Assembly (NCBI GenBank): GCA_012521615.1
Contig: JAAYMA010000058.1
Span: forward strand, 7,809 to 71,808
Source: Clostridiaceae bacterium
GTDB taxonomy: Bacteria; Bacillota; Clostridia; DSM-8532
Reading direction: 5' to 3'
DNA: 64,000 bases
Shown here one piece after another: positions 1 to 64,000 of the stretch (position 1 is its first letter; each line of letters begins with the position of its first letter). A program made the position numbers and the translations under genes. The notes beneath the pieces were generated by a model. The model made no database searches. It was not told the origin of the DNA and was given only the letters and a program-made list of their open reading frames with translations.

Positions 1-558
1 TTTGTCAGAAGCGGCTGTGGCTCCGGAAATACTTCGCAATTATACAAATAATTGAAACGGCGTGCAATTTCACGGGTAAGTTCCAGATGTGGAAGCTGGT
101 CCTCACCCACAGGAACATACTTTGCCTTATAAATCAGTATATCAGAGGACATAAGACACGGATAACCCAGAAAACCATATGTGGTAATATTCTTGTCTTT
201 CAGCTGGCTTATCTGGTCCTTATATGTCGGACATCTGTAAAGCCATGAAAGGGGAAGGTTCATAGAAAGCAACAGGTGCAGTTCTGCATGTTCCCTTACA
301 TTGCTCTGCACGAAAATTGTGCACTTTTCAGGGTCAAGACCAGCAGCAAGCCAATCTATCAAAACATTGGTAATGTTATCCTTAAAGTCTGCTGTATCCT
401 CATAACCTGTGGTTAAAGCATGATAATCAGCTACGAAAAAATAGCACTCATACTCGTCCTGCAGTTTTACCCAGTTTTCCAGGGCACCGAAATAATTGCC
501 CAAATGCAAAGCTCCCGTAGGTCTCATTCCGCTTAAAACTATATCTTTTTTCTGCATC
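1..558 (-). CDS. trpS: Tryptophan--tRNA ligase, N-terminal part (gene runs off the left edge)
   Basis: Absent from the ORF track because there is no stop in the window. Minus-strand ATG at 556-558 follows a GGGAG SD 8 nt upstream. Translation MQKKDIVLSGMRPTGALHLGNYFGALENWVKLQDEYECYFFVADYHALT carries the class I HIGH-type motif typical of TrpRS. Confidence 0.85.
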
Positions 559-677
559 TATTTCACTCCCAGAGTATTGTTTCCGTATTATTACATAATA
601 TGTTACAACAAAGTTTGCTCAATTGTCCAGTAAAAGCAAACATTGCTTTATTTTGAGCCAGCGGCAAAATTACATTA

Positions 678-1355
678 TTACATCCCGAAAATCAGACGTA
701 CTGTTAATACCATGCTGTCATAAATCGGCATGGCAAAAAAATTTATGAACCTGCTGAAGAGATTATCAGGAAGAACCACTACCAGCAAGAGGAAGGCAAG
801 CCCTATGAATTGTTCATATCTGGCAAAGCGATAATAGCTTTCCTCGGGTATGACCGAGGACAGTATCCTTGAACCGTCCAGCGGTGGGACCGGTATGAGA
901 TTGAATACCGCAAGACTGATATTAACAAAGATAAATGCCTGCAGAAACTCTGTTCCGTAAATCAAAACATCTGCCATTGTCATAGAGTTTATAACAATAA
1001 TTCCGACATTGACCAGCTTGACTATCAGTCCCCATATAAACATACCCAAAAATGCCAGAACCAGATTAGAAAGCGGACCTGCCAGGGATATCAGCAGCAG
1101 ACCGGTGCGCCTGTTTTTTAAGTATGTTGAATTTACAGGTACAGGCCTTGCCCAGCCTACTCCGACAAGGAACATCATTAATACTCCCATTAAATCCAGA
1201 TGTTTAAAAGGGTTTAATGTCAGCCTGCCTGCATATTTTGCTGTAGGGTCCCCCATCCTATATGCTACCCATCCATGTGCGAATTCATGGACCGGAAGCG
1301 CTATAAAAAGTATGGGAATCATCATTATGATATTTCTGAGTGAAATTGAATTCAT
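678..1355 (-). CDS. Site-2 protease family (peptidase M50) membrane metalloprotease
   Basis: HEFAHG zinc motif, several hydrophobic segments and a PPLDGSR motif. ORF track gives 678..1373 (TTG); the ATG at 1355 has GGAG 8 nt upstream. Confidence 0.8.
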   Translation of the reverse strand: MNSISLRNIIMMIPILFIALPVHEFAHGWVAYRMGDPTAKYAGRLTLNPFKHLDLMGVLMMFLVGVGWARPVPVNSTYLKNRRTGLLLISLAGPLSNLVLAFLGMFIWGLIVKLVNVGIIVINSMTMADVLIYGTEFLQAFIFVNISLAVFNLIPVPPLDGSRILSSVIPEESYYRFARYEQFIGLAFLLLVVVLPDNLFSRFINFFAMPIYDSMVLTVRLIFGM

Positions 1356-1369
1356 CTTATTTACTCCAT

Positions 1370-1765
1370 TCAAAACCGATTAATAAAAAAATCAATAACG
1401 GGCTGCCAGAAAATCAATATACCTGCTATAACAGCAATAACAGCGCTTACAAGTACAGCCGCAGCTCCGATATCCTTCACCCTTCCCGCCTGTTCACAAT
1501 ATTCGGTGGTAACCATATCTGTCAGTTTTTCTATGGCTGTATTCAACATTTCACTTACAAATACAATACCTATTACCAGTGTCAGGCATATCCAGCGAAT
1601 AAAATCAATACCAAATATGAAACCTGCCGCAATAACAACCGCTGTACAAGTTACATGAATAATTAAATTTCTTTCACTTTTCAGGGCTTCACATATGCCA
1701 TTGAAAGCATTTTTAAAGCTCTCACACAATGTTTTATTCTTATATTTGCCTTTGTCACAACTCAT
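1370..1765 (-). CDS. dgkA: Diacylglycerol/undecaprenol kinase family protein
   Basis: 131 aa with 3 TM segments and a DgkA-like core (ERNLIIH...VSEMLNTAIEKLTD). Sits in the conserved ybeY-dgkA order. Confidence 0.8.
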   Translation of the reverse strand: MSCDKGKYKNKTLCESFKNAFNGICEALKSERNLIIHVTCTAVVIAAGFIFGIDFIRWICLTLVIGIVFVSEMLNTAIEKLTDMVTTEYCEQAGRVKDIGAAAVLVSAVIAVIAGILIFWQPVIDFFINRF

Positions 1766-1767
1766 TT

Positions 1768-2271
1768 TTATTCCCTTTTCAGACCGATTTCCTCAAGTAC
1801 AGCTCTTTGCCTTTCAATCATAATTGCTTCCTCTTCTTTATTCATATGATCATGCCCTAAAAGATGAAGCATGCCATGAACTGCCAGAAAAACAATTTCA
1901 CGGTCAAATGAGTGGCCATAGTCATTTGCCTGCGCTTCTGCCCTTTCAACCGAGATTATTATATCGCCCAGTGAAATTCTGTCGGTTTCGGGATCAATAT
2001 CGCCGGGTAAAATTATCGGTACTCTGTCATTATATTCTAACAAAGGAAAGGATAATACATCAGTGGGCCTGTCCATCTGCCGAAATTCCCTGTTTATCTC
2101 ATGGATGGCGTTGTCATCGGTCAGAGTAATATATACCTCCCAGGGATAAGGAAAACCTTCAAGCTGGGCGCATAATTTTACAGCCTTTTTTATAAGATTC
2201 AAAGTCTCACTTTCTATCTTCTTTTTCTTCTGCCTGTTATACAATATCACTTTCACAGATAGCGCCTCCAC
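1768..2271 (-). CDS. ybeY: rRNA maturation endoribonuclease YbeY
   Basis: [11 protein letters not shown] zinc motif. The ORF begins with GTG at 2271; an alternative GTG at 2256 has GGAGG 8 nt upstream. Confidence 0.9.
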
Positions 2272-2277
2272 AAATAA

Positions 2278-4473
2278 CTATTGGGTCAATTCACCATATA
2301 CGCTTTTGTCCAGTTCATCAAGAGTATTTTTCTTTTCAAGCTCAGGATACATCAAGCGTTCATGGAAAACCCCGCTAAGCCCCTGAACAAAGCAGTCTTC
2401 AATAATACCAAGATCTTTAAGGGTAAGATCACATCTGTCAAGCTGACCATCGTCCAGCTTGTCCTTGATAATTTTGTGTATCAACCCTTCAATTTTGCCC
2501 TGCGTTTTCTCTGGCAGGGAACGCACTGCAGCCTCTACAGAATCAGCCAGCATAACTACAGCTGCTTCACGGGTCTGAGGCTTGGGACCTTCATACCTGA
2601 AACTTTCTTCTTTGATTTCCTCAGCTTTTTCACCCTGCTTTGCCTTATGATAGAAATAGGCCACAAGAGTAGTCCCGTGATGTTGCACGATTATCTCCCT
2701 TATAACCTTGGGAAGCCGGTATTTTAAAGCCAGTTCTTCACCATCTTTTGTATGGGATGTTATTACAAGAGTGCTCAAATTTGGCGTTAATTTGTCGTGG
2801 GGATTTTCTGACAACTGATTTTCCTTAAAGAAATTAGGCCGCTTCAGTTTGCCCACGTCATGGAAATAAGCTCCTACCCTTGCCAGCAAAGGATTTCCCC
2901 CTATTTCGCGTGTTGCCACCTCAGCAAGATTTCCCACCATAAGACTATGGTGATAAGTTCCCGGAGCCTCCATCAAAAGGCGTTTTAAAAGCGGGTGATT
3001 GGGATCGGTAAGTTCCAGGAGTTTTAAGGGGGTCACCACATTAAATGAACTTTCAAGGAACGGCAGAATTCCCATTGCCAGAATAATTGACAATATTCCA
3101 TTGACGAAAACCAGACCACCGTCATGTATGAGATTTCTGGCACTTTCCTTGTCAATAACACCAGTTAAAACAATTACAAACGCATTTATAACACCGAGTA
3201 TTACTCCTGAAAGCGAAATCTTTCTTCTCTGTGTGGCACCAACCGAAAAAAACGCTGCAAAAGAACCGCCTATCAGCGCCATTAACATGAATTTATGGTC
3301 TCCACCTATCATAAGATTATAGGAGAATGTAAGAAGTATATTGACCGTTATGGCCGGTTCCACCCCCAGGAATATGGCAATCAGCACAGGTGCGATAAAT
3401 ACTGGCATCAAAAGAAACGAAATATCGGGTAAAAATCTCCTGAATGCCCACGCAAAAAGGGTGGTTATCAGAATTACCACACACATCAGCATAACCGAGT
3501 TTTTATCAAAATAAAGTTTGGGATGGAAATTCCGCAAATATATAGTTGATATAATGAGCAATCCAAGAATAATCAGGAAAACCGCCATATAAAGAAGATA
3601 ATCAGGTTTTCCTTCATTGTCTATGTAATTGAGTTCTTTCAAAACTGCATATATATCTTCAGTAACTACATTATCCTTACTGATAATCCGTTCACCTTTA
3701 TATATGATTATGGGATGTTCATTGATATAACTTTCAATAAAGGCATCCCTTTGTTCCTGTGTAGCTTTTTCATCAATCTGGCTGTTGGCCTTCACGGTTT
3801 TATTCAAAATGTCGCGGGCCAGAATCTTTATGCCCTCATTTTCAAACCTCATTTCGATTTGAGCAAGACTTACCGCTTTTTCCTGCGCCAGATTCTCATC
3901 CATGAGATTCCTGGAAGTCAAAGCAGGAAGAGTTTCCTTTATAATAATATTTTTCAGATTTTGAAGTTCCTCTTCCCCTTCATCAGTAAAAAGATACTGC
4001 CTGTTTAGAACACTCATGTTAAACAGTACCTGAAACTTTTTATCAGGGTCATGGTTCCTGATCTTTTCATCCAGGGACAAATAAGACTGATCTTCTTTGA
4101 CAGATGAGATGAGCCTTCCAAGTTCGTCAAAATATTCATAAGCACCATTGAACATATCACTGTTGGCTTTTAATATCGGAATTAGTACAGGTTCAAGCTT
4201 TTTAGCCTGTTCCTCTGCATTCTGCCTTGTTTTTATTTTGTTTTCTATATCACTCGGCGCCTGTATATCAACTTTGGAGACTTCCCCCACCGAAAGCATA
4301 TATTTCTTGGGAGCAGCCTCATATGCCACAACAGTTGACAAAACAAGCCAGGTAATTGCCAGTATCATTATCCGCTGAAAAGAAGCGCTTCTCAAATATT
4401 TCTGAAACCTGATGTCTACGTTTTTCCTACGTTTCTTCACCATTGACATCCCTGCCTTTAGCATCCTCTTCAT
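2278..4473 (-). CDS. 7TM-receptor/HD-domain phosphohydrolase (PgpH/YqfF-like)
   Basis: 731 aa with an N-terminal extracellular region, a multi-TM block and a C-terminal HD domain (HHSLMVG...YFHDVGK). Conserved phoH-pgpH-ybeY order. The start may be an internal Met at 4449 or 4443. Confidence 0.8.
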   Translation of the reverse strand: MKRMLKAGMSMVKKRRKNVDIRFQKYLRSASFQRIMILAITWLVLSTVVAYEAAPKKYMLSVGEVSKVDIQAPSDIENKIKTRQNAEEQAKKLEPVLIPILKANSDMFNGAYEYFDELGRLISSVKEDQSYLSLDEKIRNHDPDKKFQVLFNMSVLNRQYLFTDEGEEELQNLKNIIIKETLPALTSRNLMDENLAQEKAVSLAQIEMRFENEGIKILARDILNKTVKANSQIDEKATQEQRDAFIESYINEHPIIIYKGERIISKDNVVTEDIYAVLKELNYIDNEGKPDYLLYMAVFLIILGLLIISTIYLRNFHPKLYFDKNSVMLMCVVILITTLFAWAFRRFLPDISFLLMPVFIAPVLIAIFLGVEPAITVNILLTFSYNLMIGGDHKFMLMALIGGSFAAFFSVGATQRRKISLSGVILGVINAFVIVLTGVIDKESARNLIHDGGLVFVNGILSIILAMGILPFLESSFNVVTPLKLLELTDPNHPLLKRLLMEAPGTYHHSLMVGNLAEVATREIGGNPLLARVGAYFHDVGKLKRPNFFKENQLSENPHDKLTPNLSTLVITSHTKDGEELALKYRLPKVIREIIVQHHGTTLVAYFYHKAKQGEKAEEIKEESFRYEGPKPQTREAAVVMLADSVEAAVRSLPEKTQGKIEGLIHKIIKDKLDDGQLDRCDLTLKDLGIIEDCFVQGLSGVFHERLMYPELEKKNTLDELDKSVYGELTQ

Positions 4474-5410
4474 ATGCTTTTATAATACGCTGAACCAGTT
4501 CGTGTCTCACTACATCCTTTTCAGATAGGTATATAAAAGACACGCCGTCAACATTTTTTAAAATTCTTCTTGCCTCATTCAACCCGGATTTTTTATCCCT
4601 GGGAAGATCTACTTGTGTAATATCTCCTGTAATGACCATTCTTGAACCTGTTCCCATACGCGTCAGGAACATCTTCATCTGCTCAGGCGTAGTATTCTGA
4701 GCTTCATCCAGAATAATGAATGCATCATCCAGTGTCCTTCCGCGCATATAAGCCAGTGGAGCCACTTCAATCACACCTTTTTCCAGGTTGGTGTGATAGG
4801 TCTCAGGACCCATAATTTGATACAGGGCATCATACAGGGGACGCAGATAGGGATCCACTTTATTTTGGAGATCGCCTGGCAGAAAACCAAGTCTTTCACC
4901 TGCTTCAACAGCCGGTCTGGTCAATATGATACGGTGCACCAGCTTTTCCCTGAATGCCTTTACAGCCATTGCCACTGCAAGAAAAGTTTTCCCGGTACCT
5001 GCCGGACCTATCCCGAAAACTACCGGATTACGGCGAATAGCATCCACATATCTTTTCTGATTATAAGTTTTGGATTTTATGGGCTTACCCCGATAAGTCA
5101 GACATATCAAATCAAACGGAAGATCATGGTTATTCAGTCTTTCCTCATCAGTAAGATCAAGAAGGTAACGTACGTTCTGCTCGGTTATGGTATTACCCTC
5201 TTCGGCCATCAACAATAATTTTTGCAATACATCCACAGCAGTGTCAGCACGGCTTTCAAAGCCCGTAATATGCAATTCATTATTTCTGGCTGTTATTTTC
5301 ACTTCCAGTCTGTCCTCGATAATTCTCAGGTTTTTATCATTCGTCCCGAATATATTTGCCAGCTGCTCCGGAGCCGGCACATCTATTTGTCTTTCTACAA
5401 CTGTACTCAA
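4427..5410 (-). CDS. phoH: PhoH family ATPase
   Basis: Walker A GPAGTGKT and PhoH-like core (LDEAQNTT, ITGDITQVDLP). A TTG at 5410 has AGGAAGG 6 nt upstream and removes the overlap with yqfD. ORF track gives 4427..5443. Confidence 0.85.
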   Translation of the reverse strand: MSTVVERQIDVPAPEQLANIFGTNDKNLRIIEDRLEVKITARNNELHITGFESRADTAVDVLQKLLLMAEEGNTITEQNVRYLLDLTDEERLNNHDLPFDLICLTYRGKPIKSKTYNQKRYVDAIRRNPVVFGIGPAGTGKTFLAVAMAVKAFREKLVHRIILTRPAVEAGERLGFLPGDLQNKVDPYLRPLYDALYQIMGPETYHTNLEKGVIEVAPLAYMRGRTLDDAFIILDEAQNTTPEQMKMFLTRMGTGSRMVITGDITQVDLPRDKKSGLNEARRILKNVDGVSFIYLSEKDVVRHELVQRIIKAYEEDAKGRDVNGEET

Positions 5411-5423
5411 TAAAATCCTTCCT

Positions 5424-6644
5424 TTATTCAATAACAGGTTCAAATCCTGCTATATCTTCTTCGCACTCTATAACAATCTGTATGTACATTTGACCACTGT
5501 CACTTTCGAAGAAATTAATCTTCTCATCCACAATCCTGCTGTCAGGAGGCAGTCTTTGTGCCAACTTTTGTCTGACAGTTTCTTCTGCTATGCTTTTTGC
5601 TTCGTCCAAGGTCAAATCTATCTTATTTTCAATTATTTCAAAGCTTTTTTCTATGGTCAACCCTATGGGCAGTTTTATTCCAAAGGGTCCGGTTAAAATT
5701 TTATCATATGATGAAGTTTCATAAATTTCAAATGGTATTTTTTTGCCCGGTAATTTGATTTTTTCATCTAAGAATTTCAAATATACTGTTTTATGTTCAT
5801 TTCCGGTTTTAATCCGTTGCGTATATTCCATGGAGACCGGAAGTGAGCTTTCATACCATGTTCTTGCTATAACCCGCCCAAGGGCATGGACCTCCTTTGA
5901 TCCAAAATCCCCGCCCAGGTCAGGCCGTTGATTTTCTATTTTGCCGGATACCAGAAGCTGACCTTTCCGGACTGTGTCCCCTTCCTTGACCAGTGCATTT
6001 CCTGCATATACCTCCATTTTGACAATCAGCCCGTCACGTTCTGCCACAATATTGTAAGGCTGATTACTTTGAATTAATTTTGGTACCGAGATACTGTCTT
6101 CTATGCTGACAGTGAGCTTAACTCCTCTTATTTCCACTCCTGCCCACGCAATACCATCGACCTGCATTACAATTTCCTGAGCTATTTTTTTGGGGTCGAG
6201 CCCCATCTTGAATCTTCCTCTTTTAACTCTTTCATTTTCCAATATTTTCATTATTCCGGGAACCTGCTCAGGCTTGCATCCGGTTATTTCTATTTCCCAG
6301 ATTATTGATGTCGAAATCAGAAAGAGGAAAACAAATATGGCAAAGCCAATTTTAAATCCCCTTCTCTTTCTAAGCCTGGCCAAAACAAAAGGGAAACCGC
6401 ATTTTTTCACAATACGCACTCTGCAGGCCGATTTTTTGGCCGCCGGCCTCATATGCCTGAAACCTCTGAGGCTTGCCTTCATTACAGCCGATTCATGGTC
6501 TTTTCTTTCAATGTCCCATAAAAGTATCTGACGCCTTGAACAAATATTGATAAAGCGCTCAATACTCTTTCCTGTAACAACAATGATAACATAACCTCTT
6601 ATATAATTCCATAAATACACGAGAAACATGACAAATTCACTCAC
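5424..6644 (-). CDS. yqfD: Sporulation protein YqfD
   Basis: 406 aa with one central TM. The N-terminus (GYVIIVVTGKSIERFINICSRRQI) resembles B. subtilis YqfD, and the yqfC-yqfD-phoH order is conserved. Confidence 0.8.
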   Translation of the reverse strand: MSEFVMFLVYLWNYIRGYVIIVVTGKSIERFINICSRRQILLWDIERKDHESAVMKASLRGFRHMRPAAKKSACRVRIVKKCGFPFVLARLRKRRGFKIGFAIFVFLFLISTSIIWEIEITGCKPEQVPGIMKILENERVKRGRFKMGLDPKKIAQEIVMQVDGIAWAGVEIRGVKLTVSIEDSISVPKLIQSNQPYNIVAERDGLIVKMEVYAGNALVKEGDTVRKGQLLVSGKIENQRPDLGGDFGSKEVHALGRVIARTWYESSLPVSMEYTQRIKTGNEHKTVYLKFLDEKIKLPGKKIPFEIYETSSYDKILTGPFGIKLPIGLTIEKSFEIIENKIDLTLDEAKSIAEETVRQKLAQRLPPDSRIVDEKINFFESDSGQMYIQIVIECEEDIAGFEPVIE

Positions 6645-6646
6645 TT

Positions 6647-6961
6647 CTAAGCGTCATAGTCAATATTCGAAATTTTTCCTCCAATAATCATCTCTTCGCT
6701 TGTAATCTCACGTATTTTTAAATTTGTTCCTGTTATTTTTATAACTCCATTATTTGTACTTATCCTGATCATTCCATCCTTGAAATCCATTATCCCTTTG
6801 AAATTCTCAACCAGGACTTCGCCTCTTCCTATGGCTGTTACCCGCGGGTGACTGCCTACAACATCCTCAGGTATTTCAAAAATCCTGGCGAGTTTTTCAC
6901 CGAGACTTGGACCGGGTTCTTTACTGCTTTCCCGTTTAATTCTATAAATTCTGCGTTTCAT
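6647..6961 (-). CDS. yqfC: Sporulation protein YqfC
   Basis: 104 aa located immediately upstream of yqfD. Its ATG overlaps the preceding stop (ATGA). Confidence 0.7.
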   Translation of the reverse strand: MKRRIYRIKRESSKEPGPSLGEKLARIFEIPEDVVGSHPRVTAIGRGEVLVENFKGIMDFKDGMIRISTNNGVIKITGTNLKIREITSEEMIIGGKISNIDYDA

Positions 6962-7878
6962 GGCCTTCCACCTCGCGCAAGTTCCTCCAGTTCATTTACA
7001 TCCCCGAATTCATATCCGTTTTCCCTGGCGTGATGTATTATTCTGTCCAGGGCTTCTGCATTATCCTTTGAGACTGCATGAAGCAGAATGATTGCACCAT
7101 TATGCAAATTCTGTGTTACTTTTTCAAAAGCGTATTCCCATCCTCTCTGCCGGTTAACCGCCCAGTCGTCATAGGCAAAACTCCAGAAAACATTGACATA
7201 ACCCAATCTTGAAGTAATCTCAAGAGTTTTTTCACTGTATTCACCCTTGGGCGGTCTTAAAAACACCATATTTTTGCCGTATTTTTGATAGAATTTTCTG
7301 TCCAGTCCGACCACTTCCTCTTCAAGGGACTTTTCATCTAAAAGCGGCAGGCTTTTATGATTAACAGTATGATTGCCTACCACATGACCCTCATCAATCA
7401 TCCGCCTAATAAGTTCATCTTCTTTTTCAAGGTAGGGACCGGTTACAAAAAAAATTGCATTGACCTTGTTCTCATAAAGAACATCAAGAATTTTAGGAGT
7501 ATACCCGTTTTCATATCCTTCATCAAAAGTAAGATATATTTTGGGTTTTTCAGTATCAGCAATGTATATCGAATTATATTTTGTAAGCAGTTCCGGGGTA
7601 CCCGGATCGGCTTTGGGAATTGCGCCGGGCTTGCCTCCTCTTCTTATGCCCCAGCTTCTGAGCCCCGTATAACTGTCATTAATACCAGAAGCGAAATATT
7701 CCGGATCGATATCAACATTTTCATTTCCTTCTGTAAGAGTTCCTGTAAGCTCCAGCGTGTATGACCAGGTCGATATATTGGGAAGCTCCCGGGAAAGAAA
7801 AAGACTGAATGCCAGTACAGCCAAAACAACGATTATCAGCAGTAAAATATTCTGATTTAATTTTTTCAATTCTGCCAC
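6958..7878 (-). CDS. pdaA: Polysaccharide deacetylase (NodB fold), PdaA-like delta-lactam-biosynthetic de-N-acetylase
   Basis: IYLTFDEGYENGYTPKILDVL...DEGHVVGNHTVNH closely resembles the PdaA signature TFDNGYENGYT. N-terminal TM anchor. GTG start at 7878, or TTG three codons later. Confidence 0.7.
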   Translation of the reverse strand: MAELKKLNQNILLLIIVVLAVLAFSLFLSRELPNISTWSYTLELTGTLTEGNENVDIDPEYFASGINDSYTGLRSWGIRRGGKPGAIPKADPGTPELLTKYNSIYIADTEKPKIYLTFDEGYENGYTPKILDVLYENKVNAIFFVTGPYLEKEDELIRRMIDEGHVVGNHTVNHKSLPLLDEKSLEEEVVGLDRKFYQKYGKNMVFLRPPKGEYSEKTLEITSRLGYVNVFWSFAYDDWAVNRQRGWEYAFEKVTQNLHNGAIILLHAVSKDNAEALDRIIHHARENGYEFGDVNELEELARGGRP

Positions 7879-7881
7879 CTT

Positions 7882-7905
7882 CCTGAGACTAAACCTGAGA
7901 CTAAA
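7882..7905. repeat. Perfect tandem duplication of a 12-mer (CCTGAGACTAAA x2)
   Basis: Read directly at 7882-7893 and 7894-7905, in the short leader between a terminator hairpin and the pdaA-like start. Confidence 0.9.
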
Positions 7906-7937
7906 AAAGAGCCATTGTTTATCAATGACTCTTTTTC
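7903..7937 (-). terminator. Intrinsic terminator after the DUF881 gene
   Basis: Minus sense: AAAAGAGTCATTG-ATAAA-CAATGGCTCTTTT followed by a T-rich run. One mismatch in the stem. Confidence 0.6.
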
Positions 7938-7997
7938 CCTATTAACATTATATTTATGTTTTATGCAGTAATTACTAATGGTTTTTAAATGAAGAAA

Positions 7998-8684
7998 TTA
8001 CTGGTCTACAGGAGTAAGCATATCAATAGGTATATCCCGCACAGCAGGAATTATCACATTTTTATCTCTTTTTATCTCCACCTCAAAATCATAGTATTCA
8101 AATTTATCCAATACACCAGCCAACAGTTTCAGGGAACTTTCCATTTTATCAGCATCACCTATAGCCTTTATCGTATAGGGAGGCACAAGTTGCCTTGCGT
8201 TAATCATAATATAATCTCCGGCATTTCTGATTTCACTCATTGCCACGATACGCTCGTCATTTACACTTATGGCCTGTACATCAGAAGCTTTAAGCTCATT
8301 GATCAGCTCTTCTATATGCCTGTCTTCAACAGGTATTAATCCGCCTGATTTTATAGTAATAACAAGTCCTTCACCCTTTACTGTCTCAAGCCCTGCCATA
8401 ATTCTGGCATTCAAAACCGCCTGTTGAAGCTCCTCCAGATATTGTTTATCTCCACGTTCATTATTTTTAAAAGCATCAACTTCCCTTTGAAGTTCCTGAA
8501 GCCGTGCTTTCAGATTCTCGTTATTTTCCTTTTCCATCAGCAGTTCATCTATTAATTGGTTGACATCTTCTTTCTCATACTGTGCCAGAACCTGGTTAGT
8601 TTTTACACTGCTATACTGCCAGGCAATTATTATTCCAAGTACCAGACAAACAAAAGTGAGGGATACGGTCCTAAAAGTCTTCAC
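7998..8684 (-). CDS. DUF881 domain protein (YlxW/YlxX-like)
   Basis: N-terminal TM, a coiled-coil stretch, then the DUF881 core (GEGLVITI...AISVNDERIV...PPYTIKAIGD). Confidence 0.75.
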   Translation of the reverse strand: MKTFRTVSLTFVCLVLGIIIAWQYSSVKTNQVLAQYEKEDVNQLIDELLMEKENNENLKARLQELQREVDAFKNNERGDKQYLEELQQAVLNARIMAGLETVKGEGLVITIKSGGLIPVEDRHIEELINELKASDVQAISVNDERIVAMSEIRNAGDYIMINARQLVPPYTIKAIGDADKMESSLKLLAGVLDKFEYYDFEVEIKRDKNVIIPAVRDIPIDMLTPVDQ

Positions 8685-9399
8685 TGTTTACCACCTCCAG
8701 GTCTTTGAAGACATCGTTCAGCGATTCATAAAGATGGTACCTGTCAATCCTTATCTCGTCTTCTTTGGAAACATCTATTCGTATACCTACAAGGCGCATG
8801 AATGCTACTGTGGGCATTGTATTTATTGCCTCATACAATATATCCGGATCTCCTATTGCTTTAATGACATATGGAGGCGGATATCTGTTGTTGTTAACAA
8901 TGATTGTCGGACCTGCGCAGACGGGTTTTGTATCAGTTACAACTCTCTCACCGTTTACCGAAATGGCCTGGGCACCGTTTGCCTTAAGCTCATCAAGGAT
9001 TTCATTGATATCCCTGTCATGAATAATATACTCATCAATTCTGAGCTCACCTATTTCGGGCGCATCTTCCATAATTATGACTATACCCTTTCCTTTGACA
9101 GGTGTGAGACCAGCCCGAAAGAATTCAAAATTACGCTTTTCCATAAGCCTTCCAATTTCATTGTTATTCAGTTTCTCACCTATATTTTTCAGCAATTGCT
9201 CCCGCTCGGCTTCCAGATTGTTTAACTCTTCTTGTAATCTGGCTTTTTCAGCCCTTTCAAATTCAAGTTCAGCTGCAAGCTCCTTGATAGTAATAGTCTC
9301 TTTGGAATCACTCTGGACTATGCTTCTGAATTGCACGCTTACAAGTATTCCAAATAATAAAAAGATTAAAAACATCATGCCGCGATGGCCTTTGTTCAT
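8671..9399 (-). CDS. DUF881 domain protein (paralogue of the downstream gene)
   Basis: Same architecture: TM, coiled coil, GKGIVIIM...AISVNGERVV...PPYVIKAIGD. Confidence 0.75.
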   Translation of the reverse strand: MNKGHRGMMFLIFLLFGILVSVQFRSIVQSDSKETITIKELAAELEFERAEKARLQEELNNLEAEREQLLKNIGEKLNNNEIGRLMEKRNFEFFRAGLTPVKGKGIVIIMEDAPEIGELRIDEYIIHDRDINEILDELKANGAQAISVNGERVVTDTKPVCAGPTIIVNNNRYPPPYVIKAIGDPDILYEAINTMPTVAFMRLVGIRIDVSKEDEIRIDRYHLYESLNDVFKDLEVVNSEDF

Positions 9400-9418
9400 A
9401 TCCGCCTGCCTTTCAAGT

Positions 9419-10483
9419 CTAAAGGAATTCTACAATCCTTTCGGTTTTTGATACCATAGTATCCACATATCGATTATTAACCAATACCACTGGTCGTGAA
9501 AAATCCATTTTATTCATAAAGACTACTTCGCCTATTTCCCCCGTATTCAACCGCACTGTTGAACCTATATAATAATTGGTTATATTCTTCAGGAATGTAT
9601 TAAGTACAACCGGGTCGAGTATGCCAAAACTTCCATGCTGCATAAGTTCAAAAACTTTAAACGGTGTGTCATTACTTTTGTACGGTCTTCTGGCGGTCAT
9701 TGCATCAAAGATGTCGGATACAGTAATTATCTTCGAATAAATATTGAGCTGATCTCCCGTCAGCCCCCCGGGATAGCCGCTTCCATCCTCTTTTTCATGA
9801 TGGGTAAGAATGGCGGCTGCCACTTCCTCAGGGATATCCTCCATCTCCTTAACAATATTATATCCGTATTCAGAGTGCTTTTTCATTTCCTCAAATTCTT
9901 CATCTGTCAGCTTTCCGGGCTTATTTAAAATATACGGGGAAATTTTTGTTTTGCCAATATCGTGGAGTAAACCCGCCATGGCTAAATTTTTTATATCCTG
10001 TTTACTGAGCTTAAGCCACTTACCTATTACTATACAGAGTAATGAGACATTTATGCTATGGTAATATGTGTATTCATCTATTCGCCTTACTTCCATTATT
10101 GAATCAATTGCAAGCCGGTTTGTGCCTGATGTGGAAGTCAAAGATTCTATAATGGGGTTCACTTCATTTATATCTATTTTTTTGCCCGAAGATATTTCAT
10201 TAAATATCTTCTTTGTCTCCTTAACATTCATCTCATATTCAAACTTGAACTGGAGTTGCCTGATGGACTCCTTACCTTCTTTTTGAATGTAAGTGACCTC
10301 TGGTTTCTCACTTAAAACGGCTACTGTTTGTATCCCCATATTTTTCAGGTGCTGAATCATGCTGTTGTTAAGAACAGTATTCTCCCATAATAACACACTG
10401 CCAAATCTGTTGAAAACCGCCTCAGCTGTAACCATCCCTGGCTTAAGAGAATCTACAGACAAAAACTTTTTAGTTGCATTCAT
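9419..10483 (-). CDS. HD-GYP domain protein (putative cyclic-di-GMP phosphodiesterase)
   Basis: HDIGK and HHEKEDGSGYP motifs in the C-terminal half. The N-terminal domain is unassigned. Confidence 0.8.
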   Translation of the reverse strand: MNATKKFLSVDSLKPGMVTAEAVFNRFGSVLLWENTVLNNSMIQHLKNMGIQTVAVLSEKPEVTYIQKEGKESIRQLQFKFEYEMNVKETKKIFNEISSGKKIDINEVNPIIESLTSTSGTNRLAIDSIMEVRRIDEYTYYHSINVSLLCIVIGKWLKLSKQDIKNLAMAGLLHDIGKTKISPYILNKPGKLTDEEFEEMKKHSEYGYNIVKEMEDIPEEVAAAILTHHEKEDGSGYPGGLTGDQLNIYSKIITVSDIFDAMTARRPYKSNDTPFKVFELMQHGSFGILDPVVLNTFLKNITNYYIGSTVRLNTGEIGEVVFMNKMDFSRPVVLVNNRYVDTMVSKTERIVEFL

Positions 10484-10571
10484 TTGTATAACCCCCAGGG
10501 TAAATAAATTACAGAAAATAATATCTCTATCAAATTTATCGTATATTACAGCTGTAAACTTAAGCTGGTCT

Positions 10572-13480
<2,909 letters not shown>

Positions 13481-13585
13481 ATGTCCACTCTCCGCAAAAT
13501 TTCTGTATTTAATATAATACACTAATTTATACGCGAAGAACAGAATAAATATAGAAAGATTCAGAAAGTCTTTCACTGCATAAAC

Positions 13586-14587
13586 TCAATGCAGGAACCT
13601 GTCCACATCTTTTGGTCCGATATTCTCATGCAGTGCCATATTTATCCCATTTGCCACAAGTCTGGAAAGGTAATCCACAATTTCATCGGTGTCTTTGGGC
13701 GTAACTACAAGATTTCCCGAATAAGGCTCCAGCAGTTCTATAATCATCTGATATTTTTCATCCCTGTTTATTCTGGACAGCATCCTGTAGAAATCGCTTC
13801 CGTGTCCTGCCTGCTGCATCATACTGTCCATTATAAGATCCAGAGTGTCACTTACCATGGTAGCGGCATCCACCACTGTCGGTATACCTATAGCTATAAC
13901 AGGAACGCCCAGAGATTCACGTGTAAGCGCCAGACGCTTGTTACCGACTCCTGAGCCGGGGGCTATACCAGTGTTGGCAAGTTGTATTGAAGAATTGACT
14001 CTTCTGACATCTCTCGAGGCAAGGGCATCGACAGCTATAACCAGGGCAGGTTTGACATTATCCACAATACCTTTGATAATATGACCTGTCTCTATTCCCG
14101 TTATTCCCAGAACACCCGGTGAAATGGCGCAGACCGGCCTTGTGGTATTGTCAACTTCTTTGGGAAGATATTCGTATATGTGCCTGGTGACAAGCACCGA
14201 CTGAGCTACTTTGGGACCCAGCGCATCTGCGGTCACATTCCAGTTTCCCAATCCTACTACCAGAACAGTATCCTTTTTATCGATATGAATAAGTCTCTCA
14301 AGTTCCCTTGCCAGCATTCTGCATGATTTTTCATACAGATCCCTGCTCCGGCCATGTATTCCCGGTATATCAATGGTTATATAGCTGCCAATAGGTTTAC
14401 CTACCCTTCTCTCTCCTTCAGGGTTGTTGACATGAACCCTTGTGATTAATACCTCGTTATCCCCGTCTTTTTCTACACCAATTCCTTCGCCAAATCCGCC
14501 ATAATTTTCACGTGTACGGGCACCCGCACCCACCACCCGCGATTCGTCCGCCATGTCTGTACGAATAGTGCGTCTGATTTTTTCCAT
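13586..14587 (-). CDS. gpr: Germination protease (GPR endopeptidase)
   Basis: 333 aa. The N-terminal IRTDMADE and the overall sequence resemble spore protease GPR. Divergent from rpsT, as in Bacillus. Confidence 0.85.
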   Translation of the reverse strand: MEKIRRTIRTDMADESRVVGAGARTRENYGGFGEGIGVEKDGDNEVLITRVHVNNPEGERRVGKPIGSYITIDIPGIHGRSRDLYEKSCRMLARELERLIHIDKKDTVLVVGLGNWNVTADALGPKVAQSVLVTRHIYEYLPKEVDNTTRPVCAISPGVLGITGIETGHIIKGIVDNVKPALVIAVDALASRDVRRVNSSIQLANTGIAPGSGVGNKRLALTRESLGVPVIAIGIPTVVDAATMVSDTLDLIMDSMMQQAGHGSDFYRMLSRINRDEKYQMIIELLEPYSGNLVVTPKDTDEIVDYLSRLVANGINMALHENIGPKDVDRFLH

Positions 14588-14747
14588 TTTTCACCCTCCA
14601 TATCCATAGAATATGGTTCTATTATCTACATTTCTGCCGGTTTAATACTAAATCTATTATTTCAATCTCAAGGAACTTTTAATATAACCTCCATATGCAA
14701 AAAACCATAGACTGTGGGCAGGATCAGTATTTCTTGAAGAAAAATCC

Positions 14748-14776
14748 TTGCATTCAAAAAAACTTCGTGATAATAT
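14748..14776 (+). promoter_or_regulatory. Sigma-A type promoter of rpsT
   Basis: TTGCAT (14748-14753), a 17-nt spacer, then TAATAT (14771-14776), about 40 nt upstream of the rpsT ATG. Confidence 0.7.
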
Positions 14777-14813
14777 ATTTGTTGTTGTACAAAGACATAG
14801 GAGGTGAGTTTGA

Positions 14814-15083
14814 ATGGCGAATACCAAGTCTGCAGTCAAAAGAGTTAAATCTTCTACTGCCAAAAGAATGCAGAGACGTATGAAAAAATCTGAACTGAGA
14901 ACAATACTTCGTAAGTTTAAAGAAGCTGTCGAAACAAATTCTCCAGAATTACCAGAGCTTCTTAAATACGCTGTTAAAAAAATAGATCAGGCTGCTGCAA
15001 AAAACATTATTCACAAAAATGCCGCCTCCAGAAAAAAATCACAGCTTCATAAAACTTATAATTCTGTTTTGGTAAAAGAATAA
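14814..15083 (+). CDS. rpsT: 30S ribosomal protein S20
   Basis: MANTKSAVKRVK... 89 aa, basic, typical S20 N-terminus. AGGAGG SD upstream. Confidence 0.95.
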   Translation: MANTKSAVKRVKSSTAKRMQRRMKKSELRTILRKFKEAVETNSPELPELLKYAVKKIDQAAAKNIIHKNAASRKKSQLHKTYNSVLVKE

Positions 15084-15102
15084 TATAGTTTATGACAAAT
15101 AT

Positions 15103-15130
15103 AAAACGTACCTCGGTACGTTTTTTATTA
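15103..15130 (+). terminator. Intrinsic terminator after rpsT (A-run on the other side, so possibly bidirectional for spoIIIAH)
   Basis: ACGTAC-CTCG-GTACGT followed by TTTTTATTATTTT, and preceded by AAAA. Confidence 0.75.
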
Positions 15131-15179
15131 TTTTGGGATATTTAAATTTTATATTTATTTTTATTGAAAATTTTAATTT

Positions 15180-15782
15180 CTAATTGACATTTTTCACAGT
15201 TATATTTTCCATTTCAACATTGGCATGGCGCACAACAATATCACTTATATTGGCAACCTCAACAGCCGTAAGACTTTCAGCCTTCACAATAACATCCACA
15301 TTTCCTGTTTCACTCATATAAGTCAGGGCATCCTCAAAACCTCTCTGCTTTATAAGGGTTTCAATGGTATTTTCAATCTCACTTCTTCTTATAATATCTA
15401 TCAGCTGTTGTTGGGCTTCTTCCACAGTCAGACTTGACGTTGGAGTTGCTGCATCATCCACACCGTCAATAATCGCTTTCAGTTCATCCTTTTGTCTGCT
15501 TCTGACCTTATTTCTTTCCATACGGGCTTCAGCAAAATAACCCGTTCCCTGAACCTGTTTTTCGGTTTCATCATCGATATTTGAAGTATCGGCTTCGCCA
15601 TTTACATATACTGCTGCACCGGGAATCTCTTTATCATCACCTTCAAGTGCACTTGTTATGGGAAGATCCCCATATGTATTTTCATTGTATGATTCGCCCG
15701 CATCTCCATAATTGTACTGCAGTATCCCCACAGCAATTATAACAAGAACAAGCCCTAGTACAATTATCTGTTTTCTTTTCAT
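15180..15782 (-). CDS. spoIIIAH: Stage III sporulation protein AH
   Basis: Last gene of an eight-gene spoIIIA-ordered cluster. 200 aa with an N-terminal TM, an acidic linker and a C-terminal YscJ/FliF-like region. Confidence 0.8.
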   Translation of the reverse strand: MKRKQIIVLGLVLVIIAVGILQYNYGDAGESYNENTYGDLPITSALEGDDKEIPGAAVYVNGEADTSNIDDETEKQVQGTGYFAEARMERNKVRSRQKDELKAIIDGVDDAATPTSSLTVEEAQQQLIDIIRRSEIENTIETLIKQRGFEDALTYMSETGNVDVIVKAESLTAVEVANISDIVVRHANVEMENITVKNVN

Positions 15783-15863
15783 AACTTTCCCTCCAGGTCA
15801 TGTCATCAGATTTCGCAAGAAAATCTAAAATTGCTTATATAAAATTATATTTAGTAACCTCTG

Positions 15864-16460
15864 CTATTTATGCTTCATTATCTGAACACGGTGTTCCGGA
15901 ATGCCCAAAAGAGTGCAAACCGCATTATTGAGCTGTTCCCTTATAAGAATGTCATCAGCTCCCTGGGCTACAACTACCACTCCTTTTATTTGAGGAACGT
16001 TCACCTTCAGAATTACAGGGGTATCATCACCCGACAGCGCAAGCTCACGGGTTTCTCTTATCTCGGAGGATTTACCGCTGGCTCCCTCATCGCTTCTTGT
16101 ATTCTGTTCGTTATTGTATGCCGGTACATGTTCGCTGCTTGAATCAGCAAATATCATCACATCTACCTGGCCTGCGCCCTCTACTTTCGAAAGTAATTCA
16201 GACAATCTGTTTTCAAGATCGCTTATAATTTCATGTCCATTCAAGGGCGTATATTTCAGCCCCGATTCTTCAGAGGCTGTTATAGTGCTTATATCATTCA
16301 TGGCATCTTTGGCGTCATCAGATTTGGATAAAAAACTTGCAGCTATGAGAATGATCACGCCCAATATAACAATCACTACCAGATTTTCGAAGTTGGAAGG
16401 TTTCTCCTTGCCGTCTTTATCCTTTTTCTTCACAAAAAAACTTGAGAAATTCCTGAACAT
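15864..16460 (-). CDS. spoIIIAG: Stage III sporulation protein AG
   Basis: 198 aa with a single TM. Position and size fit SpoIIIAG. C-terminal GVVVVAQGADD...V motif. Confidence 0.8.
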   Translation of the reverse strand: MFRNFSSFFVKKKDKDGKEKPSNFENLVVIVILGVIILIAASFLSKSDDAKDAMNDISTITASEESGLKYTPLNGHEIISDLENRLSELLSKVEGAGQVDVMIFADSSSEHVPAYNNEQNTRSDEGASGKSSEIRETRELALSGDDTPVILKVNVPQIKGVVVVAQGADDILIREQLNNAVCTLLGIPEHRVQIMKHK

Positions 16461-16462
16461 GC

Positions 16463-17035
16463 TTACCCTCCTCTGTCAAAAGCGCTTATGTCTATAATGA
16501 TATTTTCCTTTTCCAATGAAAAAACTTCTGATAGTTCATTCCTGATTTTTTGAAGTATCTTATCATCTATTGTTTTGGAATTATTATAAGGGCCCGGTTT
16601 TAAAGTTAAGTACAGTGCTCTTATCATTCCGAATGTTTCTTTACTGGGTTCCTCATAAAGTACTGCATCCACATTGCCAATCATAAATTCGCTCTCTCCC
16701 ATATAACGACTTTTGATATCATTGATTAGTGACTGCCGGTAAACTTCAAGAAGCTGCCTGTTGTTCTCCTGCTGAAGTTTACTTATTCTGTCGTGCATTT
16801 CCCGTTCTGATAATTTTATATAATCATTCCAGGCCAATACTTCCACATCCAGCCCGGAATTGATCAGATTAATAACAGGCATGGAAATTATCAATGTTAC
16901 AGCCAGTCCGCAGGTAAGCTTCACATATTTATTAAGACTGCCCTCAGGTGCAAATTTTTCAATCACTGTACAGAGTATCACTACTGTAACAAGGGTAATA
17001 ATCCATGACCTAAGCCCATCCATATATTTACTCAC
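16463..17035 (-). CDS. spoIIIAF: Stage III sporulation protein AF
   Basis: 190 aa. The two N-terminal TM segments and following sequence resemble SpoIIIAF. Operon position fits. Confidence 0.8.
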   Translation of the reverse strand: MSKYMDGLRSWIITLVTVVILCTVIEKFAPEGSLNKYVKLTCGLAVTLIISMPVINLINSGLDVEVLAWNDYIKLSEREMHDRISKLQQENNRQLLEVYRQSLINDIKSRYMGESEFMIGNVDAVLYEEPSKETFGMIRALYLTLKPGPYNNSKTIDDKILQKIRNELSEVFSLEKENIIIDISAFDRGG

Positions 17036-17066
17036 TCCACGTACAAGCTATTCCACTTATTTGAAT

Positions 17067-18242
17067 TTAATTCAAAAATCCGCCCAGGTTCATAAGAGCT
17101 CCTGTGAGAAGAATAAGCACAAATAAGGACGCTCCCATTATTCCAAGGACAACCGAAAGACATCCGGTTGCTTCTTCCAGTCCATCACATACAGCTTCAT
17201 CGCAAACTGGCGCCCCTATCGCAGCCACCAGTTTAAGGGCAAACATAATAATAAAAACTTTAATAAAGGGGATTAAACATATAATGACCAGTCCGATAAT
17301 TGTCAATAATCCTGCTGCATTCCTGACTGCCATAGCACACTGCATTATGGTATCAGCTGCATCTGCCATGTACTTGCCCGCAACCGGCACAAAAGTCCCG
17401 ATGGCAAATCTGGTTGTTTTTAATGCCACCGCATCAACCGATGAGCTGGCTATTCGCTGTACCGATATAAAAATAGAAAACATCAGGGTCAGCACTCCCG
17501 TGATCCATACGGTACAGCTTTTAAAAAGACTGGCTAAATTCTTCAGTTTAAATCTTTCCGAAATACTGTCAATGAGAAACAACAAACCTGCCATGATGGC
17601 CAAAGGCAAAAGAATATTTTTGAATATCTGACAGGCAATATTGACGCCTACCAGTATCACAGGCTGAATTGCACTGATGGAAACTATCTGACCTGACGTT
17701 GCCATTAGTGCAATCAGAGCGGGCATAGCAACTGATGCAATATTTTGCAGTGACCCGATTGTAGTTTGTGCAATCTCAGCGATGCTGCCAAAACTCACTG
17801 AAACCGAGAGTATGATAATCCCGTTTATGCCCAGTTTTGCAGCTTCATTGGGCATACCTGAACTAAATGGCTGCAAACAGCGTATTACCGCTCCCAGAAG
17901 GATTATTGCATATAATCTCAGTATCAGCGAGAGATTGGCCCGTAATTCCTTGCCAAAAAGTGAAAGAACTAATTTAGGGATACCTTTCAGATTTTCCATG
18001 GGCGACCCTTTAAGAGTACTCTTTAAAATGTCTTCAGCAGTAAAATTATATATATCAGCCTCATCAAGGGCCTCATCCACAATTCTTTCCACTAATCTGA
18101 TCTCGTCGGAATCAAGCTTTTTTTCGATTACATTTTGAGTGTAATCATTGTCAGACTGGGCAAAAGCGGGACAGTTCCCTATAAAAAACATTAAAACTAC
18201 GACCACATACAACTTTGCTACTGATCTTCTTAAAACCCGCAT
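17067..18242 (-). CDS. spoIIIAE: Stage III sporulation protein AE
   Basis: 391 aa with a signal-like N-terminus then a polytopic membrane domain. Operon position fits. Confidence 0.85.
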   Translation of the reverse strand: MRVLRRSVAKLYVVVVLMFFIGNCPAFAQSDNDYTQNVIEKKLDSDEIRLVERIVDEALDEADIYNFTAEDILKSTLKGSPMENLKGIPKLVLSLFGKELRANLSLILRLYAIILLGAVIRCLQPFSSGMPNEAAKLGINGIIILSVSVSFGSIAEIAQTTIGSLQNIASVAMPALIALMATSGQIVSISAIQPVILVGVNIACQIFKNILLPLAIMAGLLFLIDSISERFKLKNLASLFKSCTVWITGVLTLMFSIFISVQRIASSSVDAVALKTTRFAIGTFVPVAGKYMADAADTIMQCAMAVRNAAGLLTIIGLVIICLIPFIKVFIIMFALKLVAAIGAPVCDEAVCDGLEEATGCLSVVLGIMGASLFVLILLTGALMNLGGFLN

Positions 18243-18283
18243 TTTTCCACGCCTCTCTTATGTACTTAAAAAGACCGGAGCCA

Positions 18284-18673
18284 CTACAGTATGCTTGCAA
18301 TCATTCTTATTATCGAGGTAGCTATAGGCACCGACACTGCAAGCATCATAATTTTCCCTACAATTGCTATTTTTGAAGCAATGGCTTTTTGACCTGCATC
18401 ATTGCATATATCAACAGCAAACTGTGTGATATACGCCATTCCCGTAACTTTGAGCACTGGCACCAAAAGCTTGGAATCAATTCCTGATGCGTCAATATTT
18501 TCTTTGATTACCCTGACAATGGCTCCTGCTTTACTGAATGCCACTGTCATAATTAAAATACCGAAAACCAGACCTAAGAGTACAGACATCTCAGGCCTTT
18601 CAACTGAGATTATTAAAGCTATAACTGCAGTTATTATTCCGACAGCTGCAATCCTGATTAATTCAGTCTCCAT
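18284..18673 (-). CDS. spoIIIAD: Stage III sporulation protein AD
   Basis: 129 aa, 4 TM. Operon position fits. Confidence 0.85.
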   Translation of the reverse strand: METELIRIAAVGIITAVIALIISVERPEMSVLLGLVFGILIMTVAFSKAGAIVRVIKENIDASGIDSKLLVPVLKVTGMAYITQFAVDICNDAGQKAIASKIAIVGKIMMLAVSVPIATSIIRMIASIL

Positions 18674-18724
18674 AATTTCATCGGTACTCCATTTTTTAAT
18701 CTGTTTGCAAGGCGATTTACTGCT

Positions 18725-18919
18725 TCAAAAACGGAACAGAGCCTTTACAGTGTCAAATAAATTGACAATTTCTTTTGCAACCATAAGCAGTACCATAACT
18801 ACCCCGGCAATGGTTGTAAGGAGAGCCATTTCATCCCTGCCGGATTGTTTGAGTACCATATTCAAAACCGTTACAAGAATACCAATAGCCGCAATTCTGA
18901 AAATTAAATCCACGTCCAT
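18725..18919 (-). CDS. spoIIIAC: Stage III sporulation protein AC
   Basis: 64 aa, 2 TM. Operon position fits. Confidence 0.85.
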   Translation of the reverse strand: MDVDLIFRIAAIGILVTVLNMVLKQSGRDEMALLTTIAGVVMVLLMVAKEIVNLFDTVKALFRF

Positions 18920-18976
18920 ATCTCTTCCCCTTTACAGGGCTTTGCCCGTCATTTAAAGCTTTTTATATCTGAAATG

Positions 18977-19513
18977 TCATATTAAAAGTATTACTACCGC
19001 CGCACCAGTAAGGGCGCCTAAACTCCTGTAGAGTTTTCCCCTGGTTTCTGCAACTTCCCTTGCTTTCTTTTCCATAATGGTGAGCTTTTCTTTCTCAAGT
19101 TCCAGGACTTTCTCCTGATTTAAACGGTCCGACTTTCCAAGCCTTTCACCGAAATCCCAAAGCTGCTCATAATCACACTCATCAAGATAAATATTTTTAT
19201 TATTCTCCAAAGCCTTTTTCCAGGCTTCACCTGCATTTATATTCCTCTCTTTCATGATGCTGCTGCATTGCATAAATATGTCAGACCAGACACCACCTGT
19301 GTTCTCTTTTCCAATGTTTTCAAAAGCAGCAACAAGCGGAATCCCTAACCCGCACATTTGTCCTTTCAAATTAACAAGTATCTCGATAAATTTTTGAAGT
19401 GCACGCTGCCTCTGTGTCAGCCTGGCTGACAACCTCAGTCCTATTAGAGTGCAACCTGTAAAAATCATGAGACAGCCAATCATTTTGATTAAGAAAATCG
19501 AGTTCGTTGCCAT
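18977..19513 (-). CDS. spoIIIAB: Stage III sporulation protein AB
   Basis: The N-terminal TM (MIGCLMIFTGCTLIGL) followed by RQRALQKF resembles SpoIIIAB. The ATG at 19513 has GGTGA 9 nt upstream; other candidate starts are 19519 and 19483. Confidence 0.8.
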   Translation of the reverse strand: MATNSIFLIKMIGCLMIFTGCTLIGLRLSARLTQRQRALQKFIEILVNLKGQMCGLGIPLVAAFENIGKENTGGVWSDIFMQCSSIMKERNINAGEAWKKALENNKNIYLDECDYEQLWDFGERLGKSDRLNQEKVLELEKEKLTIMEKKAREVAETRGKLYRSLGALTGAAVVILLI

Positions 19514-20462
19514 TGGCATCCATCACCCTTACCCATCTTTCTCCATCATTCATGCCCAGCAGAATAATTCTTTCAAAGCCATTTTGAGATGCCAGTTGAC
19601 CTACACCAAACCTTCCCTTGAAATCTTCCAGACTAAAGGCATGGGCTGTGGCTATGATTCTTACTCCTGCATTCCAGGCCATTTTAATTGCTTCAGCATC
19701 CTTCTGATCTCCTAATTCGTCCACTATAATAACGTGGGGCGACATACCCCTGAGGGCAATTTCTATGCCGTCCTTTTTCCTGCAGCCATTCAGGATATCA
19801 GTTCTGGGTCCCAGATCGTTTTGAGGAATTCCTTTATAATTGGCCGCTATTTCTGAACGCTCGTCAATTACCGCTGTGCGCAGCCCCCTGAAATTGCTGC
19901 TGCCCTGACTGATATGTCTTGCTATATCTCTGAGAAGAGTGGTTTTACCGCAGCGGGGTGGGGATAGAATGAGTGTATTGTATATGTCGCACTTATTTCG
20001 GATAATGCTGTCAATCAGGCCGTCGGCACAACCTTTAAGCTGTCTGGAAAGTCTTATGTTCACCGATGAAATATCCCGAATTCCTGTTATCTCTTCGCCC
20101 TGATAAACAACAGTTCCGCAGATTCCTGCGCGATGTCCTCCCCTGAGGGTAATAAATCCGCGTTTAATGTCTTCCTGATAAGCATATACTGAATGCTCAC
20201 ACAATGAATAAAACAGATTATTTAATTCATCCAATGTCACTGTCAGGGCATGGCTGGAATCCCCGGTAAGTCTGCCGTCCGGTGTAATGAAACAGTCATA
20301 TCCTGAAAAAACCCCCATCAATGGAAAGCCCGCTCTTATTCTTAATTCTTCCAGATCGCTGATATAGCTCTCCTGAATATTGGCAACCGCGCACCTTATC
20401 CTCTCTGGAAGATATAGCTGAAACAGTTCCTCAAAGCAGCGGTTGTTTTTTGTCCTTTCCAA
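19371..20462 (-). CDS. spoIIIAA: Stage III sporulation protein AA (AAA+ ATPase)
   Basis: Walker A SPPRCGKTT and Walker B IIVDELG. TTG start at 20462 with GGGAGG 8 nt upstream. The 3' end overlaps spoIIIAB (see findings). Confidence 0.85.
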   Translation of the reverse strand: MERTKNNRCFEELFQLYLPERIRCAVANIQESYISDLEELRIRAGFPLMGVFSGYDCFITPDGRLTGDSSHALTVTLDELNNLFYSLCEHSVYAYQEDIKRGFITLRGGHRAGICGTVVYQGEEITGIRDISSVNIRLSRQLKGCADGLIDSIIRNKCDIYNTLILSPPRCGKTTLLRDIARHISQGSSNFRGLRTAVIDERSEIAANYKGIPQNDLGPRTDILNGCRKKDGIEIALRGMSPHVIIVDELGDQKDAEAIKMAWNAGVRIIATAHAFSLEDFKGRFGVGQLASQNGFERIILLGMNDGERWVRVMDANGNELDFLNQNDWLSHDFYRLHSNRTEVVSQADTEAACTSKIYRDTC

Positions 20463-20529
20463 AGCAGCATCCTCCCTGGAAATTATGGCTTTGCTAAACA
20501 GTATTTTTACAAATTAGTGGACATGCTTA

Positions 20530-20558
20530 TATTTATGCCTTTTCCTGAATCTATATGA
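20530..20558 (-). promoter_or_regulatory. Candidate sigma-E type promoter of the spoIIIA operon
   Basis: Minus sense: TCATATA, 14 nt, CATAAATA. This resembles the mother-cell sigma-E consensus (kmATATT, 14 nt, CATACAmT). It lies about 68 nt upstream of the TTG start. Confidence 0.35.
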
Positions 20559-20560
20559 AT

Positions 20561-20600
20561 AAAAAAAGACCAAACTTTGATTAAACCTCAAAGTTTGGTC
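20561..20600 (-). terminator. Intrinsic terminator downstream of the PrsA-like gene
   Basis: Perfect 13-bp stem GACCAAACTTTGA/TCAAAGTTTGGTC with a 7-nt loop, followed by TTTTTTT in minus sense. Confidence 0.85.
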
Positions 20601-20729
20601 CTGATACAGCTTTGCCATGCTGCCACTTTTCATCCAATGCCAGCATAGAATTTGAGCTGCTCCTGCGAAAGCTCAAAATCCGAACATCATGGCTTACACA
20701 AGGCTACTCCTTTAAAACAGCCGGGGGAT

Positions 20730-21863
20730 TTATTTTTTGTAGGAAATAGCTTCATAAACAGTATCATTCTTGATAATATTGTATTTCGGCTCTAAACTCC
20801 ATTCATCCAGAACATCATCATAGAATTCTTCTTTCGCTTCTTCTTCCATGCTGTTTTTGACATCTTCACTTACATCATCAAAATCAGTACGGTTTTCAAT
20901 TCTTGCCACATAGATGACGTAGTCTGTTTCAATTATGTCAACATCCCCGACTTTATTTTCAAAAGCCCATTCTACCAGACTATTTCCTTCAAAGTATTGA
21001 AGAGTAAGTTTTCCTATGGGATCCGGCTCTTCTGAATCCTCAGATGAAACAGTCTCCTCAGTATAATCTTCGATTACACTGTCCATATTCTCCCCGTTTT
21101 TGATTTTTTCCAAAGCCTCATTTGCCAGTTGACGCTTTTGTTCAATTTCCTCTTCCGACAGGTCTTCGTAATTTTCCCTATCATATTTATAAAAAATTAC
21201 ATAACTCAAATCTACTTCATCAAAGGAATTTTTGTTCTCAGTGTAATAATTTTTTATTTCTTCCTGACCGGGAGGATCTGCTTCGTAATTTTCTTCAATA
21301 TATCCTTCTTTAAATCTGTCTATAAGTCTGTAATTTTCCCAGATGCGCTGCAATTGTCTGGGAGTTACGCCATATAAGCCTTTTATATAATCTGTAAACT
21401 GCTTATCAGTCATTTGACCCTGCATGGATGCCAGCAAATATAGAACTTCAGTTTTAATTTCAGTATCTACTTTCATCCCGGACTCTTTTGCTTTGATTAA
21501 TTGAACAGCATATTCTTTTGCCAGATCAAGAGCCTTTATTTTAGCCTCTTCCCAGGGATCCTGTCCATCTGCAGGGGTTGTCCAGAATTTTTCCCTTTCT
21601 TCATCGGTAGTCAGGTTTTCCTCCTGTTCGGTATAAGCTACCTGCTGATTTAAGAAAAACTCAAATTCAGCTTTTGATATTCTCTTTCCTGCCACACTCG
21701 CCACATAACTCCTTGTATCTATAAAATAAAGTGTTATTGCAGCGACAACAAGGATAGTTATTGCGGTAATCCATTTAATTCTCTTTATTTCCCGGTTTGT
21801 TCTCACTAATTTTTTTTTGGGCCTGGACTGGCTTTTCTTTGCTTTTAGTTCTTTATTATCCAT
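20730..21863 (-). CDS. Membrane-anchored PrsA/SurA-like chaperone homologue with a degenerate parvulin domain
   Basis: Basic N-terminus plus TM, then a SurA-N-like region (VAGKRISKAEFEFFLNQQ) and a C-terminal parvulin-like block lacking both conserved His. Very acidic overall. Confidence 0.6.
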   Translation of the reverse strand: MDNKELKAKKSQSRPKKKLVRTNREIKRIKWITAITILVVAAITLYFIDTRSYVASVAGKRISKAEFEFFLNQQVAYTEQEENLTTDEEREKFWTTPADGQDPWEEAKIKALDLAKEYAVQLIKAKESGMKVDTEIKTEVLYLLASMQGQMTDKQFTDYIKGLYGVTPRQLQRIWENYRLIDRFKEGYIEENYEADPPGQEEIKNYYTENKNSFDEVDLSYVIFYKYDRENYEDLSEEEIEQKRQLANEALEKIKNGENMDSVIEDYTEETVSSEDSEEPDPIGKLTLQYFEGNSLVEWAFENKVGDVDIIETDYVIYVARIENRTDFDDVSEDVKNSMEEEAKEEFYDDVLDEWSLEPKYNIIKNDTVYEAISYKK

Positions 21864-21935
21864 ATATTTCCACCCTTTTTTGAAACCAAATAAAGAATAC
21901 CCGTATACTTAGGGCTCAAGTAATATTATAATCAA

Positions 21936-24900
21936 TCACAGTTGCGACTTCAATTTTTGCATACCCTGTAATAGAATCTTAATATTATTCAGTATCTCGC
22001 GGGTACTCATTCCTTTTGTTCTCAATGAAAGGTAGGGCTGATTTCCTGCGCTGAACATAAGCTTGCCCTGCCACTGGACCAATAACTGACCTATTTCTTC
22101 AAGATCCAATGCTGCCGGTTCAGCAAAATACAGCACCACTGTGTCGGGTTTCTGTTTAATGACTGAAAATCCCATATTTCCCGCCAGATTCTTAATGAAT
22201 GCAATATCGATCAAATTTATAGTTTCTTCGGGAATATCACCATAACGGTCGATGAGTTCATCCTGTATGTCTGATATATCTTCTTCGGATTCCACAGCCG
22301 ATATAATCCGGTATATATCAATGCGCTGATCTTCATCAGAGATGTAATTTGCATCAATATATGCATTGGTTTTAAACTCAACTGTAGTTTCAATATCCCT
22401 GGTACTGACAGATTCTCCTTTAAGCTCTGAAACAGTTTCATCCAGAAGTTTCAGATACATGTCGTAACCGACAGTTTCCATATGTCCATGCTGTTCAGGT
22501 CCCAACAGATTTCCCGCACCTCTTATCTGCAGGTCCCGCATAGCTATCTTAAAGCCTGAACCGAATTCGGTGAACTCTTTTATAGCTTTGAGCCTTTTTT
22601 CAGCTATTTCGTTAAGAACTTTATCACGCCTGTACGTAAGATATGCATAAGCCAGTCGATTGGACCTTCCTACCCTTCCCCTAAGCTGATATAACTGGGC
22701 AAGACCCAAACGGTCGGCGTCCTCCACAATAATTGTGTTTACATTCGGCATATCAATTCCTGACTCTATGATGGTTGTACATACCAAAATATCAAATTCT
22801 TTATCAACAAAAGATTGGATGACTTTTTCCAAAGTCCGTTCACTCATCTGTCCATGGGCATAATTTAATTGGGCATGGGGAACCAAACGCTGTATCTGGG
22901 CCATTTTACTTTGGATACCCCGGACTCTGTTATATAAATAAAACACTTGGCCGCCCCGGGATAATTCACGGTTTATTGCATCCCTTATTATATCGTCCCT
23001 GTACTCCACCACATAGGTCTGAACCGGGTAGCGGTCTTCAGGCGGGTCTTCCAGTAAGCTTATATCCCTTATACCTGACAAAGACATATTAAGAGTTCTT
23101 GGAATGGGCGTAGCAGAAAGAGTTAATATATCAACACTTGGATAACGCATTTTAATGGTCTCTTTATGTTCAACGCCAAATCTCTGTTCCTCATCAATTA
23201 TTAAGAGCCCCAAATCCTTGAATTTGACTTTTTCGGACAGCATCATATGTGTTCCAACCAAAATATCGATTTTGCCACTTTTAAGGTCACGGAAGATTCT
23301 TTTCTGCTCGGAATCTGATCTGAAACGGCTCAGCATTTCTATATTAACCGGAAAACCTGAAAAACGCACTTTGAAATTCTCAAAATGCTGTGCAGCCAAA
23401 ACTGTAGTAGGAACTAAAAACGCAGTTTGCTTCCCATCCATCACAGCCTTGAAAGCAGCCCGCAGTGCTACCTCTGTTTTCCCATAGCCTACATCCCCGC
23501 ACAAAAGCCTGTCCATTACTGTCTCTTTCTCCATATCGGCTTTTATCTCTTCAATACAGCGCAGCTGGTCCGGAGTCTCCTCATAGGGGAAAGATTCTTC
23601 AAACTGTTTTTGCCAGACAGTGTCAGGAGAAAAAGCATGACCTTTAATATTCTGCCTCTCTGCCTGGATACGAATAAGATTTTCAGCCAGCTCACGTATA
23701 GATTCTTTGACTTTCGCCTTGGCTTTTGCCCATTCAGTCCCGCCCAGTTTATTGAGTCTGGGACGTTTTCCTTCTGAGCCTATATACTTTTGGATCAGAT
23801 CCATATTTGTAGTCGGTATATAAAGCAGTCCGCCATCTTTATAGGAAATCTTCAGGTAATCTTTTCTTACACCCTCCACCTTCAGCTGCTCAATACCGTT
23901 ATAAACACCTATACCATGGGTTTGATGCACTACATAGTCGCCAATTTTCAAATCGGTGAAAGATGAGATTCTTTTTCCCCGCTGAACAGCTCTCGGTCTT
24001 TTTCTTGCTTTAACAAAGGCAATATCGCTTTCAGCTATAACTGCTATCTTTTCATCCCTGTAAATAAAACCTGTCTGAAGCTGCCCCCTGTCTACCAGTA
24101 CCGGTATCTCTTCAGGCCATGTGTCCTGGGTTGCTGATGCCACCAATATGTCGTTTTCCCTTATTTCTTCCATGACCCTTTGTTTGCGTTCCAGAGTAGA
24201 GCAAAGTATAAGGATCCTGTATTTTTCATCCTTCCACTTTTGTATATCCTCTATCAATAAATCAAACTTTCCGTTGTAAGGACTGATACTTGATCCATCA
24301 ATGTTAAATTTGGGTGCTATACTGCCTGTTATGGATGTTCCGTCTTCAAAAGGTACAAATGTGACAACAGAGTTGTTTACAACTCTATCTACAAGCTCAT
24401 CAATATCAAAGAGCATCGAAAAGGTACCTTTTAAGATCATGCCTTTTTCCATGAGAGTTTCGCAAAGATTGTTAAGGTCATAAATAACATTGTCGGATCT
24501 TTCTCTTGTTCTTTCAGGTTCCTCAAAAAAGACAAGATGACTGGTTTTCAGATAATCAAAAAGAGAAGCTTTCTTTTCTAATAAATAAGGGATAAACTTA
24601 TCCACGCCTGTGAAATAGTGGCTGTCCTGAAGCTTATCAATGTAACCGGAAATATTTTTCCTTAAAAGCTCACTTATTTCTGGAGATACAGAATTTATAG
24701 TATCAGAAAGACCGTTAAGAATTCTGTCTCTGATTTCGTCAACTTCATCGAATGAATAAACTATCTCCCTGGCAGGATATATCTTAAGAGCATCACATAT
24801 GTCTGTGGAGCGCTGACTTTCCGGAGAAAACCAGCGCATAGAATCTACTTCTATATCAAAGAACTCTATCCTGCAGGGCATATCGACGTTAACAGGGAAA

Positions 24901-25442
24901 ATATCAAGAATTCCGCCACGTTTTGCATACTGTCCTTTTCCCTCAACCTTTTCCTCCCTGCGATACCCCATTTCCAGAAGCTTCTGTTCCAGCTTATCGT
25001 TCTCGATTAAATCACCGGGTTTAAAACACAATATTTTTTCTTTGAAATTTTCGGGAGGCATTATAAAATGCATCAGTGCCTCTACAGAAGTGACTATAAA
25101 ATCGTATCCGCCATCTAAAATCCTGACCAGAGTCTGTATTCTGTCGTATGTTTGTTCAAAACTCCTGGCCTCCACATCATACAGCATTATCTCCCTGTTC
25201 GGAAGGAAAAGAGCCTTTTCTCCTGTCAGATAGGATAAATCGTTATAGGCATGTTTTGCCTGCATCTCATTCCATGCCACATATAGCCCTTTCATGCCGG
25301 ATGCCTCTGAAAGCATGTGAGCAAGATGCCGCTTCTGTGAATCAGAAACTCCGCTTATTACAACCTCATTTTCTTTTTTTATTCCATTTATAATGCTCTT
25401 AAACTTTTCACTTTTTTTTAAGAAGTCAGAAAAATATTTCAT
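21936..25442 (-). CDS. mfd: Transcription-repair coupling factor
   Basis: About 1170 aa with a UvrB-homology N-terminus, a CarD-like domain, superfamily 2 helicase motifs (GDVGYGKTEVA, DEEQRFG) and a TRCF C-terminus. The ATG at 25442 has GAGAGG 6 nt upstream. ORF track gives 21936..25502. Confidence 0.95.
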   Translation of the reverse strand: MKYFSDFLKKSEKFKSIINGIKKENEVVISGVSDSQKRHLAHMLSEASGMKGLYVAWNEMQAKHAYNDLSYLTGEKALFLPNREIMLYDVEARSFEQTYDRIQTLVRILDGGYDFIVTSVEALMHFIMPPENFKEKILCFKPGDLIENDKLEQKLLEMGYRREEKVEGKGQYAKRGGILDIFPVNVDMPCRIEFFDIEVDSMRWFSPESQRSTDICDALKIYPAREIVYSFDEVDEIRDRILNGLSDTINSVSPEISELLRKNISGYIDKLQDSHYFTGVDKFIPYLLEKKASLFDYLKTSHLVFFEEPERTRERSDNVIYDLNNLCETLMEKGMILKGTFSMLFDIDELVDRVVNNSVVTFVPFEDGTSITGSIAPKFNIDGSSISPYNGKFDLLIEDIQKWKDEKYRILILCSTLERKQRVMEEIRENDILVASATQDTWPEEIPVLVDRGQLQTGFIYRDEKIAVIAESDIAFVKARKRPRAVQRGKRISSFTDLKIGDYVVHQTHGIGVYNGIEQLKVEGVRKDYLKISYKDGGLLYIPTTNMDLIQKYIGSEGKRPRLNKLGGTEWAKAKAKVKESIRELAENLIRIQAERQNIKGHAFSPDTVWQKQFEESFPYEETPDQLRCIEEIKADMEKETVMDRLLCGDVGYGKTEVALRAAFKAVMDGKQTAFLVPTTVLAAQHFENFKVRFSGFPVNIEMLSRFRSDSEQKRIFRDLKSGKIDILVGTHMMLSEKVKFKDLGLLIIDEEQRFGVEHKETIKMRYPSVDILTLSATPIPRTLNMSLSGIRDISLLEDPPEDRYPVQTYVVEYRDDIIRDAINRELSRGGQVFYLYNRVRGIQSKMAQIQRLVPHAQLNYAHGQMSERTLEKVIQSFVDKEFDILVCTTIIESGIDMPNVNTIIVEDADRLGLAQLYQLRGRVGRSNRLAYAYLTYRRDKVLNEIAEKRLKAIKEFTEFGSGFKIAMRDLQIRGAGNLLGPEQHGHMETVGYDMYLKLLDETVSELKGESVSTRDIETTVEFKTNAYIDANYISDEDQRIDIYRIISAVESEEDISDIQDELIDRYGDIPEETINLIDIAFIKNLAGNMGFSVIKQKPDTVVLYFAEPAALDLEEIGQLLVQWQGKLMFSAGNQPYLSLRTKGMSTREILNNIKILLQGMQKLKSQL

Positions 25443-25528
25443 CAACAACCTCTCACTCGTTGACTGTACAAATACTATAACCATTACAATTTCTGATTTC
25501 AAGTATTGTCCGTAGGTATTTTTTAAAT

Positions 25529-27376
25529 TCAGTCAACGTTGCCACTTAGTGCAAGACTATGTTTAATCTGCTCCGCAAGCTTAGGTCCTATTCCTGCAAC
25601 TTTAGCTATATCTTCAACTGAAGCTTCTTTAATTTTTTTAACCGAGCCGAAGGTCTTCAATAAGCTTTTCTTGCGGACAGGTCCAACTCCCGGGATACTA
25701 TCCAGTGCAGAACTTTGAATACGCTTCTTTCTCAGCACTTTGTTATATGCAACTGCATACCTGTGAGCTTCGTTCTGAATGGAAGCAATAAAACGCAGTA
25801 TGTCCTTATCTTTATTCAGATAAATTCCGGTGACCCCATTTACCAGTCTGTGGGATCTGTGCCTGTCATCCTTAGCCATGCCCCATACCGGAACTTCTAT
25901 CCCAAGATCATCCAATACCTCTTTTACTACATTGGCATGCTGGGCACCGCCATCTATGAGTATTAAATCGGGCAATACCGAGAAAGCTTCGTCGCTTGAA
26001 CCCGAAAGATAACGGTTAAATCTTCTTAATATGGTCTCCTGCATACTTCCATAATCATTCTGTTCAGTAATTACTTTCATTTTAAACCTTCTGTAGTTCT
26101 GCTTATCGGGTTTTCCATCCCTGAACACCACCATGGAAGCTACTATTTCAGTACTGCCGGTATTTGAGACATCATATGCCTCTATCACAGAAGGGGTTTT
26201 TTCAAGCTGCAGCGATTCCTGAAGCTTTTTTAGGACTTCTTTGGATTTGGCCTGTTCAGCCAGTACCTTCCTGTTATACAGCTCCAGTTCTTCTCTGGCA
26301 TTTTGTGCTGCCATGTCGATAAGATCGGCCTTTACTCCCCTCTTGGGAACAATGAGGTATACTTTGCTTCCTCTTTTCTCTGAAAGGATTTTTGATATAG
26401 CTTCAATATATTCAGGCTCATATTGGACGGCAATTTCCTTTGGAATTTTAGAACCTTGGTCATAGTATTGAACGAGGAAACTCTCAATAATCTCGGCAGG
26501 CTGCAGCATTCCCGTACCTTCCAATACAAATGAACGCTTTCCAACAAGTCTTCCGTCCCTTACAGAAAGCACAGTTACTGCATGATGATAGGTATTGGCA
26601 TAAACTCCGATTACATCCCGTTCCTCAAATTTGAGAGAATAAACTGCCTGTTTTTTATACAATTCATTTATACTTTTTATTCTGTCTCTTAAAACAGCTG
26701 CTTTCTCGAATTGCAATTCTTCTGCAAACTTATTCATTTCTTCATTAAGCCTTTTAATAACATCATCATGCCGTCCTTCAAGGAAGGAAATGGCATTTTT
26801 GACCAACTCCCCATATTCCTCCTTGGAGATTTTCCCTGCACATGGTGCCGAACATAATCCTATATGATAGTAAAGACACGGTCTATGCTTCTTTTGGTCG
26901 CTGGAGATCTGCCGGCGGCAAGTTCTTATAGGGAAAAGGCGTCTTAAAAGATCAAGGGATTCTCTTACGGCAGAGACATTTACGAAAGAACCAAAATATT
27001 TTGCGCCATCATTCTTTACCTGACGCGTTATTTCTATCCGGGGAAATTCTTCCTGGGTGGTAATTTTAATATATGGGTAGGTCTTATCATCCTTAAGCAG
27101 TATATTGTACTTGGGCTTATGCTTTTTTATCAGTGTATTTTCAAGTATCAGAGCCTCTTCTTCTGTGTGGGTAACAATGTATTCTATAGATTCTACATTG
27201 GAAACAAGCTTTAATGTCTTTGCATCACGGTCTTCCCGGTATTGGAAATAAGAGCGTACCCTGTTTTTTAAAATCTTGGCCTTTCCAACATAAATAACCT
27301 CGCCATCGCTGTCCTTCATTATATAAACCCCGGGCAGCTCCGGAAGATTTTTTAGCGTTTCTGATAATTCTGCCAT
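25529..27376 (-). CDS. uvrC: Excinuclease ABC subunit C
   Basis: 615 aa with an N-terminal GIY-YIG domain (GVYIMKD...VIYVGKA), a UVR domain, an endonuclease V-like domain and C-terminal HhH motifs. Confidence 0.95.
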   Translation of the reverse strand: MAELSETLKNLPELPGVYIMKDSDGEVIYVGKAKILKNRVRSYFQYREDRDAKTLKLVSNVESIEYIVTHTEEEALILENTLIKKHKPKYNILLKDDKTYPYIKITTQEEFPRIEITRQVKNDGAKYFGSFVNVSAVRESLDLLRRLFPIRTCRRQISSDQKKHRPCLYYHIGLCSAPCAGKISKEEYGELVKNAISFLEGRHDDVIKRLNEEMNKFAEELQFEKAAVLRDRIKSINELYKKQAVYSLKFEERDVIGVYANTYHHAVTVLSVRDGRLVGKRSFVLEGTGMLQPAEIIESFLVQYYDQGSKIPKEIAVQYEPEYIEAISKILSEKRGSKVYLIVPKRGVKADLIDMAAQNAREELELYNRKVLAEQAKSKEVLKKLQESLQLEKTPSVIEAYDVSNTGSTEIVASMVVFRDGKPDKQNYRRFKMKVITEQNDYGSMQETILRRFNRYLSGSSDEAFSVLPDLILIDGGAQHANVVKEVLDDLGIEVPVWGMAKDDRHRSHRLVNGVTGIYLNKDKDILRFIASIQNEAHRYAVAYNKVLRKKRIQSSALDSIPGVGPVRKKSLLKTFGSVKKIKEASVEDIAKVAGIGPKLAEQIKHSLALSGNVD

Positions 27377-27419
27377 ATGAGAACACCTCCCTATATTCTA
27401 TTTATAAACAAACAGACAA

Positions 27420-27445
27420 ACAAAAAACCGGCTATAAAGCCGGCA
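27420..27445 (-). terminator. Intrinsic terminator after the HPr-like gene
   Basis: Minus sense: CCGGCT-TTAT-AGCCGG followed by TTTTTTG. Confidence 0.7.
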
Positions 27446-27462
27446 CCATCAATACTTTTTAG

Positions 27463-27726
27463 TTATTCAATCATCCCGTTATTAGCAAATACCTCAAGCT
27501 CTTTTATTGCTATGGCCTCGTCCCTGCCATCGGTAATAATGGTTATCTTATCTCCCGGACTAATACCAAGGGATAAGAGCCCCAACAGGCTTTTTGCATT
27601 TGCTTTTCTTTCACCTTTTTGTATCCAGATATTTGCTTCATAACTGGAAGCCTTTTGAATTAATCGGGCGGCCATTTTGGATTCTAAACCCGTTTTGCTT
27701 GATATTGTAACTTCTTTAGCTATCAT
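27463..27726 (-). CDS. HPr-family protein lacking the His15 phospho-site (Crh-like)
   Basis: Aligns by eye with HPr: GLESKMAA occupies the place of GIHARPAT, while the Ser46 region NAKSLLGLLSLGI is retained. The ATG at 27726 has GGAGG 10 nt upstream. ORF track gives 27463..27735. Confidence 0.75.
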   Translation of the reverse strand: MIAKEVTISSKTGLESKMAARLIQKASSYEANIWIQKGERKANAKSLLGLLSLGISPGDKITIITDGRDEAIAIKELEVFANNGMIE

Positions 27727-28006
27727 TTTGTACATTCCTCCATAGCTGTTACCTGCGTAACCGCAATTGTATTATACTATATAAGTCTGAAAAATAAAAG
27801 GTGTTTTTTACATTCCCGTTATAATTGTAATTTTGTTAAAAAAACCTGTCATTAGCAAACATTTTTTGCACATAAAATCAAGTAAATTTAATGTTTTTTC
27901 CCACAACAAATATTATGCGGGAAAACAAGGACCTATAATCTTATAATACATTTTTCCTATTTAGAATTCAGTCCGGATAAGTTATCCTTTTTATGGGTGA
28001 TATATA

Positions 28007-28357
28007 ATGCAATATGATTTCTACTACACATCCCCGTCAGGCAGAGTAATTCCTGTTATAGCCGCTAAAGGATTCAAACACAAATTTTTAGGATTAACGG
28101 GATATGAAAAAAGAGATTATGGTCTTTTACTGGAACCTTGCAAGTTTGTACATACTTTTTTTATTAAGTACCCTGTAGATATCATTTATTTGGATAAAAA
28201 CAATAAGGTCATTACCACAAAACGATATATCAAACCCTTTAGAATATCATTGCCCGTTCCCGGTGCAAAAAAAATATTAAAGTTCCCATCCTCCCTTAAT
28301 GCCATAGCATTTTTAAAAGAAGGAACGAACATAGAACTTTCCAAAACGATATATTAA
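28007..28357 (+). CDS. DUF192 domain protein
   Basis: 116 aa. The pattern F..LGLTG....YGLLLEPC..VHTFF..YPVDIIYLD fits the DUF192 (COG1430) family. Confidence 0.6.
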   Translation: MQYDFYYTSPSGRVIPVIAAKGFKHKFLGLTGYEKRDYGLLLEPCKFVHTFFIKYPVDIIYLDKNNKVITTKRYIKPFRISLPVPGAKKILKFPSSLNAIAFLKEGTNIELSKTIY

Positions 28358-28401
28358 ACCAGAAAAAATAATCTTGCGGGTACAGGTCCGGGACACATAT
28401 A

Positions 28402-29205
28402 TCATGCAGTAACCCGGACTCTGCTGTCAGATATACATTTCTGCGGACATACTTTAGCACATTCACCGCAATTTGTACATTTTTCAGGATCAATAACAGC
28501 CAGAAAATCCGATACTGTAATAGCATCACTCGGACAAGCCTTAACACACATCCTGCATCCAATGCATGCCACTTTGCAGGCTTTCCTTGCAACAGCACCC
28601 TTGTCTTTATTTGAGCAAAATACGGTAAAACCTGAAGTAACAGGCACCATGTGTATTATATGCTTAGGGCACTCCTCGACGCATTTGCCGCAGCCTGTGC
28701 ATTTTTCCGAAATGATTCTCGCAACTCCGTTTTCTATAACAATGGCATCAAAAGGACAAACCGCCTTGCAGCTTCCTAAGCCCAGACAACCGAAATTGCA
28801 GGTTCCGGCCCCGCCGGAAAGAAGGTTTGCTGCATGACAATCTTCTATGCCTTCATATTTATATTTAAGCTGAATGTTGTCAAATCTACCGTCACACATT
28901 ACCCTGGCTTCTTTTTCAACAACTTCGCCGGATGCAATGCCCATAAACCCGGATATTTGTTTCACCATGGAAGCCCCGCCTACAGGACATCTGTCGGGTG
29001 CGACACCTTCGTTGACAATGGCTTCAGCAAGCCCATCACAACCTGAAAAACCACAGGCACCACAATTTGCACCCGGAAGCATTTCCCTTACTTTTTCTAT
29101 TCTTTCATCCACTTTAACTTCAAAGACTTTCGAAGCAATGGAAAGGCCAACTCCGAAAAACAGACCTAATCCTGATACAATTGCAACCGGTATTATAACG
29201 CTCAT
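28402..29205 (-). CDS. rnfB: Rnf electron-transport complex subunit B (polyferredoxin)
   Basis: N-terminal TM, the CGACGFSGC motif, then several CxxCxxCxxxCP 4Fe-4S motifs. Last gene of the rnfCDGEAB order. Confidence 0.9.
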   Translation of the reverse strand: MSVIIPVAIVSGLGLFFGVGLSIASKVFEVKVDERIEKVREMLPGANCGACGFSGCDGLAEAIVNEGVAPDRCPVGGASMVKQISGFMGIASGEVVEKEARVMCDGRFDNIQLKYKYEGIEDCHAANLLSGGAGTCNFGCLGLGSCKAVCPFDAIVIENGVARIISEKCTGCGKCVEECPKHIIHMVPVTSGFTVFCSNKDKGAVARKACKVACIGCRMCVKACPSDAITVSDFLAVIDPEKCTNCGECAKVCPQKCISDSRVRVTA

Positions 29206-29320
29206 ATATTTCTCCCTTTCTTAGGAATAATAAAATCTTACTTGCAATATCTTTTTTAATTTATTCTTCCAGTCCTAAATTTTCAAATTTTAGTTTCCAT
29301 ACTATGACTTCTAACTTCCA

Positions 29321-29902
29321 TTATGGTATTATCAGACTTGCAAAACCCATAAAAGCAATGGACACAAGTGAGGCTGCAACGAGAGTAATTGGCATACCCT
29401 TAAATGCTTTGGGAATATCACATGTTTCAAGTCTCTCTCTCACACCTGAAAACAGTATTAATGCCAATGTGAAGCCCAAACCTGCTGCAAATCCAAATAC
29501 TACTGCTTCTATGAAGGTATAGTCCCGCTCCACAAAAAGAAGTGCCGAACCCAGAACTGCACAGTTAGTTGTAATGAGTGGCAAATAAACACCTAAGGCC
29601 TTGTAAAGGGATGGAATCATCTTTTTCAGAACTATCTCAACCAGCTGAACCAATGAAGCAATGGTCAGAATAAATGCTATGGTCTGGAGATATTCCAAAC
29701 TGTTCGGTTTTAACAGATAATGGTTAACAAGCCATGTAACAGCCTGGGAAAGAACCATAACAAAAACAACAGCCCCGCTCATACCTACAGCAGTTGATGT
29801 TTTCTTTGAAACACCCAGGAAAGGGCATATCCCAAGAAACTTGGACAGTACAAAGTTTTCTACGAAAATTGCACCAATAAGTATGGCAAATAATTCTTTC
29901 AT
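29321..29902 (-). CDS. rnfA: Rnf complex subunit A
   Basis: 193 aa polytopic protein with the RnfA/NqrE-like sequence ENFVLSKFLGICPFLGVS. Confidence 0.9.
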   Translation of the reverse strand: MKELFAILIGAIFVENFVLSKFLGICPFLGVSKKTSTAVGMSGAVVFVMVLSQAVTWLVNHYLLKPNSLEYLQTIAFILTIASLVQLVEIVLKKMIPSLYKALGVYLPLITTNCAVLGSALLFVERDYTFIEAVVFGFAAGLGFTLALILFSGVRERLETCDIPKAFKGMPITLVAASLVSIAFMGFASLIIP

Positions 29903-30588
29903 TATGCCTCACCTCCATGCATGGCTTTGCTGCAGCCTGGACAACCTGCCGCACAGCCTGTTTCTTCCTGAGTTTCAGTCTCGGATTTTTTCCTGTCTGC
30001 AAGTTTATTGAAAGCTGCAATTAAAAATCCCATTACTAAAAACCCGCCTGGAGGAAGGATAAATAAAACCGCAGGATCAAACAATTTTGCAGTAACAGGA
30101 ATGCCCATCCAGGTTCCTGCACCCAGGATTTCACGGACAGACCCGATGAGGGTTATCGCCAAAGTAAAGCCTGCTCCCATTCCAAGACCATCTATTACAG
30201 CAGCTACAGGACCATTTTTTTGTGCGAACATTTCGGCGCGGGCGAAAATTATACAGTTTACAACTATCAGTGGTATATAAATGCCCAGTTGCTTATTCAG
30301 TTCAGGTAAAAAACCGGCAAGAAGTAATTGAACAATGGTTGTAAATCCTGCAATCACAGTAATGAAAACCGGTATGCGAACTTTGTCGGGAACTATTTTT
30401 CTTATAAGTGAAATAACCAAATTTGATCCAACGAGAACAAAAGTTGCTGCAGCTCCCATTCCCAAACCATTTTTGGCCATTGTAGTAACAGCCAGTGAGG
30501 GGCACATTCCCAAAAGCAGTCTAAAAGTTGGATTTTCTTTGATTATTCCATTTGTAAATATTGAAAGCAATCCTTTTTTCTCTTCCAT
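29902..30588 (-). CDS. rnfE: Rnf complex subunit E
   Basis: 228 aa with the RnfE/NqrD-like sequence NPTFRLLLGMCPSLAVT. Unusual Cys-rich C-terminal tail (GCAAGCPGCSKAMHGG). Confidence 0.9.
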   Translation of the reverse strand: MEEKKGLLSIFTNGIIKENPTFRLLLGMCPSLAVTTMAKNGLGMGAAATFVLVGSNLVISLIRKIVPDKVRIPVFITVIAGFTTIVQLLLAGFLPELNKQLGIYIPLIVVNCIIFARAEMFAQKNGPVAAVIDGLGMGAGFTLAITLIGSVREILGAGTWMGIPVTAKLFDPAVLFILPPGGFLVMGFLIAAFNKLADRKKSETETQEETGCAAGCPGCSKAMHGGEA

Positions 30589-30589
30589 G

Positions 30590-31633
30590 TCAGTTACCTC
30601 CCGCCAATGAGTTTATCAAAGCTATTGCATCAGTTACTCCCCTGGTAACTGCAAGAGATGAAACAGTTGCACTGCTTACGGCTTCAATCTCGTTTCTCTC
30701 GTTTGAAGGTCTTGTCACAACTTTAAACATATTACCCTCAGGAATTACCCCTTTAAATTGTTCAAGGAACTCAGTATCTGTCACCTGAGACCCCAGACCG
30801 GAAGTTTCAGTGTGTTCGACAACTTTTACACCTGTTATATTTTTTTCTGTATCAAATCCCACCATCATTGTTAAAGGTCCACCGTATCCTTCTGAAATAA
30901 CTTCCACCACATAGCCTATACCTTCTGCAGTATACAGATTTACAATTCTCTCAGTCACATCATAGCCTTCAGACATAAGCATTTCCGCCGGAACGGGTTC
31001 GGTAAAATCAACGGCACCCGGAAGAACTGCTTGTTTCGGATCCTTTTGTTCTTCCTTAACACCATCTATAATTGCACTTACAAGTTTTGCCGCGTCCGAT
31101 GCCCCTTGGGTTACAGCCATTGTGGATATGGTGGCACCGCTTACAGCCTCTATTTCCGAATCCGATTTGGATACACCTTTAATAACTTTAAAACCGTCTT
31201 CAGGTATCTGACCATAATGCTGCTGTAGAAATTCTTCATCCGCTACTTTCGCACCAAGACCGGGGGTTTCATTATGACTGGTAATTTTTATACCTTTAAT
31301 ATTTTTATCAAGGTCAATTCCAATCATCATATTTACTTCCCCGCCATATCCTTTTACAGCAGCCTCGACCACATAACCAGCATCAACGGCTTCATAAATA
31401 TTCCTTATGGTACTGCTTACAGGAAAACCTTCTTCTTTGAGTTCTTCATATGATATGGGTTCAGAAAAACTCGAGCTTCCCGGCAGTACTTCAGCCATGG
31501 CTTCCTGCCTGGCAATTCTCTCATTTTCTTCAATAATTGGCTGAGTAATACCGTTAACGTATGCAAGAGCACCGGTAACTACAGCACAAACAATAAATAG
31601 TATCAAAGATGGCTTTATAACTTCTTTATACAT
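30590..31633 (-). CDS. rnfG: Rnf complex subunit G with two tandem FMN-binding domains
   Basis: N-terminal TM then two homologous FMN_bind units, each with a flavinylation-type motif (SGATIS around Thr173, SSATVS around Thr328 in ORF-track numbering). The ATG at 31633 has GGAGGTGG 5 nt upstream. Confidence 0.85.
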   Translation of the reverse strand: MYKEVIKPSLILFIVCAVVTGALAYVNGITQPIIEENERIARQEAMAEVLPGSSSFSEPISYEELKEEGFPVSSTIRNIYEAVDAGYVVEAAVKGYGGEVNMMIGIDLDKNIKGIKITSHNETPGLGAKVADEEFLQQHYGQIPEDGFKVIKGVSKSDSEIEAVSGATISTMAVTQGASDAAKLVSAIIDGVKEEQKDPKQAVLPGAVDFTEPVPAEMLMSEGYDVTERIVNLYTAEGIGYVVEVISEGYGGPLTMMVGFDTEKNITGVKVVEHTETSGLGSQVTDTEFLEQFKGVIPEGNMFKVVTRPSNERNEIEAVSSATVSSLAVTRGVTDAIALINSLAGGN

Positions 31634-32567
31634 TGGTGCCACCTCCATAAACCTTAGGTTTGGTATATCTGTCTATCAAAGGTACTGCAACATTCATAAG
31701 GAGTATTGCATAAGACACACCCTCGGGCATATTGGTGTACAGCCTGAAAACAACTGTCAAAAGACCGCACCCAACAGCATAGATTATCTGGCCTTTTCTG
31801 GTCATAGGACTTGTTGTGTAATCGGTGGCCATGAATATGGCACCTATTAAAAGTCCACCGCTGAGAATATGATAGAGAGGATATAATATATCAAAACCAT
31901 CAGGATTTAAAACAAATGCCAGAATAAAAACAGTACCGCAAAATACAACTGGTATATGCCAGGAAATAACTTGGCGAATAAAAAGGTATGCACCTCCGAT
32001 AAGAAGCGCTATTGCCGATACTTCACCCAATGATCCGCCAATTTTGCCCAGGAGCATATCAAGAAGCCCGGGCATTTCCCCTCCATTTTTCAGAATTTCA
32101 AGAGGGGTGGCAGATGAAACTATATCACTTAAAGGCTCGCTCCATGATGTCATTCTGGAGCCGTAAGAAACAATAAGCATTGCCCGCGCCGCCAATGCAG
32201 GATTGACAAAATTCTGTCCGATTCCCCCGAAAAGCTGCTTAACCACAACAATTGCAAAAGATGCCCCTACTATGGCCATCCAGACCGGTAAAGTCGGGGG
32301 AAGGTTCAAAGCCAGAAGAAGACCTGTTACCACAGCGCTTAAATCCCCTATTGTATTGCTTCTCTTTAATATTTTCCGCATTATGTATTCGAAGAAAACA
32401 CTGGATATAACTGTTATTGCTATAAGAGCAGCCGCTCTCAGCCCAAAAAACCAGACAGCTGCCCCTGTTGCAGGGATAAGAGCTATAATTACATCCAGCA
32501 TTATTCCCCAGGTTGTGATATTACTTCTTATATGTGGGGAAGAACTCACTATTAACCGCTTCTCCAA
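31626..32567 (-). CDS. rnfD: Rnf complex subunit D
   Basis: 313 aa polytopic protein. RnfD/NqrB-like, including the SGGLLIGAIFMATDYTTSP region. Confidence 0.9.
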   Translation of the reverse strand: MEKRLIVSSSPHIRSNITTWGIMLDVIIALIPATGAAVWFFGLRAAALIAITVISSVFFEYIMRKILKRSNTIGDLSAVVTGLLLALNLPPTLPVWMAIVGASFAIVVVKQLFGGIGQNFVNPALAARAMLIVSYGSRMTSWSEPLSDIVSSATPLEILKNGGEMPGLLDMLLGKIGGSLGEVSAIALLIGGAYLFIRQVISWHIPVVFCGTVFILAFVLNPDGFDILYPLYHILSGGLLIGAIFMATDYTTSPMTRKGQIIYAVGCGLLTVVFRLYTNMPEGVSYAILLMNVAVPLIDRYTKPKVYGGGTNV

Positions 32568-32607
32568 AATAAATTCCTCCTTGCTATGTATGTAACTTCA
32601 AACATTC

Positions 32608-33915
32608 TTACTTATTCGCCATCCTTTTCAAAGCGTCTTTCCCTATTCTGATAGATTGTGTGATACGTCTCTTGGCAGGGCAAGTATATGAGCATGAACC
32701 GCATTCCATACAATCCAAAATGTGATTTTGCCCTGCCTCCTCATATAGCTTTGCCCTTACAAGCCGGTCAAGTTCGAATGGCAGAAGGTTCATTGGACAA
32801 GCTTTTACACAGCGTCCACACCTGATACACGAAGTCTCCTCGGGTAACCCGGCATGAACATCTGAAAAAGCCAATAACGCGTTAGTGTTTTTTATCACGG
32901 GAAGATCCATGGAATAAAATGCCACACCCATCATAGGTCCGCCCATAATAATTTTTCCGGGTTCGGTTGTGAATCCTCCGCAAAAATTAAATACTTCCTC
33001 AATAGGTGTACCAATCAATACTTCCACATTAGCCGGATTTTTTACTGAAGATCCGTCAACTGTGACGCGTTTTTTGATCAGTGGCATACCTGTTTTGAGA
33101 TAAGAGGCCAGAAATGATACTGATGTGACATTCATTACAATGCATCCTACATTCGCAGGCAGTTTGCCGGAAGGAACTTCTCTGCCGGTAAGTGTCCGAA
33201 TCAAAATCTTTTCTGCTCCCTGCGGGTATATTGTTTTAACACTTTGAACTGTGATTTCAGAGAAATCTTTTGAAGCTTTCTCAAGTTTCCTGATAGCCTC
33301 GGGTTTATTATCTTCAATCCCTATGATGGCCCTGGAAATTCCGGTCCATTTCAGAACAGCTCTGATGCCATCCACGATATTCTCCGTATTTTCTATACAT
33401 TCCCTGTAGTCGGAAGTAATATAAGGCTCACACTCGGCAGCATTTATAATTAAAGTATCTACATTTGTGTCTCCGGGCGGATTAAGTTTAACGTGAGCCG
33501 GGAACCCTGCTCCACCCAATCCTGTCAGACCTGATTCCCGTACAGCCTTTAAAAAATCATCCCTATTACTGATAACAGGAGGTTTTATATCTTCCTTAAC
33601 TTCCTGAAGACCATCAGGTTTGATTTCAATACAGGTTATCGGCCGGTTAAATGAAATTATTCTTGTATCTACCGAAGTCACTGTTCCTGATACGCTGGAG
33701 TGAACCGGAGCCGAAACATAACTCTCTGTATCCCCTATAACCTGTCCTACCTTAACGGTATCACCTTTTTTGACAAGTGGCTTACATGGCGCGCCTATAT
33801 GCTGAGCCATGGGAATAACCACTTTTTCAGGGATACCCATTTTTATGGTTTCACACTCTAAAGTATTTTTAGACTGTGGCGGGTGCACACCACCCCTGAA
33901 AGAACGGATTTTCAT
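32608..33915 (-). CDS. rnfC: Rnf complex subunit C (NADH-binding, 2x[4Fe-4S])
   Basis: 435 aa: MKIRSFRGGVHPP, GLGGAGFP, and two CxxCxxCxxxCP motifs. Confidence 0.9.
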   Translation of the reverse strand: MKIRSFRGGVHPPQSKNTLECETIKMGIPEKVVIPMAQHIGAPCKPLVKKGDTVKVGQVIGDTESYVSAPVHSSVSGTVTSVDTRIISFNRPITCIEIKPDGLQEVKEDIKPPVISNRDDFLKAVRESGLTGLGGAGFPAHVKLNPPGDTNVDTLIINAAECEPYITSDYRECIENTENIVDGIRAVLKWTGISRAIIGIEDNKPEAIRKLEKASKDFSEITVQSVKTIYPQGAEKILIRTLTGREVPSGKLPANVGCIVMNVTSVSFLASYLKTGMPLIKKRVTVDGSSVKNPANVEVLIGTPIEEVFNFCGGFTTEPGKIIMGGPMMGVAFYSMDLPVIKNTNALLAFSDVHAGLPEETSCIRCGRCVKACPMNLLPFELDRLVRAKLYEEAGQNHILDCMECGSCSYTCPAKRRITQSIRIGKDALKRMANK

Positions 33916-34277
33916 AATCTACCAACCCCATATATATCTTTAATCCAAAGAACTACCATCCTAATATTCTGATTCTGTAAAATGTCAATTTAATGTAACA
34001 TAGAAATGTCTTGAAAAGCACAAGCATATTCTGTAGTTGAGTTTATTTTTTTATCTTTATAATTGGCATATTTTCCTTGTAATGACCTGAAATTAATTGT
34101 TTTCAGCAGTAACTATGTATTAAGTATACATTTCTCATAAATTTATATCAACTTTGATGATAATGCTGAGTTAAATTTCTATGTTTCCCCTAAAATTTCT
34201 TATAATAGTTCAATAAAACTGCAAATTGTTTTTTATAGTCAGAACCATTATAATGTTAAGTGTTGTAAGCAAAAAAA

Positions 34278-34295
34278 TCGTTAATTTTTTAACTT
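34278..34295. promoter_or_regulatory. Rex-like operator candidate (TCGTTAATTTTTTAACTT)
   Basis: Perfect GTTAA-N4-TTAAC core at 34280-34293. Compare the clostridial Rex consensus TTGTTAANNNNTTAACAA. Confidence 0.3.
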
Positions 34296-34499
34296 GCAGT
34301 TTGAGTATTTTTTTTTTGGGTAAAATATATAATCTGACGTATTTTGTCGTATTTAAACAGATTGTAGATTAGATCAAATAATTATGTTTTATTGAAATAT
34401 AAAAGCATCATATATAACATCATAATATTTTATATAATATTTTTTTTAAATAATATTATTTATTGTTTTATTAATTTTCCTTGCCCTAATTTACAGGAT

Positions 34500-34517
34500 A
34501 AGTTAATATATTAACAA
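34500..34517. promoter_or_regulatory. Rex-like operator candidate (AAGTTAATATATTAACAA)
   Basis: Perfect 14-nt palindrome GTTAATATATTAAC. The right half TTAACAA matches the Rex consensus fully. Lies about 92 nt upstream of the oadA-like ATG. Confidence 0.35.
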
Positions 34518-34608
34518 GCGCCTTGAAATGATTAAAATAATTGTAAATATGAAATGTTTTTCACCATATAAGCCGACAATTAAAATAAGCGCAGAAAGGA
34601 GAGCGTAT

Positions 34609-35988
34609 ATGAAAAAAGTAAACATCACAGAAACCGTATTAAGAGACGCCAACCAATCCCTTATTGCCACAAGGCTCCCCTTCGAAGATTTCGAAGAAAT
34701 ACTGGAGACAATGGATAATGCGGGATATTATTCTCTTGAATGCTGGGGCGGAGCAACTTTTGATTCATGTCTGAGATATTTATCAGAGGATCCATGGGAA
34801 AGGCTCAGAAAAATAAGAGAAAAAGTCAAAAATACTAAATTGCAGATGCTTTTGCGTGGACAAAATCTTTTGGGTTACAAACATTACCCCGACGATGTAG
34901 TCAGAAAATTTGTCCAGCATTCTGTCAAGAATGGTATTGATATTATTAGAATATTCGATGCTCTCAATGACTTCAGAAACATAGAAGTAGCAGTCGAAGA
35001 AACCTTAAAATGCGGTGCGCATGCCCAGGGTGCCATCTGCTATACAATAAGCCCTATTCACAACCTTGAAAAATACGTGGAAATGGGTAAAACTTTAGAG
35101 AGCATGGGAGTAAACTCCATCTGTATCAAAGATATGGCAGGAATATTAGCTCCTCAGGAAGCTTATGATTTGATCAAAGCTCTGAAGGAAACTGTAAAAG
35201 TTCCTGTATTTCTGCATACCCACTCAACCACAGGTCTGGGGCCAATAACTTATATTAAAGCTGTAGAAGCAGGTTGTGACGGAATAGACACCTCTATTTC
35301 TGTTTTCTCTGGCGGCACAGCTCAGCCTGCAACCGAAACTCTTAATTATGCAATTAAAGAAATGGGTTATCAAACAGACCTTAAAGAGGACGTTTTAAAG
35401 AAAATCAATGATTTCTTCAGACCAATTAAAGAAAAGTTCATACAATCAGGTGGTCTTGACGCATATGTTTTGGGAACTGAAACAGATGCTTTAAATTATC
35501 AGATTCCCGGTGGTATGCTTTCAAATCTTATAGCTCAGCTTAAACAGCAGAATGCTATGGATAAGCTGGAAGAAGTGCTTCTGGAAACACCCAAGGTAAG
35601 AAAAGACCTGGGTTATCCACCCCTTGTAACACCCATGAGTCAAATGGTAGGTGTTCAGGCTACAATAAATGTTTTGACAGGCGAAAGATATAAAAATGTT
35701 ACCAAGGAAGTAAAAGCCTATCTTAAAGGTGAATATGGCAGAGCACCCGGCGAAATAGATTCAGAACTGATTAAGAAAGTTTTAGGCGATGAAGAACCTA
35801 TTACAGGAAGATTTGCCGACACCTTGGAGCCAATTTTTGAAAAAACCAAAGAAGAACTTGGTGACATGGCGAAATCTGATGAGGATGTTCTCTCATATAT
35901 AGCATTCCCGCAAATAGCTAAAAAATTCTTCAAAGAAAGAGAAGAAAAGAAAGCGAAAATTGTAAGCTATACCATTTCAAGAGTGTAA
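34609..35988 (+). CDS. oadA: Oxaloacetate decarboxylase alpha-type carboxyltransferase (5S/PycB-like), no fused biotin domain
   Basis: MKKVNITETVLRDANQS... is HMGL-like TIM-barrel carboxyltransferase sequence. The ATG at 34609 has an AAAGGAGAG SD. ORF track starts at 34528. Confidence 0.85.
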   Translation: MKKVNITETVLRDANQSLIATRLPFEDFEEILETMDNAGYYSLECWGGATFDSCLRYLSEDPWERLRKIREKVKNTKLQMLLRGQNLLGYKHYPDDVVRKFVQHSVKNGIDIIRIFDALNDFRNIEVAVEETLKCGAHAQGAICYTISPIHNLEKYVEMGKTLESMGVNSICIKDMAGILAPQEAYDLIKALKETVKVPVFLHTHSTTGLGPITYIKAVEAGCDGIDTSISVFSGGTAQPATETLNYAIKEMGYQTDLKEDVLKKINDFFRPIKEKFIQSGGLDAYVLGTETDALNYQIPGGMLSNLIAQLKQQNAMDKLEEVLLETPKVRKDLGYPPLVTPMSQMVGVQATINVLTGERYKNVTKEVKAYLKGEYGRAPGEIDSELIKKVLGDEEPITGRFADTLEPIFEKTKEELGDMAKSDEDVLSYIAFPQIAKKFFKEREEKKAKIVSYTISRV

Positions 35989-36001
35989 AGGATGGTGTTC
36001 T

Positions 36002-36319
36002 ATGTCATTTTATGAAAGTGTCATACTATCAGTATTTGGATTAGGGGTTGTATTTGTTGTTTTGATTTCATTAAGTGCAATTATAGGTATACAGTCCAGG
36101 ATACTTAATGCTTTTACCCGCAAAAAAGAAACTGACAATGAGGATACAGCACCTGTCCAAAGCGCTGATGAAAATAATGCACCTGATATTTCAGCAGGTG
36201 AATTGAGATTATATGATGTGGATGAAAAAACTGCAGCCATGATAATGGCAATAGTAAGTGATGAAACAAAAATACCTTTGTCAGAACTGAGATTTAAAAG
36301 CATAAAAGCATTAGATTAA
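36002..36319 (+). CDS. Decarboxylase gamma-chain (OadG family) membrane anchor
   Basis: 105 aa. The N-terminal TM (VILSVFGLGVVFVVLISL) is typical of OadG. Its position between the alpha and biotin-carrier genes fits. Confidence 0.7.
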   Translation: MSFYESVILSVFGLGVVFVVLISLSAIIGIQSRILNAFTRKKETDNEDTAPVQSADENNAPDISAGELRLYDVDEKTAAMIMAIVSDETKIPLSELRFKSIKALD

Positions 36320-36345
36320 AAATCTGTTGCATGGAGGATGTTAGT

Positions 36346-36762
36346 ATGAAATACATTGTGACTATTAATGGAAAAAACTATGAAGTTGAAGTTGAAAGAG
36401 GTAAAGCAACAATTATAAGTACATCACAAGCTCCTGCTGTTCAAGCACAGCCTGTTACCACACCTGCACCCGCAGCACCAGCATCTGCTCCTCAAAATGC
36501 ACCTGCTGCTCCGGCTCCTCAAAACACACCTTCACCTGGCAATGTTTCAGGCGAAGCCATTAAAGCACCCATGCCCGGAACAATTTTAAGAATAAGAGTA
36601 TCAAAAGGCACAGCCGTAAAGAAGGGTGATATTCTCTTAGTTCTTGAAGCCATGAAAATGGAAAATGAAATCATGGCACCTCGTGATGGTGTAGTCTCTG
36701 GTGTTTTTGTTTCTGAAGGAGCTACAGTTTCTACAGGAGATACACTTATAGCATTAGATTAG
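36346..36762 (+). CDS. Biotin carboxyl carrier protein (free-standing)
   Basis: Ala/Pro-rich linker then a biotinyl domain with the EAMKMENEI motif. The ATG at 36346 follows GGAGG. ORF track gives 36331..36762. Confidence 0.85.
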   Translation: MKYIVTINGKNYEVEVERGKATIISTSQAPAVQAQPVTTPAPAAPASAPQNAPAAPAPQNTPSPGNVSGEAIKAPMPGTILRIRVSKGTAVKKGDILLVLEAMKMENEIMAPRDGVVSGVFVSEGATVSTGDTLIALD

Positions 36763-36777
36763 GGGGTATAAATACTC

Positions 36778-37926
36778 ATGACGTACTCATTAACCGATAT
36801 AATTGTTAAGATATGGGAAATGTCCGGTTTTGCCACTATAACATGGCAGCAACTGGTAATGATAATTATATCCTGCGTTTTATTCTATCTTGCCATTGTC
36901 AAGGAATTCGAACCACTTCTGCTTTTGCCAATTGCTTTTGGAATGCTTCTGGCTAACTTCCCTATGACAGATTTACTAGCAGGTCCATCAGGCGATCAGG
37001 CCGGCGGTCTTCTTTACTATCTCTATCAGGGAATAGAGTTGGGTATATATCCTCCTCTCATATTCCTGGGTGTCGGTGCTATGACCGACTTCGGTCCCCT
37101 TATTGCAAGACCTTCAAGTTTATTTTTAGGGGCTGCAGCTCAGATGGGTATATATGCAGCTTTTATGCTCGCGATTGCCTTAGGTTTCAATCCCGGCGAG
37201 GCAGCTGCTATAGGTATTATTGGTGGCGCAGACGGTCCTACTGCTATTTGGCTTACTTCCAAACTGGCCCAAGACTTATTGCCTGCTATAGCAATAGCAG
37301 CATATTCCTATATGGCACTTATCCCCATGATACAGCCACCCATTATGAGACTTTTAACTACAAAGAAGGAAAGAGAAATAAAAATGGAACAGTTAAGGGA
37401 AGTTTCCAAACTTGAGAAGATTGCATTCCCTATAATTGTTACCATTCTTTGCATTCTTCTTCTTCCCTCAGTTGCACCTCTGATTGGTATGCTCATGCTG
37501 GGTAATCTCTTCAGAGAAGCCGGCGTTGTTGACAGACTTTCTAAGACTGCACAGAATGAACTGATTAATATTGTCACCATATTCATAGGACTTACAGTTG
37601 GATCCAAGGCCGTTGGTGAAAACTTTTTGAAGCCTGAAACCTTAATGATTATAGGTCTTGGTCTGCTTGCCTTTATGTTCAGTACTGTAGGTGGAGTTCT
37701 TCTTGGCAAGCTCATGTGCTGGCTGTCAGGAGGTAAGATTAATCCTCTTATCGGTTCTGCAGGTGTTTCTGCAGTTCCTATGGCCGCAAGGGTTTCCCAG
37801 GTTGAAGGTCAAAAAGCCAATCCCGGTAACTTCCTTCTCATGCATGCAATGGGCCCCAATGTGGCTGGTGTTATTGGCTCTGCCGTTGCAGCAGGTATAT
37901 TCTACGCCCTGTTCGGCGGCAATTAA
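36778..37926 (+). CDS. oadB: Na+-translocating decarboxylase beta subunit
   Basis: 382 aa polytopic OadB/GcdB/MmdB-like protein ([20 protein letters not shown]). Confidence 0.85.
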
Positions 37927-37994
37927 CAAATCCTGCAGAGTTGCAGAGAATTTCCGATGACAACATAAAAGTGTTATATTTACATTGAAAAAAG

Positions 37995-38030
37995 AAGAAG
38001 GGACGGTTAACATGTCCCTTCTTTTTTATG
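37995..38030 (+). terminator. Intrinsic terminator of the decarboxylase operon
   Basis: AAGAAGGGAC, a 9-nt loop, GTCCCTTCTT, then TTTTATG. Confidence 0.85.
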
Positions 38031-38158
38031 TCTTAATCATATTGGTTCTCTTTAAGAAATTCTAATACACTTCTCATATTGGTATAACCGATCTTTTATG
38101 AAATGAAGATTTCTAATGCCATATAATATAAATAGAGCATATTATGGGAGGTTTAGTA

Positions 38159-38368
38159 ATGTTAAACAGATTAATTGCTATTAAAGATGCTGTAATCAAT
38201 AAATTCGGAGCATTATTGGGTTATACCTTCCTTATAATTGGAGGGCTTATTACAATATCCTTGGCAGGTTTCTTTATAAGAATGCTGTTTAAAGTCTTTC
38301 TGACTCTTCTGATCCTGGCGCTCATAGTTTTCGGTATCTATAAAGTATATGAATGGTACAAATCCTGA
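38159..38368 (+). CDS. Small hypothetical membrane protein (2 TM)
   Basis: The ATG at 38159 has GGAGG 7 nt upstream. Two long hydrophobic stretches. No recognisable family. Confidence 0.5.
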   Translation: MLNRLIAIKDAVINKFGALLGYTFLIIGGLITISLAGFFIRMLFKVFLTLLILALIVFGIYKVYEWYKS

Positions 38369-38399
38369 TTCTTTCACATATTTTTATGTGAAAGAATCA
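38366..38399. terminator. Perfect 14-bp inverted repeat shared by two convergent genes (possible bidirectional terminator, no U-tract)
   Basis: TGATTCTTTCACAT / ATGTGAAAGAATCA with loop ATTTTT. The outer 3 bp are the two stop codons (TGA at 38366-38368 and minus-strand TGA at 38397-38399). Confidence 0.4.
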
Positions 38400-40502
38400 T
38401 ATAAGACCAAACATCAGATCTGTATATGTGGGTATGGGCCAGAAGCTGGCATCAACTGAACATTCCAGTCTGTCCGCATAAGACCTTAATTCCTCCATCA
38501 AAGGCACAATAGCATCCTTGCAGAATATGGCCCGTGCCAATATTTCACTGTTATTTTCATCAAGCTGCTGAATTTTATGACTTAGCTCATCAGTTTTATT
38601 TCTGAGACTCTTTGTGAGCATAACAAGTTTGTCAAGATCACCTTTTACACCGGAAGAATCAACATTGGCGACATTTAATGAGTTTACTGTATCAGCAACT
38701 TCCTTCATGTACCTTATTGAAGCAGGCAAAATCTGCCTGTTTATCATTTCTACCATTGTCGAAGCTTCTATTCTTATGGTCTTGACATAATTTTCAAGCT
38801 GTATTTCATATCTTGAATGGATCTCTGCAGAATTCAGGATGCCATGTTTTTCAAACAATTTAATATTTTTTTCATCTATTAATGCCTGTATAGCATCCAC
38901 CGTGGTCTTAAGATTCTTAAGACCCCTTCTTTCTGCTTCTTCAACCCATTCTTCCGAGTAGTTATTGCCATTGAAAATAATTCTCTTATGTTTTTTTATA
39001 AGCTCTTTAAAAAGCTTATTCACTTCTGCCGTAAAGTCGGAAGCTTTTTCAAGCCTGTCGGCTATCTGGCAGAGTGCTTCGGCAACTATGGTATTTATAA
39101 TAAAATTAGGGGTCGCAATGGACTGTGACGAACCCACAGAACGAAATTCAAATTTGTTGCCTGTAAAAGCAAAGGGAGATGTTCTGTTTCTGTCTGTTAA
39201 ATCCTTTCTTAATACAGGAAGTGTCGAAACTCCTATTCCCAGCTCCCTGCTGCATCCGTTGTTTCTGGCGACTCCAGTCTCAATTTGTTCGATAATATCT
39301 GCGAGCTCATCGCCGATAAAAACTGAAATAATTGCAGGAGGCGCTTCATGACCTCCTAATCTGTGGTCGTTCCCTGCGCTTGCCACAGAAAAGCGTAAAA
39401 GATCTGCATACTCATCCACAGCTTTTATGACTGCCATGAAAAATATTAGAAACTGAGCGTTGTTCTCAGGTGTTTTCCCGGGTTTTAAAAGGTTTCTGCC
39501 ATCATCGGTCCGTAGCGACCAGTTATTATGTTTTCCTGAACCATTGACCCCTGCAAAAGGTTTTTCGTGAAGTATGCAGGCAAGACCCATTTTATCAGCT
39601 ACTTTTTTCATGATTTCCATTGTAAGCTGGTTATGGTCAGTTGCGATATTGGCAGTCTCAAACACTGGCGCAAGTTCGTGCTGGGCTGGTGCCACCTCAT
39701 TGTGTTCTGTCTTTGCGGGAATGCCCAGCCTCCACAGTTCCTTGTCAAGCTCGCGCATGAATTTTGCTACTCTTGTTTTTAGATTGCCATAATAATGATC
39801 CTCAAGCTCCTGTCCCTTTGGAGGCCTTGAACCAAAAAGGGTTCTGCCGGTGTAAATCAGATCTTTTCTTTGCATATAGTACTTTTTATCAATCAAAAAA
39901 TACTCCTGTTCTGCTCCGACAGTAGGTATGACTCTTTTTGTGGCAGTATCCCCAAACAGTCTTAATATTCTTAAAGCCTGCCTGTTAATGGCATCCATTG
40001 ACCTTAGAAGCGGTGTCTTAAGGTCCAAAGCCTCTCCCGTGTATGAACAAAAAGCAGTAGGTATGTATAAAGTCCTGTCCTTAACAAAAGCGGGTGATGT
40101 ACAATCCCAGGCAGTATATCCCCTTGCCTCAAAAGTAGCCCTCAGACCACCTGATGGGAAAGCAGAGGCATCCTGCTCGCCCTTTATAAGCTGTTTGCTT
40201 GAAAATTCGGTAATTGCTCTGCCATCCTCTGTAGTAAATAAAAAGGAATCATGTTTTTCAGCAGTAATGCCTGTCATTGGCTGAAACCAATGGCTGTAAT
40301 GGGTCGCACCTTTTTCTATAGCCCAATCTTTCATGACACACGCTACAACCTCTGCAACCTCCTGCTCCAACGGAAGCCCTTCCTGAATGGTTTTCTTCAG
40401 TTTCTTATAAATGGGATTGGGCAAACGTTCACGCATTACTGCATCATTGAACACATCGGCTCCAAATATCTCGAAACCTATATCATTTGAAGAATTTTTC
40501 AT
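38397..40502 (-). CDS. Glutamine synthetase, type III
   Basis: About 700 aa with GSIII-like N-terminal and catalytic regions ([16 protein letters not shown]). The ATG at 40502 has AAAGGAG 8 nt upstream. ORF track starts at GTG 40532. Confidence 0.85.
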
Positions 40503-40552
40503 AACATGATCTCCTTTCGTAAAAGCACCCACTTAAGAAAACAAATATATAT

Positions 40553-40590
40553 ATCAAAAGGGCGCTCCAATATGGTGGTAAAACGCCCTT
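40553..40590 (-). terminator. Hairpin downstream of gatB (weak terminator candidate)
   Basis: Minus sense: AAGGGCG, a 19-nt loop, CGCCCTT, then TTTGATATATATATTTG. Confidence 0.4.
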
Positions 40591-40695
40591 ACATTCTGAC
40601 AAATTCTTTCTGTAAATCACATTAATTATAACAATAGCCTTTAGCACCGTCAATCAGCAATATACTAAAAGTTTTGAGATATACATGGCTTTTAA

Positions 40696-42132
40696 TTATT
40701 CCATTAAAGACTTTAATTCCCGGGTCAGTAACCTTTTTATCTGTTCTGGATCACCGTTCCCTTTAAGCTGCGCCATTACTCTGCCCATAAGAAATCCAAA
40801 TGCTTTAGTTTTTCCGGATTTATAGTCGGACACAGCTTTAGGATTATCCTGTACAACTTTTTTTACAATACTTTCAACAAGATTTTCATCCCGTTGAACT
40901 TTAAGTTCCAGCCTTTCAATTAAACTGCCAGGCTCCTCACCTGTTTCACTTACAATATCCAATACTTTTTTTGCTGATGCCTGGGATATCTCTCCCTTAT
41001 CATAATAGACCATCAGCTCACCGAACTTTTGTGCAGTAAGTTTCTGCATTACGTCCTGACCTTTTTCTTTTACCAGTCTTAACAGGTCTGTCAATAACCA
41101 GTTACTGACCAGTTTATAATTACTGCATACTTTTGTAGCCTCTTCAAAAAAATCGGCTATTTTCATGTCTGAAGTAATTATATTGGCATCATAAGCCGGT
41201 ATCTCCAGCTCATTTATATAACGTTTTTTACGTGCGCCAGGAAGTTCAGGGATACTGGCTTTTATATTTTTTATTAAAGTTTTATCAACAACTATTGGAA
41301 CAAGATCAGGCTCAGGAAAGAATCTGTAATCAAGGCTTTCTTCCTTTTCCCTCATAGGATAACTCTCCTGCTTTGAATCATCCCACCGCCTTGTTTCCTG
41401 GACTACTTTCAAACCTTTTTCCAATAGTTCAATCTGGCGTTTTGCTTCTGCCTCGCAGGCACGTTCAACAGCTCTGAATGAATTAAGATTTTTCATCTCA
41501 GTTCTTGTACCTAAAGTCTCCTGCCCTGTCGGACGCACTGAAAGATTGACATCTGCACGGAGAGAGCCCTCCTGCATCTGACAATCACAAACACCTGTAT
41601 ATTCAAGTATTGACTTTATGTTTTCAAACAGCACTCTCGCCTCTTTTGGCGAACGTATATCCGGCCGGGTCACAATCTCTATTAATGGAACACCAGCCCG
41701 GTTATAGTCTATCAATGTCCCCTGACCATTCGGGTCGTGCATCAGTTTACCTGCATCCTCTTCCAAGTGTATGCGTTCTATTCCTATGTTTTTTGTTTGA
41801 CCATCTGCCTCTATTTCCACATAACCATCATAGCAAAGAGGTATATCGTACTGGGAAACCTGATAGGCTTTAGGCATATCGGGATAGAAATAATTTTTCC
41901 TGTCCATTTTACTTACCTCAGAAATCCTGCAATTCATTGCAAGACCTGCTTTTATAGCGTATATAACAGCCTCTTTGTTTAATACAGGGAGTGTTCCCGG
42001 CATACCAAGGCATACAGGACAGCAGTTGGAATTCGGCTCTCCGCCGAATTCATTTTTACATCCGCAGAAGATTTTTGACTTTGTATTAAGCTCAGCATGT
42101 ATCTCTAAACCTATTACTATTTCGTATGGCAT
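40696..42132 (-). CDS. gatB: Asp/Glu-tRNA amidotransferase subunit B
   Basis: MPYEIVIGLEIHAELNTKSKIFCGC... 478 aa, typical GatB. Confidence 0.95.
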   Translation of the reverse strand: MPYEIVIGLEIHAELNTKSKIFCGCKNEFGGEPNSNCCPVCLGMPGTLPVLNKEAVIYAIKAGLAMNCRISEVSKMDRKNYFYPDMPKAYQVSQYDIPLCYDGYVEIEADGQTKNIGIERIHLEEDAGKLMHDPNGQGTLIDYNRAGVPLIEIVTRPDIRSPKEARVLFENIKSILEYTGVCDCQMQEGSLRADVNLSVRPTGQETLGTRTEMKNLNSFRAVERACEAEAKRQIELLEKGLKVVQETRRWDDSKQESYPMREKEESLDYRFFPEPDLVPIVVDKTLIKNIKASIPELPGARKKRYINELEIPAYDANIITSDMKIADFFEEATKVCSNYKLVSNWLLTDLLRLVKEKGQDVMQKLTAQKFGELMVYYDKGEISQASAKKVLDIVSETGEEPGSLIERLELKVQRDENLVESIVKKVVQDNPKAVSDYKSGKTKAFGFLMGRVMAQLKGNGDPEQIKRLLTRELKSLME

Positions 42133-42133
42133 A

Positions 42134-43597
42134 TCAACTCTTCACCCCCGGGATAATTCTTCCGGCTATTTTCTCAATGGCATGCCCTACTTGAAAAAGA
42201 AGCTTTTCACAAAAGGCTTTCCCGATAATCTGCATACCTATTGGAAGTCCCTTGCTGTCAAGTCCCAAAGGTACAGTAAGTGCCGGAAGCCCCGCAAGAT
42301 TTACAGCGGCGGTATATATATCACTAAGATACATTTTAAGAGGATCCTTGCAGTTGTCTCCACCTGCTTTAAATGCAGTTGTTGGATATACCGGAGCCAC
42401 AAGGCAGTCTACTTTCTCCAATATATTCTTAAATTCATCAGAAATCAGCCGTCTTACTTTCAGGGCCTTACTGTATAATTTGTCATTATGACCTGAACTT
42501 AAGGCAAAAGTCCCCAGAATAATTCTTCTTTTAACTTCCTTGCCAAATCCTTCGGATCTGGAGAATTTATAAAGCTCGTCCAGATTTCTGGCATCAGGAT
42601 TTCTGTATCCAAACCTTATCCCGTCATATCTGGCAAGATTAGAGCTTGCTTCAGCTGAAGATATGATATAGTAGCAAGGAACAGTGTGTTTGACTGACGG
42701 CAGGGATACCTCATAAGAACGGGCACCGTGCTGACATAACTCTTCTGCTGCTTTGAATATAGCTTCTTTAATCTCAGGGGCGAAATCTGTATTGAAAAAT
42801 TCCTCGGGCATGCCTATTTTAATACCGTCAACACCCCGGTCAATACCGTCGAGATAATTTTCAAAACCTTTTCTTACTGATACTGAATCCATTGGGTCAT
42901 ATCCTGCAATCTCATTCAATACTATGGCGCAATCAGTTACATCCCTGGTCATTGGTCCTGCCTGATCCAATGATGAGGCAAAGGCTATAAGCCCGTGTCT
43001 TGAAACCAGCCCATATGTCGGCTTAAGACCAACAACTCCGCAAAATGCAGCAGGCTGCCTTATAGAGCCTCCCGTATCCGAAGCCAGAGTAAATCCTGCA
43101 AGATCGGCAGCCAGAGCCGCAGCAGAACCGCCGCTTGAACCTCCTGCAACATATTCTTGATTCCAGGGATTATAGACAGGACCAAAAAAAGAATTTTCTG
43201 ATGAACAGCCCATTCCAAACTCATCCATGTTAAGCTTGCCAAGTATGACTGCTCCTTTTTCCTCCAGCTTATTAACTATGGTTGCCGAATAAGGAGGTAT
43301 AAAATTCTCAAGCATTTTGGAAGCACATGTGGTTCTGATATTTTCTGTGCAGAAATTATCCTTAACAGCATAAGGAATACCGCAAAGAGGTGAAATATTT
43401 TCACCTGAATCTATAAGCTTCTGAGCCTCCTCAGCTTTTCTAAGCGCCTTGTCTTCGCATACAGTAATATAGCAGTTGATTTCTTTATTTTTCCGTTTTA
43501 TATTATCAAGAAAATAGCGGGTTAATTCCACTGCCCCTATTTCCCTGTTTATCAGCATTTTGTTTATTTCTTTTATAGTTCTGCTGTAAATATTCAT
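42134..43597 (-). CDS. gatA: Asp/Glu-tRNA amidotransferase subunit A
   Basis: Amidase signature GGSSGGSAAALA. 487 aa. Confidence 0.95.
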   Translation of the reverse strand: MNIYSRTIKEINKMLINREIGAVELTRYFLDNIKRKNKEINCYITVCEDKALRKAEEAQKLIDSGENISPLCGIPYAVKDNFCTENIRTTCASKMLENFIPPYSATIVNKLEEKGAVILGKLNMDEFGMGCSSENSFFGPVYNPWNQEYVAGGSSGGSAAALAADLAGFTLASDTGGSIRQPAAFCGVVGLKPTYGLVSRHGLIAFASSLDQAGPMTRDVTDCAIVLNEIAGYDPMDSVSVRKGFENYLDGIDRGVDGIKIGMPEEFFNTDFAPEIKEAIFKAAEELCQHGARSYEVSLPSVKHTVPCYYIISSAEASSNLARYDGIRFGYRNPDARNLDELYKFSRSEGFGKEVKRRIILGTFALSSGHNDKLYSKALKVRRLISDEFKNILEKVDCLVAPVYPTTAFKAGGDNCKDPLKMYLSDIYTAAVNLAGLPALTVPLGLDSKGLPIGMQIIGKAFCEKLLFQVGHAIEKIAGRIIPGVKS

Positions 43598-43884
43598 ATT
43601 TGTTCCACCACATTCGGTACAATATAATAATTATTTTTTGTAACGGCTGCAGATTTCAGCAAGTCCTCTCTTCTGTCTGTATTGGTGACCTCATCTTCAC
43701 GAAATGCATTTGTGACAGAAACTATATGTTCCATTGGAGCAATATTTCCGGTGTCGATCAAAGATAATTGCTCCATATATCCGATAATGGCATCAAGATC
43801 CCTGGCATACTCTTCAAGCTCATTTTCTTCTATAGATAATGCAGCAAGGTCTGCTACTTTTTTTACCGTATCAATATCTGCCAT
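43594..43884 (-). CDS. gatC: Asp/Glu-tRNA amidotransferase subunit C
   Basis: MADIDTVKKVADLAALSIEENELEEY... The ATG at 43884 has GGAGG 9 nt upstream. ORF track starts at 43917. Confidence 0.9.
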   Translation of the reverse strand: MADIDTVKKVADLAALSIEENELEEYARDLDAIIGYMEQLSLIDTGNIAPMEHIVSVTNAFREDEVTNTDRREDLLKSAAVTKNNYYIVPNVVEQI

Positions 43885-44265
43885 ATTACAGCACCTCCAT
43901 TTAACATAATAGCACAAGTAAAATGCTCTATACTTATTGTTCCTTATTTTTTCAAAGTAATTTTATACTAACCCAAAAAGAAAAACTACTTACATATAAA
44001 ATTAAATTATATCATTCAAACCGAAATGAAAAAGTTCCATGAAATGATCGGTATATATAATATCCCAATGAATATCCAATTTTTATATTTATTGCAAATT
44101 AATAATATGTTTGAGCCATAGCCGTTGACGGTAAAGAGGGATATCTTGCAGAAAGCGTTTTCAATGACAAGCCACATGTTTTCAAGTTTTTGATGCATTG
44201 AATTTTAAAAATAAAGGTAATGAGTGTTTTAAATCAGTATTCGAATAGTAAAATGGGCAGAGTGT

Positions 44266-44304
44266 ATAAAAAGGCGCTTTAAGCGAAGGCAGACTTAAAG
44301 CGCC
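44266..44304 (-). terminator. Intrinsic terminator about 120 nt downstream of rlmB
   Basis: Perfect 11-bp stem GGCGCTTTAAG/CTTAAAGCGCC with a 10-nt loop, followed by TTTTTAT only in minus sense. Confidence 0.8.
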
Positions 44305-44380
44305 AGCTGGAGGAGTGATAAAATGGGGCTATACGTCCATTGGGACCTGGCGGTAGCAAGATCTTACAGATCTTGTCCCC
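44266..44380 (-). ncRNA. Candidate small RNA or structured 3' UTR (about 115 nt)
   Basis: Promoter-like TTGTCC, 18 nt, TATGAT (44414..44385). Then GGGG...CCCC closes two hairpins (CAAGATC-TGTAA-GATCTTG and GTCC-CAAT-GGAC), followed by a single-stranded CACUCCUCC stretch and the terminator. Confidence 0.3.
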
Positions 44381-44420
44381 TTATATCATATGCCTTGTAC
44401 AATAAATTGGACAATTAGAT

Positions 44421-45296
44421 TCATGTATTTTTTGCAGTTTCTCTCTGCTTTGCAATTTCAAACATTATAAGAGCAGCTGCAACTCCTGCATTCAGAGAAG
44501 AGATTTTGCCTTTCATAGGAATACGGACTATAAAATCACATTCATTCTTAATAAGCCTTGACATGCCTTCCCCCTCACTGCCGATAACCAGTGCGCAGGG
44601 CCCTTTAAGATCTGTTTCATAATAGATGCTCTGTCCATCCATGTCCGAACCTATTACCCAGACTCCTCTTTTTTTAAGGTCACGCAGTGTCTGGGCAAGG
44701 TTTGATACCCTCGCCACCATTACATATTCAAGAGCACCGGTTGCAACCTTTGCAACCGTAGCATTCAATGTTGCAGATCGGCGTTTGGGGATAATAATAC
44801 CATGTACACCTGCACATTCAGCACTTCTTATAATCGAACCCAAATTATTGGTATCAGTTATTTCGTCCAATACCAGCAAAAATGGCGGTTCACCCAGTTC
44901 TTCTGCTTTTGACAGAATATCTTCAACTTCCACGTATTCCTTTGCAGCAACTTCCAGAATTACACCCTGATGTACCCGGGTCTGGGACATGGTATCAAGC
45001 TTGAAGCGTTCAAGATACTGGATCGGGACATTTTTTTCCCGTGCCATGGCAATGATTCTTAAAAGGAACTGATCTTTGGTTCCTTTTTCCACAAATAGCT
45101 TATTTAACGGGCGTCCGGACCTTATTGCCTCAAAAACGGCATTCCTGCCCTCTATTCTGTCTTCCCTCTCGGTTTCAATATCAGAACTTATATGTCTGAA
45201 CTTATGCAGTTTAGCCTCGTTTTTAGGCGATACACTACTTTTTGCAGCTTTGTTTTTAGTGACTCTGTTTATTGGTGTCCTGTTCTTCTTTTTCAT
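44421..45296 (-). CDS. rlmB: 23S rRNA (guanosine-2'-O)-methyltransferase, TrmH/SpoU family (RlmB/YacO-like)
   Basis: SpoU methylase motifs (LVLDEITDTNNLGSIIRSAE, LVIGSEGEGM, IPMKGKISSLNAGVAA). Lys-rich N-terminal extension. Follows mrnC, as in Bacillus. Confidence 0.85.
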   Translation of the reverse strand: MKKKNRTPINRVTKNKAAKSSVSPKNEAKLHKFRHISSDIETEREDRIEGRNAVFEAIRSGRPLNKLFVEKGTKDQFLLRIIAMAREKNVPIQYLERFKLDTMSQTRVHQGVILEVAAKEYVEVEDILSKAEELGEPPFLLVLDEITDTNNLGSIIRSAECAGVHGIIIPKRRSATLNATVAKVATGALEYVMVARVSNLAQTLRDLKKRGVWVIGSDMDGQSIYYETDLKGPCALVIGSEGEGMSRLIKNECDFIVRIPMKGKISSLNAGVAAALIMFEIAKQRETAKNT

Positions 45297-45711
45297 TCTT
45301 TATCGACCCTTCTTCCTGAGTTTCGATTATTAAAGCAGCCTGTTCCATAAGATACTTAAGCCGGTCATGCTGATTGGTCAGATATAAAAAACCCAGTACG
45401 GTTTCAAAAGCCGTTGCATATTTATAATCCTGAATCTCTGCATGTTTTGGTACAGTTGTTGATTTTGTGTTCCTGCCCCTTCTAAAATAATAGGCTTCCT
45501 CCTCTGTAAAGAGCTTATGCAGGTTTTTTGAAATAAAGGCCTGAGAAGAAGCCTTCACATAGTCTGTTGCATATATATGAAGATCATGCGAGGTCCCTTT
45601 TCTGTTCTTTATCAGTCTTTCCCTGATAAAAAGATCAAATACCGCATCGCCCATATAGGCAAGAACAGATGGCTGCATAAATCTGACTTCCTGGTTATTT
45701 TTAAATGGCAA
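45256..45711 (-). CDS. mrnC: Mini-ribonuclease 3
   Basis: The LAYMGDAVFDLFIRERL motif fits the Mini-III family. TTG start at 45711 with GGAGTGA 7 nt upstream. Confidence 0.85.
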   Translation of the reverse strand: MPFKNNQEVRFMQPSVLAYMGDAVFDLFIRERLIKNRKGTSHDLHIYATDYVKASSQAFISKNLHKLFTEEEAYYFRRGRNTKSTTVPKHAEIQDYKYATAFETVLGFLYLTNQHDRLKYLMEQAALIIETQEEGSIKNEKEEQDTNKQSH

Positions 45712-45787
45712 ACTATCATCACTCCAATAAAAAAATAATAACTATAATATATTCTAATCTAATTCTTAATTTAAATAAATTTGTAAA

Positions 45788-45821
45788 ACAAAAAATTTAA
45801 GACAGGGAACCGACCCCTGTC
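45788..45821 (-). terminator. Intrinsic terminator after the hypothetical membrane protein gene
   Basis: Minus sense: GACAGGG-GTCGGTT-CCCTGTC followed by TTAAATTTTTTG. Confidence 0.6.
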
Positions 45822-45834
45822 CTACTCTGTCCTG

Positions 45835-46203
45835 TTATTTTACCCTTATGAATGGTAACAGATCATTCCATCCCACAAGCAGTGAAAACAGCATATGCAG
45901 CAATAGAATTGAAACAGGAAAGAAAATTAAATATTTCAAGGTTTGGTTAGTCTTCATGTTGAGAGATAAGGTGGGAAGCAGTACAATCAGCAATACAGGC
46001 ACAATATACAATACATAATCAGGAAGATTTAATTGCCTGCCAAAACGTGCTATTATGAAACTTCCGTATACTGTAACAACGCCTATTAAATTTATACGAA
46101 AGGATTTGGTTTTATAGACAGATCCCAAAACAATCCTTATAATGCATAAGAACACAAAATACGCTGCCACAGCCAGTATAATAAACCTAAGGGTCTGATT
46201 CAT
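45835..46203 (-). CDS. Hypothetical integral membrane protein (4 TM)
   Basis: 122 aa and hydrophobic throughout. No recognisable family. Confidence 0.5.
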   Translation of the reverse strand: MNQTLRFIILAVAAYFVFLCIIRIVLGSVYKTKSFRINLIGVVTVYGSFIIARFGRQLNLPDYVLYIVPVLLIVLLPTLSLNMKTNQTLKYLIFFPVSILLLHMLFSLLVGWNDLLPFIRVK

Positions 46204-46252
46204 ACTTCTCCCCCTTAACTGTCAGGACTTAGAGGTAACACCCCCTAAGTTC

Positions 46253-48691
46253 CTACCTGACAACAATATTTATAAGCCGTCCTTTTACAACTATTACCTT
46301 TACCACATTCTTACCATCGATATATGGTTTTGAACGTTCATCGGCAAGAACAATTTCTTCGATGGTCTTATTATCAGCATCAGTGGGTACATTAATTCTG
46401 TATCTAATTTGCCCGTTAAACTGAACGGCAATTTCCACCTCGTCTTTTACCAGAGCCTTTTGGTCATACTCAGGCCATTTTTCATTAAATATTGAGAAGT
46501 TTTGACCAAGCTGTTCCCACATTTCCTCGGCAAAATGAGGTGCAAATGGAGACAATAGCTTAATGCAGTCCAAAATTGTTTCCTTCATAAACTTACGATT
46601 CTTCTTTTCAAGGGCATCATATTTATATAAAGCATTTACAAGCTCCATGATTCTTGCAATTGCAGTATTGAACTGGAACTTCTCAGTATCATGGGTAACA
46701 CTTTTGATAGTATTGTGTCTTACAAAATTTAATTCCTTCTCATCTGAGCCCATATTGTCAAAAGATTGTTCATTTTCTTCTGACACAAACTTTTCAACAA
46801 GTCTTTCAACACGTCCAATGAAGCGGTCTATTGCCTTAATTCCTTCATCGCTCCAGGGACCGCCCTCTACATATGAAAATCCGAATGCAAGATACATTCT
46901 GAATACATCAGACCCGTATTTTTCAATGTATTCATCAGGCAGTACAGTATTTCCTCTGGATTTGGACATCTTTTGACCGTCCGCACCCAGAATTACACCC
47001 TGATGTACCAGTGAGAGGAAAGGCTCGTCAAAGTCCAGATAGCCCATATCCCTCAATGCCTTTGTGATGAAACGTGAATAAAGAAGATGCATGGCGGCAT
47101 GTTCTGCTCCGCCCACATACTTGTCAACCGGCAGAAGCTTATTGATCAAATCTTTATTAAATGGCTCCTTATCATTCCTGTTATCAGGATACCTTAAGAA
47201 ATACCAGCTTGAATCAACAAAAGTATCAAGTGTATCCGAATCTCTTTTTGCAGGTCCTCCACAGGAAGGACAAACTGTATTTATAAATTCCTCGCATTTT
47301 GCCAGCGGGGATTCACCATCAGGTTTAAATTCAACATTATAAGGAAGCTCGACAGGAAGCTGATCCTCCGGTACAGGAACAACTCCGCATTTATCACAGT
47401 ATATAATCGGAATGGGTGTGCCCCAATAACGCTGCCTTGACACCAGCCAGTCACGAAGACGATAGGTTATTCTGAATTCTCCCTTATTTTCCTGCTCAAG
47501 TTTCTTTACAATTGATTTTCTTGCCTCTTCAGATGCAACACCGTCAAATTCCTGACTGTTGACTAAAATTCCATCTTCGGTGTAAGGAAGTTCGTCATTT
47601 CCTTCAGCACCTTTTATAACACGAACTATATCCAGGTTATATTTAGTGGCAAACTCAAAATCCCGTTCATCATGAGCAGGAACGGCCATAACACAGCCTG
47701 TACCGTATCCTGCCAGTACATAATCAGCGATCCATATCGGAACCCTTTTGCCAGTAAGGGGATGAATGGCAAAACTTCCTGTAAAGACCCCTGTTTTTTC
47801 ACGGGTGGTAGACAAGCGGTCAATTTCAGTAACTTTCTTGACCTGTTCCCGATATTCTTCAACCTGCTTACGGCATTCAGGAGTAGTAATCTCATCAACA
47901 ATCTCATTTTCAGGGGCAAGAACTACATAGGTAACACCATAAAGAGTGTCGGCCCTTGTAGTAAAAACTCTGAAAGTTATATCCTTACCTTCAACCTTAA
48001 ATTCTATTTCAGCGCCCTCAGACCTGCCAATCCAGTTGGTCTGTATCTTTTTAGTTTTTTCAGGCCAGTCAAGATCGGGAAGACAGTCCAATAATTCCTG
48101 GGCATAGTCAGTAATTTTAAAGAACCACTGGGTAAGATTTTTCTTGGTAACTTCCGAGCTGCAGCGCTCACATTCCCCATCAATCACCTGTTCATTTGCA
48201 AGAACGGTGTTACAGCTGGGACACCAGTTGACAGGCGCTTTTTTCCTGTAGGCAAGTCCACGTTTGTATAATTGCAAAAACAGCCATTGATTCCATTTAT
48301 AATATTCGGGGGTACAGGTAATGACTTCATAATCCCAGTCAAATGTAGCTCCCATTTCTTTCAGCTGTTTTTTCATTGTATCAATATTGCTGAATGTCGA
48401 ATCCTTGGGGTGAATACCAGTTTTAATGGCATAGTTCTCAGCAGGCAGTCCAAAGGCATCAAAGCCCTGTGGATGAAATACATTATAGCCCTGCATTCTC
48501 TTCATTCTTGCCCATGAATCTGTAAGACCGAAATTGTACCAATGACCAACATGGAGTTTTGCTCCTGATGGATATGAAAACATTTCAAGACAATAAAGTT
48601 TTTTATCTAAATTCTTACGGTCGAACTTATATATTCCGCTCTCTTCCCATTTTTTCTGCCACTTTTTGTCTGTCTTAGTTGAATAACTCAT
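46253..48691 (-). CDS. leuS: Leucine--tRNA ligase
   Basis: [17 protein letters not shown]..., HVGH (HIGH) and KMSKS motifs. The ATG at 48691 has GGAGG 8 nt upstream. Confidence 0.95.
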
Positions 48692-48730
48692 TATAACAAC
48701 CTCCAAAACACCAACTGTATTTATATATGT

Positions 48731-49087
48731 TTAATTTTCCTCTACATCAATATAAACCTCTTGTCCATCCTGCCATAACCGTTCAAGATCATAGTAGGCT
48801 CTGTCTTCTTCATGGAAGATATGAATTACTATATCATTATAATCCATAAGTATCCATCTCGCACTATTATACCCTTCAATTTTAAGCGGATAAACTTCTG
48901 TTTCCGACAATTTTTCTTCTACGTTATCTGCCAGCGATTTGACATGAAGAGCCGAGGTTCCGCTGGCGATTACAAAATAGCTGGCTATGGCAGTAAGTTT
49001 ACTTATGTCAATAACCTTAATATCTTTTGCCTTTTTATCGCTTAATACCTTTACAGCAGTAGTTAAAATGTTTTGGCTTTTTTCCAT
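48731..49087 (-). CDS. rsfS: Ribosome silencing factor RsfS
   Basis: Iojap-like sequence (ASYFVIASGTS..HV..L...V; WILMDYNDIVIHIF). The internal ATG at 49087 gives a typical length of about 118 aa. Confidence 0.85.
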   Translation of the reverse strand: MEKSQNILTTAVKVLSDKKAKDIKVIDISKLTAIASYFVIASGTSALHVKSLADNVEEKLSETEVYPLKIEGYNSARWILMDYNDIVIHIFHEEDRAYYDLERLWQDGQEVYIDVEEN

Positions 49088-49241
49088 TCCCTGAATAATC
49101 CTTCCTTTCAATTCTATAATATCTGTTTGATCAAATAATCGACAGTATTTCTTTACAGTATTATAGCCATAAAAATATCCAATACACAATTCCTGATATT
49201 CTGATTAAAACCTGAAATACTTTTTATGTAAAGACCAGAGT

Positions 49242-50270
49242 TTAAATCATACCCAATATTCTGAGTATTTCATAACCCAGACTGTTATCAAGAAGCGTAA
49301 GACCCAAAGAGGTATAAACTACGGCTATCAGTACAAGTCCCGGGATACCAGCCATAAGTCCTTTTGCAGATCCTTTTATTTTTTCGGGTTTTTCTGCAGT
49401 TTTATTTGTTGTAGCTCTTACCACAAGCAGCAGACCAAATATAACTATAAGACTGAATACAAGAACAACGGCAAAAAGAGCACCTATGTATATCAAAAAC
49501 TGTTCGAGGGATAAGCCAAATTCCTGTGCCCCCAGAATAAATTCCTGAGTCGCGAAAGGATCTTCCACAACCTGGGTGGTGCCTCCATCCATTCTGACGG
49601 CAAGATTTGAAATCAGCGTCAACAGAGCATTGTTCATAAAATGAAGAATCATACCATTAAAGATTGATCCAGTACGATATACCACATAAGCTGCTATAGT
49701 CCCTATCAGTGTCTGGGCAGCCAAACGCTGGAAATCAAAATGGAAAAGACCGAACAAGAGTCCGCTAAGCAGTATTCCCCAACCTGCACCCATTCTTTCA
49801 AGCCCTCTTTGGATCATTCCCCTGAAAAGAATCTCCTCACAAACTGCAGGCACAACTGCCACTATAAAAATAGATATCCATAAATTATTTGACATCAGCG
49901 ATGCTATATCGCCTGCAAGATAGACACGCCCAAAAACGAGTTTTATAATAAGCAGGGCCAGAAATCCCGAACAAAAACCTGCAATTATCATAACAGGGCT
50001 TATTACCAGCATAAGAAATACTTCCAAAGGTTTTGGCGCCTTTAGACGAAAGGTTTTTTTGATATCATAACGTTTTATTAAAGCCAGAATTATTGGCGGA
50101 ACTGCAAAGAAAAGGACCTCTGACAAGACAAGATTGAGCTCATTTTTTAAATTTAATTTATAAAGCAGCTGAGAAACATAAACATAATAGATGGCTGAAA
50201 TTGTATACATTATCCCCGCATCGAGGGGAATGGGCAGTTTTTGTTTTTCATTTATCCTGTTTATTTCCAT
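49242..50270 (-). CDS. CPBP family intramembrane glutamic endopeptidase (CAAX protease-like)
   Basis: EEILFRG, FGLFH and HFMNN motifs in a polytopic protein. Confidence 0.8.
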   Translation of the reverse strand: MEINRINEKQKLPIPLDAGIMYTISAIYYVYVSQLLYKLNLKNELNLVLSEVLFFAVPPIILALIKRYDIKKTFRLKAPKPLEVFLMLVISPVMIIAGFCSGFLALLIIKLVFGRVYLAGDIASLMSNNLWISIFIVAVVPAVCEEILFRGMIQRGLERMGAGWGILLSGLLFGLFHFDFQRLAAQTLIGTIAAYVVYRTGSIFNGMILHFMNNALLTLISNLAVRMDGGTTQVVEDPFATQEFILGAQEFGLSLEQFLIYIGALFAVVLVFSLIVIFGLLLVVRATTNKTAEKPEKIKGSAKGLMAGIPGLVLIAVVYTSLGLTLLDNSLGYEILRILGMI

Positions 50271-50362
50271 AACGCTTCCTCATAATATTTTTTTGATGCA
50301 CTAATATCACCATTATAGCATTATTTTCAATTATATGGGAAGCAAGAATGCCAAAACCTTAA

Positions 50363-51163
50363 TCAATCAAGTTGGCTGTGGGCTTCTTTAACTGTGCCTT
50401 CTACGTCAATGTCAGCTTGATCTGCATTTTCGCTATTTATCAGATACAGCAGATACTCAATATTTCCTTCCGGACCCTTAATGGGAGAATACGAAAGCCC
50501 CAGCACAGAAAAACCGAGGTTGACGGCTTCCTTAATAACATTATTGATTACTTCTTCATGCACCGATGGATCCCTTACAACGCCCTTTTTCCCGACCTTT
50601 TCCCTTCCTGCTTCAAACTGGGGTTTTATAAGGCAGACTACCCTGCCCTCAGGCTTCAAAAGGCTTTTTAAAGGCGGAAGAATCAATTTGAGTGAGATAA
50701 ATGAGACATCCACCGCACCGAAATCCAGTTCTTCATTAATATCACCTTTGGTAACATATCGAAAATTAGTTCTCTCCATACAAATTACCCTGGGATCATT
50801 CCTCAGTTCCCAGGCAAGCTGACCGTAGCCGACATCAACTGCATAGACTTTTTTTGCACCGTTTTGAAGCATAACATCAGTAAAACCGCCGGTAGATGCC
50901 CCTACATCAACACAGATACAATCTTTAAGCGAAATATTAAATGCCTCTACAGCCTTCTCCAGTTTTAACCCACCGCGACTGACATATCTGTTGGGATTTC
51001 CTTTAACTTCAATATGGGAATTCACATCATGCTGTGAACCGGGTTTGTCATGACGCTCACCGTCTATAAAAACAAGACCCGCCATAATGGCTCTTTTCGC
51101 TTTTTCGCGACTGTCGAAAAAGCCTTTTGAAACAAGCAGTACATCAAGCCTTTCTTTTGACAT
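50363..51163 (-). CDS. tlyA: TlyA family rRNA (cytidine-2'-O)-methyltransferase
   Basis: S4 domain (RLDVLLVSKGFFDSREKAKRAI) plus an FtsJ-like methyltransferase domain (DVGASTGGFTD). Its start overlaps the dxs stop. Confidence 0.9.
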   Translation of the reverse strand: MSKERLDVLLVSKGFFDSREKAKRAIMAGLVFIDGERHDKPGSQHDVNSHIEVKGNPNRYVSRGGLKLEKAVEAFNISLKDCICVDVGASTGGFTDVMLQNGAKKVYAVDVGYGQLAWELRNDPRVICMERTNFRYVTKGDINEELDFGAVDVSFISLKLILPPLKSLLKPEGRVVCLIKPQFEAGREKVGKKGVVRDPSVHEEVINNVIKEAVNLGFSVLGLSYSPIKGPEGNIEYLLYLINSENADQADIDVEGTVKEAHSQLD

Positions 51164-53067
51164 TACAATCCTCCGTTTTCCGGAAACTCCATCTTACTCA
51201 GGATACTTTCCTTTATGCTCCGGGCATCAAGCCCGTATTTCCTGAGAATGAGGTTTCTTTCTCCATGTTCTATGCCTATATCAGGCAAACCTAAATTCAG
51301 AGTCCGGACTTTGCCGGAAAGTCCATTATATAAAAGCTCTGTTACAAAAGAGCCAAAACCGCCATTTTTAATGACATCCTGAATTATAACAACCCTGCCC
51401 GTCTTTTTTGCTGAATTAAGTATGGTAACATCATCCACAGGTCTTAAGAAACGGGGATTTATAACCTCACAGGAAATCCCCTCTTTCTCCATAAGTTCAG
51501 CTACTTCGAGCGCTTGTGAAACCATACACCCGACACCAATAAGAGTAAGATCATTGCCTTCTTTCACCACAACAGCCTTACCGTATTCCAGAGGTATATC
51601 GGATCGATCAAACTCCTTGCCCGAACCTCTGGGATACCTTACTGCAATGGGACCCTTATGTTCATTTACTGCATAGTCCAGCATTGCCTTAAGCTCATTG
51701 GGGGAAGCAGGGGACAAAATTGTCATATAGGGAATAGTGTATAAATATGAAACATCATAAATTCCCTGATGTGTCTCTCCGTCATCACCCACAATGCCAC
51801 ATCTGTCTACTGCAAAAACTACATCCAGCTTTTGAAGGGCAACATCGTGCAGAATTTGGTCATATGCTCTTTGCAAAAAAGTAGAATAAATTGCTACTAC
51901 AGGTTTTACTCCGCCCATGGCAAGCCCTGCAGCCAGTGTCACGGCATGCTGCTCGGCTATACCAACATCATAAAATCTTTCAGGGAACAATTCCTTAAAA
52001 GACCTGAGACCCGTACCATCAGGCATTGCCGCTGTTATTGCAGCTATGTCCTTGTTATCCCTTGCAAGTTCACACAACCTATTGCCAAAAACTTGTGAAT
52101 AATTTTCACTGCCAGAATTTTTTGTCAGACCGGTCTCTATCTCAAAAGGCGCAACTCCATGAAAGAAATCGGGATTTTTCTCGGCATGTTCATAACCTTT
52201 GCCTTTAATAGTCACTACATGAACCAAAACAGGTCCCTTCATAGTTTTAACATGTTCGAACACATTCACCATCTCACGGATATTATGGCCGTCAATTGGT
52301 CCAAAATAGCGGAATCCCAGATCTTCGAAAAACATTGAAGGCATCAGCATGCTTTTCATTGAAGTTTTTATTTTATGGACAAATTTTCTGAAAGTTTTCC
52401 CGCAGGGTAATAAATCCAAAAATTCCTGAACTGATTCACGGGTTTTATAATAGAGGGGACGAACCCGCAATCTGCTCAGATATCTGGACAGTCCTCCCAC
52501 ATTGGGGGCAATTGACATGCCATTGTCGTTGAGGATTATAAGCAGATTGGTTTTTGAAATACCGGCATCATTAAGGGCTTCGAGAGCCATACCACCTGTT
52601 AAGGCACCATCTCCGATCACGGCAGAAACAGTATATGACTCCCCTTTCAAATCCCTTGCCCGTGCCATACCCAAAGCAGCAGAAATTGAGGTGCTGCTGT
52701 GTCCTGTATTGAATACGTCATAGGGACTTTCCTCTGTCTTGGGAAATCCCGACAGGCCGTTCATCTGACGCAAGGTAGAGAATTTATCCCTGCGTCCTGT
52801 CAAAATTTTATGGACATAGGTCTGATGCCCCACATCCCATACAATCTTATCAAGCGGAGCATTCAGGACTCTGTGAAGGGCAATTGTCAGCTCCACAACA
52901 CCAAGGTTTGAAGCTATATGTCCTCCGGTCTTTGAGACTATGTCAATTAAAAACTCCCGTATTTCCTGTGCCAATATGTTAAGTTCATCAAAACTTAATT
53001 TTTTTAATTCATCCGGACTATCAATCCCAGTAAGAAATCTATATGATTTATTTAAATTTCCACTCAA
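51163..53067 (-). CDS. dxs: 1-deoxy-D-xylulose-5-phosphate synthase
   Basis: GGHIASNLGVVELT, GHSSTSISAALG and TPP-binding GDGALTGGMA motifs. A TTG at 53067 has AGAGGTG 5 nt upstream and removes the overlap with the upstream gene. ORF track starts at 53175. Confidence 0.95.
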   Translation of the reverse strand: MSGNLNKSYRFLTGIDSPDELKKLSFDELNILAQEIREFLIDIVSKTGGHIASNLGVVELTIALHRVLNAPLDKIVWDVGHQTYVHKILTGRRDKFSTLRQMNGLSGFPKTEESPYDVFNTGHSSTSISAALGMARARDLKGESYTVSAVIGDGALTGGMALEALNDAGISKTNLLIILNDNGMSIAPNVGGLSRYLSRLRVRPLYYKTRESVQEFLDLLPCGKTFRKFVHKIKTSMKSMLMPSMFFEDLGFRYFGPIDGHNIREMVNVFEHVKTMKGPVLVHVVTIKGKGYEHAEKNPDFFHGVAPFEIETGLTKNSGSENYSQVFGNRLCELARDNKDIAAITAAMPDGTGLRSFKELFPERFYDVGIAEQHAVTLAAGLAMGGVKPVVAIYSTFLQRAYDQILHDVALQKLDVVFAVDRCGIVGDDGETHQGIYDVSYLYTIPYMTILSPASPNELKAMLDYAVNEHKGPIAVRYPRGSGKEFDRSDIPLEYGKAVVVKEGNDLTLIGVGCMVSQALEVAELMEKEGISCEVINPRFLRPVDDVTILNSAKKTGRVVIIQDVIKNGGFGSFVTELLYNGLSGKVRTLNLGLPDIGIEHGERNLILRKYGLDARSIKESILSKMEFPENGGL

Positions 53068-53095
53068 AAGAACACCTCTTATCAAGATTTCACTT

Positions 53096-53740
53096 TCATT
53101 TTCGCCTTGACGGCTGTTTCCCTCTATCAAACATTGCAAGGAATTTTCCGGCTTTATAGACAATATAATTTGCATTATTAATCCCGATATTTTTTGTAAA
53201 TCCTTTGCCGCCTACAGTCAGTGCAGCAATCAGGGCACCAACCAGTACTTCAATCAGTGATACCTGATGATTTCCGGCAAAAACACTGTACACAATGGCA
53301 GTTCCCGCAGCACCACTTACCACACCGCAGATATCCCCTATTACGTCATTACAGAAACTTGACACCTTTGACGCATTCCTAAGCAGCATGATTGACTGTT
53401 TTGCCCCTTTTATTTTCTTCGAGGCCATACAATGAAAAGGAGTCTCATCGGCCGCCGTCACTGCAATACCTATGATATCAAATAATATACCTAATAATAT
53501 TATTGCTAATACCACCAATGTTGACATCTGGTATGAAATTACCTTAAAAATACTTGAAGACAAAAATAAAATTGCAATTGACAGGGTAAAAGATACGACT
53601 GTAATAAACAAACCCCAATAAATATGTTTTTTATGGAAACCCGAATTTTTTTTAACCGGAATCTTGGATTTAGATGCCTGCCTATTCTTTTTGGCAGCAG
53701 ACTTCAAAAGCCTTTTGTCCGATTTATCCTCTTTGTCCAA
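53096..53740 (-). CDS. oapA: OLE-associated membrane protein A candidate
   Basis: 214 aa with a basic N-terminal tail then about 4 hydrophobic segments. Lies between the OLE-like RNA and dxs, the position described for oapA. TTG start at 53740. Confidence 0.65.
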   Translation of the reverse strand: MDKEDKSDKRLLKSAAKKNRQASKSKIPVKKNSGFHKKHIYWGLFITVVSFTLSIAILFLSSSIFKVISYQMSTLVVLAIILLGILFDIIGIAVTAADETPFHCMASKKIKGAKQSIMLLRNASKVSSFCNDVIGDICGVVSGAAGTAIVYSVFAGNHQVSLIEVLVGALIAALTVGGKGFTKNIGINNANYIVYKAGKFLAMFDRGKQPSRRK

Positions 53741-53799
53741 TATAACTCTGCTCTCCTGTTTTATAATTAAATTATACTTTTATGGTTATTATATATATC

Positions 53800-54416
53800 A
53801 GCAGGATGGCAACAATCCGAGTAAATTTTGCGCCTTAGGTCAGGCAGGATTTCCCCGATAGGTACCAAAACGTCGCCATTTTGGCGGTTTCCCATTAAAC
53901 CTAAAGTTGAGAGGTTGCCCTCATCAAAGCCTGATCGCCACTCAGTACACACTACAATCCCCGGATTGTCAAGAAAACTTACAGCCTAGGGGTTTTCCCC
54001 GTAAGCCTTACCGAGCTTCTAGCCTCTTTTGCACGATTGGTTTCAAACAGCAATATTGTCTATGTATTGGCCAGCACATAAACAACCGATCCGTTATCCT
54101 CCAACCGCACTCAAGGCAGGCTACGCTGTCCACAGCATCAAAAGTGATACCACATGACAGGTTTACTCCCTCACCGTAGTCAAGATTTGTGTCGCAAATG
54201 CGAGGCAATCTGTCTCCCACGAATGAGGGTCTCCGCGGTAGAGGGGACAGGTCCTGCATGCCATTACAGGTTGCCCCTAAACCTTAACTCCCAGCACCAG
54301 CCCATCACTGGGCGTAACAAGCCGGCACAAGGAACTTCATCGATGTGCCCTTTAACGGATTTTTAGGCCCGTCTTCGAAGCCGGCAGTGCTGACTAGGAT
54401 ACTGCGCCATCCTGCT
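53800..54416 (-). ncRNA. ole: OLE (ornate, large, extremophilic) RNA
   Basis: 617 nt closed by a perfect 11-bp helix (53800-53810 with 54406-54416). About 50% G+C in the stretch I counted, against AT-rich flanks. Many perfect internal hairpins, including a GNRA (GUGA) loop that exists only in minus sense. No credible ORF. The context ispA, this element, a 4-TM protein, dxs matches the described OLE locus. Confidence 0.8.
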
Positions 54417-54433
54417 ATAAATTATGGAAAGAT

Positions 54434-54462
54434 ATTATACAATAAAAAGTTTTATTTAGCAA
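54434..54462 (-). promoter_or_regulatory. Sigma-A promoter candidate immediately upstream of the OLE RNA
   Basis: Minus sense: TTGCTA, a 17-nt spacer ending in TG, then TATAAT. This places the predicted start about 10 nt before the terminal helix. The -35 box overlaps the last codons of the DUF212 gene. Confidence 0.55.
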
Positions 54463-54892
54463 ATACAATGCCCACCAAAATTCCCAGGGCAGCGCCTAAA
54501 AAAACCTGAATGGGAGTATGTCCCAACAGCACCTTGAGTTCTTTTTCAACTTTGACATCTGTAGAATATATCAGTTTATTGATTACCTCGGCTTGTTTGC
54601 CTGCTGCACGCCTTACACCGGCTGCATCGGCCATTACAATAAAGGCAAAAATAACTGAAAGAGCGAATATCCCGGAATCAAAACCATATTGTATCCCCAA
54701 GACAGTTGCAAGACATACAGAGATAGCAGAATGACTGCTTGGCATCCCTCCCGAGGATACAAACTTTCTGAAATCAAATTTACCATGCTTGATAAAATGG
54801 CTGACAAATTTTATAGACTGAGCCAGAAACCATGCAAATAATGGCAGCACAATTACTTTATTATCCAGTATTTCTTTCATGTAGCCACCCAC
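54452..54892 (-). CDS. Divergent PAP2 / DUF212 family membrane protein (YuiD-like)
   Basis: SSGGMPSSHSA, GVRRAAGKQAEVINKL and LLGHTPIQV motifs. The probable ATG at 54880 lies within the track ORF. Confidence 0.75.
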   Translation of the reverse strand: MGGYMKEILDNKVIVLPLFAWFLAQSIKFVSHFIKHGKFDFRKFVSSGGMPSSHSAISVCLATVLGIQYGFDSGIFALSVIFAFIVMADAAGVRRAAGKQAEVINKLIYSTDVKVEKELKVLLGHTPIQVFLGAALGILVGIVFAK

Positions 54893-54933
54893 CCTGCAAA
54901 AACAAAATAAAATTTACCAAACACAATAATTGA

Positions 54934-55830
54934 TTATCTGTCTCTGTTCTCTATATAATACGCAGTTTCAACAAGAAAATCCGAATTTTTGACTTCTTCC
55001 AATGCTTCAACTGCCCTCTCCACCGTCCTCTTCAGGAATTCCTTTGCTTCATTTAAGCCCATAACAGTTACAAAAGTCGACTTCTTATTCTTTTCATCAC
55101 TTCCGGTGGGTTTACCTACAACTGCACTGTTCCCCTCATAATCAAGAAGGTCGTCTTTAATTTGAAATGCTAAGCCAATATTTTCAGCATAGCGTACAAG
55201 GCGTTCCTTTATAATATCTGGTGCATCATATAACTCGGCAGGAAATAAAATGCTGGCTTTTATCAGCTCCCCTGTCTTTTTTCTGTGTATGTTAAGAAGA
55301 TGGTCTAAACTAATAGCCCTTCCTTCCGATGATATATCCAATACCTGACCGCCTATCATTCCTGAAGCACCGGCTGCTCCGGCAATAACAGAGGCAGCTT
55401 TGGATTTATAATAACAGCCTTCTTTGTCTCTGGACACTTCTTCCAGCAGTATCTCGAAAGCCCTGTTCAATAAAGCATCTCCGGCCAAAACGGCAATTGC
55501 CTCACCGAATACTTTATGGTTCGTAGGTTTTCCGCGCCTGAAATCGTCATTATCCATACAGGGAAGATCATCATGTATCAGGGAATAGTTATGAATCATT
55601 TCAAGCGCACATGCAAAGGGTAAAACAGCATCATAATCTCCTTCAAGCAAATCACAAACTGCAAGCGAAAGTACCGGTCTGATCCTTTTTCCTCCCGCCA
55701 TTAAACTATAGTTCATAGCCTCAAAAATTACTTTTTCAGGACAATCATCATAAGCAGTATAGTGCTTGAGCCAGTTTTCGATTTTTTCAGTATAATTTTG
55801 ATATTGCTTTTTGTAATCCATTATATTCAA
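54934..55830 (-). CDS. ispA: Farnesyl/geranylgeranyl diphosphate synthase (polyprenyl synthetase)
   Basis: First DDxxD-type motif LIHDDLPCMDNDDFRRG and second motif FQIKDDLLD. Confidence 0.9.
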   Translation of the reverse strand: MNIMDYKKQYQNYTEKIENWLKHYTAYDDCPEKVIFEAMNYSLMAGGKRIRPVLSLAVCDLLEGDYDAVLPFACALEMIHNYSLIHDDLPCMDNDDFRRGKPTNHKVFGEAIAVLAGDALLNRAFEILLEEVSRDKEGCYYKSKAASVIAGAAGASGMIGGQVLDISSEGRAISLDHLLNIHRKKTGELIKASILFPAELYDAPDIIKERLVRYAENIGLAFQIKDDLLDYEGNSAVVGKPTGSDEKNKKSTFVTVMGLNEAKEFLKRTVERAVEALEEVKNSDFLVETAYYIENRDR

Positions 55831-56069
55831 CCCTCTGGAGTAAAATCCCTTTCATCTATCTGGTTATTCTCTTCCAAAATAATAGTTATTCGTTTTTCTA
55901 TATCATCAAGCTTTTTATTGCAATACCGGACAAGTCCCACACCTTTTTCAAACATCTTCATGGAATCTTCCAGTGTGAGCTCCCCGCTTTCAAGTAAGTT
56001 GACTATGCTTTCAAGTTCGGCAATTGCCTGCTCATACGGCATATCGGTCTTGATTTCATTCTTACCCAT
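55827..56069 (-). CDS. xseB: Exodeoxyribonuclease VII small subunit
   Basis: 80 aa: YEQAIAELESIVNLLESGELTLEDSMKMFEKG. Confidence 0.9.
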   Translation of the reverse strand: MGKNEIKTDMPYEQAIAELESIVNLLESGELTLEDSMKMFEKGVGLVRYCNKKLDDIEKRITIILEENNQIDERDFTPEG

Positions 56070-56072
56070 ATT

Positions 56073-57290
56073 TTACACCTCCGTCTGTTCGGTTAAGGTT
56101 TTATCATAAACAGCCTGGAATTTCCCATCACAAACCGTTATTATGAGTTCCTCACCAGGCCTCATCTGTTTAACCGAACGGATCATTTCCCCACTTTTGT
56201 TCTGGGTTACTGAATATCCTCTGCTGAGCACCGTCAGTGGACTTAAGGCATCCAGTTTTCCTGCCAGCACCTTTAAATCTGATTTTAGATTTTCCAGTTT
56301 ATATCTGCTTCTGTCAAGAAGGTTCCGTTCAAGCATATCAAGATACTGTCTTCTTTGATTTAACTGTTCTGAAGGCTTTATAAGGCTCCGGGCCTCCGAA
56401 AGTCTTTGCAGTCTGTTTTTCTCATGATTTAACCTGTTTAAAAGTGAGGTATTCAGCCTTTTATAAAAAATACTCAGTTGTTCCTTCATTGCCCTTTTTT
56501 CAGGCATGACCAGCTCTGCTGCTGCAGAAGGTGTGGGAGCACGCAAATCAGCAGCAAAATCCGAAATAGTATAGTCAGTTTCATGACCAACTGCTGAGAT
56601 AACAGGAATTTCTGATGCCACTATAGCTTTTGCCAGTTCTTCATCATTGAATGGCCAGAGATCCTCCAGAGACCCGCCGCCCCTGGCTAAAATTATTACA
56701 TCAACATTTTTTAATTCATTAAATAAATTGATACCTCTGATTATTTCAGAAGGAGCTTCCTTTCCCTGTACGGCTGAACCGTACAAAATTATTCTGCAAT
56801 TTGAATATCGCCTGGTAAGGACATTTATAATATCCCTTATTACTGCTCCTGTTGGTGATGTAATAACGCCTATGGCACAAGGAAGAAGCGGTATAGGCTT
56901 TTTTCGGCTTGCATCAAAGTATCCCTGCTCTTCGAGCCTCTTTTTCAGCTGTTCAAAAGCAAGGTACAAAGCCCCTGTTCCGTCAGGCTGCATTTCTTCT
57001 GCGTAGAGCTGGTAATTGCCACCCTGAGGATATACAGAGACATAACCTCGTATAATAACGCGCATTCCTTCTTCAGGACGAAACTTAAGACGAATATTAT
57101 GTGACCTGAACATCACGCATCTGATTATTGATTTTTCATCCTTCAGAGAAAAATACATATGCCCTGATGAATGGGCTTTAAAATTGGAGATTTCGCCAGC
57201 CACCCATACATGAGAAAGCAGCATGTCACTGTCGACAAGCTGCTTAATATATCCAGTTAACTCTGAAACAGTAAGATACCTGTTCATCAT
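56073..57290 (-). CDS. xseA: Exodeoxyribonuclease VII large subunit
   Basis: 405 aa with an OB-fold N-terminus (VSELTGYIKQLV...VWVAGEISNFK..SGHMYFSLKD), ARGGGS and GHETD motifs. Confidence 0.95.
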   Translation of the reverse strand: MMNRYLTVSELTGYIKQLVDSDMLLSHVWVAGEISNFKAHSSGHMYFSLKDEKSIIRCVMFRSHNIRLKFRPEEGMRVIIRGYVSVYPQGGNYQLYAEEMQPDGTGALYLAFEQLKKRLEEQGYFDASRKKPIPLLPCAIGVITSPTGAVIRDIINVLTRRYSNCRIILYGSAVQGKEAPSEIIRGINLFNELKNVDVIILARGGGSLEDLWPFNDEELAKAIVASEIPVISAVGHETDYTISDFAADLRAPTPSAAAELVMPEKRAMKEQLSIFYKRLNTSLLNRLNHEKNRLQRLSEARSLIKPSEQLNQRRQYLDMLERNLLDRSRYKLENLKSDLKVLAGKLDALSPLTVLSRGYSVTQNKSGEMIRSVKQMRPGEELIITVCDGKFQAVYDKTLTEQTEV

Positions 57291-57304
57291 ACTTCCTCTG
57301 ATTT

Positions 57305-57718
57305 TTATAACTTCCCTTCCAGCTCACCCAGGACTTTTCCCAATACTCCATTAATAAAGGATCTTGATTGATCTCCGCAATATTTCTTGGCCAGTTCAAC
57401 AGCTTCATTGATTGAAACATTGGGAGGTATGTCGAATCTGTATTTCATCTCGTAAGATGAAAGGCGTGTAATTGCAAGGTCAACTTTGGGCATCCTGCCT
57501 ATTGTCCATCCTTTTAAATGCCTTGATATGAGCTGATCAAGTTCCTGCTGCCTTTCTATAACACCGTTTACCACGTCCAGAAAATATTCTCTGTCAGCAT
57601 CTTCAGAAATATCGTGCTCTTCCAAAAAACGTTCTATCTGCTCCTTAATATCATCCCTTTGTATTTGTATTTGATAGAGTAATTTCATAGCCTTCTCGCG
57701 GGTCTGTTTTCTTCCCAA
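57305..57718 (-). CDS. nusB: Transcription antitermination factor NusB
   Basis: [15 protein letters not shown]... A TTG at 57718 has GGAGGG 6 nt upstream. ORF track starts at 57745. Confidence 0.9.
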
Positions 57719-57791
57719 AATTGTCCCTCCGAATTTAATTGACAATTACTTATAAGTATTTAATAAGTTCTTATCAAGAATTATAACTATA

Positions 57792-58532
57792 CTACACTTT
57801 CTGTGCAACATAAAATATTCTTTCTTCCTGAGCACCTGGCGGATTGAAACTAAGATCTCCATAAACTTCTGCAAGTTTGAGCCCGGCATGTTCAAGGGCC
57901 TGCTTTATCTCATCAGTGGTATATGCTGTTTCCTGATGGGTTTCATCAAATCGCTCGTATAACCCTTCATGGTTTCTGACAAAAAAGGCAAGATCAAAGG
58001 TTACTTTTCTTTTTTTACTGTCGTATGTATTGGTCCAGACCCATGCAATATCCTCGCTCAAATCATAAAATGTTTCATTGCCGAGAATTTTGGAGATCTT
58101 GTAAGGACTGTTCAAATCAAATATAAAAAGCCCGCCCGGGTTAAGATACCTGCTCACCAGCTCAAATACCTGCTTTACTTCATCAATCGAGTCCATATAG
58201 TTCAAGGAGTCCAGAAGGCATATAACTGCGTCAACTGTACCATGAAGTTCAAAATTCCTCATATCCTGATTTATGAATAATATATCCTGATTGCTTTCCA
58301 AAGCTTTTTCATAGGCTTTGGAAAGCATATCAACCGATATATCAAGCCCAATCATTTGAAAGCCGCGTTTAGACAATTCAATAGTCATATTCCCGGTACC
58401 GCAGGCCAATTCCAGTATAAGCTCAGGTTTTTGATTAAATTTAAGAAAGGCTGATTGCAAATAATCAGCCCACTTTTTATAGGGAATATCCTGTACAAGT
58501 TGGTCGTAAACATCTGCAAATCGTCTGTACAT
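57792..58532 (-). CDS. Class I SAM-dependent methyltransferase
   Basis: SAM-binding motif ILELACGTGNMT. 246 aa. Substrate unknown. Confidence 0.75.
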   Translation of the reverse strand: MYRRFADVYDQLVQDIPYKKWADYLQSAFLKFNQKPELILELACGTGNMTIELSKRGFQMIGLDISVDMLSKAYEKALESNQDILFINQDMRNFELHGTVDAVICLLDSLNYMDSIDEVKQVFELVSRYLNPGGLFIFDLNSPYKISKILGNETFYDLSEDIAWVWTNTYDSKKRKVTFDLAFFVRNHEGLYERFDETHQETAYTTDEIKQALEHAGLKLAEVYGDLSFNPPGAQEERIFYVAQKV

Positions 58533-58547
58533 TGTCTCACCTGTGAA

Positions 58548-58706
58548 TTAAACCGTTTTGGATTTTTTCTTTCTTGACAAAATACCACCAATCCGGCCTG
58601 TTTCTTTGGCACTCAAACTTTTCCATCCGCCTTTTTGAATTTTTTCAAGAAGGCCCAGCTCCTTTGCAATCTCAAGTTTAAGCTGTTCATCTTTTTTCTT
58701 CTGCAT
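58548..58706 (-). CDS. Alpha/beta-type small acid-soluble spore protein-like
   Basis: 52 aa. LKLEIAKELGL (compare the GPR cleavage region EIASEF) and SAKETGRIGG (compare TSRANGSVGG). The ATG at 58706 has GGGGTGA upstream. Confidence 0.6.
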   Translation of the reverse strand: MQKKKDEQLKLEIAKELGLLEKIQKGGWKSLSAKETGRIGGILSRKKKSKTV

Positions 58707-58756
58707 ATAAATCACCCCACGGAATATTATTGCCATTGCTATCCATGGGTATTCAG

Positions 58757-60022
58757 CTATTTATCTAACTTTTTCCGCACTTCTTCGACAGCAACTATCA
58801 ATTGTGCATCCTTATCATGGGGAATATCTTCTATTAACATGTTCTTATATTCTTTATCCAGATCTATTTCAATATCCGGCATTACACCTTCATCATGGAT
58901 GCATTTTCCTGAAGGTGTAAAGTAGCGTGAAATAGTATATTTGAAACCTGCACCATTGTCAAACCCGACATCAATTGCCTGAACAAGGCCTTTGCCGAAA
59001 GATTTTTTACCAACAAGAGTCCCCTTTCCATAGTCCTGAACGCAAGCTGCCAGAATTTCGGATGCACTGGCACTGTATTCGTTTATAATAATGCTCAGCG
59101 GCATATTCAGTTCTCTTTCATCAGAGTATTCCTCGTTCCTTATCTTAAACCTGTCCTCTGTATAAACTATTAACCCCTTTGGTACAATCCTGTCTGCAAT
59201 TCTGACAACCTGGCCGTAATCACCGCCGGGATTGTCCCGAAGGTCTATTACAAGCCCTTTCATGCCTTGAAGAATTAATTTGTTGAGTTCCTTTTCAAAA
59301 TCTTCTGCTATATCGTGATCAAACTGTTTTATCTGGATATAACCTATTTCATCATCCAGCATTTCGCTTGAAATATATGGTATGTTTATTGCTCTTCTCT
59401 CCAGCTCCAGATCTATATACTCCCGTGTCTCTGGTCTGTAAATAGTAATTTTGACTTTTGTTCCTTCTTCACCTCTAATTCTTTCCACAATCAAATCTGC
59501 ATCTGTAATTGTAGTTACATCCTCATCATTTACCTTAACAATCTTGTCATTCTTTTGAATACCGGCCTCTTTTGCAGGAGAATCCGGGAATATATTAGCA
59601 ACATTCAGAAGATAATTTTCATCCATGTGAACCGTAACACCAATACCAACATATCTTCCTGTAGAATCTTCCATGAACTTCTTCATTTCCTCAGGAGTAT
59701 AATAGACAGTGTACGGATCCTTTGCACCGGCTGATAACCCCTTTATCGCCAAACTGAAGGCTTCATCCAAATCAACTTCCTTATAATATCTCGTACTCAA
59801 AATATTTTTCACTCTATTGAAAGCAGTTAAATTGGACTGGCTTATTTCATCCTTATCAAAAAATAAGGCAGTCTGAGGTTTGAACCATTGAGCCAATGGT
59901 TTTGTCACAAACACATCCCAGGATACCATTCTGATTACTGAAAACAGGTATCCTGAAAAGAATGCAATAACCAGACAAATACATATCACAGATATATTTA
60001 TTATTTTCCTACTGTTTTTCAT
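58757..60022 (-). CDS. Carboxy-terminal processing protease (peptidase S41)
   Basis: N-terminal TM, a PDZ domain (GIQKNDKIVKVNDEDV) and the S41 catalytic region (NEYSASASEILA, GKKSFGKGLVQ). The ATG at 60022 lies within the ORF that starts at TTG 60031. Confidence 0.85.
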   Translation of the reverse strand: MKNSRKIINISVICICLVIAFFSGYLFSVIRMVSWDVFVTKPLAQWFKPQTALFFDKDEISQSNLTAFNRVKNILSTRYYKEVDLDEAFSLAIKGLSAGAKDPYTVYYTPEEMKKFMEDSTGRYVGIGVTVHMDENYLLNVANIFPDSPAKEAGIQKNDKIVKVNDEDVTTITDADLIVERIRGEEGTKVKITIYRPETREYIDLELERRAINIPYISSEMLDDEIGYIQIKQFDHDIAEDFEKELNKLILQGMKGLVIDLRDNPGGDYGQVVRIADRIVPKGLIVYTEDRFKIRNEEYSDERELNMPLSIIINEYSASASEILAACVQDYGKGTLVGKKSFGKGLVQAIDVGFDNGAGFKYTISRYFTPSGKCIHDEGVMPDIEIDLDKEYKNMLIEDIPHDKDAQLIVAVEEVRKKLDK

Positions 60023-60129
60023 AACGGACAACCCTTCTACAAGCGTACTTATTTCATTTTACATCCTATGCTTAATTTTTTCAAACAATGTTAGAAGCAT
60101 AATAAAAAATCGGGCATAAGAACTTCAGA

Positions 60130-60163
60130 TAACATTAAACAGGGATATCCTTCCGGATATCCC
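60130..60163 (-). terminator. Intrinsic terminator after the M23 peptidase gene
   Basis: Minus sense: GGGATATCC-GGAA-GGATATCCC followed by TGTTTAATGTT. Confidence 0.6.
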
Positions 60164-60184
60164 TTCAATCTTTCTTATTGATTT

Positions 60185-61333
60185 CTATTTTGGTTTGGAA
60201 ATATACTTCATCGGATCCTGTCTTTCACCATTTATTCTTACTTCAAAATGGAGGTGTGGTCCGGTTGAAAGTCCGGTACTGCCAACTTTTGCAATGGTTT
60301 GACCGGCTTTTACTTTCTGACCTTCTTTTACAAGCAGTCCTCCGTTTTTAATGTGCAGATAAAGAGTGGTAACGCCGCCACCATGGTCTATTATCACTGT
60401 ATTACCCGATCCGCCGCTCCGCCATCCTGAAAAGATAACGGTGCCGCTGGCAGCAGCCACGATGTTTGCATTCATAGGAGCATTTATATCAACACCGCCG
60501 TGGAATTTGCGATATTTCAATATAGGATGGATTCTATAGCCGTAAGGTGAAGATATGCCATAGTATCCGGGGGTAGGCCAGGTCATGACACCACCGCTGT
60601 ATTTTGTCCCGCTTGAAGAAGCTCTTCTTATAATTTCAGTTAACGCCTGGGCTTCCTTTTCCAGTTCTTTCTCGGCCTTTTCCCAATATGCAACGTCTTG
60701 TTTACTCTTTGCGATTCTGTCTTCTGCTGCAGCACGGGAAACTTCAAGTTTTTCTATCTCTTTGAGACTTTCCTCCAGTTGCTGCAGTGCGTTTTGTTCT
60801 TCACGTTCTTTTAGTTGTTTGAGCTCTTCAATTTCATCCTGCTTGCTTTCAATGCTCTTCATTAAATCCTGATCAAACTTGGAAACCATCTGCATCATGT
60901 GAGCTTTTTTAAACATCTGGTCAAAATTATCACTGTTTAGAAGCTCATCCATACCTGCATTGGTTCTGGAATTTATATAAAGAACCACTAATCTTTCCTG
61001 GAATAGTTTCAACTGTTCTTCATATTCTTTCTCACACTGGGCAATTGCCTCTTCAAGAGTCTTGATTGCCTCTTCTATATCTTTAATCCGGGCCTCAATC
61101 TGGCTCTTCTCATATCCTTTCTGTTCCAGTTGCGCAATAATCTCCTGCCTGACCTTCTGATCATTCAGCAGTGTTTTTTGTGCTTCTTTCTTCTGTGCTG
61201 TTATGTTTTGCTTTTCTCTTTGCTTTTTCTGCAGCTCTTTCTGAAGATTTGACACATCAGCGGCAAATGAGCTGAATACTACACATATTAAAAGCACGAC
61301 ACAAGAAACTGCAGCAGAAACTTTCTTCATCAT
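60185..61333 (-). CDS. Coiled-coil M23 family metallopeptidase (EnvC-like murein hydrolase activator)
   Basis: Signal/TM segment, a long Glu/Lys-rich coiled coil, and a C-terminal LytM domain (HGGVDI...HLHFEV). Follows ftsEX. The ATG at 61333 has GGAGG 10 nt upstream. Confidence 0.85.
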   Translation of the reverse strand: MMKKVSAAVSCVVLLICVVFSSFAADVSNLQKELQKKQREKQNITAQKKEAQKTLLNDQKVRQEIIAQLEQKGYEKSQIEARIKDIEEAIKTLEEAIAQCEKEYEEQLKLFQERLVVLYINSRTNAGMDELLNSDNFDQMFKKAHMMQMVSKFDQDLMKSIESKQDEIEELKQLKEREEQNALQQLEESLKEIEKLEVSRAAAEDRIAKSKQDVAYWEKAEKELEKEAQALTEIIRRASSSGTKYSGGVMTWPTPGYYGISSPYGYRIHPILKYRKFHGGVDINAPMNANIVAAASGTVIFSGWRSGGSGNTVIIDHGGGVTTLYLHIKNGGLLVKEGQKVKAGQTIAKVGSTGLSTGPHLHFEVRINGERQDPMKYISKPK

Positions 61334-61455
61334 CTGTAAAGTGCCTCCGATCTTTTGCAAAAAAAATACTTGCACAGTAAAATTACCAATTAACTACTAA
61401 ATTAAGCTAACAATATTGTTACAATTTACCTAATTTATATTATAACCCCTCAGCC

Positions 61456-62370
61456 TTATACATTCAAGTGTTTTCTGACTGACATCATACTTCCTATTCC
61501 ACCAATTACTACACCGAAAATGGCATAGATAACAAAGATACGGAAAGCCACAGGAGCGAACTCCATCATTCTGAGGGTAGTGTAGCCAAGATTAAGAAGT
61601 ATTGAATTCAACATATGCTGGAGCCATTCATAAGCATGATGTGTGAGAAAATATGATATAAGCGCTCCAATAAACCCTATCAAAAGACCTTCCACGATAA
61701 ATGGCAGGCGTATAAACCCATCGAGAGCTCCCACATATTTCATTATCTCAATTTCGCGTCTTCGTGCATAAACAGTAAGTCGTATAGTATTGGATATCAG
61801 GAATATCGCGATAATGGACAGTACAACCAGCAGGAAAATAAGAACATAATTGAATGCCTTGAGTATTCCTTCAAGTCTTTCAAGCCTGTCCTTGTTATAT
61901 CCTATACCATATTCTGTGTTTACGCCCGAGAATTTGGTAAGATCTGAGATAACCTGATCGCTTAATTCAGGATCAGTAAGTTTTATGTAAAAAGATTCGG
62001 GCATATGTGCGGGAGTGAGTCCTTTTAACAAGGCTTCGTTTTTCAGCTCGTTTTTAATATTTTCAAAAGCCACTTCCCTTGACTCAAACCGATATTGGGA
62101 TACAACTCCCTCTTCTATCTTACTGTCTATGTACGTCGCAACTTCTTCACGCTCAAAATCAGTTGCAGAAACATTCAAAAATACAGTAATGTCCAAATCA
62201 CGCTTCATCACTTCTATATTGGATGTAAGATTAATAGCAAGAAGCAGGACTATACCCAGAAAGAACAGGGTGATGGCAACCGTGATTATGGAGGCTGTAG
62301 TCATCAGTTTGTTTTTGTAGATATTAGATGTACCTTCTTTGACAAGTAACTTAATAGTTCTAATTTTCAT
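61456..62370 (-). CDS. ftsX: Cell division permease-like protein FtsX
   Basis: 4 TM with a large extracellular loop. The ATG at 62370 overlaps the ftsE stop by 11 nt. Confidence 0.9.
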   Translation of the reverse strand: MKIRTIKLLVKEGTSNIYKNKLMTTASIITVAITLFFLGIVLLLAINLTSNIEVMKRDLDITVFLNVSATDFEREEVATYIDSKIEEGVVSQYRFESREVAFENIKNELKNEALLKGLTPAHMPESFYIKLTDPELSDQVISDLTKFSGVNTEYGIGYNKDRLERLEGILKAFNYVLIFLLVVLSIIAIFLISNTIRLTVYARRREIEIMKYVGALDGFIRLPFIVEGLLIGFIGALISYFLTHHAYEWLQHMLNSILLNLGYTTLRMMEFAPVAFRIFVIYAIFGVVIGGIGSMMSVRKHLNV

Positions 62371-63046
62371 TGATATATAGACCTTTCTTCTCATCACTCC
62401 TGAGCTCACCACGCTCAAGAATGAGAACTCTTTTTTTCATGGTATCAACAATATCTTTTTCATGGGTAGCAACAATCACAGTTGTTCCCCTCTGATTTAT
62501 TTCCTCGAGCAGATCCATTATTTCCCAAGACGTTTTAGGATCAAGATTTCCAGTTGGCTCGTCAGCAATAAGAACTGAAGGATTGTTGACAAGCGCCCGG
62601 GCAAGAGCAACTCTTTGCTGTTCGCCACCCGACAATTGATTAGGATATGCTTTTGCCTTTTTACTCAGTCCGACAAGTCCCAACGCAAGGGGAACCTGCC
62701 TCCTTATCTCCCTGGGAGATGCTTCAACAATTTGCATGGCAAAAGCTACATTTTCATAGGCTGTTTTATTTGGCAGCAGTCTGAAATCCTGAAAAACGAT
62801 TCCCAAACTGCGTCTGAGATGTGGTATTTCTGATCTGGGCATATTATGTATGCTATATCCATTAACATAAACTTCACCTGAGGTAGGTGCTTCTTCATGC
62901 ATTATCATCTTTAAAAAAGTGGATTTACCAGATCCACTTGCACCTATCACAAAGACAAATTCACCTTTTTCAACTCTGACTGTAACGTTTTTTAAACCAA
63001 CAACTCCGTTTGAATAAACCTTTGTTGCATCTACAAACCTAATCAT
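62360..63046 (-). CDS. ftsE: Cell division ATP-binding protein FtsE
   Basis: Walker A GASGSGKST, signature LSGGEQQR and Walker B LIADEPTG. 228 aa. Confidence 0.95.
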   Translation of the reverse strand: MIRFVDATKVYSNGVVGLKNVTVRVEKGEFVFVIGASGSGKSTFLKMIMHEEAPTSGEVYVNGYSIHNMPRSEIPHLRRSLGIVFQDFRLLPNKTAYENVAFAMQIVEASPREIRRQVPLALGLVGLSKKAKAYPNQLSGGEQQRVALARALVNNPSVLIADEPTGNLDPKTSWEIMDLLEEINQRGTTVIVATHEKDIVDTMKKRVLILERGELRSDEKKGLYINEN

Positions 63047-63078
63047 GAAATTCCCCCATTAAATAACGAGAAGGAATA

Positions 63079-63996
63079 CTATTTGGAAACCTCATCAAGA
63101 TATCTTTTTACCATCATGGCAACTTTAAAGTAAATAGCGTCATCAAATTTCCGCAAATCCATTCCCGTGATTTTTTGTATCTTATCCAGACGATACACCA
63201 GCGTATTGCGGTGTATAAAAAGCTGGCGGGATGTTTCACTGACATTAAGGTTGTTTTCAAAGAATTTCTGGATGGTCATCATTGTCTCAGAGTCAATTGT
63301 TTCAAGTACGCCCTCTTTAAACACTTCGTTCAGAAACAGACGGCAGAGGGTAGTGGGCAGCTGATAAATCAATCTGCCAATACCAAGATGATTATAATCC
63401 ACTATACTCTTTTCGGTTTCAAATATCTGACCTATTTTAAGAGCGGTTTGTGCATCTTTATATGAACGGGCAACATCACGCAGGCTTTGAGCCTCTGTGC
63501 CTATCCCGACTTTAGCTTTAATCATGAGTTCGCTGTTGAGTGTATCAATAATTATTCTTGCTTTTTTATAAATCTCTTCCTTGTCTTCACGCTCTTTGAG
63601 TTCTTTTACAAGAACAGTATTCTGGTCATCCAGGAGAATTATAAAATCCTTGTTGTTATTGGGAAACAGACTTTGAATCACATTATAAGCATATAATTCG
63701 CGGGTTTTCTCAGTGCGAATTAAATAAACAATTCTTCTGCAATCAATTTTAACTCTGAGTTCTTTAGCCCTGATGGTAATATCCCCGGGCAGAATGTTTC
63801 CTAAAAGAACATTTTTCATAAAATTATTACGATCATATTTTTCATCGTAATAAAGCTTGGCATTTTCCAAACTAATGGCAATAAGCTCTGCATATTTACT
63901 GCATTCAGCACTATCGCTCAGAAGATACAAAACATAATCATGCCGGCCATTGATTTCTATTTTTTTCATTGTTAATCCCGGCTTTTCAACATACAT
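63079..63996 (-). CDS. PucR/CdaR family transcriptional regulator (start uncertain; frame open to the window edge)
   Basis: C-terminal PucR-type HTH (NVSETSRQLFIHRNTLVYRLDKIQKITG). The ATG at 63996 is only 4 nt from the window end. Confidence 0.7.
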   Translation of the reverse strand: MYVEKPGLTMKKIEINGRHDYVLYLLSDSAECSKYAELIAISLENAKLYYDEKYDRNNFMKNVLLGNILPGDITIRAKELRVKIDCRRIVYLIRTEKTRELYAYNVIQSLFPNNNKDFIILLDDQNTVLVKELKEREDKEEIYKKARIIIDTLNSELMIKAKVGIGTEAQSLRDVARSYKDAQTALKIGQIFETEKSIVDYNHLGIGRLIYQLPTTLCRLFLNEVFKEGVLETIDSETMMTIQKFFENNLNVSETSRQLFIHRNTLVYRLDKIQKITGMDLRKFDDAIYFKVAMMVKRYLDEVSK

Positions 63997-64000
63997 TGCA

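Follow-up and report, generated by a model that had tools for sequence, protein, structure and literature searches.

A full-length OLE RNA gene next to oapA in an uncultured Thermoclostridium-related anaerobe

Genes and signals at the locus

The window, by which we mean the whole 64,000-nt stretch of DNA analysed, carries a gene cluster in the order nusB-xseA-xseB-ispA-(DUF212)-ole-oapA-dxs-tlyA, with ole occupying a gap of 711 nt (53741-54451) that contains, as an earlier note on this DNA had observed, only short, overlapping open reading frames; there are five of them, of 53-90 aa. The same note had given the order as nusB, xseA, xseB, ispA, OLE, oapA, dxs, tlyA. This holds except that one more gene separates ispA from ole: the coding sequence bounding the gap is that of a DUF212 protein, and ispA is the next gene up (Table 1). 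Among OLE loci, ispA or DUF212 lies immediately 5' of ole at 81 of 88, the DUF212 gene takes the same position at 14 of 88, all of the Clostridia type, and an oapA homologue follows immediately 3' at 74 of 93. The window also holds genes of the Rnf complex, spoIIIA genes and YabP (sporulation), and the closest OLE genes are those of a Clostridiales MAG (86%) and Thermoclostridium caenicola (83%); the host is an anaerobic Bacillota spore-former, in keeping with OLE hosts, which are anaerobic or extremophilic Bacillota. Among those proteins of the 64 kb that were scanned, most but not all of the small ORFs included, there was no match of the KOW type (SBB/KOW, as in OapB) or the L7Ae type (YbxF/L7Ae, as in OapC). 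The gap is 100% identical in four metagenome contigs, which come from the same organism and are uninformative on strain variation.

Table 1. Positions of genes, helices and signals at the ole locus, in coordinates of the window
Feature	Position	Strand	Basis or remark
OLE RNA gene (RF01071)	53790..54426	minus	structured core, P1 to P1, 53799-54417
DUF212 (divergent PAP2) membrane protein gene	54452..54880 (CDS listed to 54892)	minus	PF02681, E 2e-49
oapA, 214 aa, membrane protein partner of OLE RNA	53096..53740	minus	homology and hallmarks
Candidate own promoter of ole	54434..54462	minus	TTGCTA 54462-54457, 17 nt, TATAAT 54439-54434
Terminal helix, 5' strand (presumably P1), UAGCAGGAUGGC	54406..54417	minus	pairs with 53799-53810
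Terminal helix, 3' strand (presumably P1), GCCAUCCUGCUG	53799..53810	minus	same evidence as 5' strand
P3/P3.1, 5' strand, helix enclosing P4-P9	54377..54390	minus	covariation
P3/P3.1, 3' strand	54005..54019	minus	covariation
P4 hairpin, conserved A-rich loop CCUAAAAAU	54354..54373	minus	99% paired
P4a region, invariant AAAGGGCACAUCGAUGAAG with AUCGAU palindrome	54335..54353	minus	sequence conservation
P5 stem, conserved GCCCA loop 54309-54313	54288..54334	minus	97-98% paired, 13 double-change pairs
P6 stem, conserved AAUGGCAU loop	54237..54283	minus	Rfam match and helix covariation
P7 with distal extension	54168..54229	minus	18-nt insertion relative to Rfam model
P8 hairpin	54126..54160	minus	Rfam match and helix covariation
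Long P9 arm, palindromic loop UGGCCA 54068-54073	54022..54117	minus	helix covariation
3' domain ('domain 2')	53811..54000	minus	86-99.7% paired
3'-domain hairpin GGGGAAAACCCC	53989-54000	minus	
3'-domain 11-bp long-range helix	53960-53970 with 53811-53821	minus	
P13	53907-53927	minus	GCAA loop 53915-53918, single bulged base at 53922/53923
P14.1	53864-53885	minus	GCGA loop 53873-53876

Judged from its sequence, the gene just downstream of ole shows every hallmark of OapA. Its product has hydrophobic segments at about residues 42-62, 72-97, 133-156 and 158-181, the structural model has long helices at 37-65, 70-96, 123-156 and 162-188, and Lys and Arg number 14 among residues 1-40, with 7 more among the last 30, a clustering of positive charge such as is characteristic of OapA and serves RNA binding there. 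Both aspartates of D132-V-I-G-D136 are at least 90% conserved and lie inside the >90%-conserved block CNDViGD; this is the DxxxD motif of OapA, which is absent from true CNNM domains (PMC11332333). The best Pfam match was CNNM, at 17.5 bits (E 0.0034) and below the gathering score of 28.4, and the top Foldseek matches of the model in the PDB were to MtCorB (7M1T, 7M1U), with probabilities of 0.98-1.0, weak E values of 0.014-0.25 and TM scores of 0.39-0.49. Searching the PDB by sequence gave no match to OapA, and NCBIfam has no model matching OapA or the DUF212 protein. We considered the CNNM/CorB/MpfA transporters as an identity for this neighbour and rejected it: the 214-aa protein is of the same four-helix membrane type, with MtCorB as its best structural match, but it has neither a CBS pair nor a CorC domain and, because it falls below the CNNM gathering score, is to be taken as OapA and not as a true CorB or MpfA. 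The public name of an identical protein from a 'Clostridiaceae bacterium' MAG, 'Mg2+ and Co2+ transporter CorB', is an over-annotation. The occurrence of OLE is anticorrelated with that of MpfA.

Upstream of the element, the candidate promoter is sigma-70-like and a 10/12 match, a score that chance alone would give in this region; its -35 box sits just 5' of the DUF212 stop codon (54452-54454), almost touching it, and the predicted start is at about 54427, some 10 nt 5' of P1. Its position is conserved across the OLE family: a promoter-type site with a -10 box ending 15-40 nt 5' of the GCAGUAU anchor occurs at 65 of 102 OLE loci, and 70 of the 96 promoter-type sites in a 230-nt scan fell into the two 10-nt bins concerned. 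The ole gene of B. halodurans is known to have its own promoter (PMC9723947). At the other end, oapA begins 58 nt beyond P1 and no terminator-like site was found in between; OLE is therefore probably co-transcribed with oapA, as it is in Halalkalibacterium halodurans (PMC12265935). Two candidate terminators, at 53874-53886 and 53908-53923, were rejected, both being internal stems of OLE.

Identity and conserved fold of the element

OLE, for ornate, large and extremophilic, denotes a large membrane-associated bacterial RNA of about 600 nt, carried by roughly 2,800 genomes, the discovery of which is reportedly that of Puerta-Fernandez et al. in 2006; about a quarter of its positions are almost invariant. 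To our knowledge, it is among the largest bacterial non-coding RNAs without a known biochemical function. The earlier note had proposed that the gap is an OLE RNA gene, and the covariance model bears this out: RF01071 matches the minus strand from 54426 to 53790 with 517.1 bits (gathering score 50; E 9.2e-149), end to end and without truncation, covering model positions 1-616 of 616. No other family scored above threshold in an Rfam scan of the whole window. Counted from P1 to P1 the element is 619 nt long, and the Rfam match spans 637 nt; 146 of the 158 pairs of the Rfam consensus are canonical in it, and it has the consensus base at 191 of the 192 positions (out of 627 in the window) whose conservation across 104 OLE genes is 97% or more, with the caveat that the loci were gathered by an exact 19-mer, so that those 19 positions are invariant by construction. 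The composition also sets it apart, the G+C content being 49.5% for 53790-54426, 39.9% for the window and 20% and 14% for the two adjoining spacers; a recount confirmed the figure of 50% for 53801-53860 and the AT-rich flanks reported before.

The fold is supported by covariation. Among the aligned OLE genes (n=104), compensatory double changes, for which the earlier note had proposed to look, are found in 153 of 182 pairs; paired cells make up 87% and drop to 40-46% when the partners are slid by 1-3 columns, and none of 500 shuffles reached the observed covariation values. The alignment goes back to 120 motif hits, from which L034 (Streptomyces) and L118 (candidate division TA06) were dropped as chance 19-mer matches, while L073, L074 and L102, which are OLE-like, stayed outside it after failing the 3' anchor pattern. 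The helix names P1-P15 were deduced from the text of later papers, with P1 and P3/P3.1 named after that of PMC12265935.

Two long-range helices that covary are missing from the Rfam consensus structure. One is the 11-bp helix that the earlier note had seen closing the element: AGCAGGATGGC (53800-53810) and the stretch 54406-54416 are exact reverse complements, a U54417-G53799 wobble extends this perfect complement, and the helix is presumably P1 of the published model. Its cognate ends bind at -14.6 kcal/mol and non-cognate ends at -9.25 kcal/mol (p 2e-40, n=104), its inner eight pairs covary (GC 50/AU 41; GC 62/AU 32; UA 54/CG 28/UG 16), and its 3' strand lies directly next to that of the 11-bp long-range helix in the 3' domain. 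The other is P3/P3.1, which published work proposes as a membrane-crossing stem and for which the corresponding energies are -13.0 and -7.9 kcal/mol (p 9e-35); in the window it has 12 pairs, with U54014 bulged, a length that agrees with PMC12265935.

As to direction, the minimum free energy is -247.8 kcal/mol for the minus strand (z -7.3 against dinucleotide shuffles) and -188.5 kcal/mol for the plus strand (z -2.6), and this asymmetry, together with the covariance-model match and the G-U pairs in covarying helices, upholds the minus-strand transcription suggested previously. The argument originally offered for it did not survive: the hairpin CCCA-GUGA-UGGG at 54301-54312, read as having a 'GNRA' loop, clashes with the conserved GCCCA loop of P5 and, because its bases are taken from that loop, lies outside the conserved fold; the true GNRA loops are the GCAA of P13 and the GCGA of P14.1. 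The six hairpins listed in the earlier note all exist as strings where it placed them, but, taken as written, none coincides with a helix of the consensus. That at 53989-54000 is a consensus hairpin with its register off by one base, and that at 54192-54203 falls within the 18 nt inserted with respect to the Rfam model and probably forms the tip of a P7 extension specific to the clade; the bases of the remaining four (53874-53886, 53955-53968, 54301-54312 and 54324-54349) are paired otherwise, or sit in a conserved loop or linker, in the conserved fold. The P7 extension consists of AGAUU/AAUCU and the tip UCGC-AUUU-GCGA (54192-54203), is common to L085, L044, L092 and L116, and contains two compensatory pairs. 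With both P7 and P8 present, the window OLE belongs to the 'full-length' type and not to variant 1 or 2, as the types were defined by Fernando & Breaker 2024 (PMC11332333).

All the loops that make dimer contacts (P4, P5/P6 and P9) are intact in sequence. The P4 loop is a contact of the dimer in cryo-EM structures (PMC12265935); the P6 loop AAUGGCAU is complementary to the GCCCA loop of P5, and the P5/P6 loops form a kissing contact between the two RNAs (PMC12265935, PMC12286853); the P9 loop is a symmetric kissing loop with GGCC/GAUC/AGCU covariation (PMC12286853). The P4a region is one of two mapped OapA sites (PMC12265935, PMC9723947), and its 19-mer recurs unchanged in no fewer than 118 OLE genes from other species. 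The site of OapB is described as a GNRA tetraloop on P13 with a single-base bulge in the stem, together with a second GNRA loop on P14.1 (PMC7936274). In the window, 3-4 pairs separate the P13 bulge from the tetraloop, compared with 3 pairs in the Rfam consensus and 2 nt in B. halodurans, and because of this difference from B. halodurans the binding of OapB here is assumed only. The GCGA loop was tried as the main OapB site and rejected, as P14.1 is a weak secondary site (PMC7936274) and P13 carries GCAA.

Other readings of the gap

A coding role of the gap, with one or several small proteins made from the ORFs of 53-90 aa on either strand and an incidental structure, has a negligible probability in our view and is effectively refuted. 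Five such ORFs are indeed present, and the longest stop-free stretch reaches 105 codons; however, the median over 104 OLE genes is 85 codons, as expected of non-coding DNA of the same length and composition, the two largest ORFs have no Pfam match, and in four public assemblies no gene is called in the gap. Substitutions relative to ten relatives fall about equally on each of the three phases (493/473/535, p=0.135), whereas oapA, DUF212 and ispA have a strong third-position excess (p<1e-31), and the changes in the helices are compensatory. The protein-like, three-periodic substitution that the earlier note had named as speaking against an OLE gene is absent, with compensatory pair changes in its place, and the OLE RNA of the window is non-coding.

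A non-coding element of this kind might still act mainly in cis, as a very large 5' UTR or processing signal leading the oapA-dxs-tlyA message, and the lack of a terminator before oapA and the probable co-transcription, known from H. halodurans (PMC12265935), fit such a role. We consider it very unlikely: the RNA of H. halodurans accumulates separately, is very abundant at about 630 nt, and functions in a particle together with OapA, OapB and OapC (PMC9723947, PMC12265935), a discrete unit is marked by the P1 closing helix and by the promoter, the position of which is conserved, and the association with oapA is not strict, the homologue lying elsewhere in the stored stretch at 16 of 93 loci, more than 300 nt away or on the other strand, and giving no hit at 3 of 93. 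It is extremely improbable that the window copy is a decaying, non-functional relic. The 12 non-canonical consensus pairs and the non-consensus bulge spacing of P13 could be read as decay, but most of the mismatches fall in family-variable stems (helices 8, 10 and 16), and the full-length match, the near-complete retention of the most conserved bases (191/192), the intact dimer-contact loops, an intact and conserved oapA and 100% sequence identity in four independent metagenome assemblies all tell against it. There is no counter-evidence to the identity as OLE. The gap is almost certainly the gene for a full-length OLE RNA, accompanied by oapA, in a nusB-xseAB-ispA...dxs-tlyA cluster of an uncultured, Thermoclostridium-related, spore-forming anaerobe.

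Relation to known systems and possible function

Compared with full-length OLE RNAs (RF01071; PMC11332333), the window RNA has the same length, strand, every consensus helix and essentially all conserved bases, the same P7 and P8, oapA immediately downstream, the same neighbourhood of isoprenoid, DNA-repair and translation genes and the same kind of host, an anaerobic Bacillota spore-former. It differs in the 18-nt extension of the P7 tip, common to its closest relatives, in a terminal helix of 12 bp instead of the typical 7-10, in a P13 capped by GCAA with a bulge 3-4 pairs from the loop, and in the DUF212 gene between ispA and ole. With the cryo-EM dimers of C. acetobutylicum and C. botulinum OLE (PMC12286853, PMC12265935), it shares the contact elements, here at the level of sequence only, namely the A-rich P4 loop, the complementary P5/P6 loops, the P9 GGCC palindrome and the 12-bp P3/P3.1, whereas P7 is longer than in either Clostridium RNA. 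GOLLD, ROOL, raiA and HEARO are likewise large, highly structured non-coding RNAs with covariation support, but the Rfam scan revealed no sequence or structure match to them.

If the system works as in H. halodurans and the two Clostridium RNAs, OLE would be made from its own promoter and by read-through of the operon, then trimmed to about 620 nt, and would dimerise via the P4, P5/P6 and P9 loops. OapA, by analogy a four-helix relative of CNNM/CorB divalent-cation transporters without the cytosolic regulatory domains, would bind OLE at palindromes near P2 and P4a and hold the RNA at the membrane, and the RNA may stand in for the regulatory domains that OapA is missing (PMC12265935, PMC12286853, PMC11332333, PMC9723947, PMC7936274). 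For the class, a stable and abundant transcript, a location at the membrane and stress phenotypes upon deletion are characteristic, those of an ole-oapA deletion in H. halodurans concerning the tolerance of ethanol, cold and Mg2+. The transmembrane and transporter-regulator models of OLE are proposals, the former coming from recent work in which OLE is a dimeric RNA spanning the membrane.

The window OLE is an ordinary member of an already known class, with nothing new in kind, and a routine Rfam scan would suffice to annotate it. Its practical use is modest: an uncultured Thermoclostridium-like anaerobe contributes a clean OLE sequence of full length, and the comparative set adds two covarying long-range helices, P1 and P3/P3.1, to those of the Rfam consensus, and a candidate dedicated promoter whose position the family conserves. 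The DUF212 gene invites a further, unlikely conjecture, that in a subset of Clostridia its product, a membrane phosphatase of the divergent PAP2 family, works together with the OLE particle as a partner restricted to that lineage, acting for instance on polyprenyl diphosphates; the literature yielded no link between DUF212/YuiD and OLE. If true, such a partner would link isoprenoid-lipid metabolism to a membrane-embedded RNA and would provide a concrete biochemical handle on why ole is always found among isoprenoid genes.

Identity and strand of the element

The 711-nt gap between oapA and the DUF212 gene (53741–54451) holds only five ORFs, overlapping and 53–90 aa long, and the two largest gave no Pfam match. 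In four publicly available assemblies of this organism, gene callers place no gene there; four independent metagenome assemblies show 100% identity throughout the gap. By script, AGCAGGATGGC at 53800–53810 is the perfect reverse complement of 54406–54416, and G+C is 50% in 53801–53860 and 49.5% across the element (53790–54426), with 39.9% for the entire window and 20% and 14% for the short, AT-rich flanking spacers; the six hairpin strings listed in the earlier note were likewise all located. As strings, G+C, gap size and hairpin coordinates were thus verified, the observation in that note is accurate as written and is confirmed, and its interpretation as an OLE RNA is supported: in an Rfam 15 scan of the whole window, OLE was the sole match above threshold, scoring 517.1 bits (gathering score, 50 bits) in a full-length minus-strand alignment. 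In window coordinates, 158 of the 159 model pairs occur, 146 of them canonical, and most of the 12 mismatched ones fall in family-variable stems.

Coordinates of the OLE RNA gene, its structural elements and the neighbouring genes
Feature	Position	Strand	Basis or remark
S41 protease	58757–60031	-	Pfam
Methyltransferase	57792–58532	-	Pfam
NusB	57305–57745	-	Pfam
XseA	56073–57290	-	Pfam
XseB	55827–56069	-	Pfam
Polyprenyl synthase (IspA)	54934–55830	-	Pfam
DUF212/divergent PAP2 membrane protein, between ispA and ole	54452–54880	-	Pfam
Sigma-70-like site TTGCTA-17-TATAAT	54434–54462	-	candidate promoter
OLE RNA gene	54426..53790	-	Rfam RF01071, E 9e-149, model 1–616 of 616
Second long-range helix	54377–54390 with 54005–54019	-	12 pairs, U54014 bulged, 2x2 internal loop
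P13 loop GCAA	53915–53918	-	genuine GNRA loop
P14.1 loop GCGA	53873–53876	-	genuine GNRA loop
214-aa protein (OapA, P0001)	53096–53740	-	no Pfam match
Dxs	51163–53175	-	Pfam
TlyA-type methyltransferase	50363–51163	-	Pfam

For comparison, the invariant 19-mer AAAGGGCACATCGATGAAG was sought in one genome per species, giving at least 120 loci; two of these, in Streptomyces and candidate division TA06, were dismissed as chance matches. Flanking sequence sufficed for 108 of the loci listed; anchoring at both ends succeeded for 103, which together with the window sequence form an alignment of 104. At least 97% conservation is seen at 192 of 627 window positions, 19 of them fixed by collecting on an exact 19-mer, and the window agrees at 191. 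The closest OLE genes among the matches listed are those of a Clostridiales MAG (86%) and Thermoclostridium caenicola (83%). Complete OLE genes were also found on two Proteobacteria-labelled contigs, titled Succinivibrio sp. (L079) and Pseudomonas sp. ISL-84 (L100); these probably reflect mis-binning or contaminating Bacillota DNA, the explanation suggested by Fernando & Breaker for their 24 non-Bacillota matches (PMC11332333).

The helices covary across this alignment. With the Rfam consensus pairs and two long-range helices projected onto it, standard pairs occupy 87.0% of the cells, compared with 40–46% after shifting the 3′ partners 1–3 columns; both-sided changes occur in 153 of 182 pairs, and none of 500 column shuffles matched any observed pairing measure. 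The earlier note had named protein-like substitution as the alternative to such compensatory change. When the window is compared with its ten closest relatives, OLE mismatches are even across the three phases (493/473/535, p=0.135), whereas the flanking genes are strongly periodic (oapA 66/31/197, DUF212 110/46/238, ispA 102/68/308; all p<1e-31). The minus-strand assignment, also made there, is borne out by the covariance-model match and by single-sequence fold energies (−247.8 kcal/mol, z −7.3, on the minus strand vs −188.5, z −2.6, on the plus strand). Its supporting argument from a GNRA tetraloop was nevertheless unsound, because the CCCA of the supposed CCCA-GUGA-UGGG hairpin belongs to the conserved P5 loop GCCCA.

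Long-range helices and local hairpins

The RF01071 consensus structure leaves both RNA ends unpaired and lacks the closing helix, yet the 11-bp pairing proposed from the sequence proved real. In an alignment-free test of each RNA's own 5′ and 3′ ends against mismatched ends from other species (n=104), pairing between the 14 nt immediately 5′ of the conserved GCAGUAU and the 3′ end of the same RNA averages −14.6 kcal/mol vs −9.25 with other species' 3′ ends (p 2e-40), and the inner eight pairs covary strongly in the alignment (GC 50/AU 41; GC 62/AU 32; UA 54/CG 28/UG 16). In the window the helix reaches 12 bp with the U54417–G53799 wobble, the longest class among the listed loci. It presumably corresponds to P1 in the published model, where P1 belongs to "domain 2" together with the 5′ and 3′ ends (PMC12265935). 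The second long-range helix, enclosing P4–P9, gave −13.0 kcal/mol for cognate vs −7.9 for non-cognate strands (p 9e-35); in length and position it agrees with P3/P3.1, for which a membrane-crossing role has been proposed (PMC12265935). This helix too is absent from the RF01071 consensus structure, although both covary strongly in the 104 sequences.

Four of the local hairpins (53874–53886, 53955–53968, 54301–54312 and 54324–54349) clash with the conserved OLE fold. The one at 53989–54000 is a consensus hairpin whose register had been placed one base off. That at 54192–54203 is not in the model and sits in an 18-nt insertion, but probably forms a genuine clade-specific tip on P7, since the four closest relatives carry a hairpin in the same place atop a covarying AGAUU/AAUCU extension. 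The genuine GNRA loops are those of P13 and P14.1; in Bacillus halodurans the corresponding loops are GUGA and GCGA, and both stems bind OapB (PMC7936274). In the model alignment, P13 (53907–53927, minus strand) has a U–C mismatch at 53923/53911; a shifted register gives a bulged U53923, then four perfect pairs and the GCAA loop, so that the bulge lies 3–4 pairs from the loop rather than 2–3, the distance being 2 nt in B. halodurans and 3 pairs in the Rfam consensus.

Gene neighbourhood and transcription

The operon order proposed earlier stands apart from the extra DUF212 gene; the Pfam assignments make the CDS at the upper boundary DUF212 rather than ispA. Among listed loci with enough flank, the gene immediately 5′ of ole encodes IspA in 67 of 88 and DUF212 in 14 of 88, all of the latter of Clostridia type (e.g., Thermoclostridium, Caloramator, Alkaliphilus); immediately 3′, a homologue of the 214-aa protein is found in 74 of 93. 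The OLE literature searched yielded no mention of an ispA–DUF212–ole arrangement, and it is unlikely that, in some Clostridia, the OLE particle is functionally tied to the phosphatase-like DUF212 protein.

The 214-aa protein is OapA. Of the hallmarks defined in PMC11332333 and PMC12265935, it has four hydrophobic segments, 14 Lys/Arg among its first 40 residues and a DxxxD motif (D132-VIG-D136) within its most conserved block. Its best Pfam match, CNNM, is sub-threshold (E 0.0034, 17.5 bits vs 28.4), and its AlphaFold model (pLDDT 77.6) best matches, with weak statistics, the archaeal CNNM MtCorB (7M1T, 7M1U); 7M1U was likewise the top match of Fernando & Breaker (PMC11332333). An identical sequence is deposited at NCBI from a Clostridiaceae MAG as "Mg2+ and Co2+ transporter CorB", a name that we consider overstated given the CNNM score and the lack of CBS or CorC domains. 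The 3′ end of oapA overlaps the dxs frame (53096–53175) by 44–80 nt, depending on the dxs start; Dxs has 658 aa in public gene calls, and in the long ORF the Pfam domain does not begin until residue 48. Between the S41 protease and methyltransferase genes, a 62-aa ORF (58548–58736, minus strand), a gene in public assemblies, has a weak match to small acid-soluble spore proteins and no NCBIfam match.

The candidate promoter ends 7 nt before the Rfam match start and ~17 nt before P1, and its −35 box directly abuts the DUF212 stop codon. By itself the motif does not exceed chance expectation for the region; its position, by contrast, is conserved, the −10 ending 15–40 nt 5′ of the GCAGUAU anchor in 65 of 102 listed OLE loci, and in a 230-nt scan 70 of 96 sigma-70-like sites fell in the two 10-nt bins concerned. 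Such placement fits B. halodurans, whose ole lies in a large operon, has its own promoter too and is processed to ~630 nt (PMC9723947). No terminator-like site was found 3′ of the element, two matches being rejected as internal OLE stems, so transcription probably continues into oapA, which starts 58 nt downstream.

Host, class and proposed role

Elsewhere the window carries genes for an Rnf complex, a Na+-pumping oxaloacetate decarboxylase, GatCAB, type III glutamine synthetase, UvrC, Mfd, SpoIIIAA/AB/AC and YabP; taken with the nearest OLE genes, these indicate an anaerobic spore-former, and OLE is expected in such organisms. The Rnf operon (minus) adjoins the Na+-translocating oxaloacetate decarboxylase operon (plus) at 28402–37926, which suggests a sodium-based anaerobic energy metabolism. 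Downstream of leuS, a 151-aa protein with only a Ribonuclease III domain (Mini-III type; 45256–45711, minus strand) is encoded next to a SpoU-family RNA methyltransferase.

As the earlier note rightly stated, the class is already described: OLE has been known since 2006, with ~2,800 representatives catalogued in 2024, so the finding, though correct, was already known. Judged by the presence of both P7 and P8, the window copy is of the typical "full-length" type, with small lineage-specific features: P7 is extended, P1 is long, the P13 bulge is differently spaced and DUF212 is a neighbour. OLE RNAs dimerise through P4 A-rich loops, P5–P6 kissing loops and a palindromic P9 loop (PMC12265935, PMC12286853), and all these contact elements are present in the window sequence. 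Beyond the identity and architecture demonstrated here, function is carried over from other species and would apply by analogy. There, OapA binds OLE near palindromes by P2 and P4a, and the RNA is membrane-localised and recruits OapB, OapC and bS21 (PMC12265935, PMC9723947); it is needed for tolerance of cold, short-chain alcohols, high Mg2+ and poor carbon sources (PMC12265935, PMC11332333). The mechanism that we prefer, a proposal from the literature whose chances we judge to be roughly even, is that OLE RNA stands in for cytosolic regulatory domains present in CNNM/MpfA transporters and missing from OapA, and would for that reason serve as scaffold and stress-responsive regulator for ion handling at the membrane.
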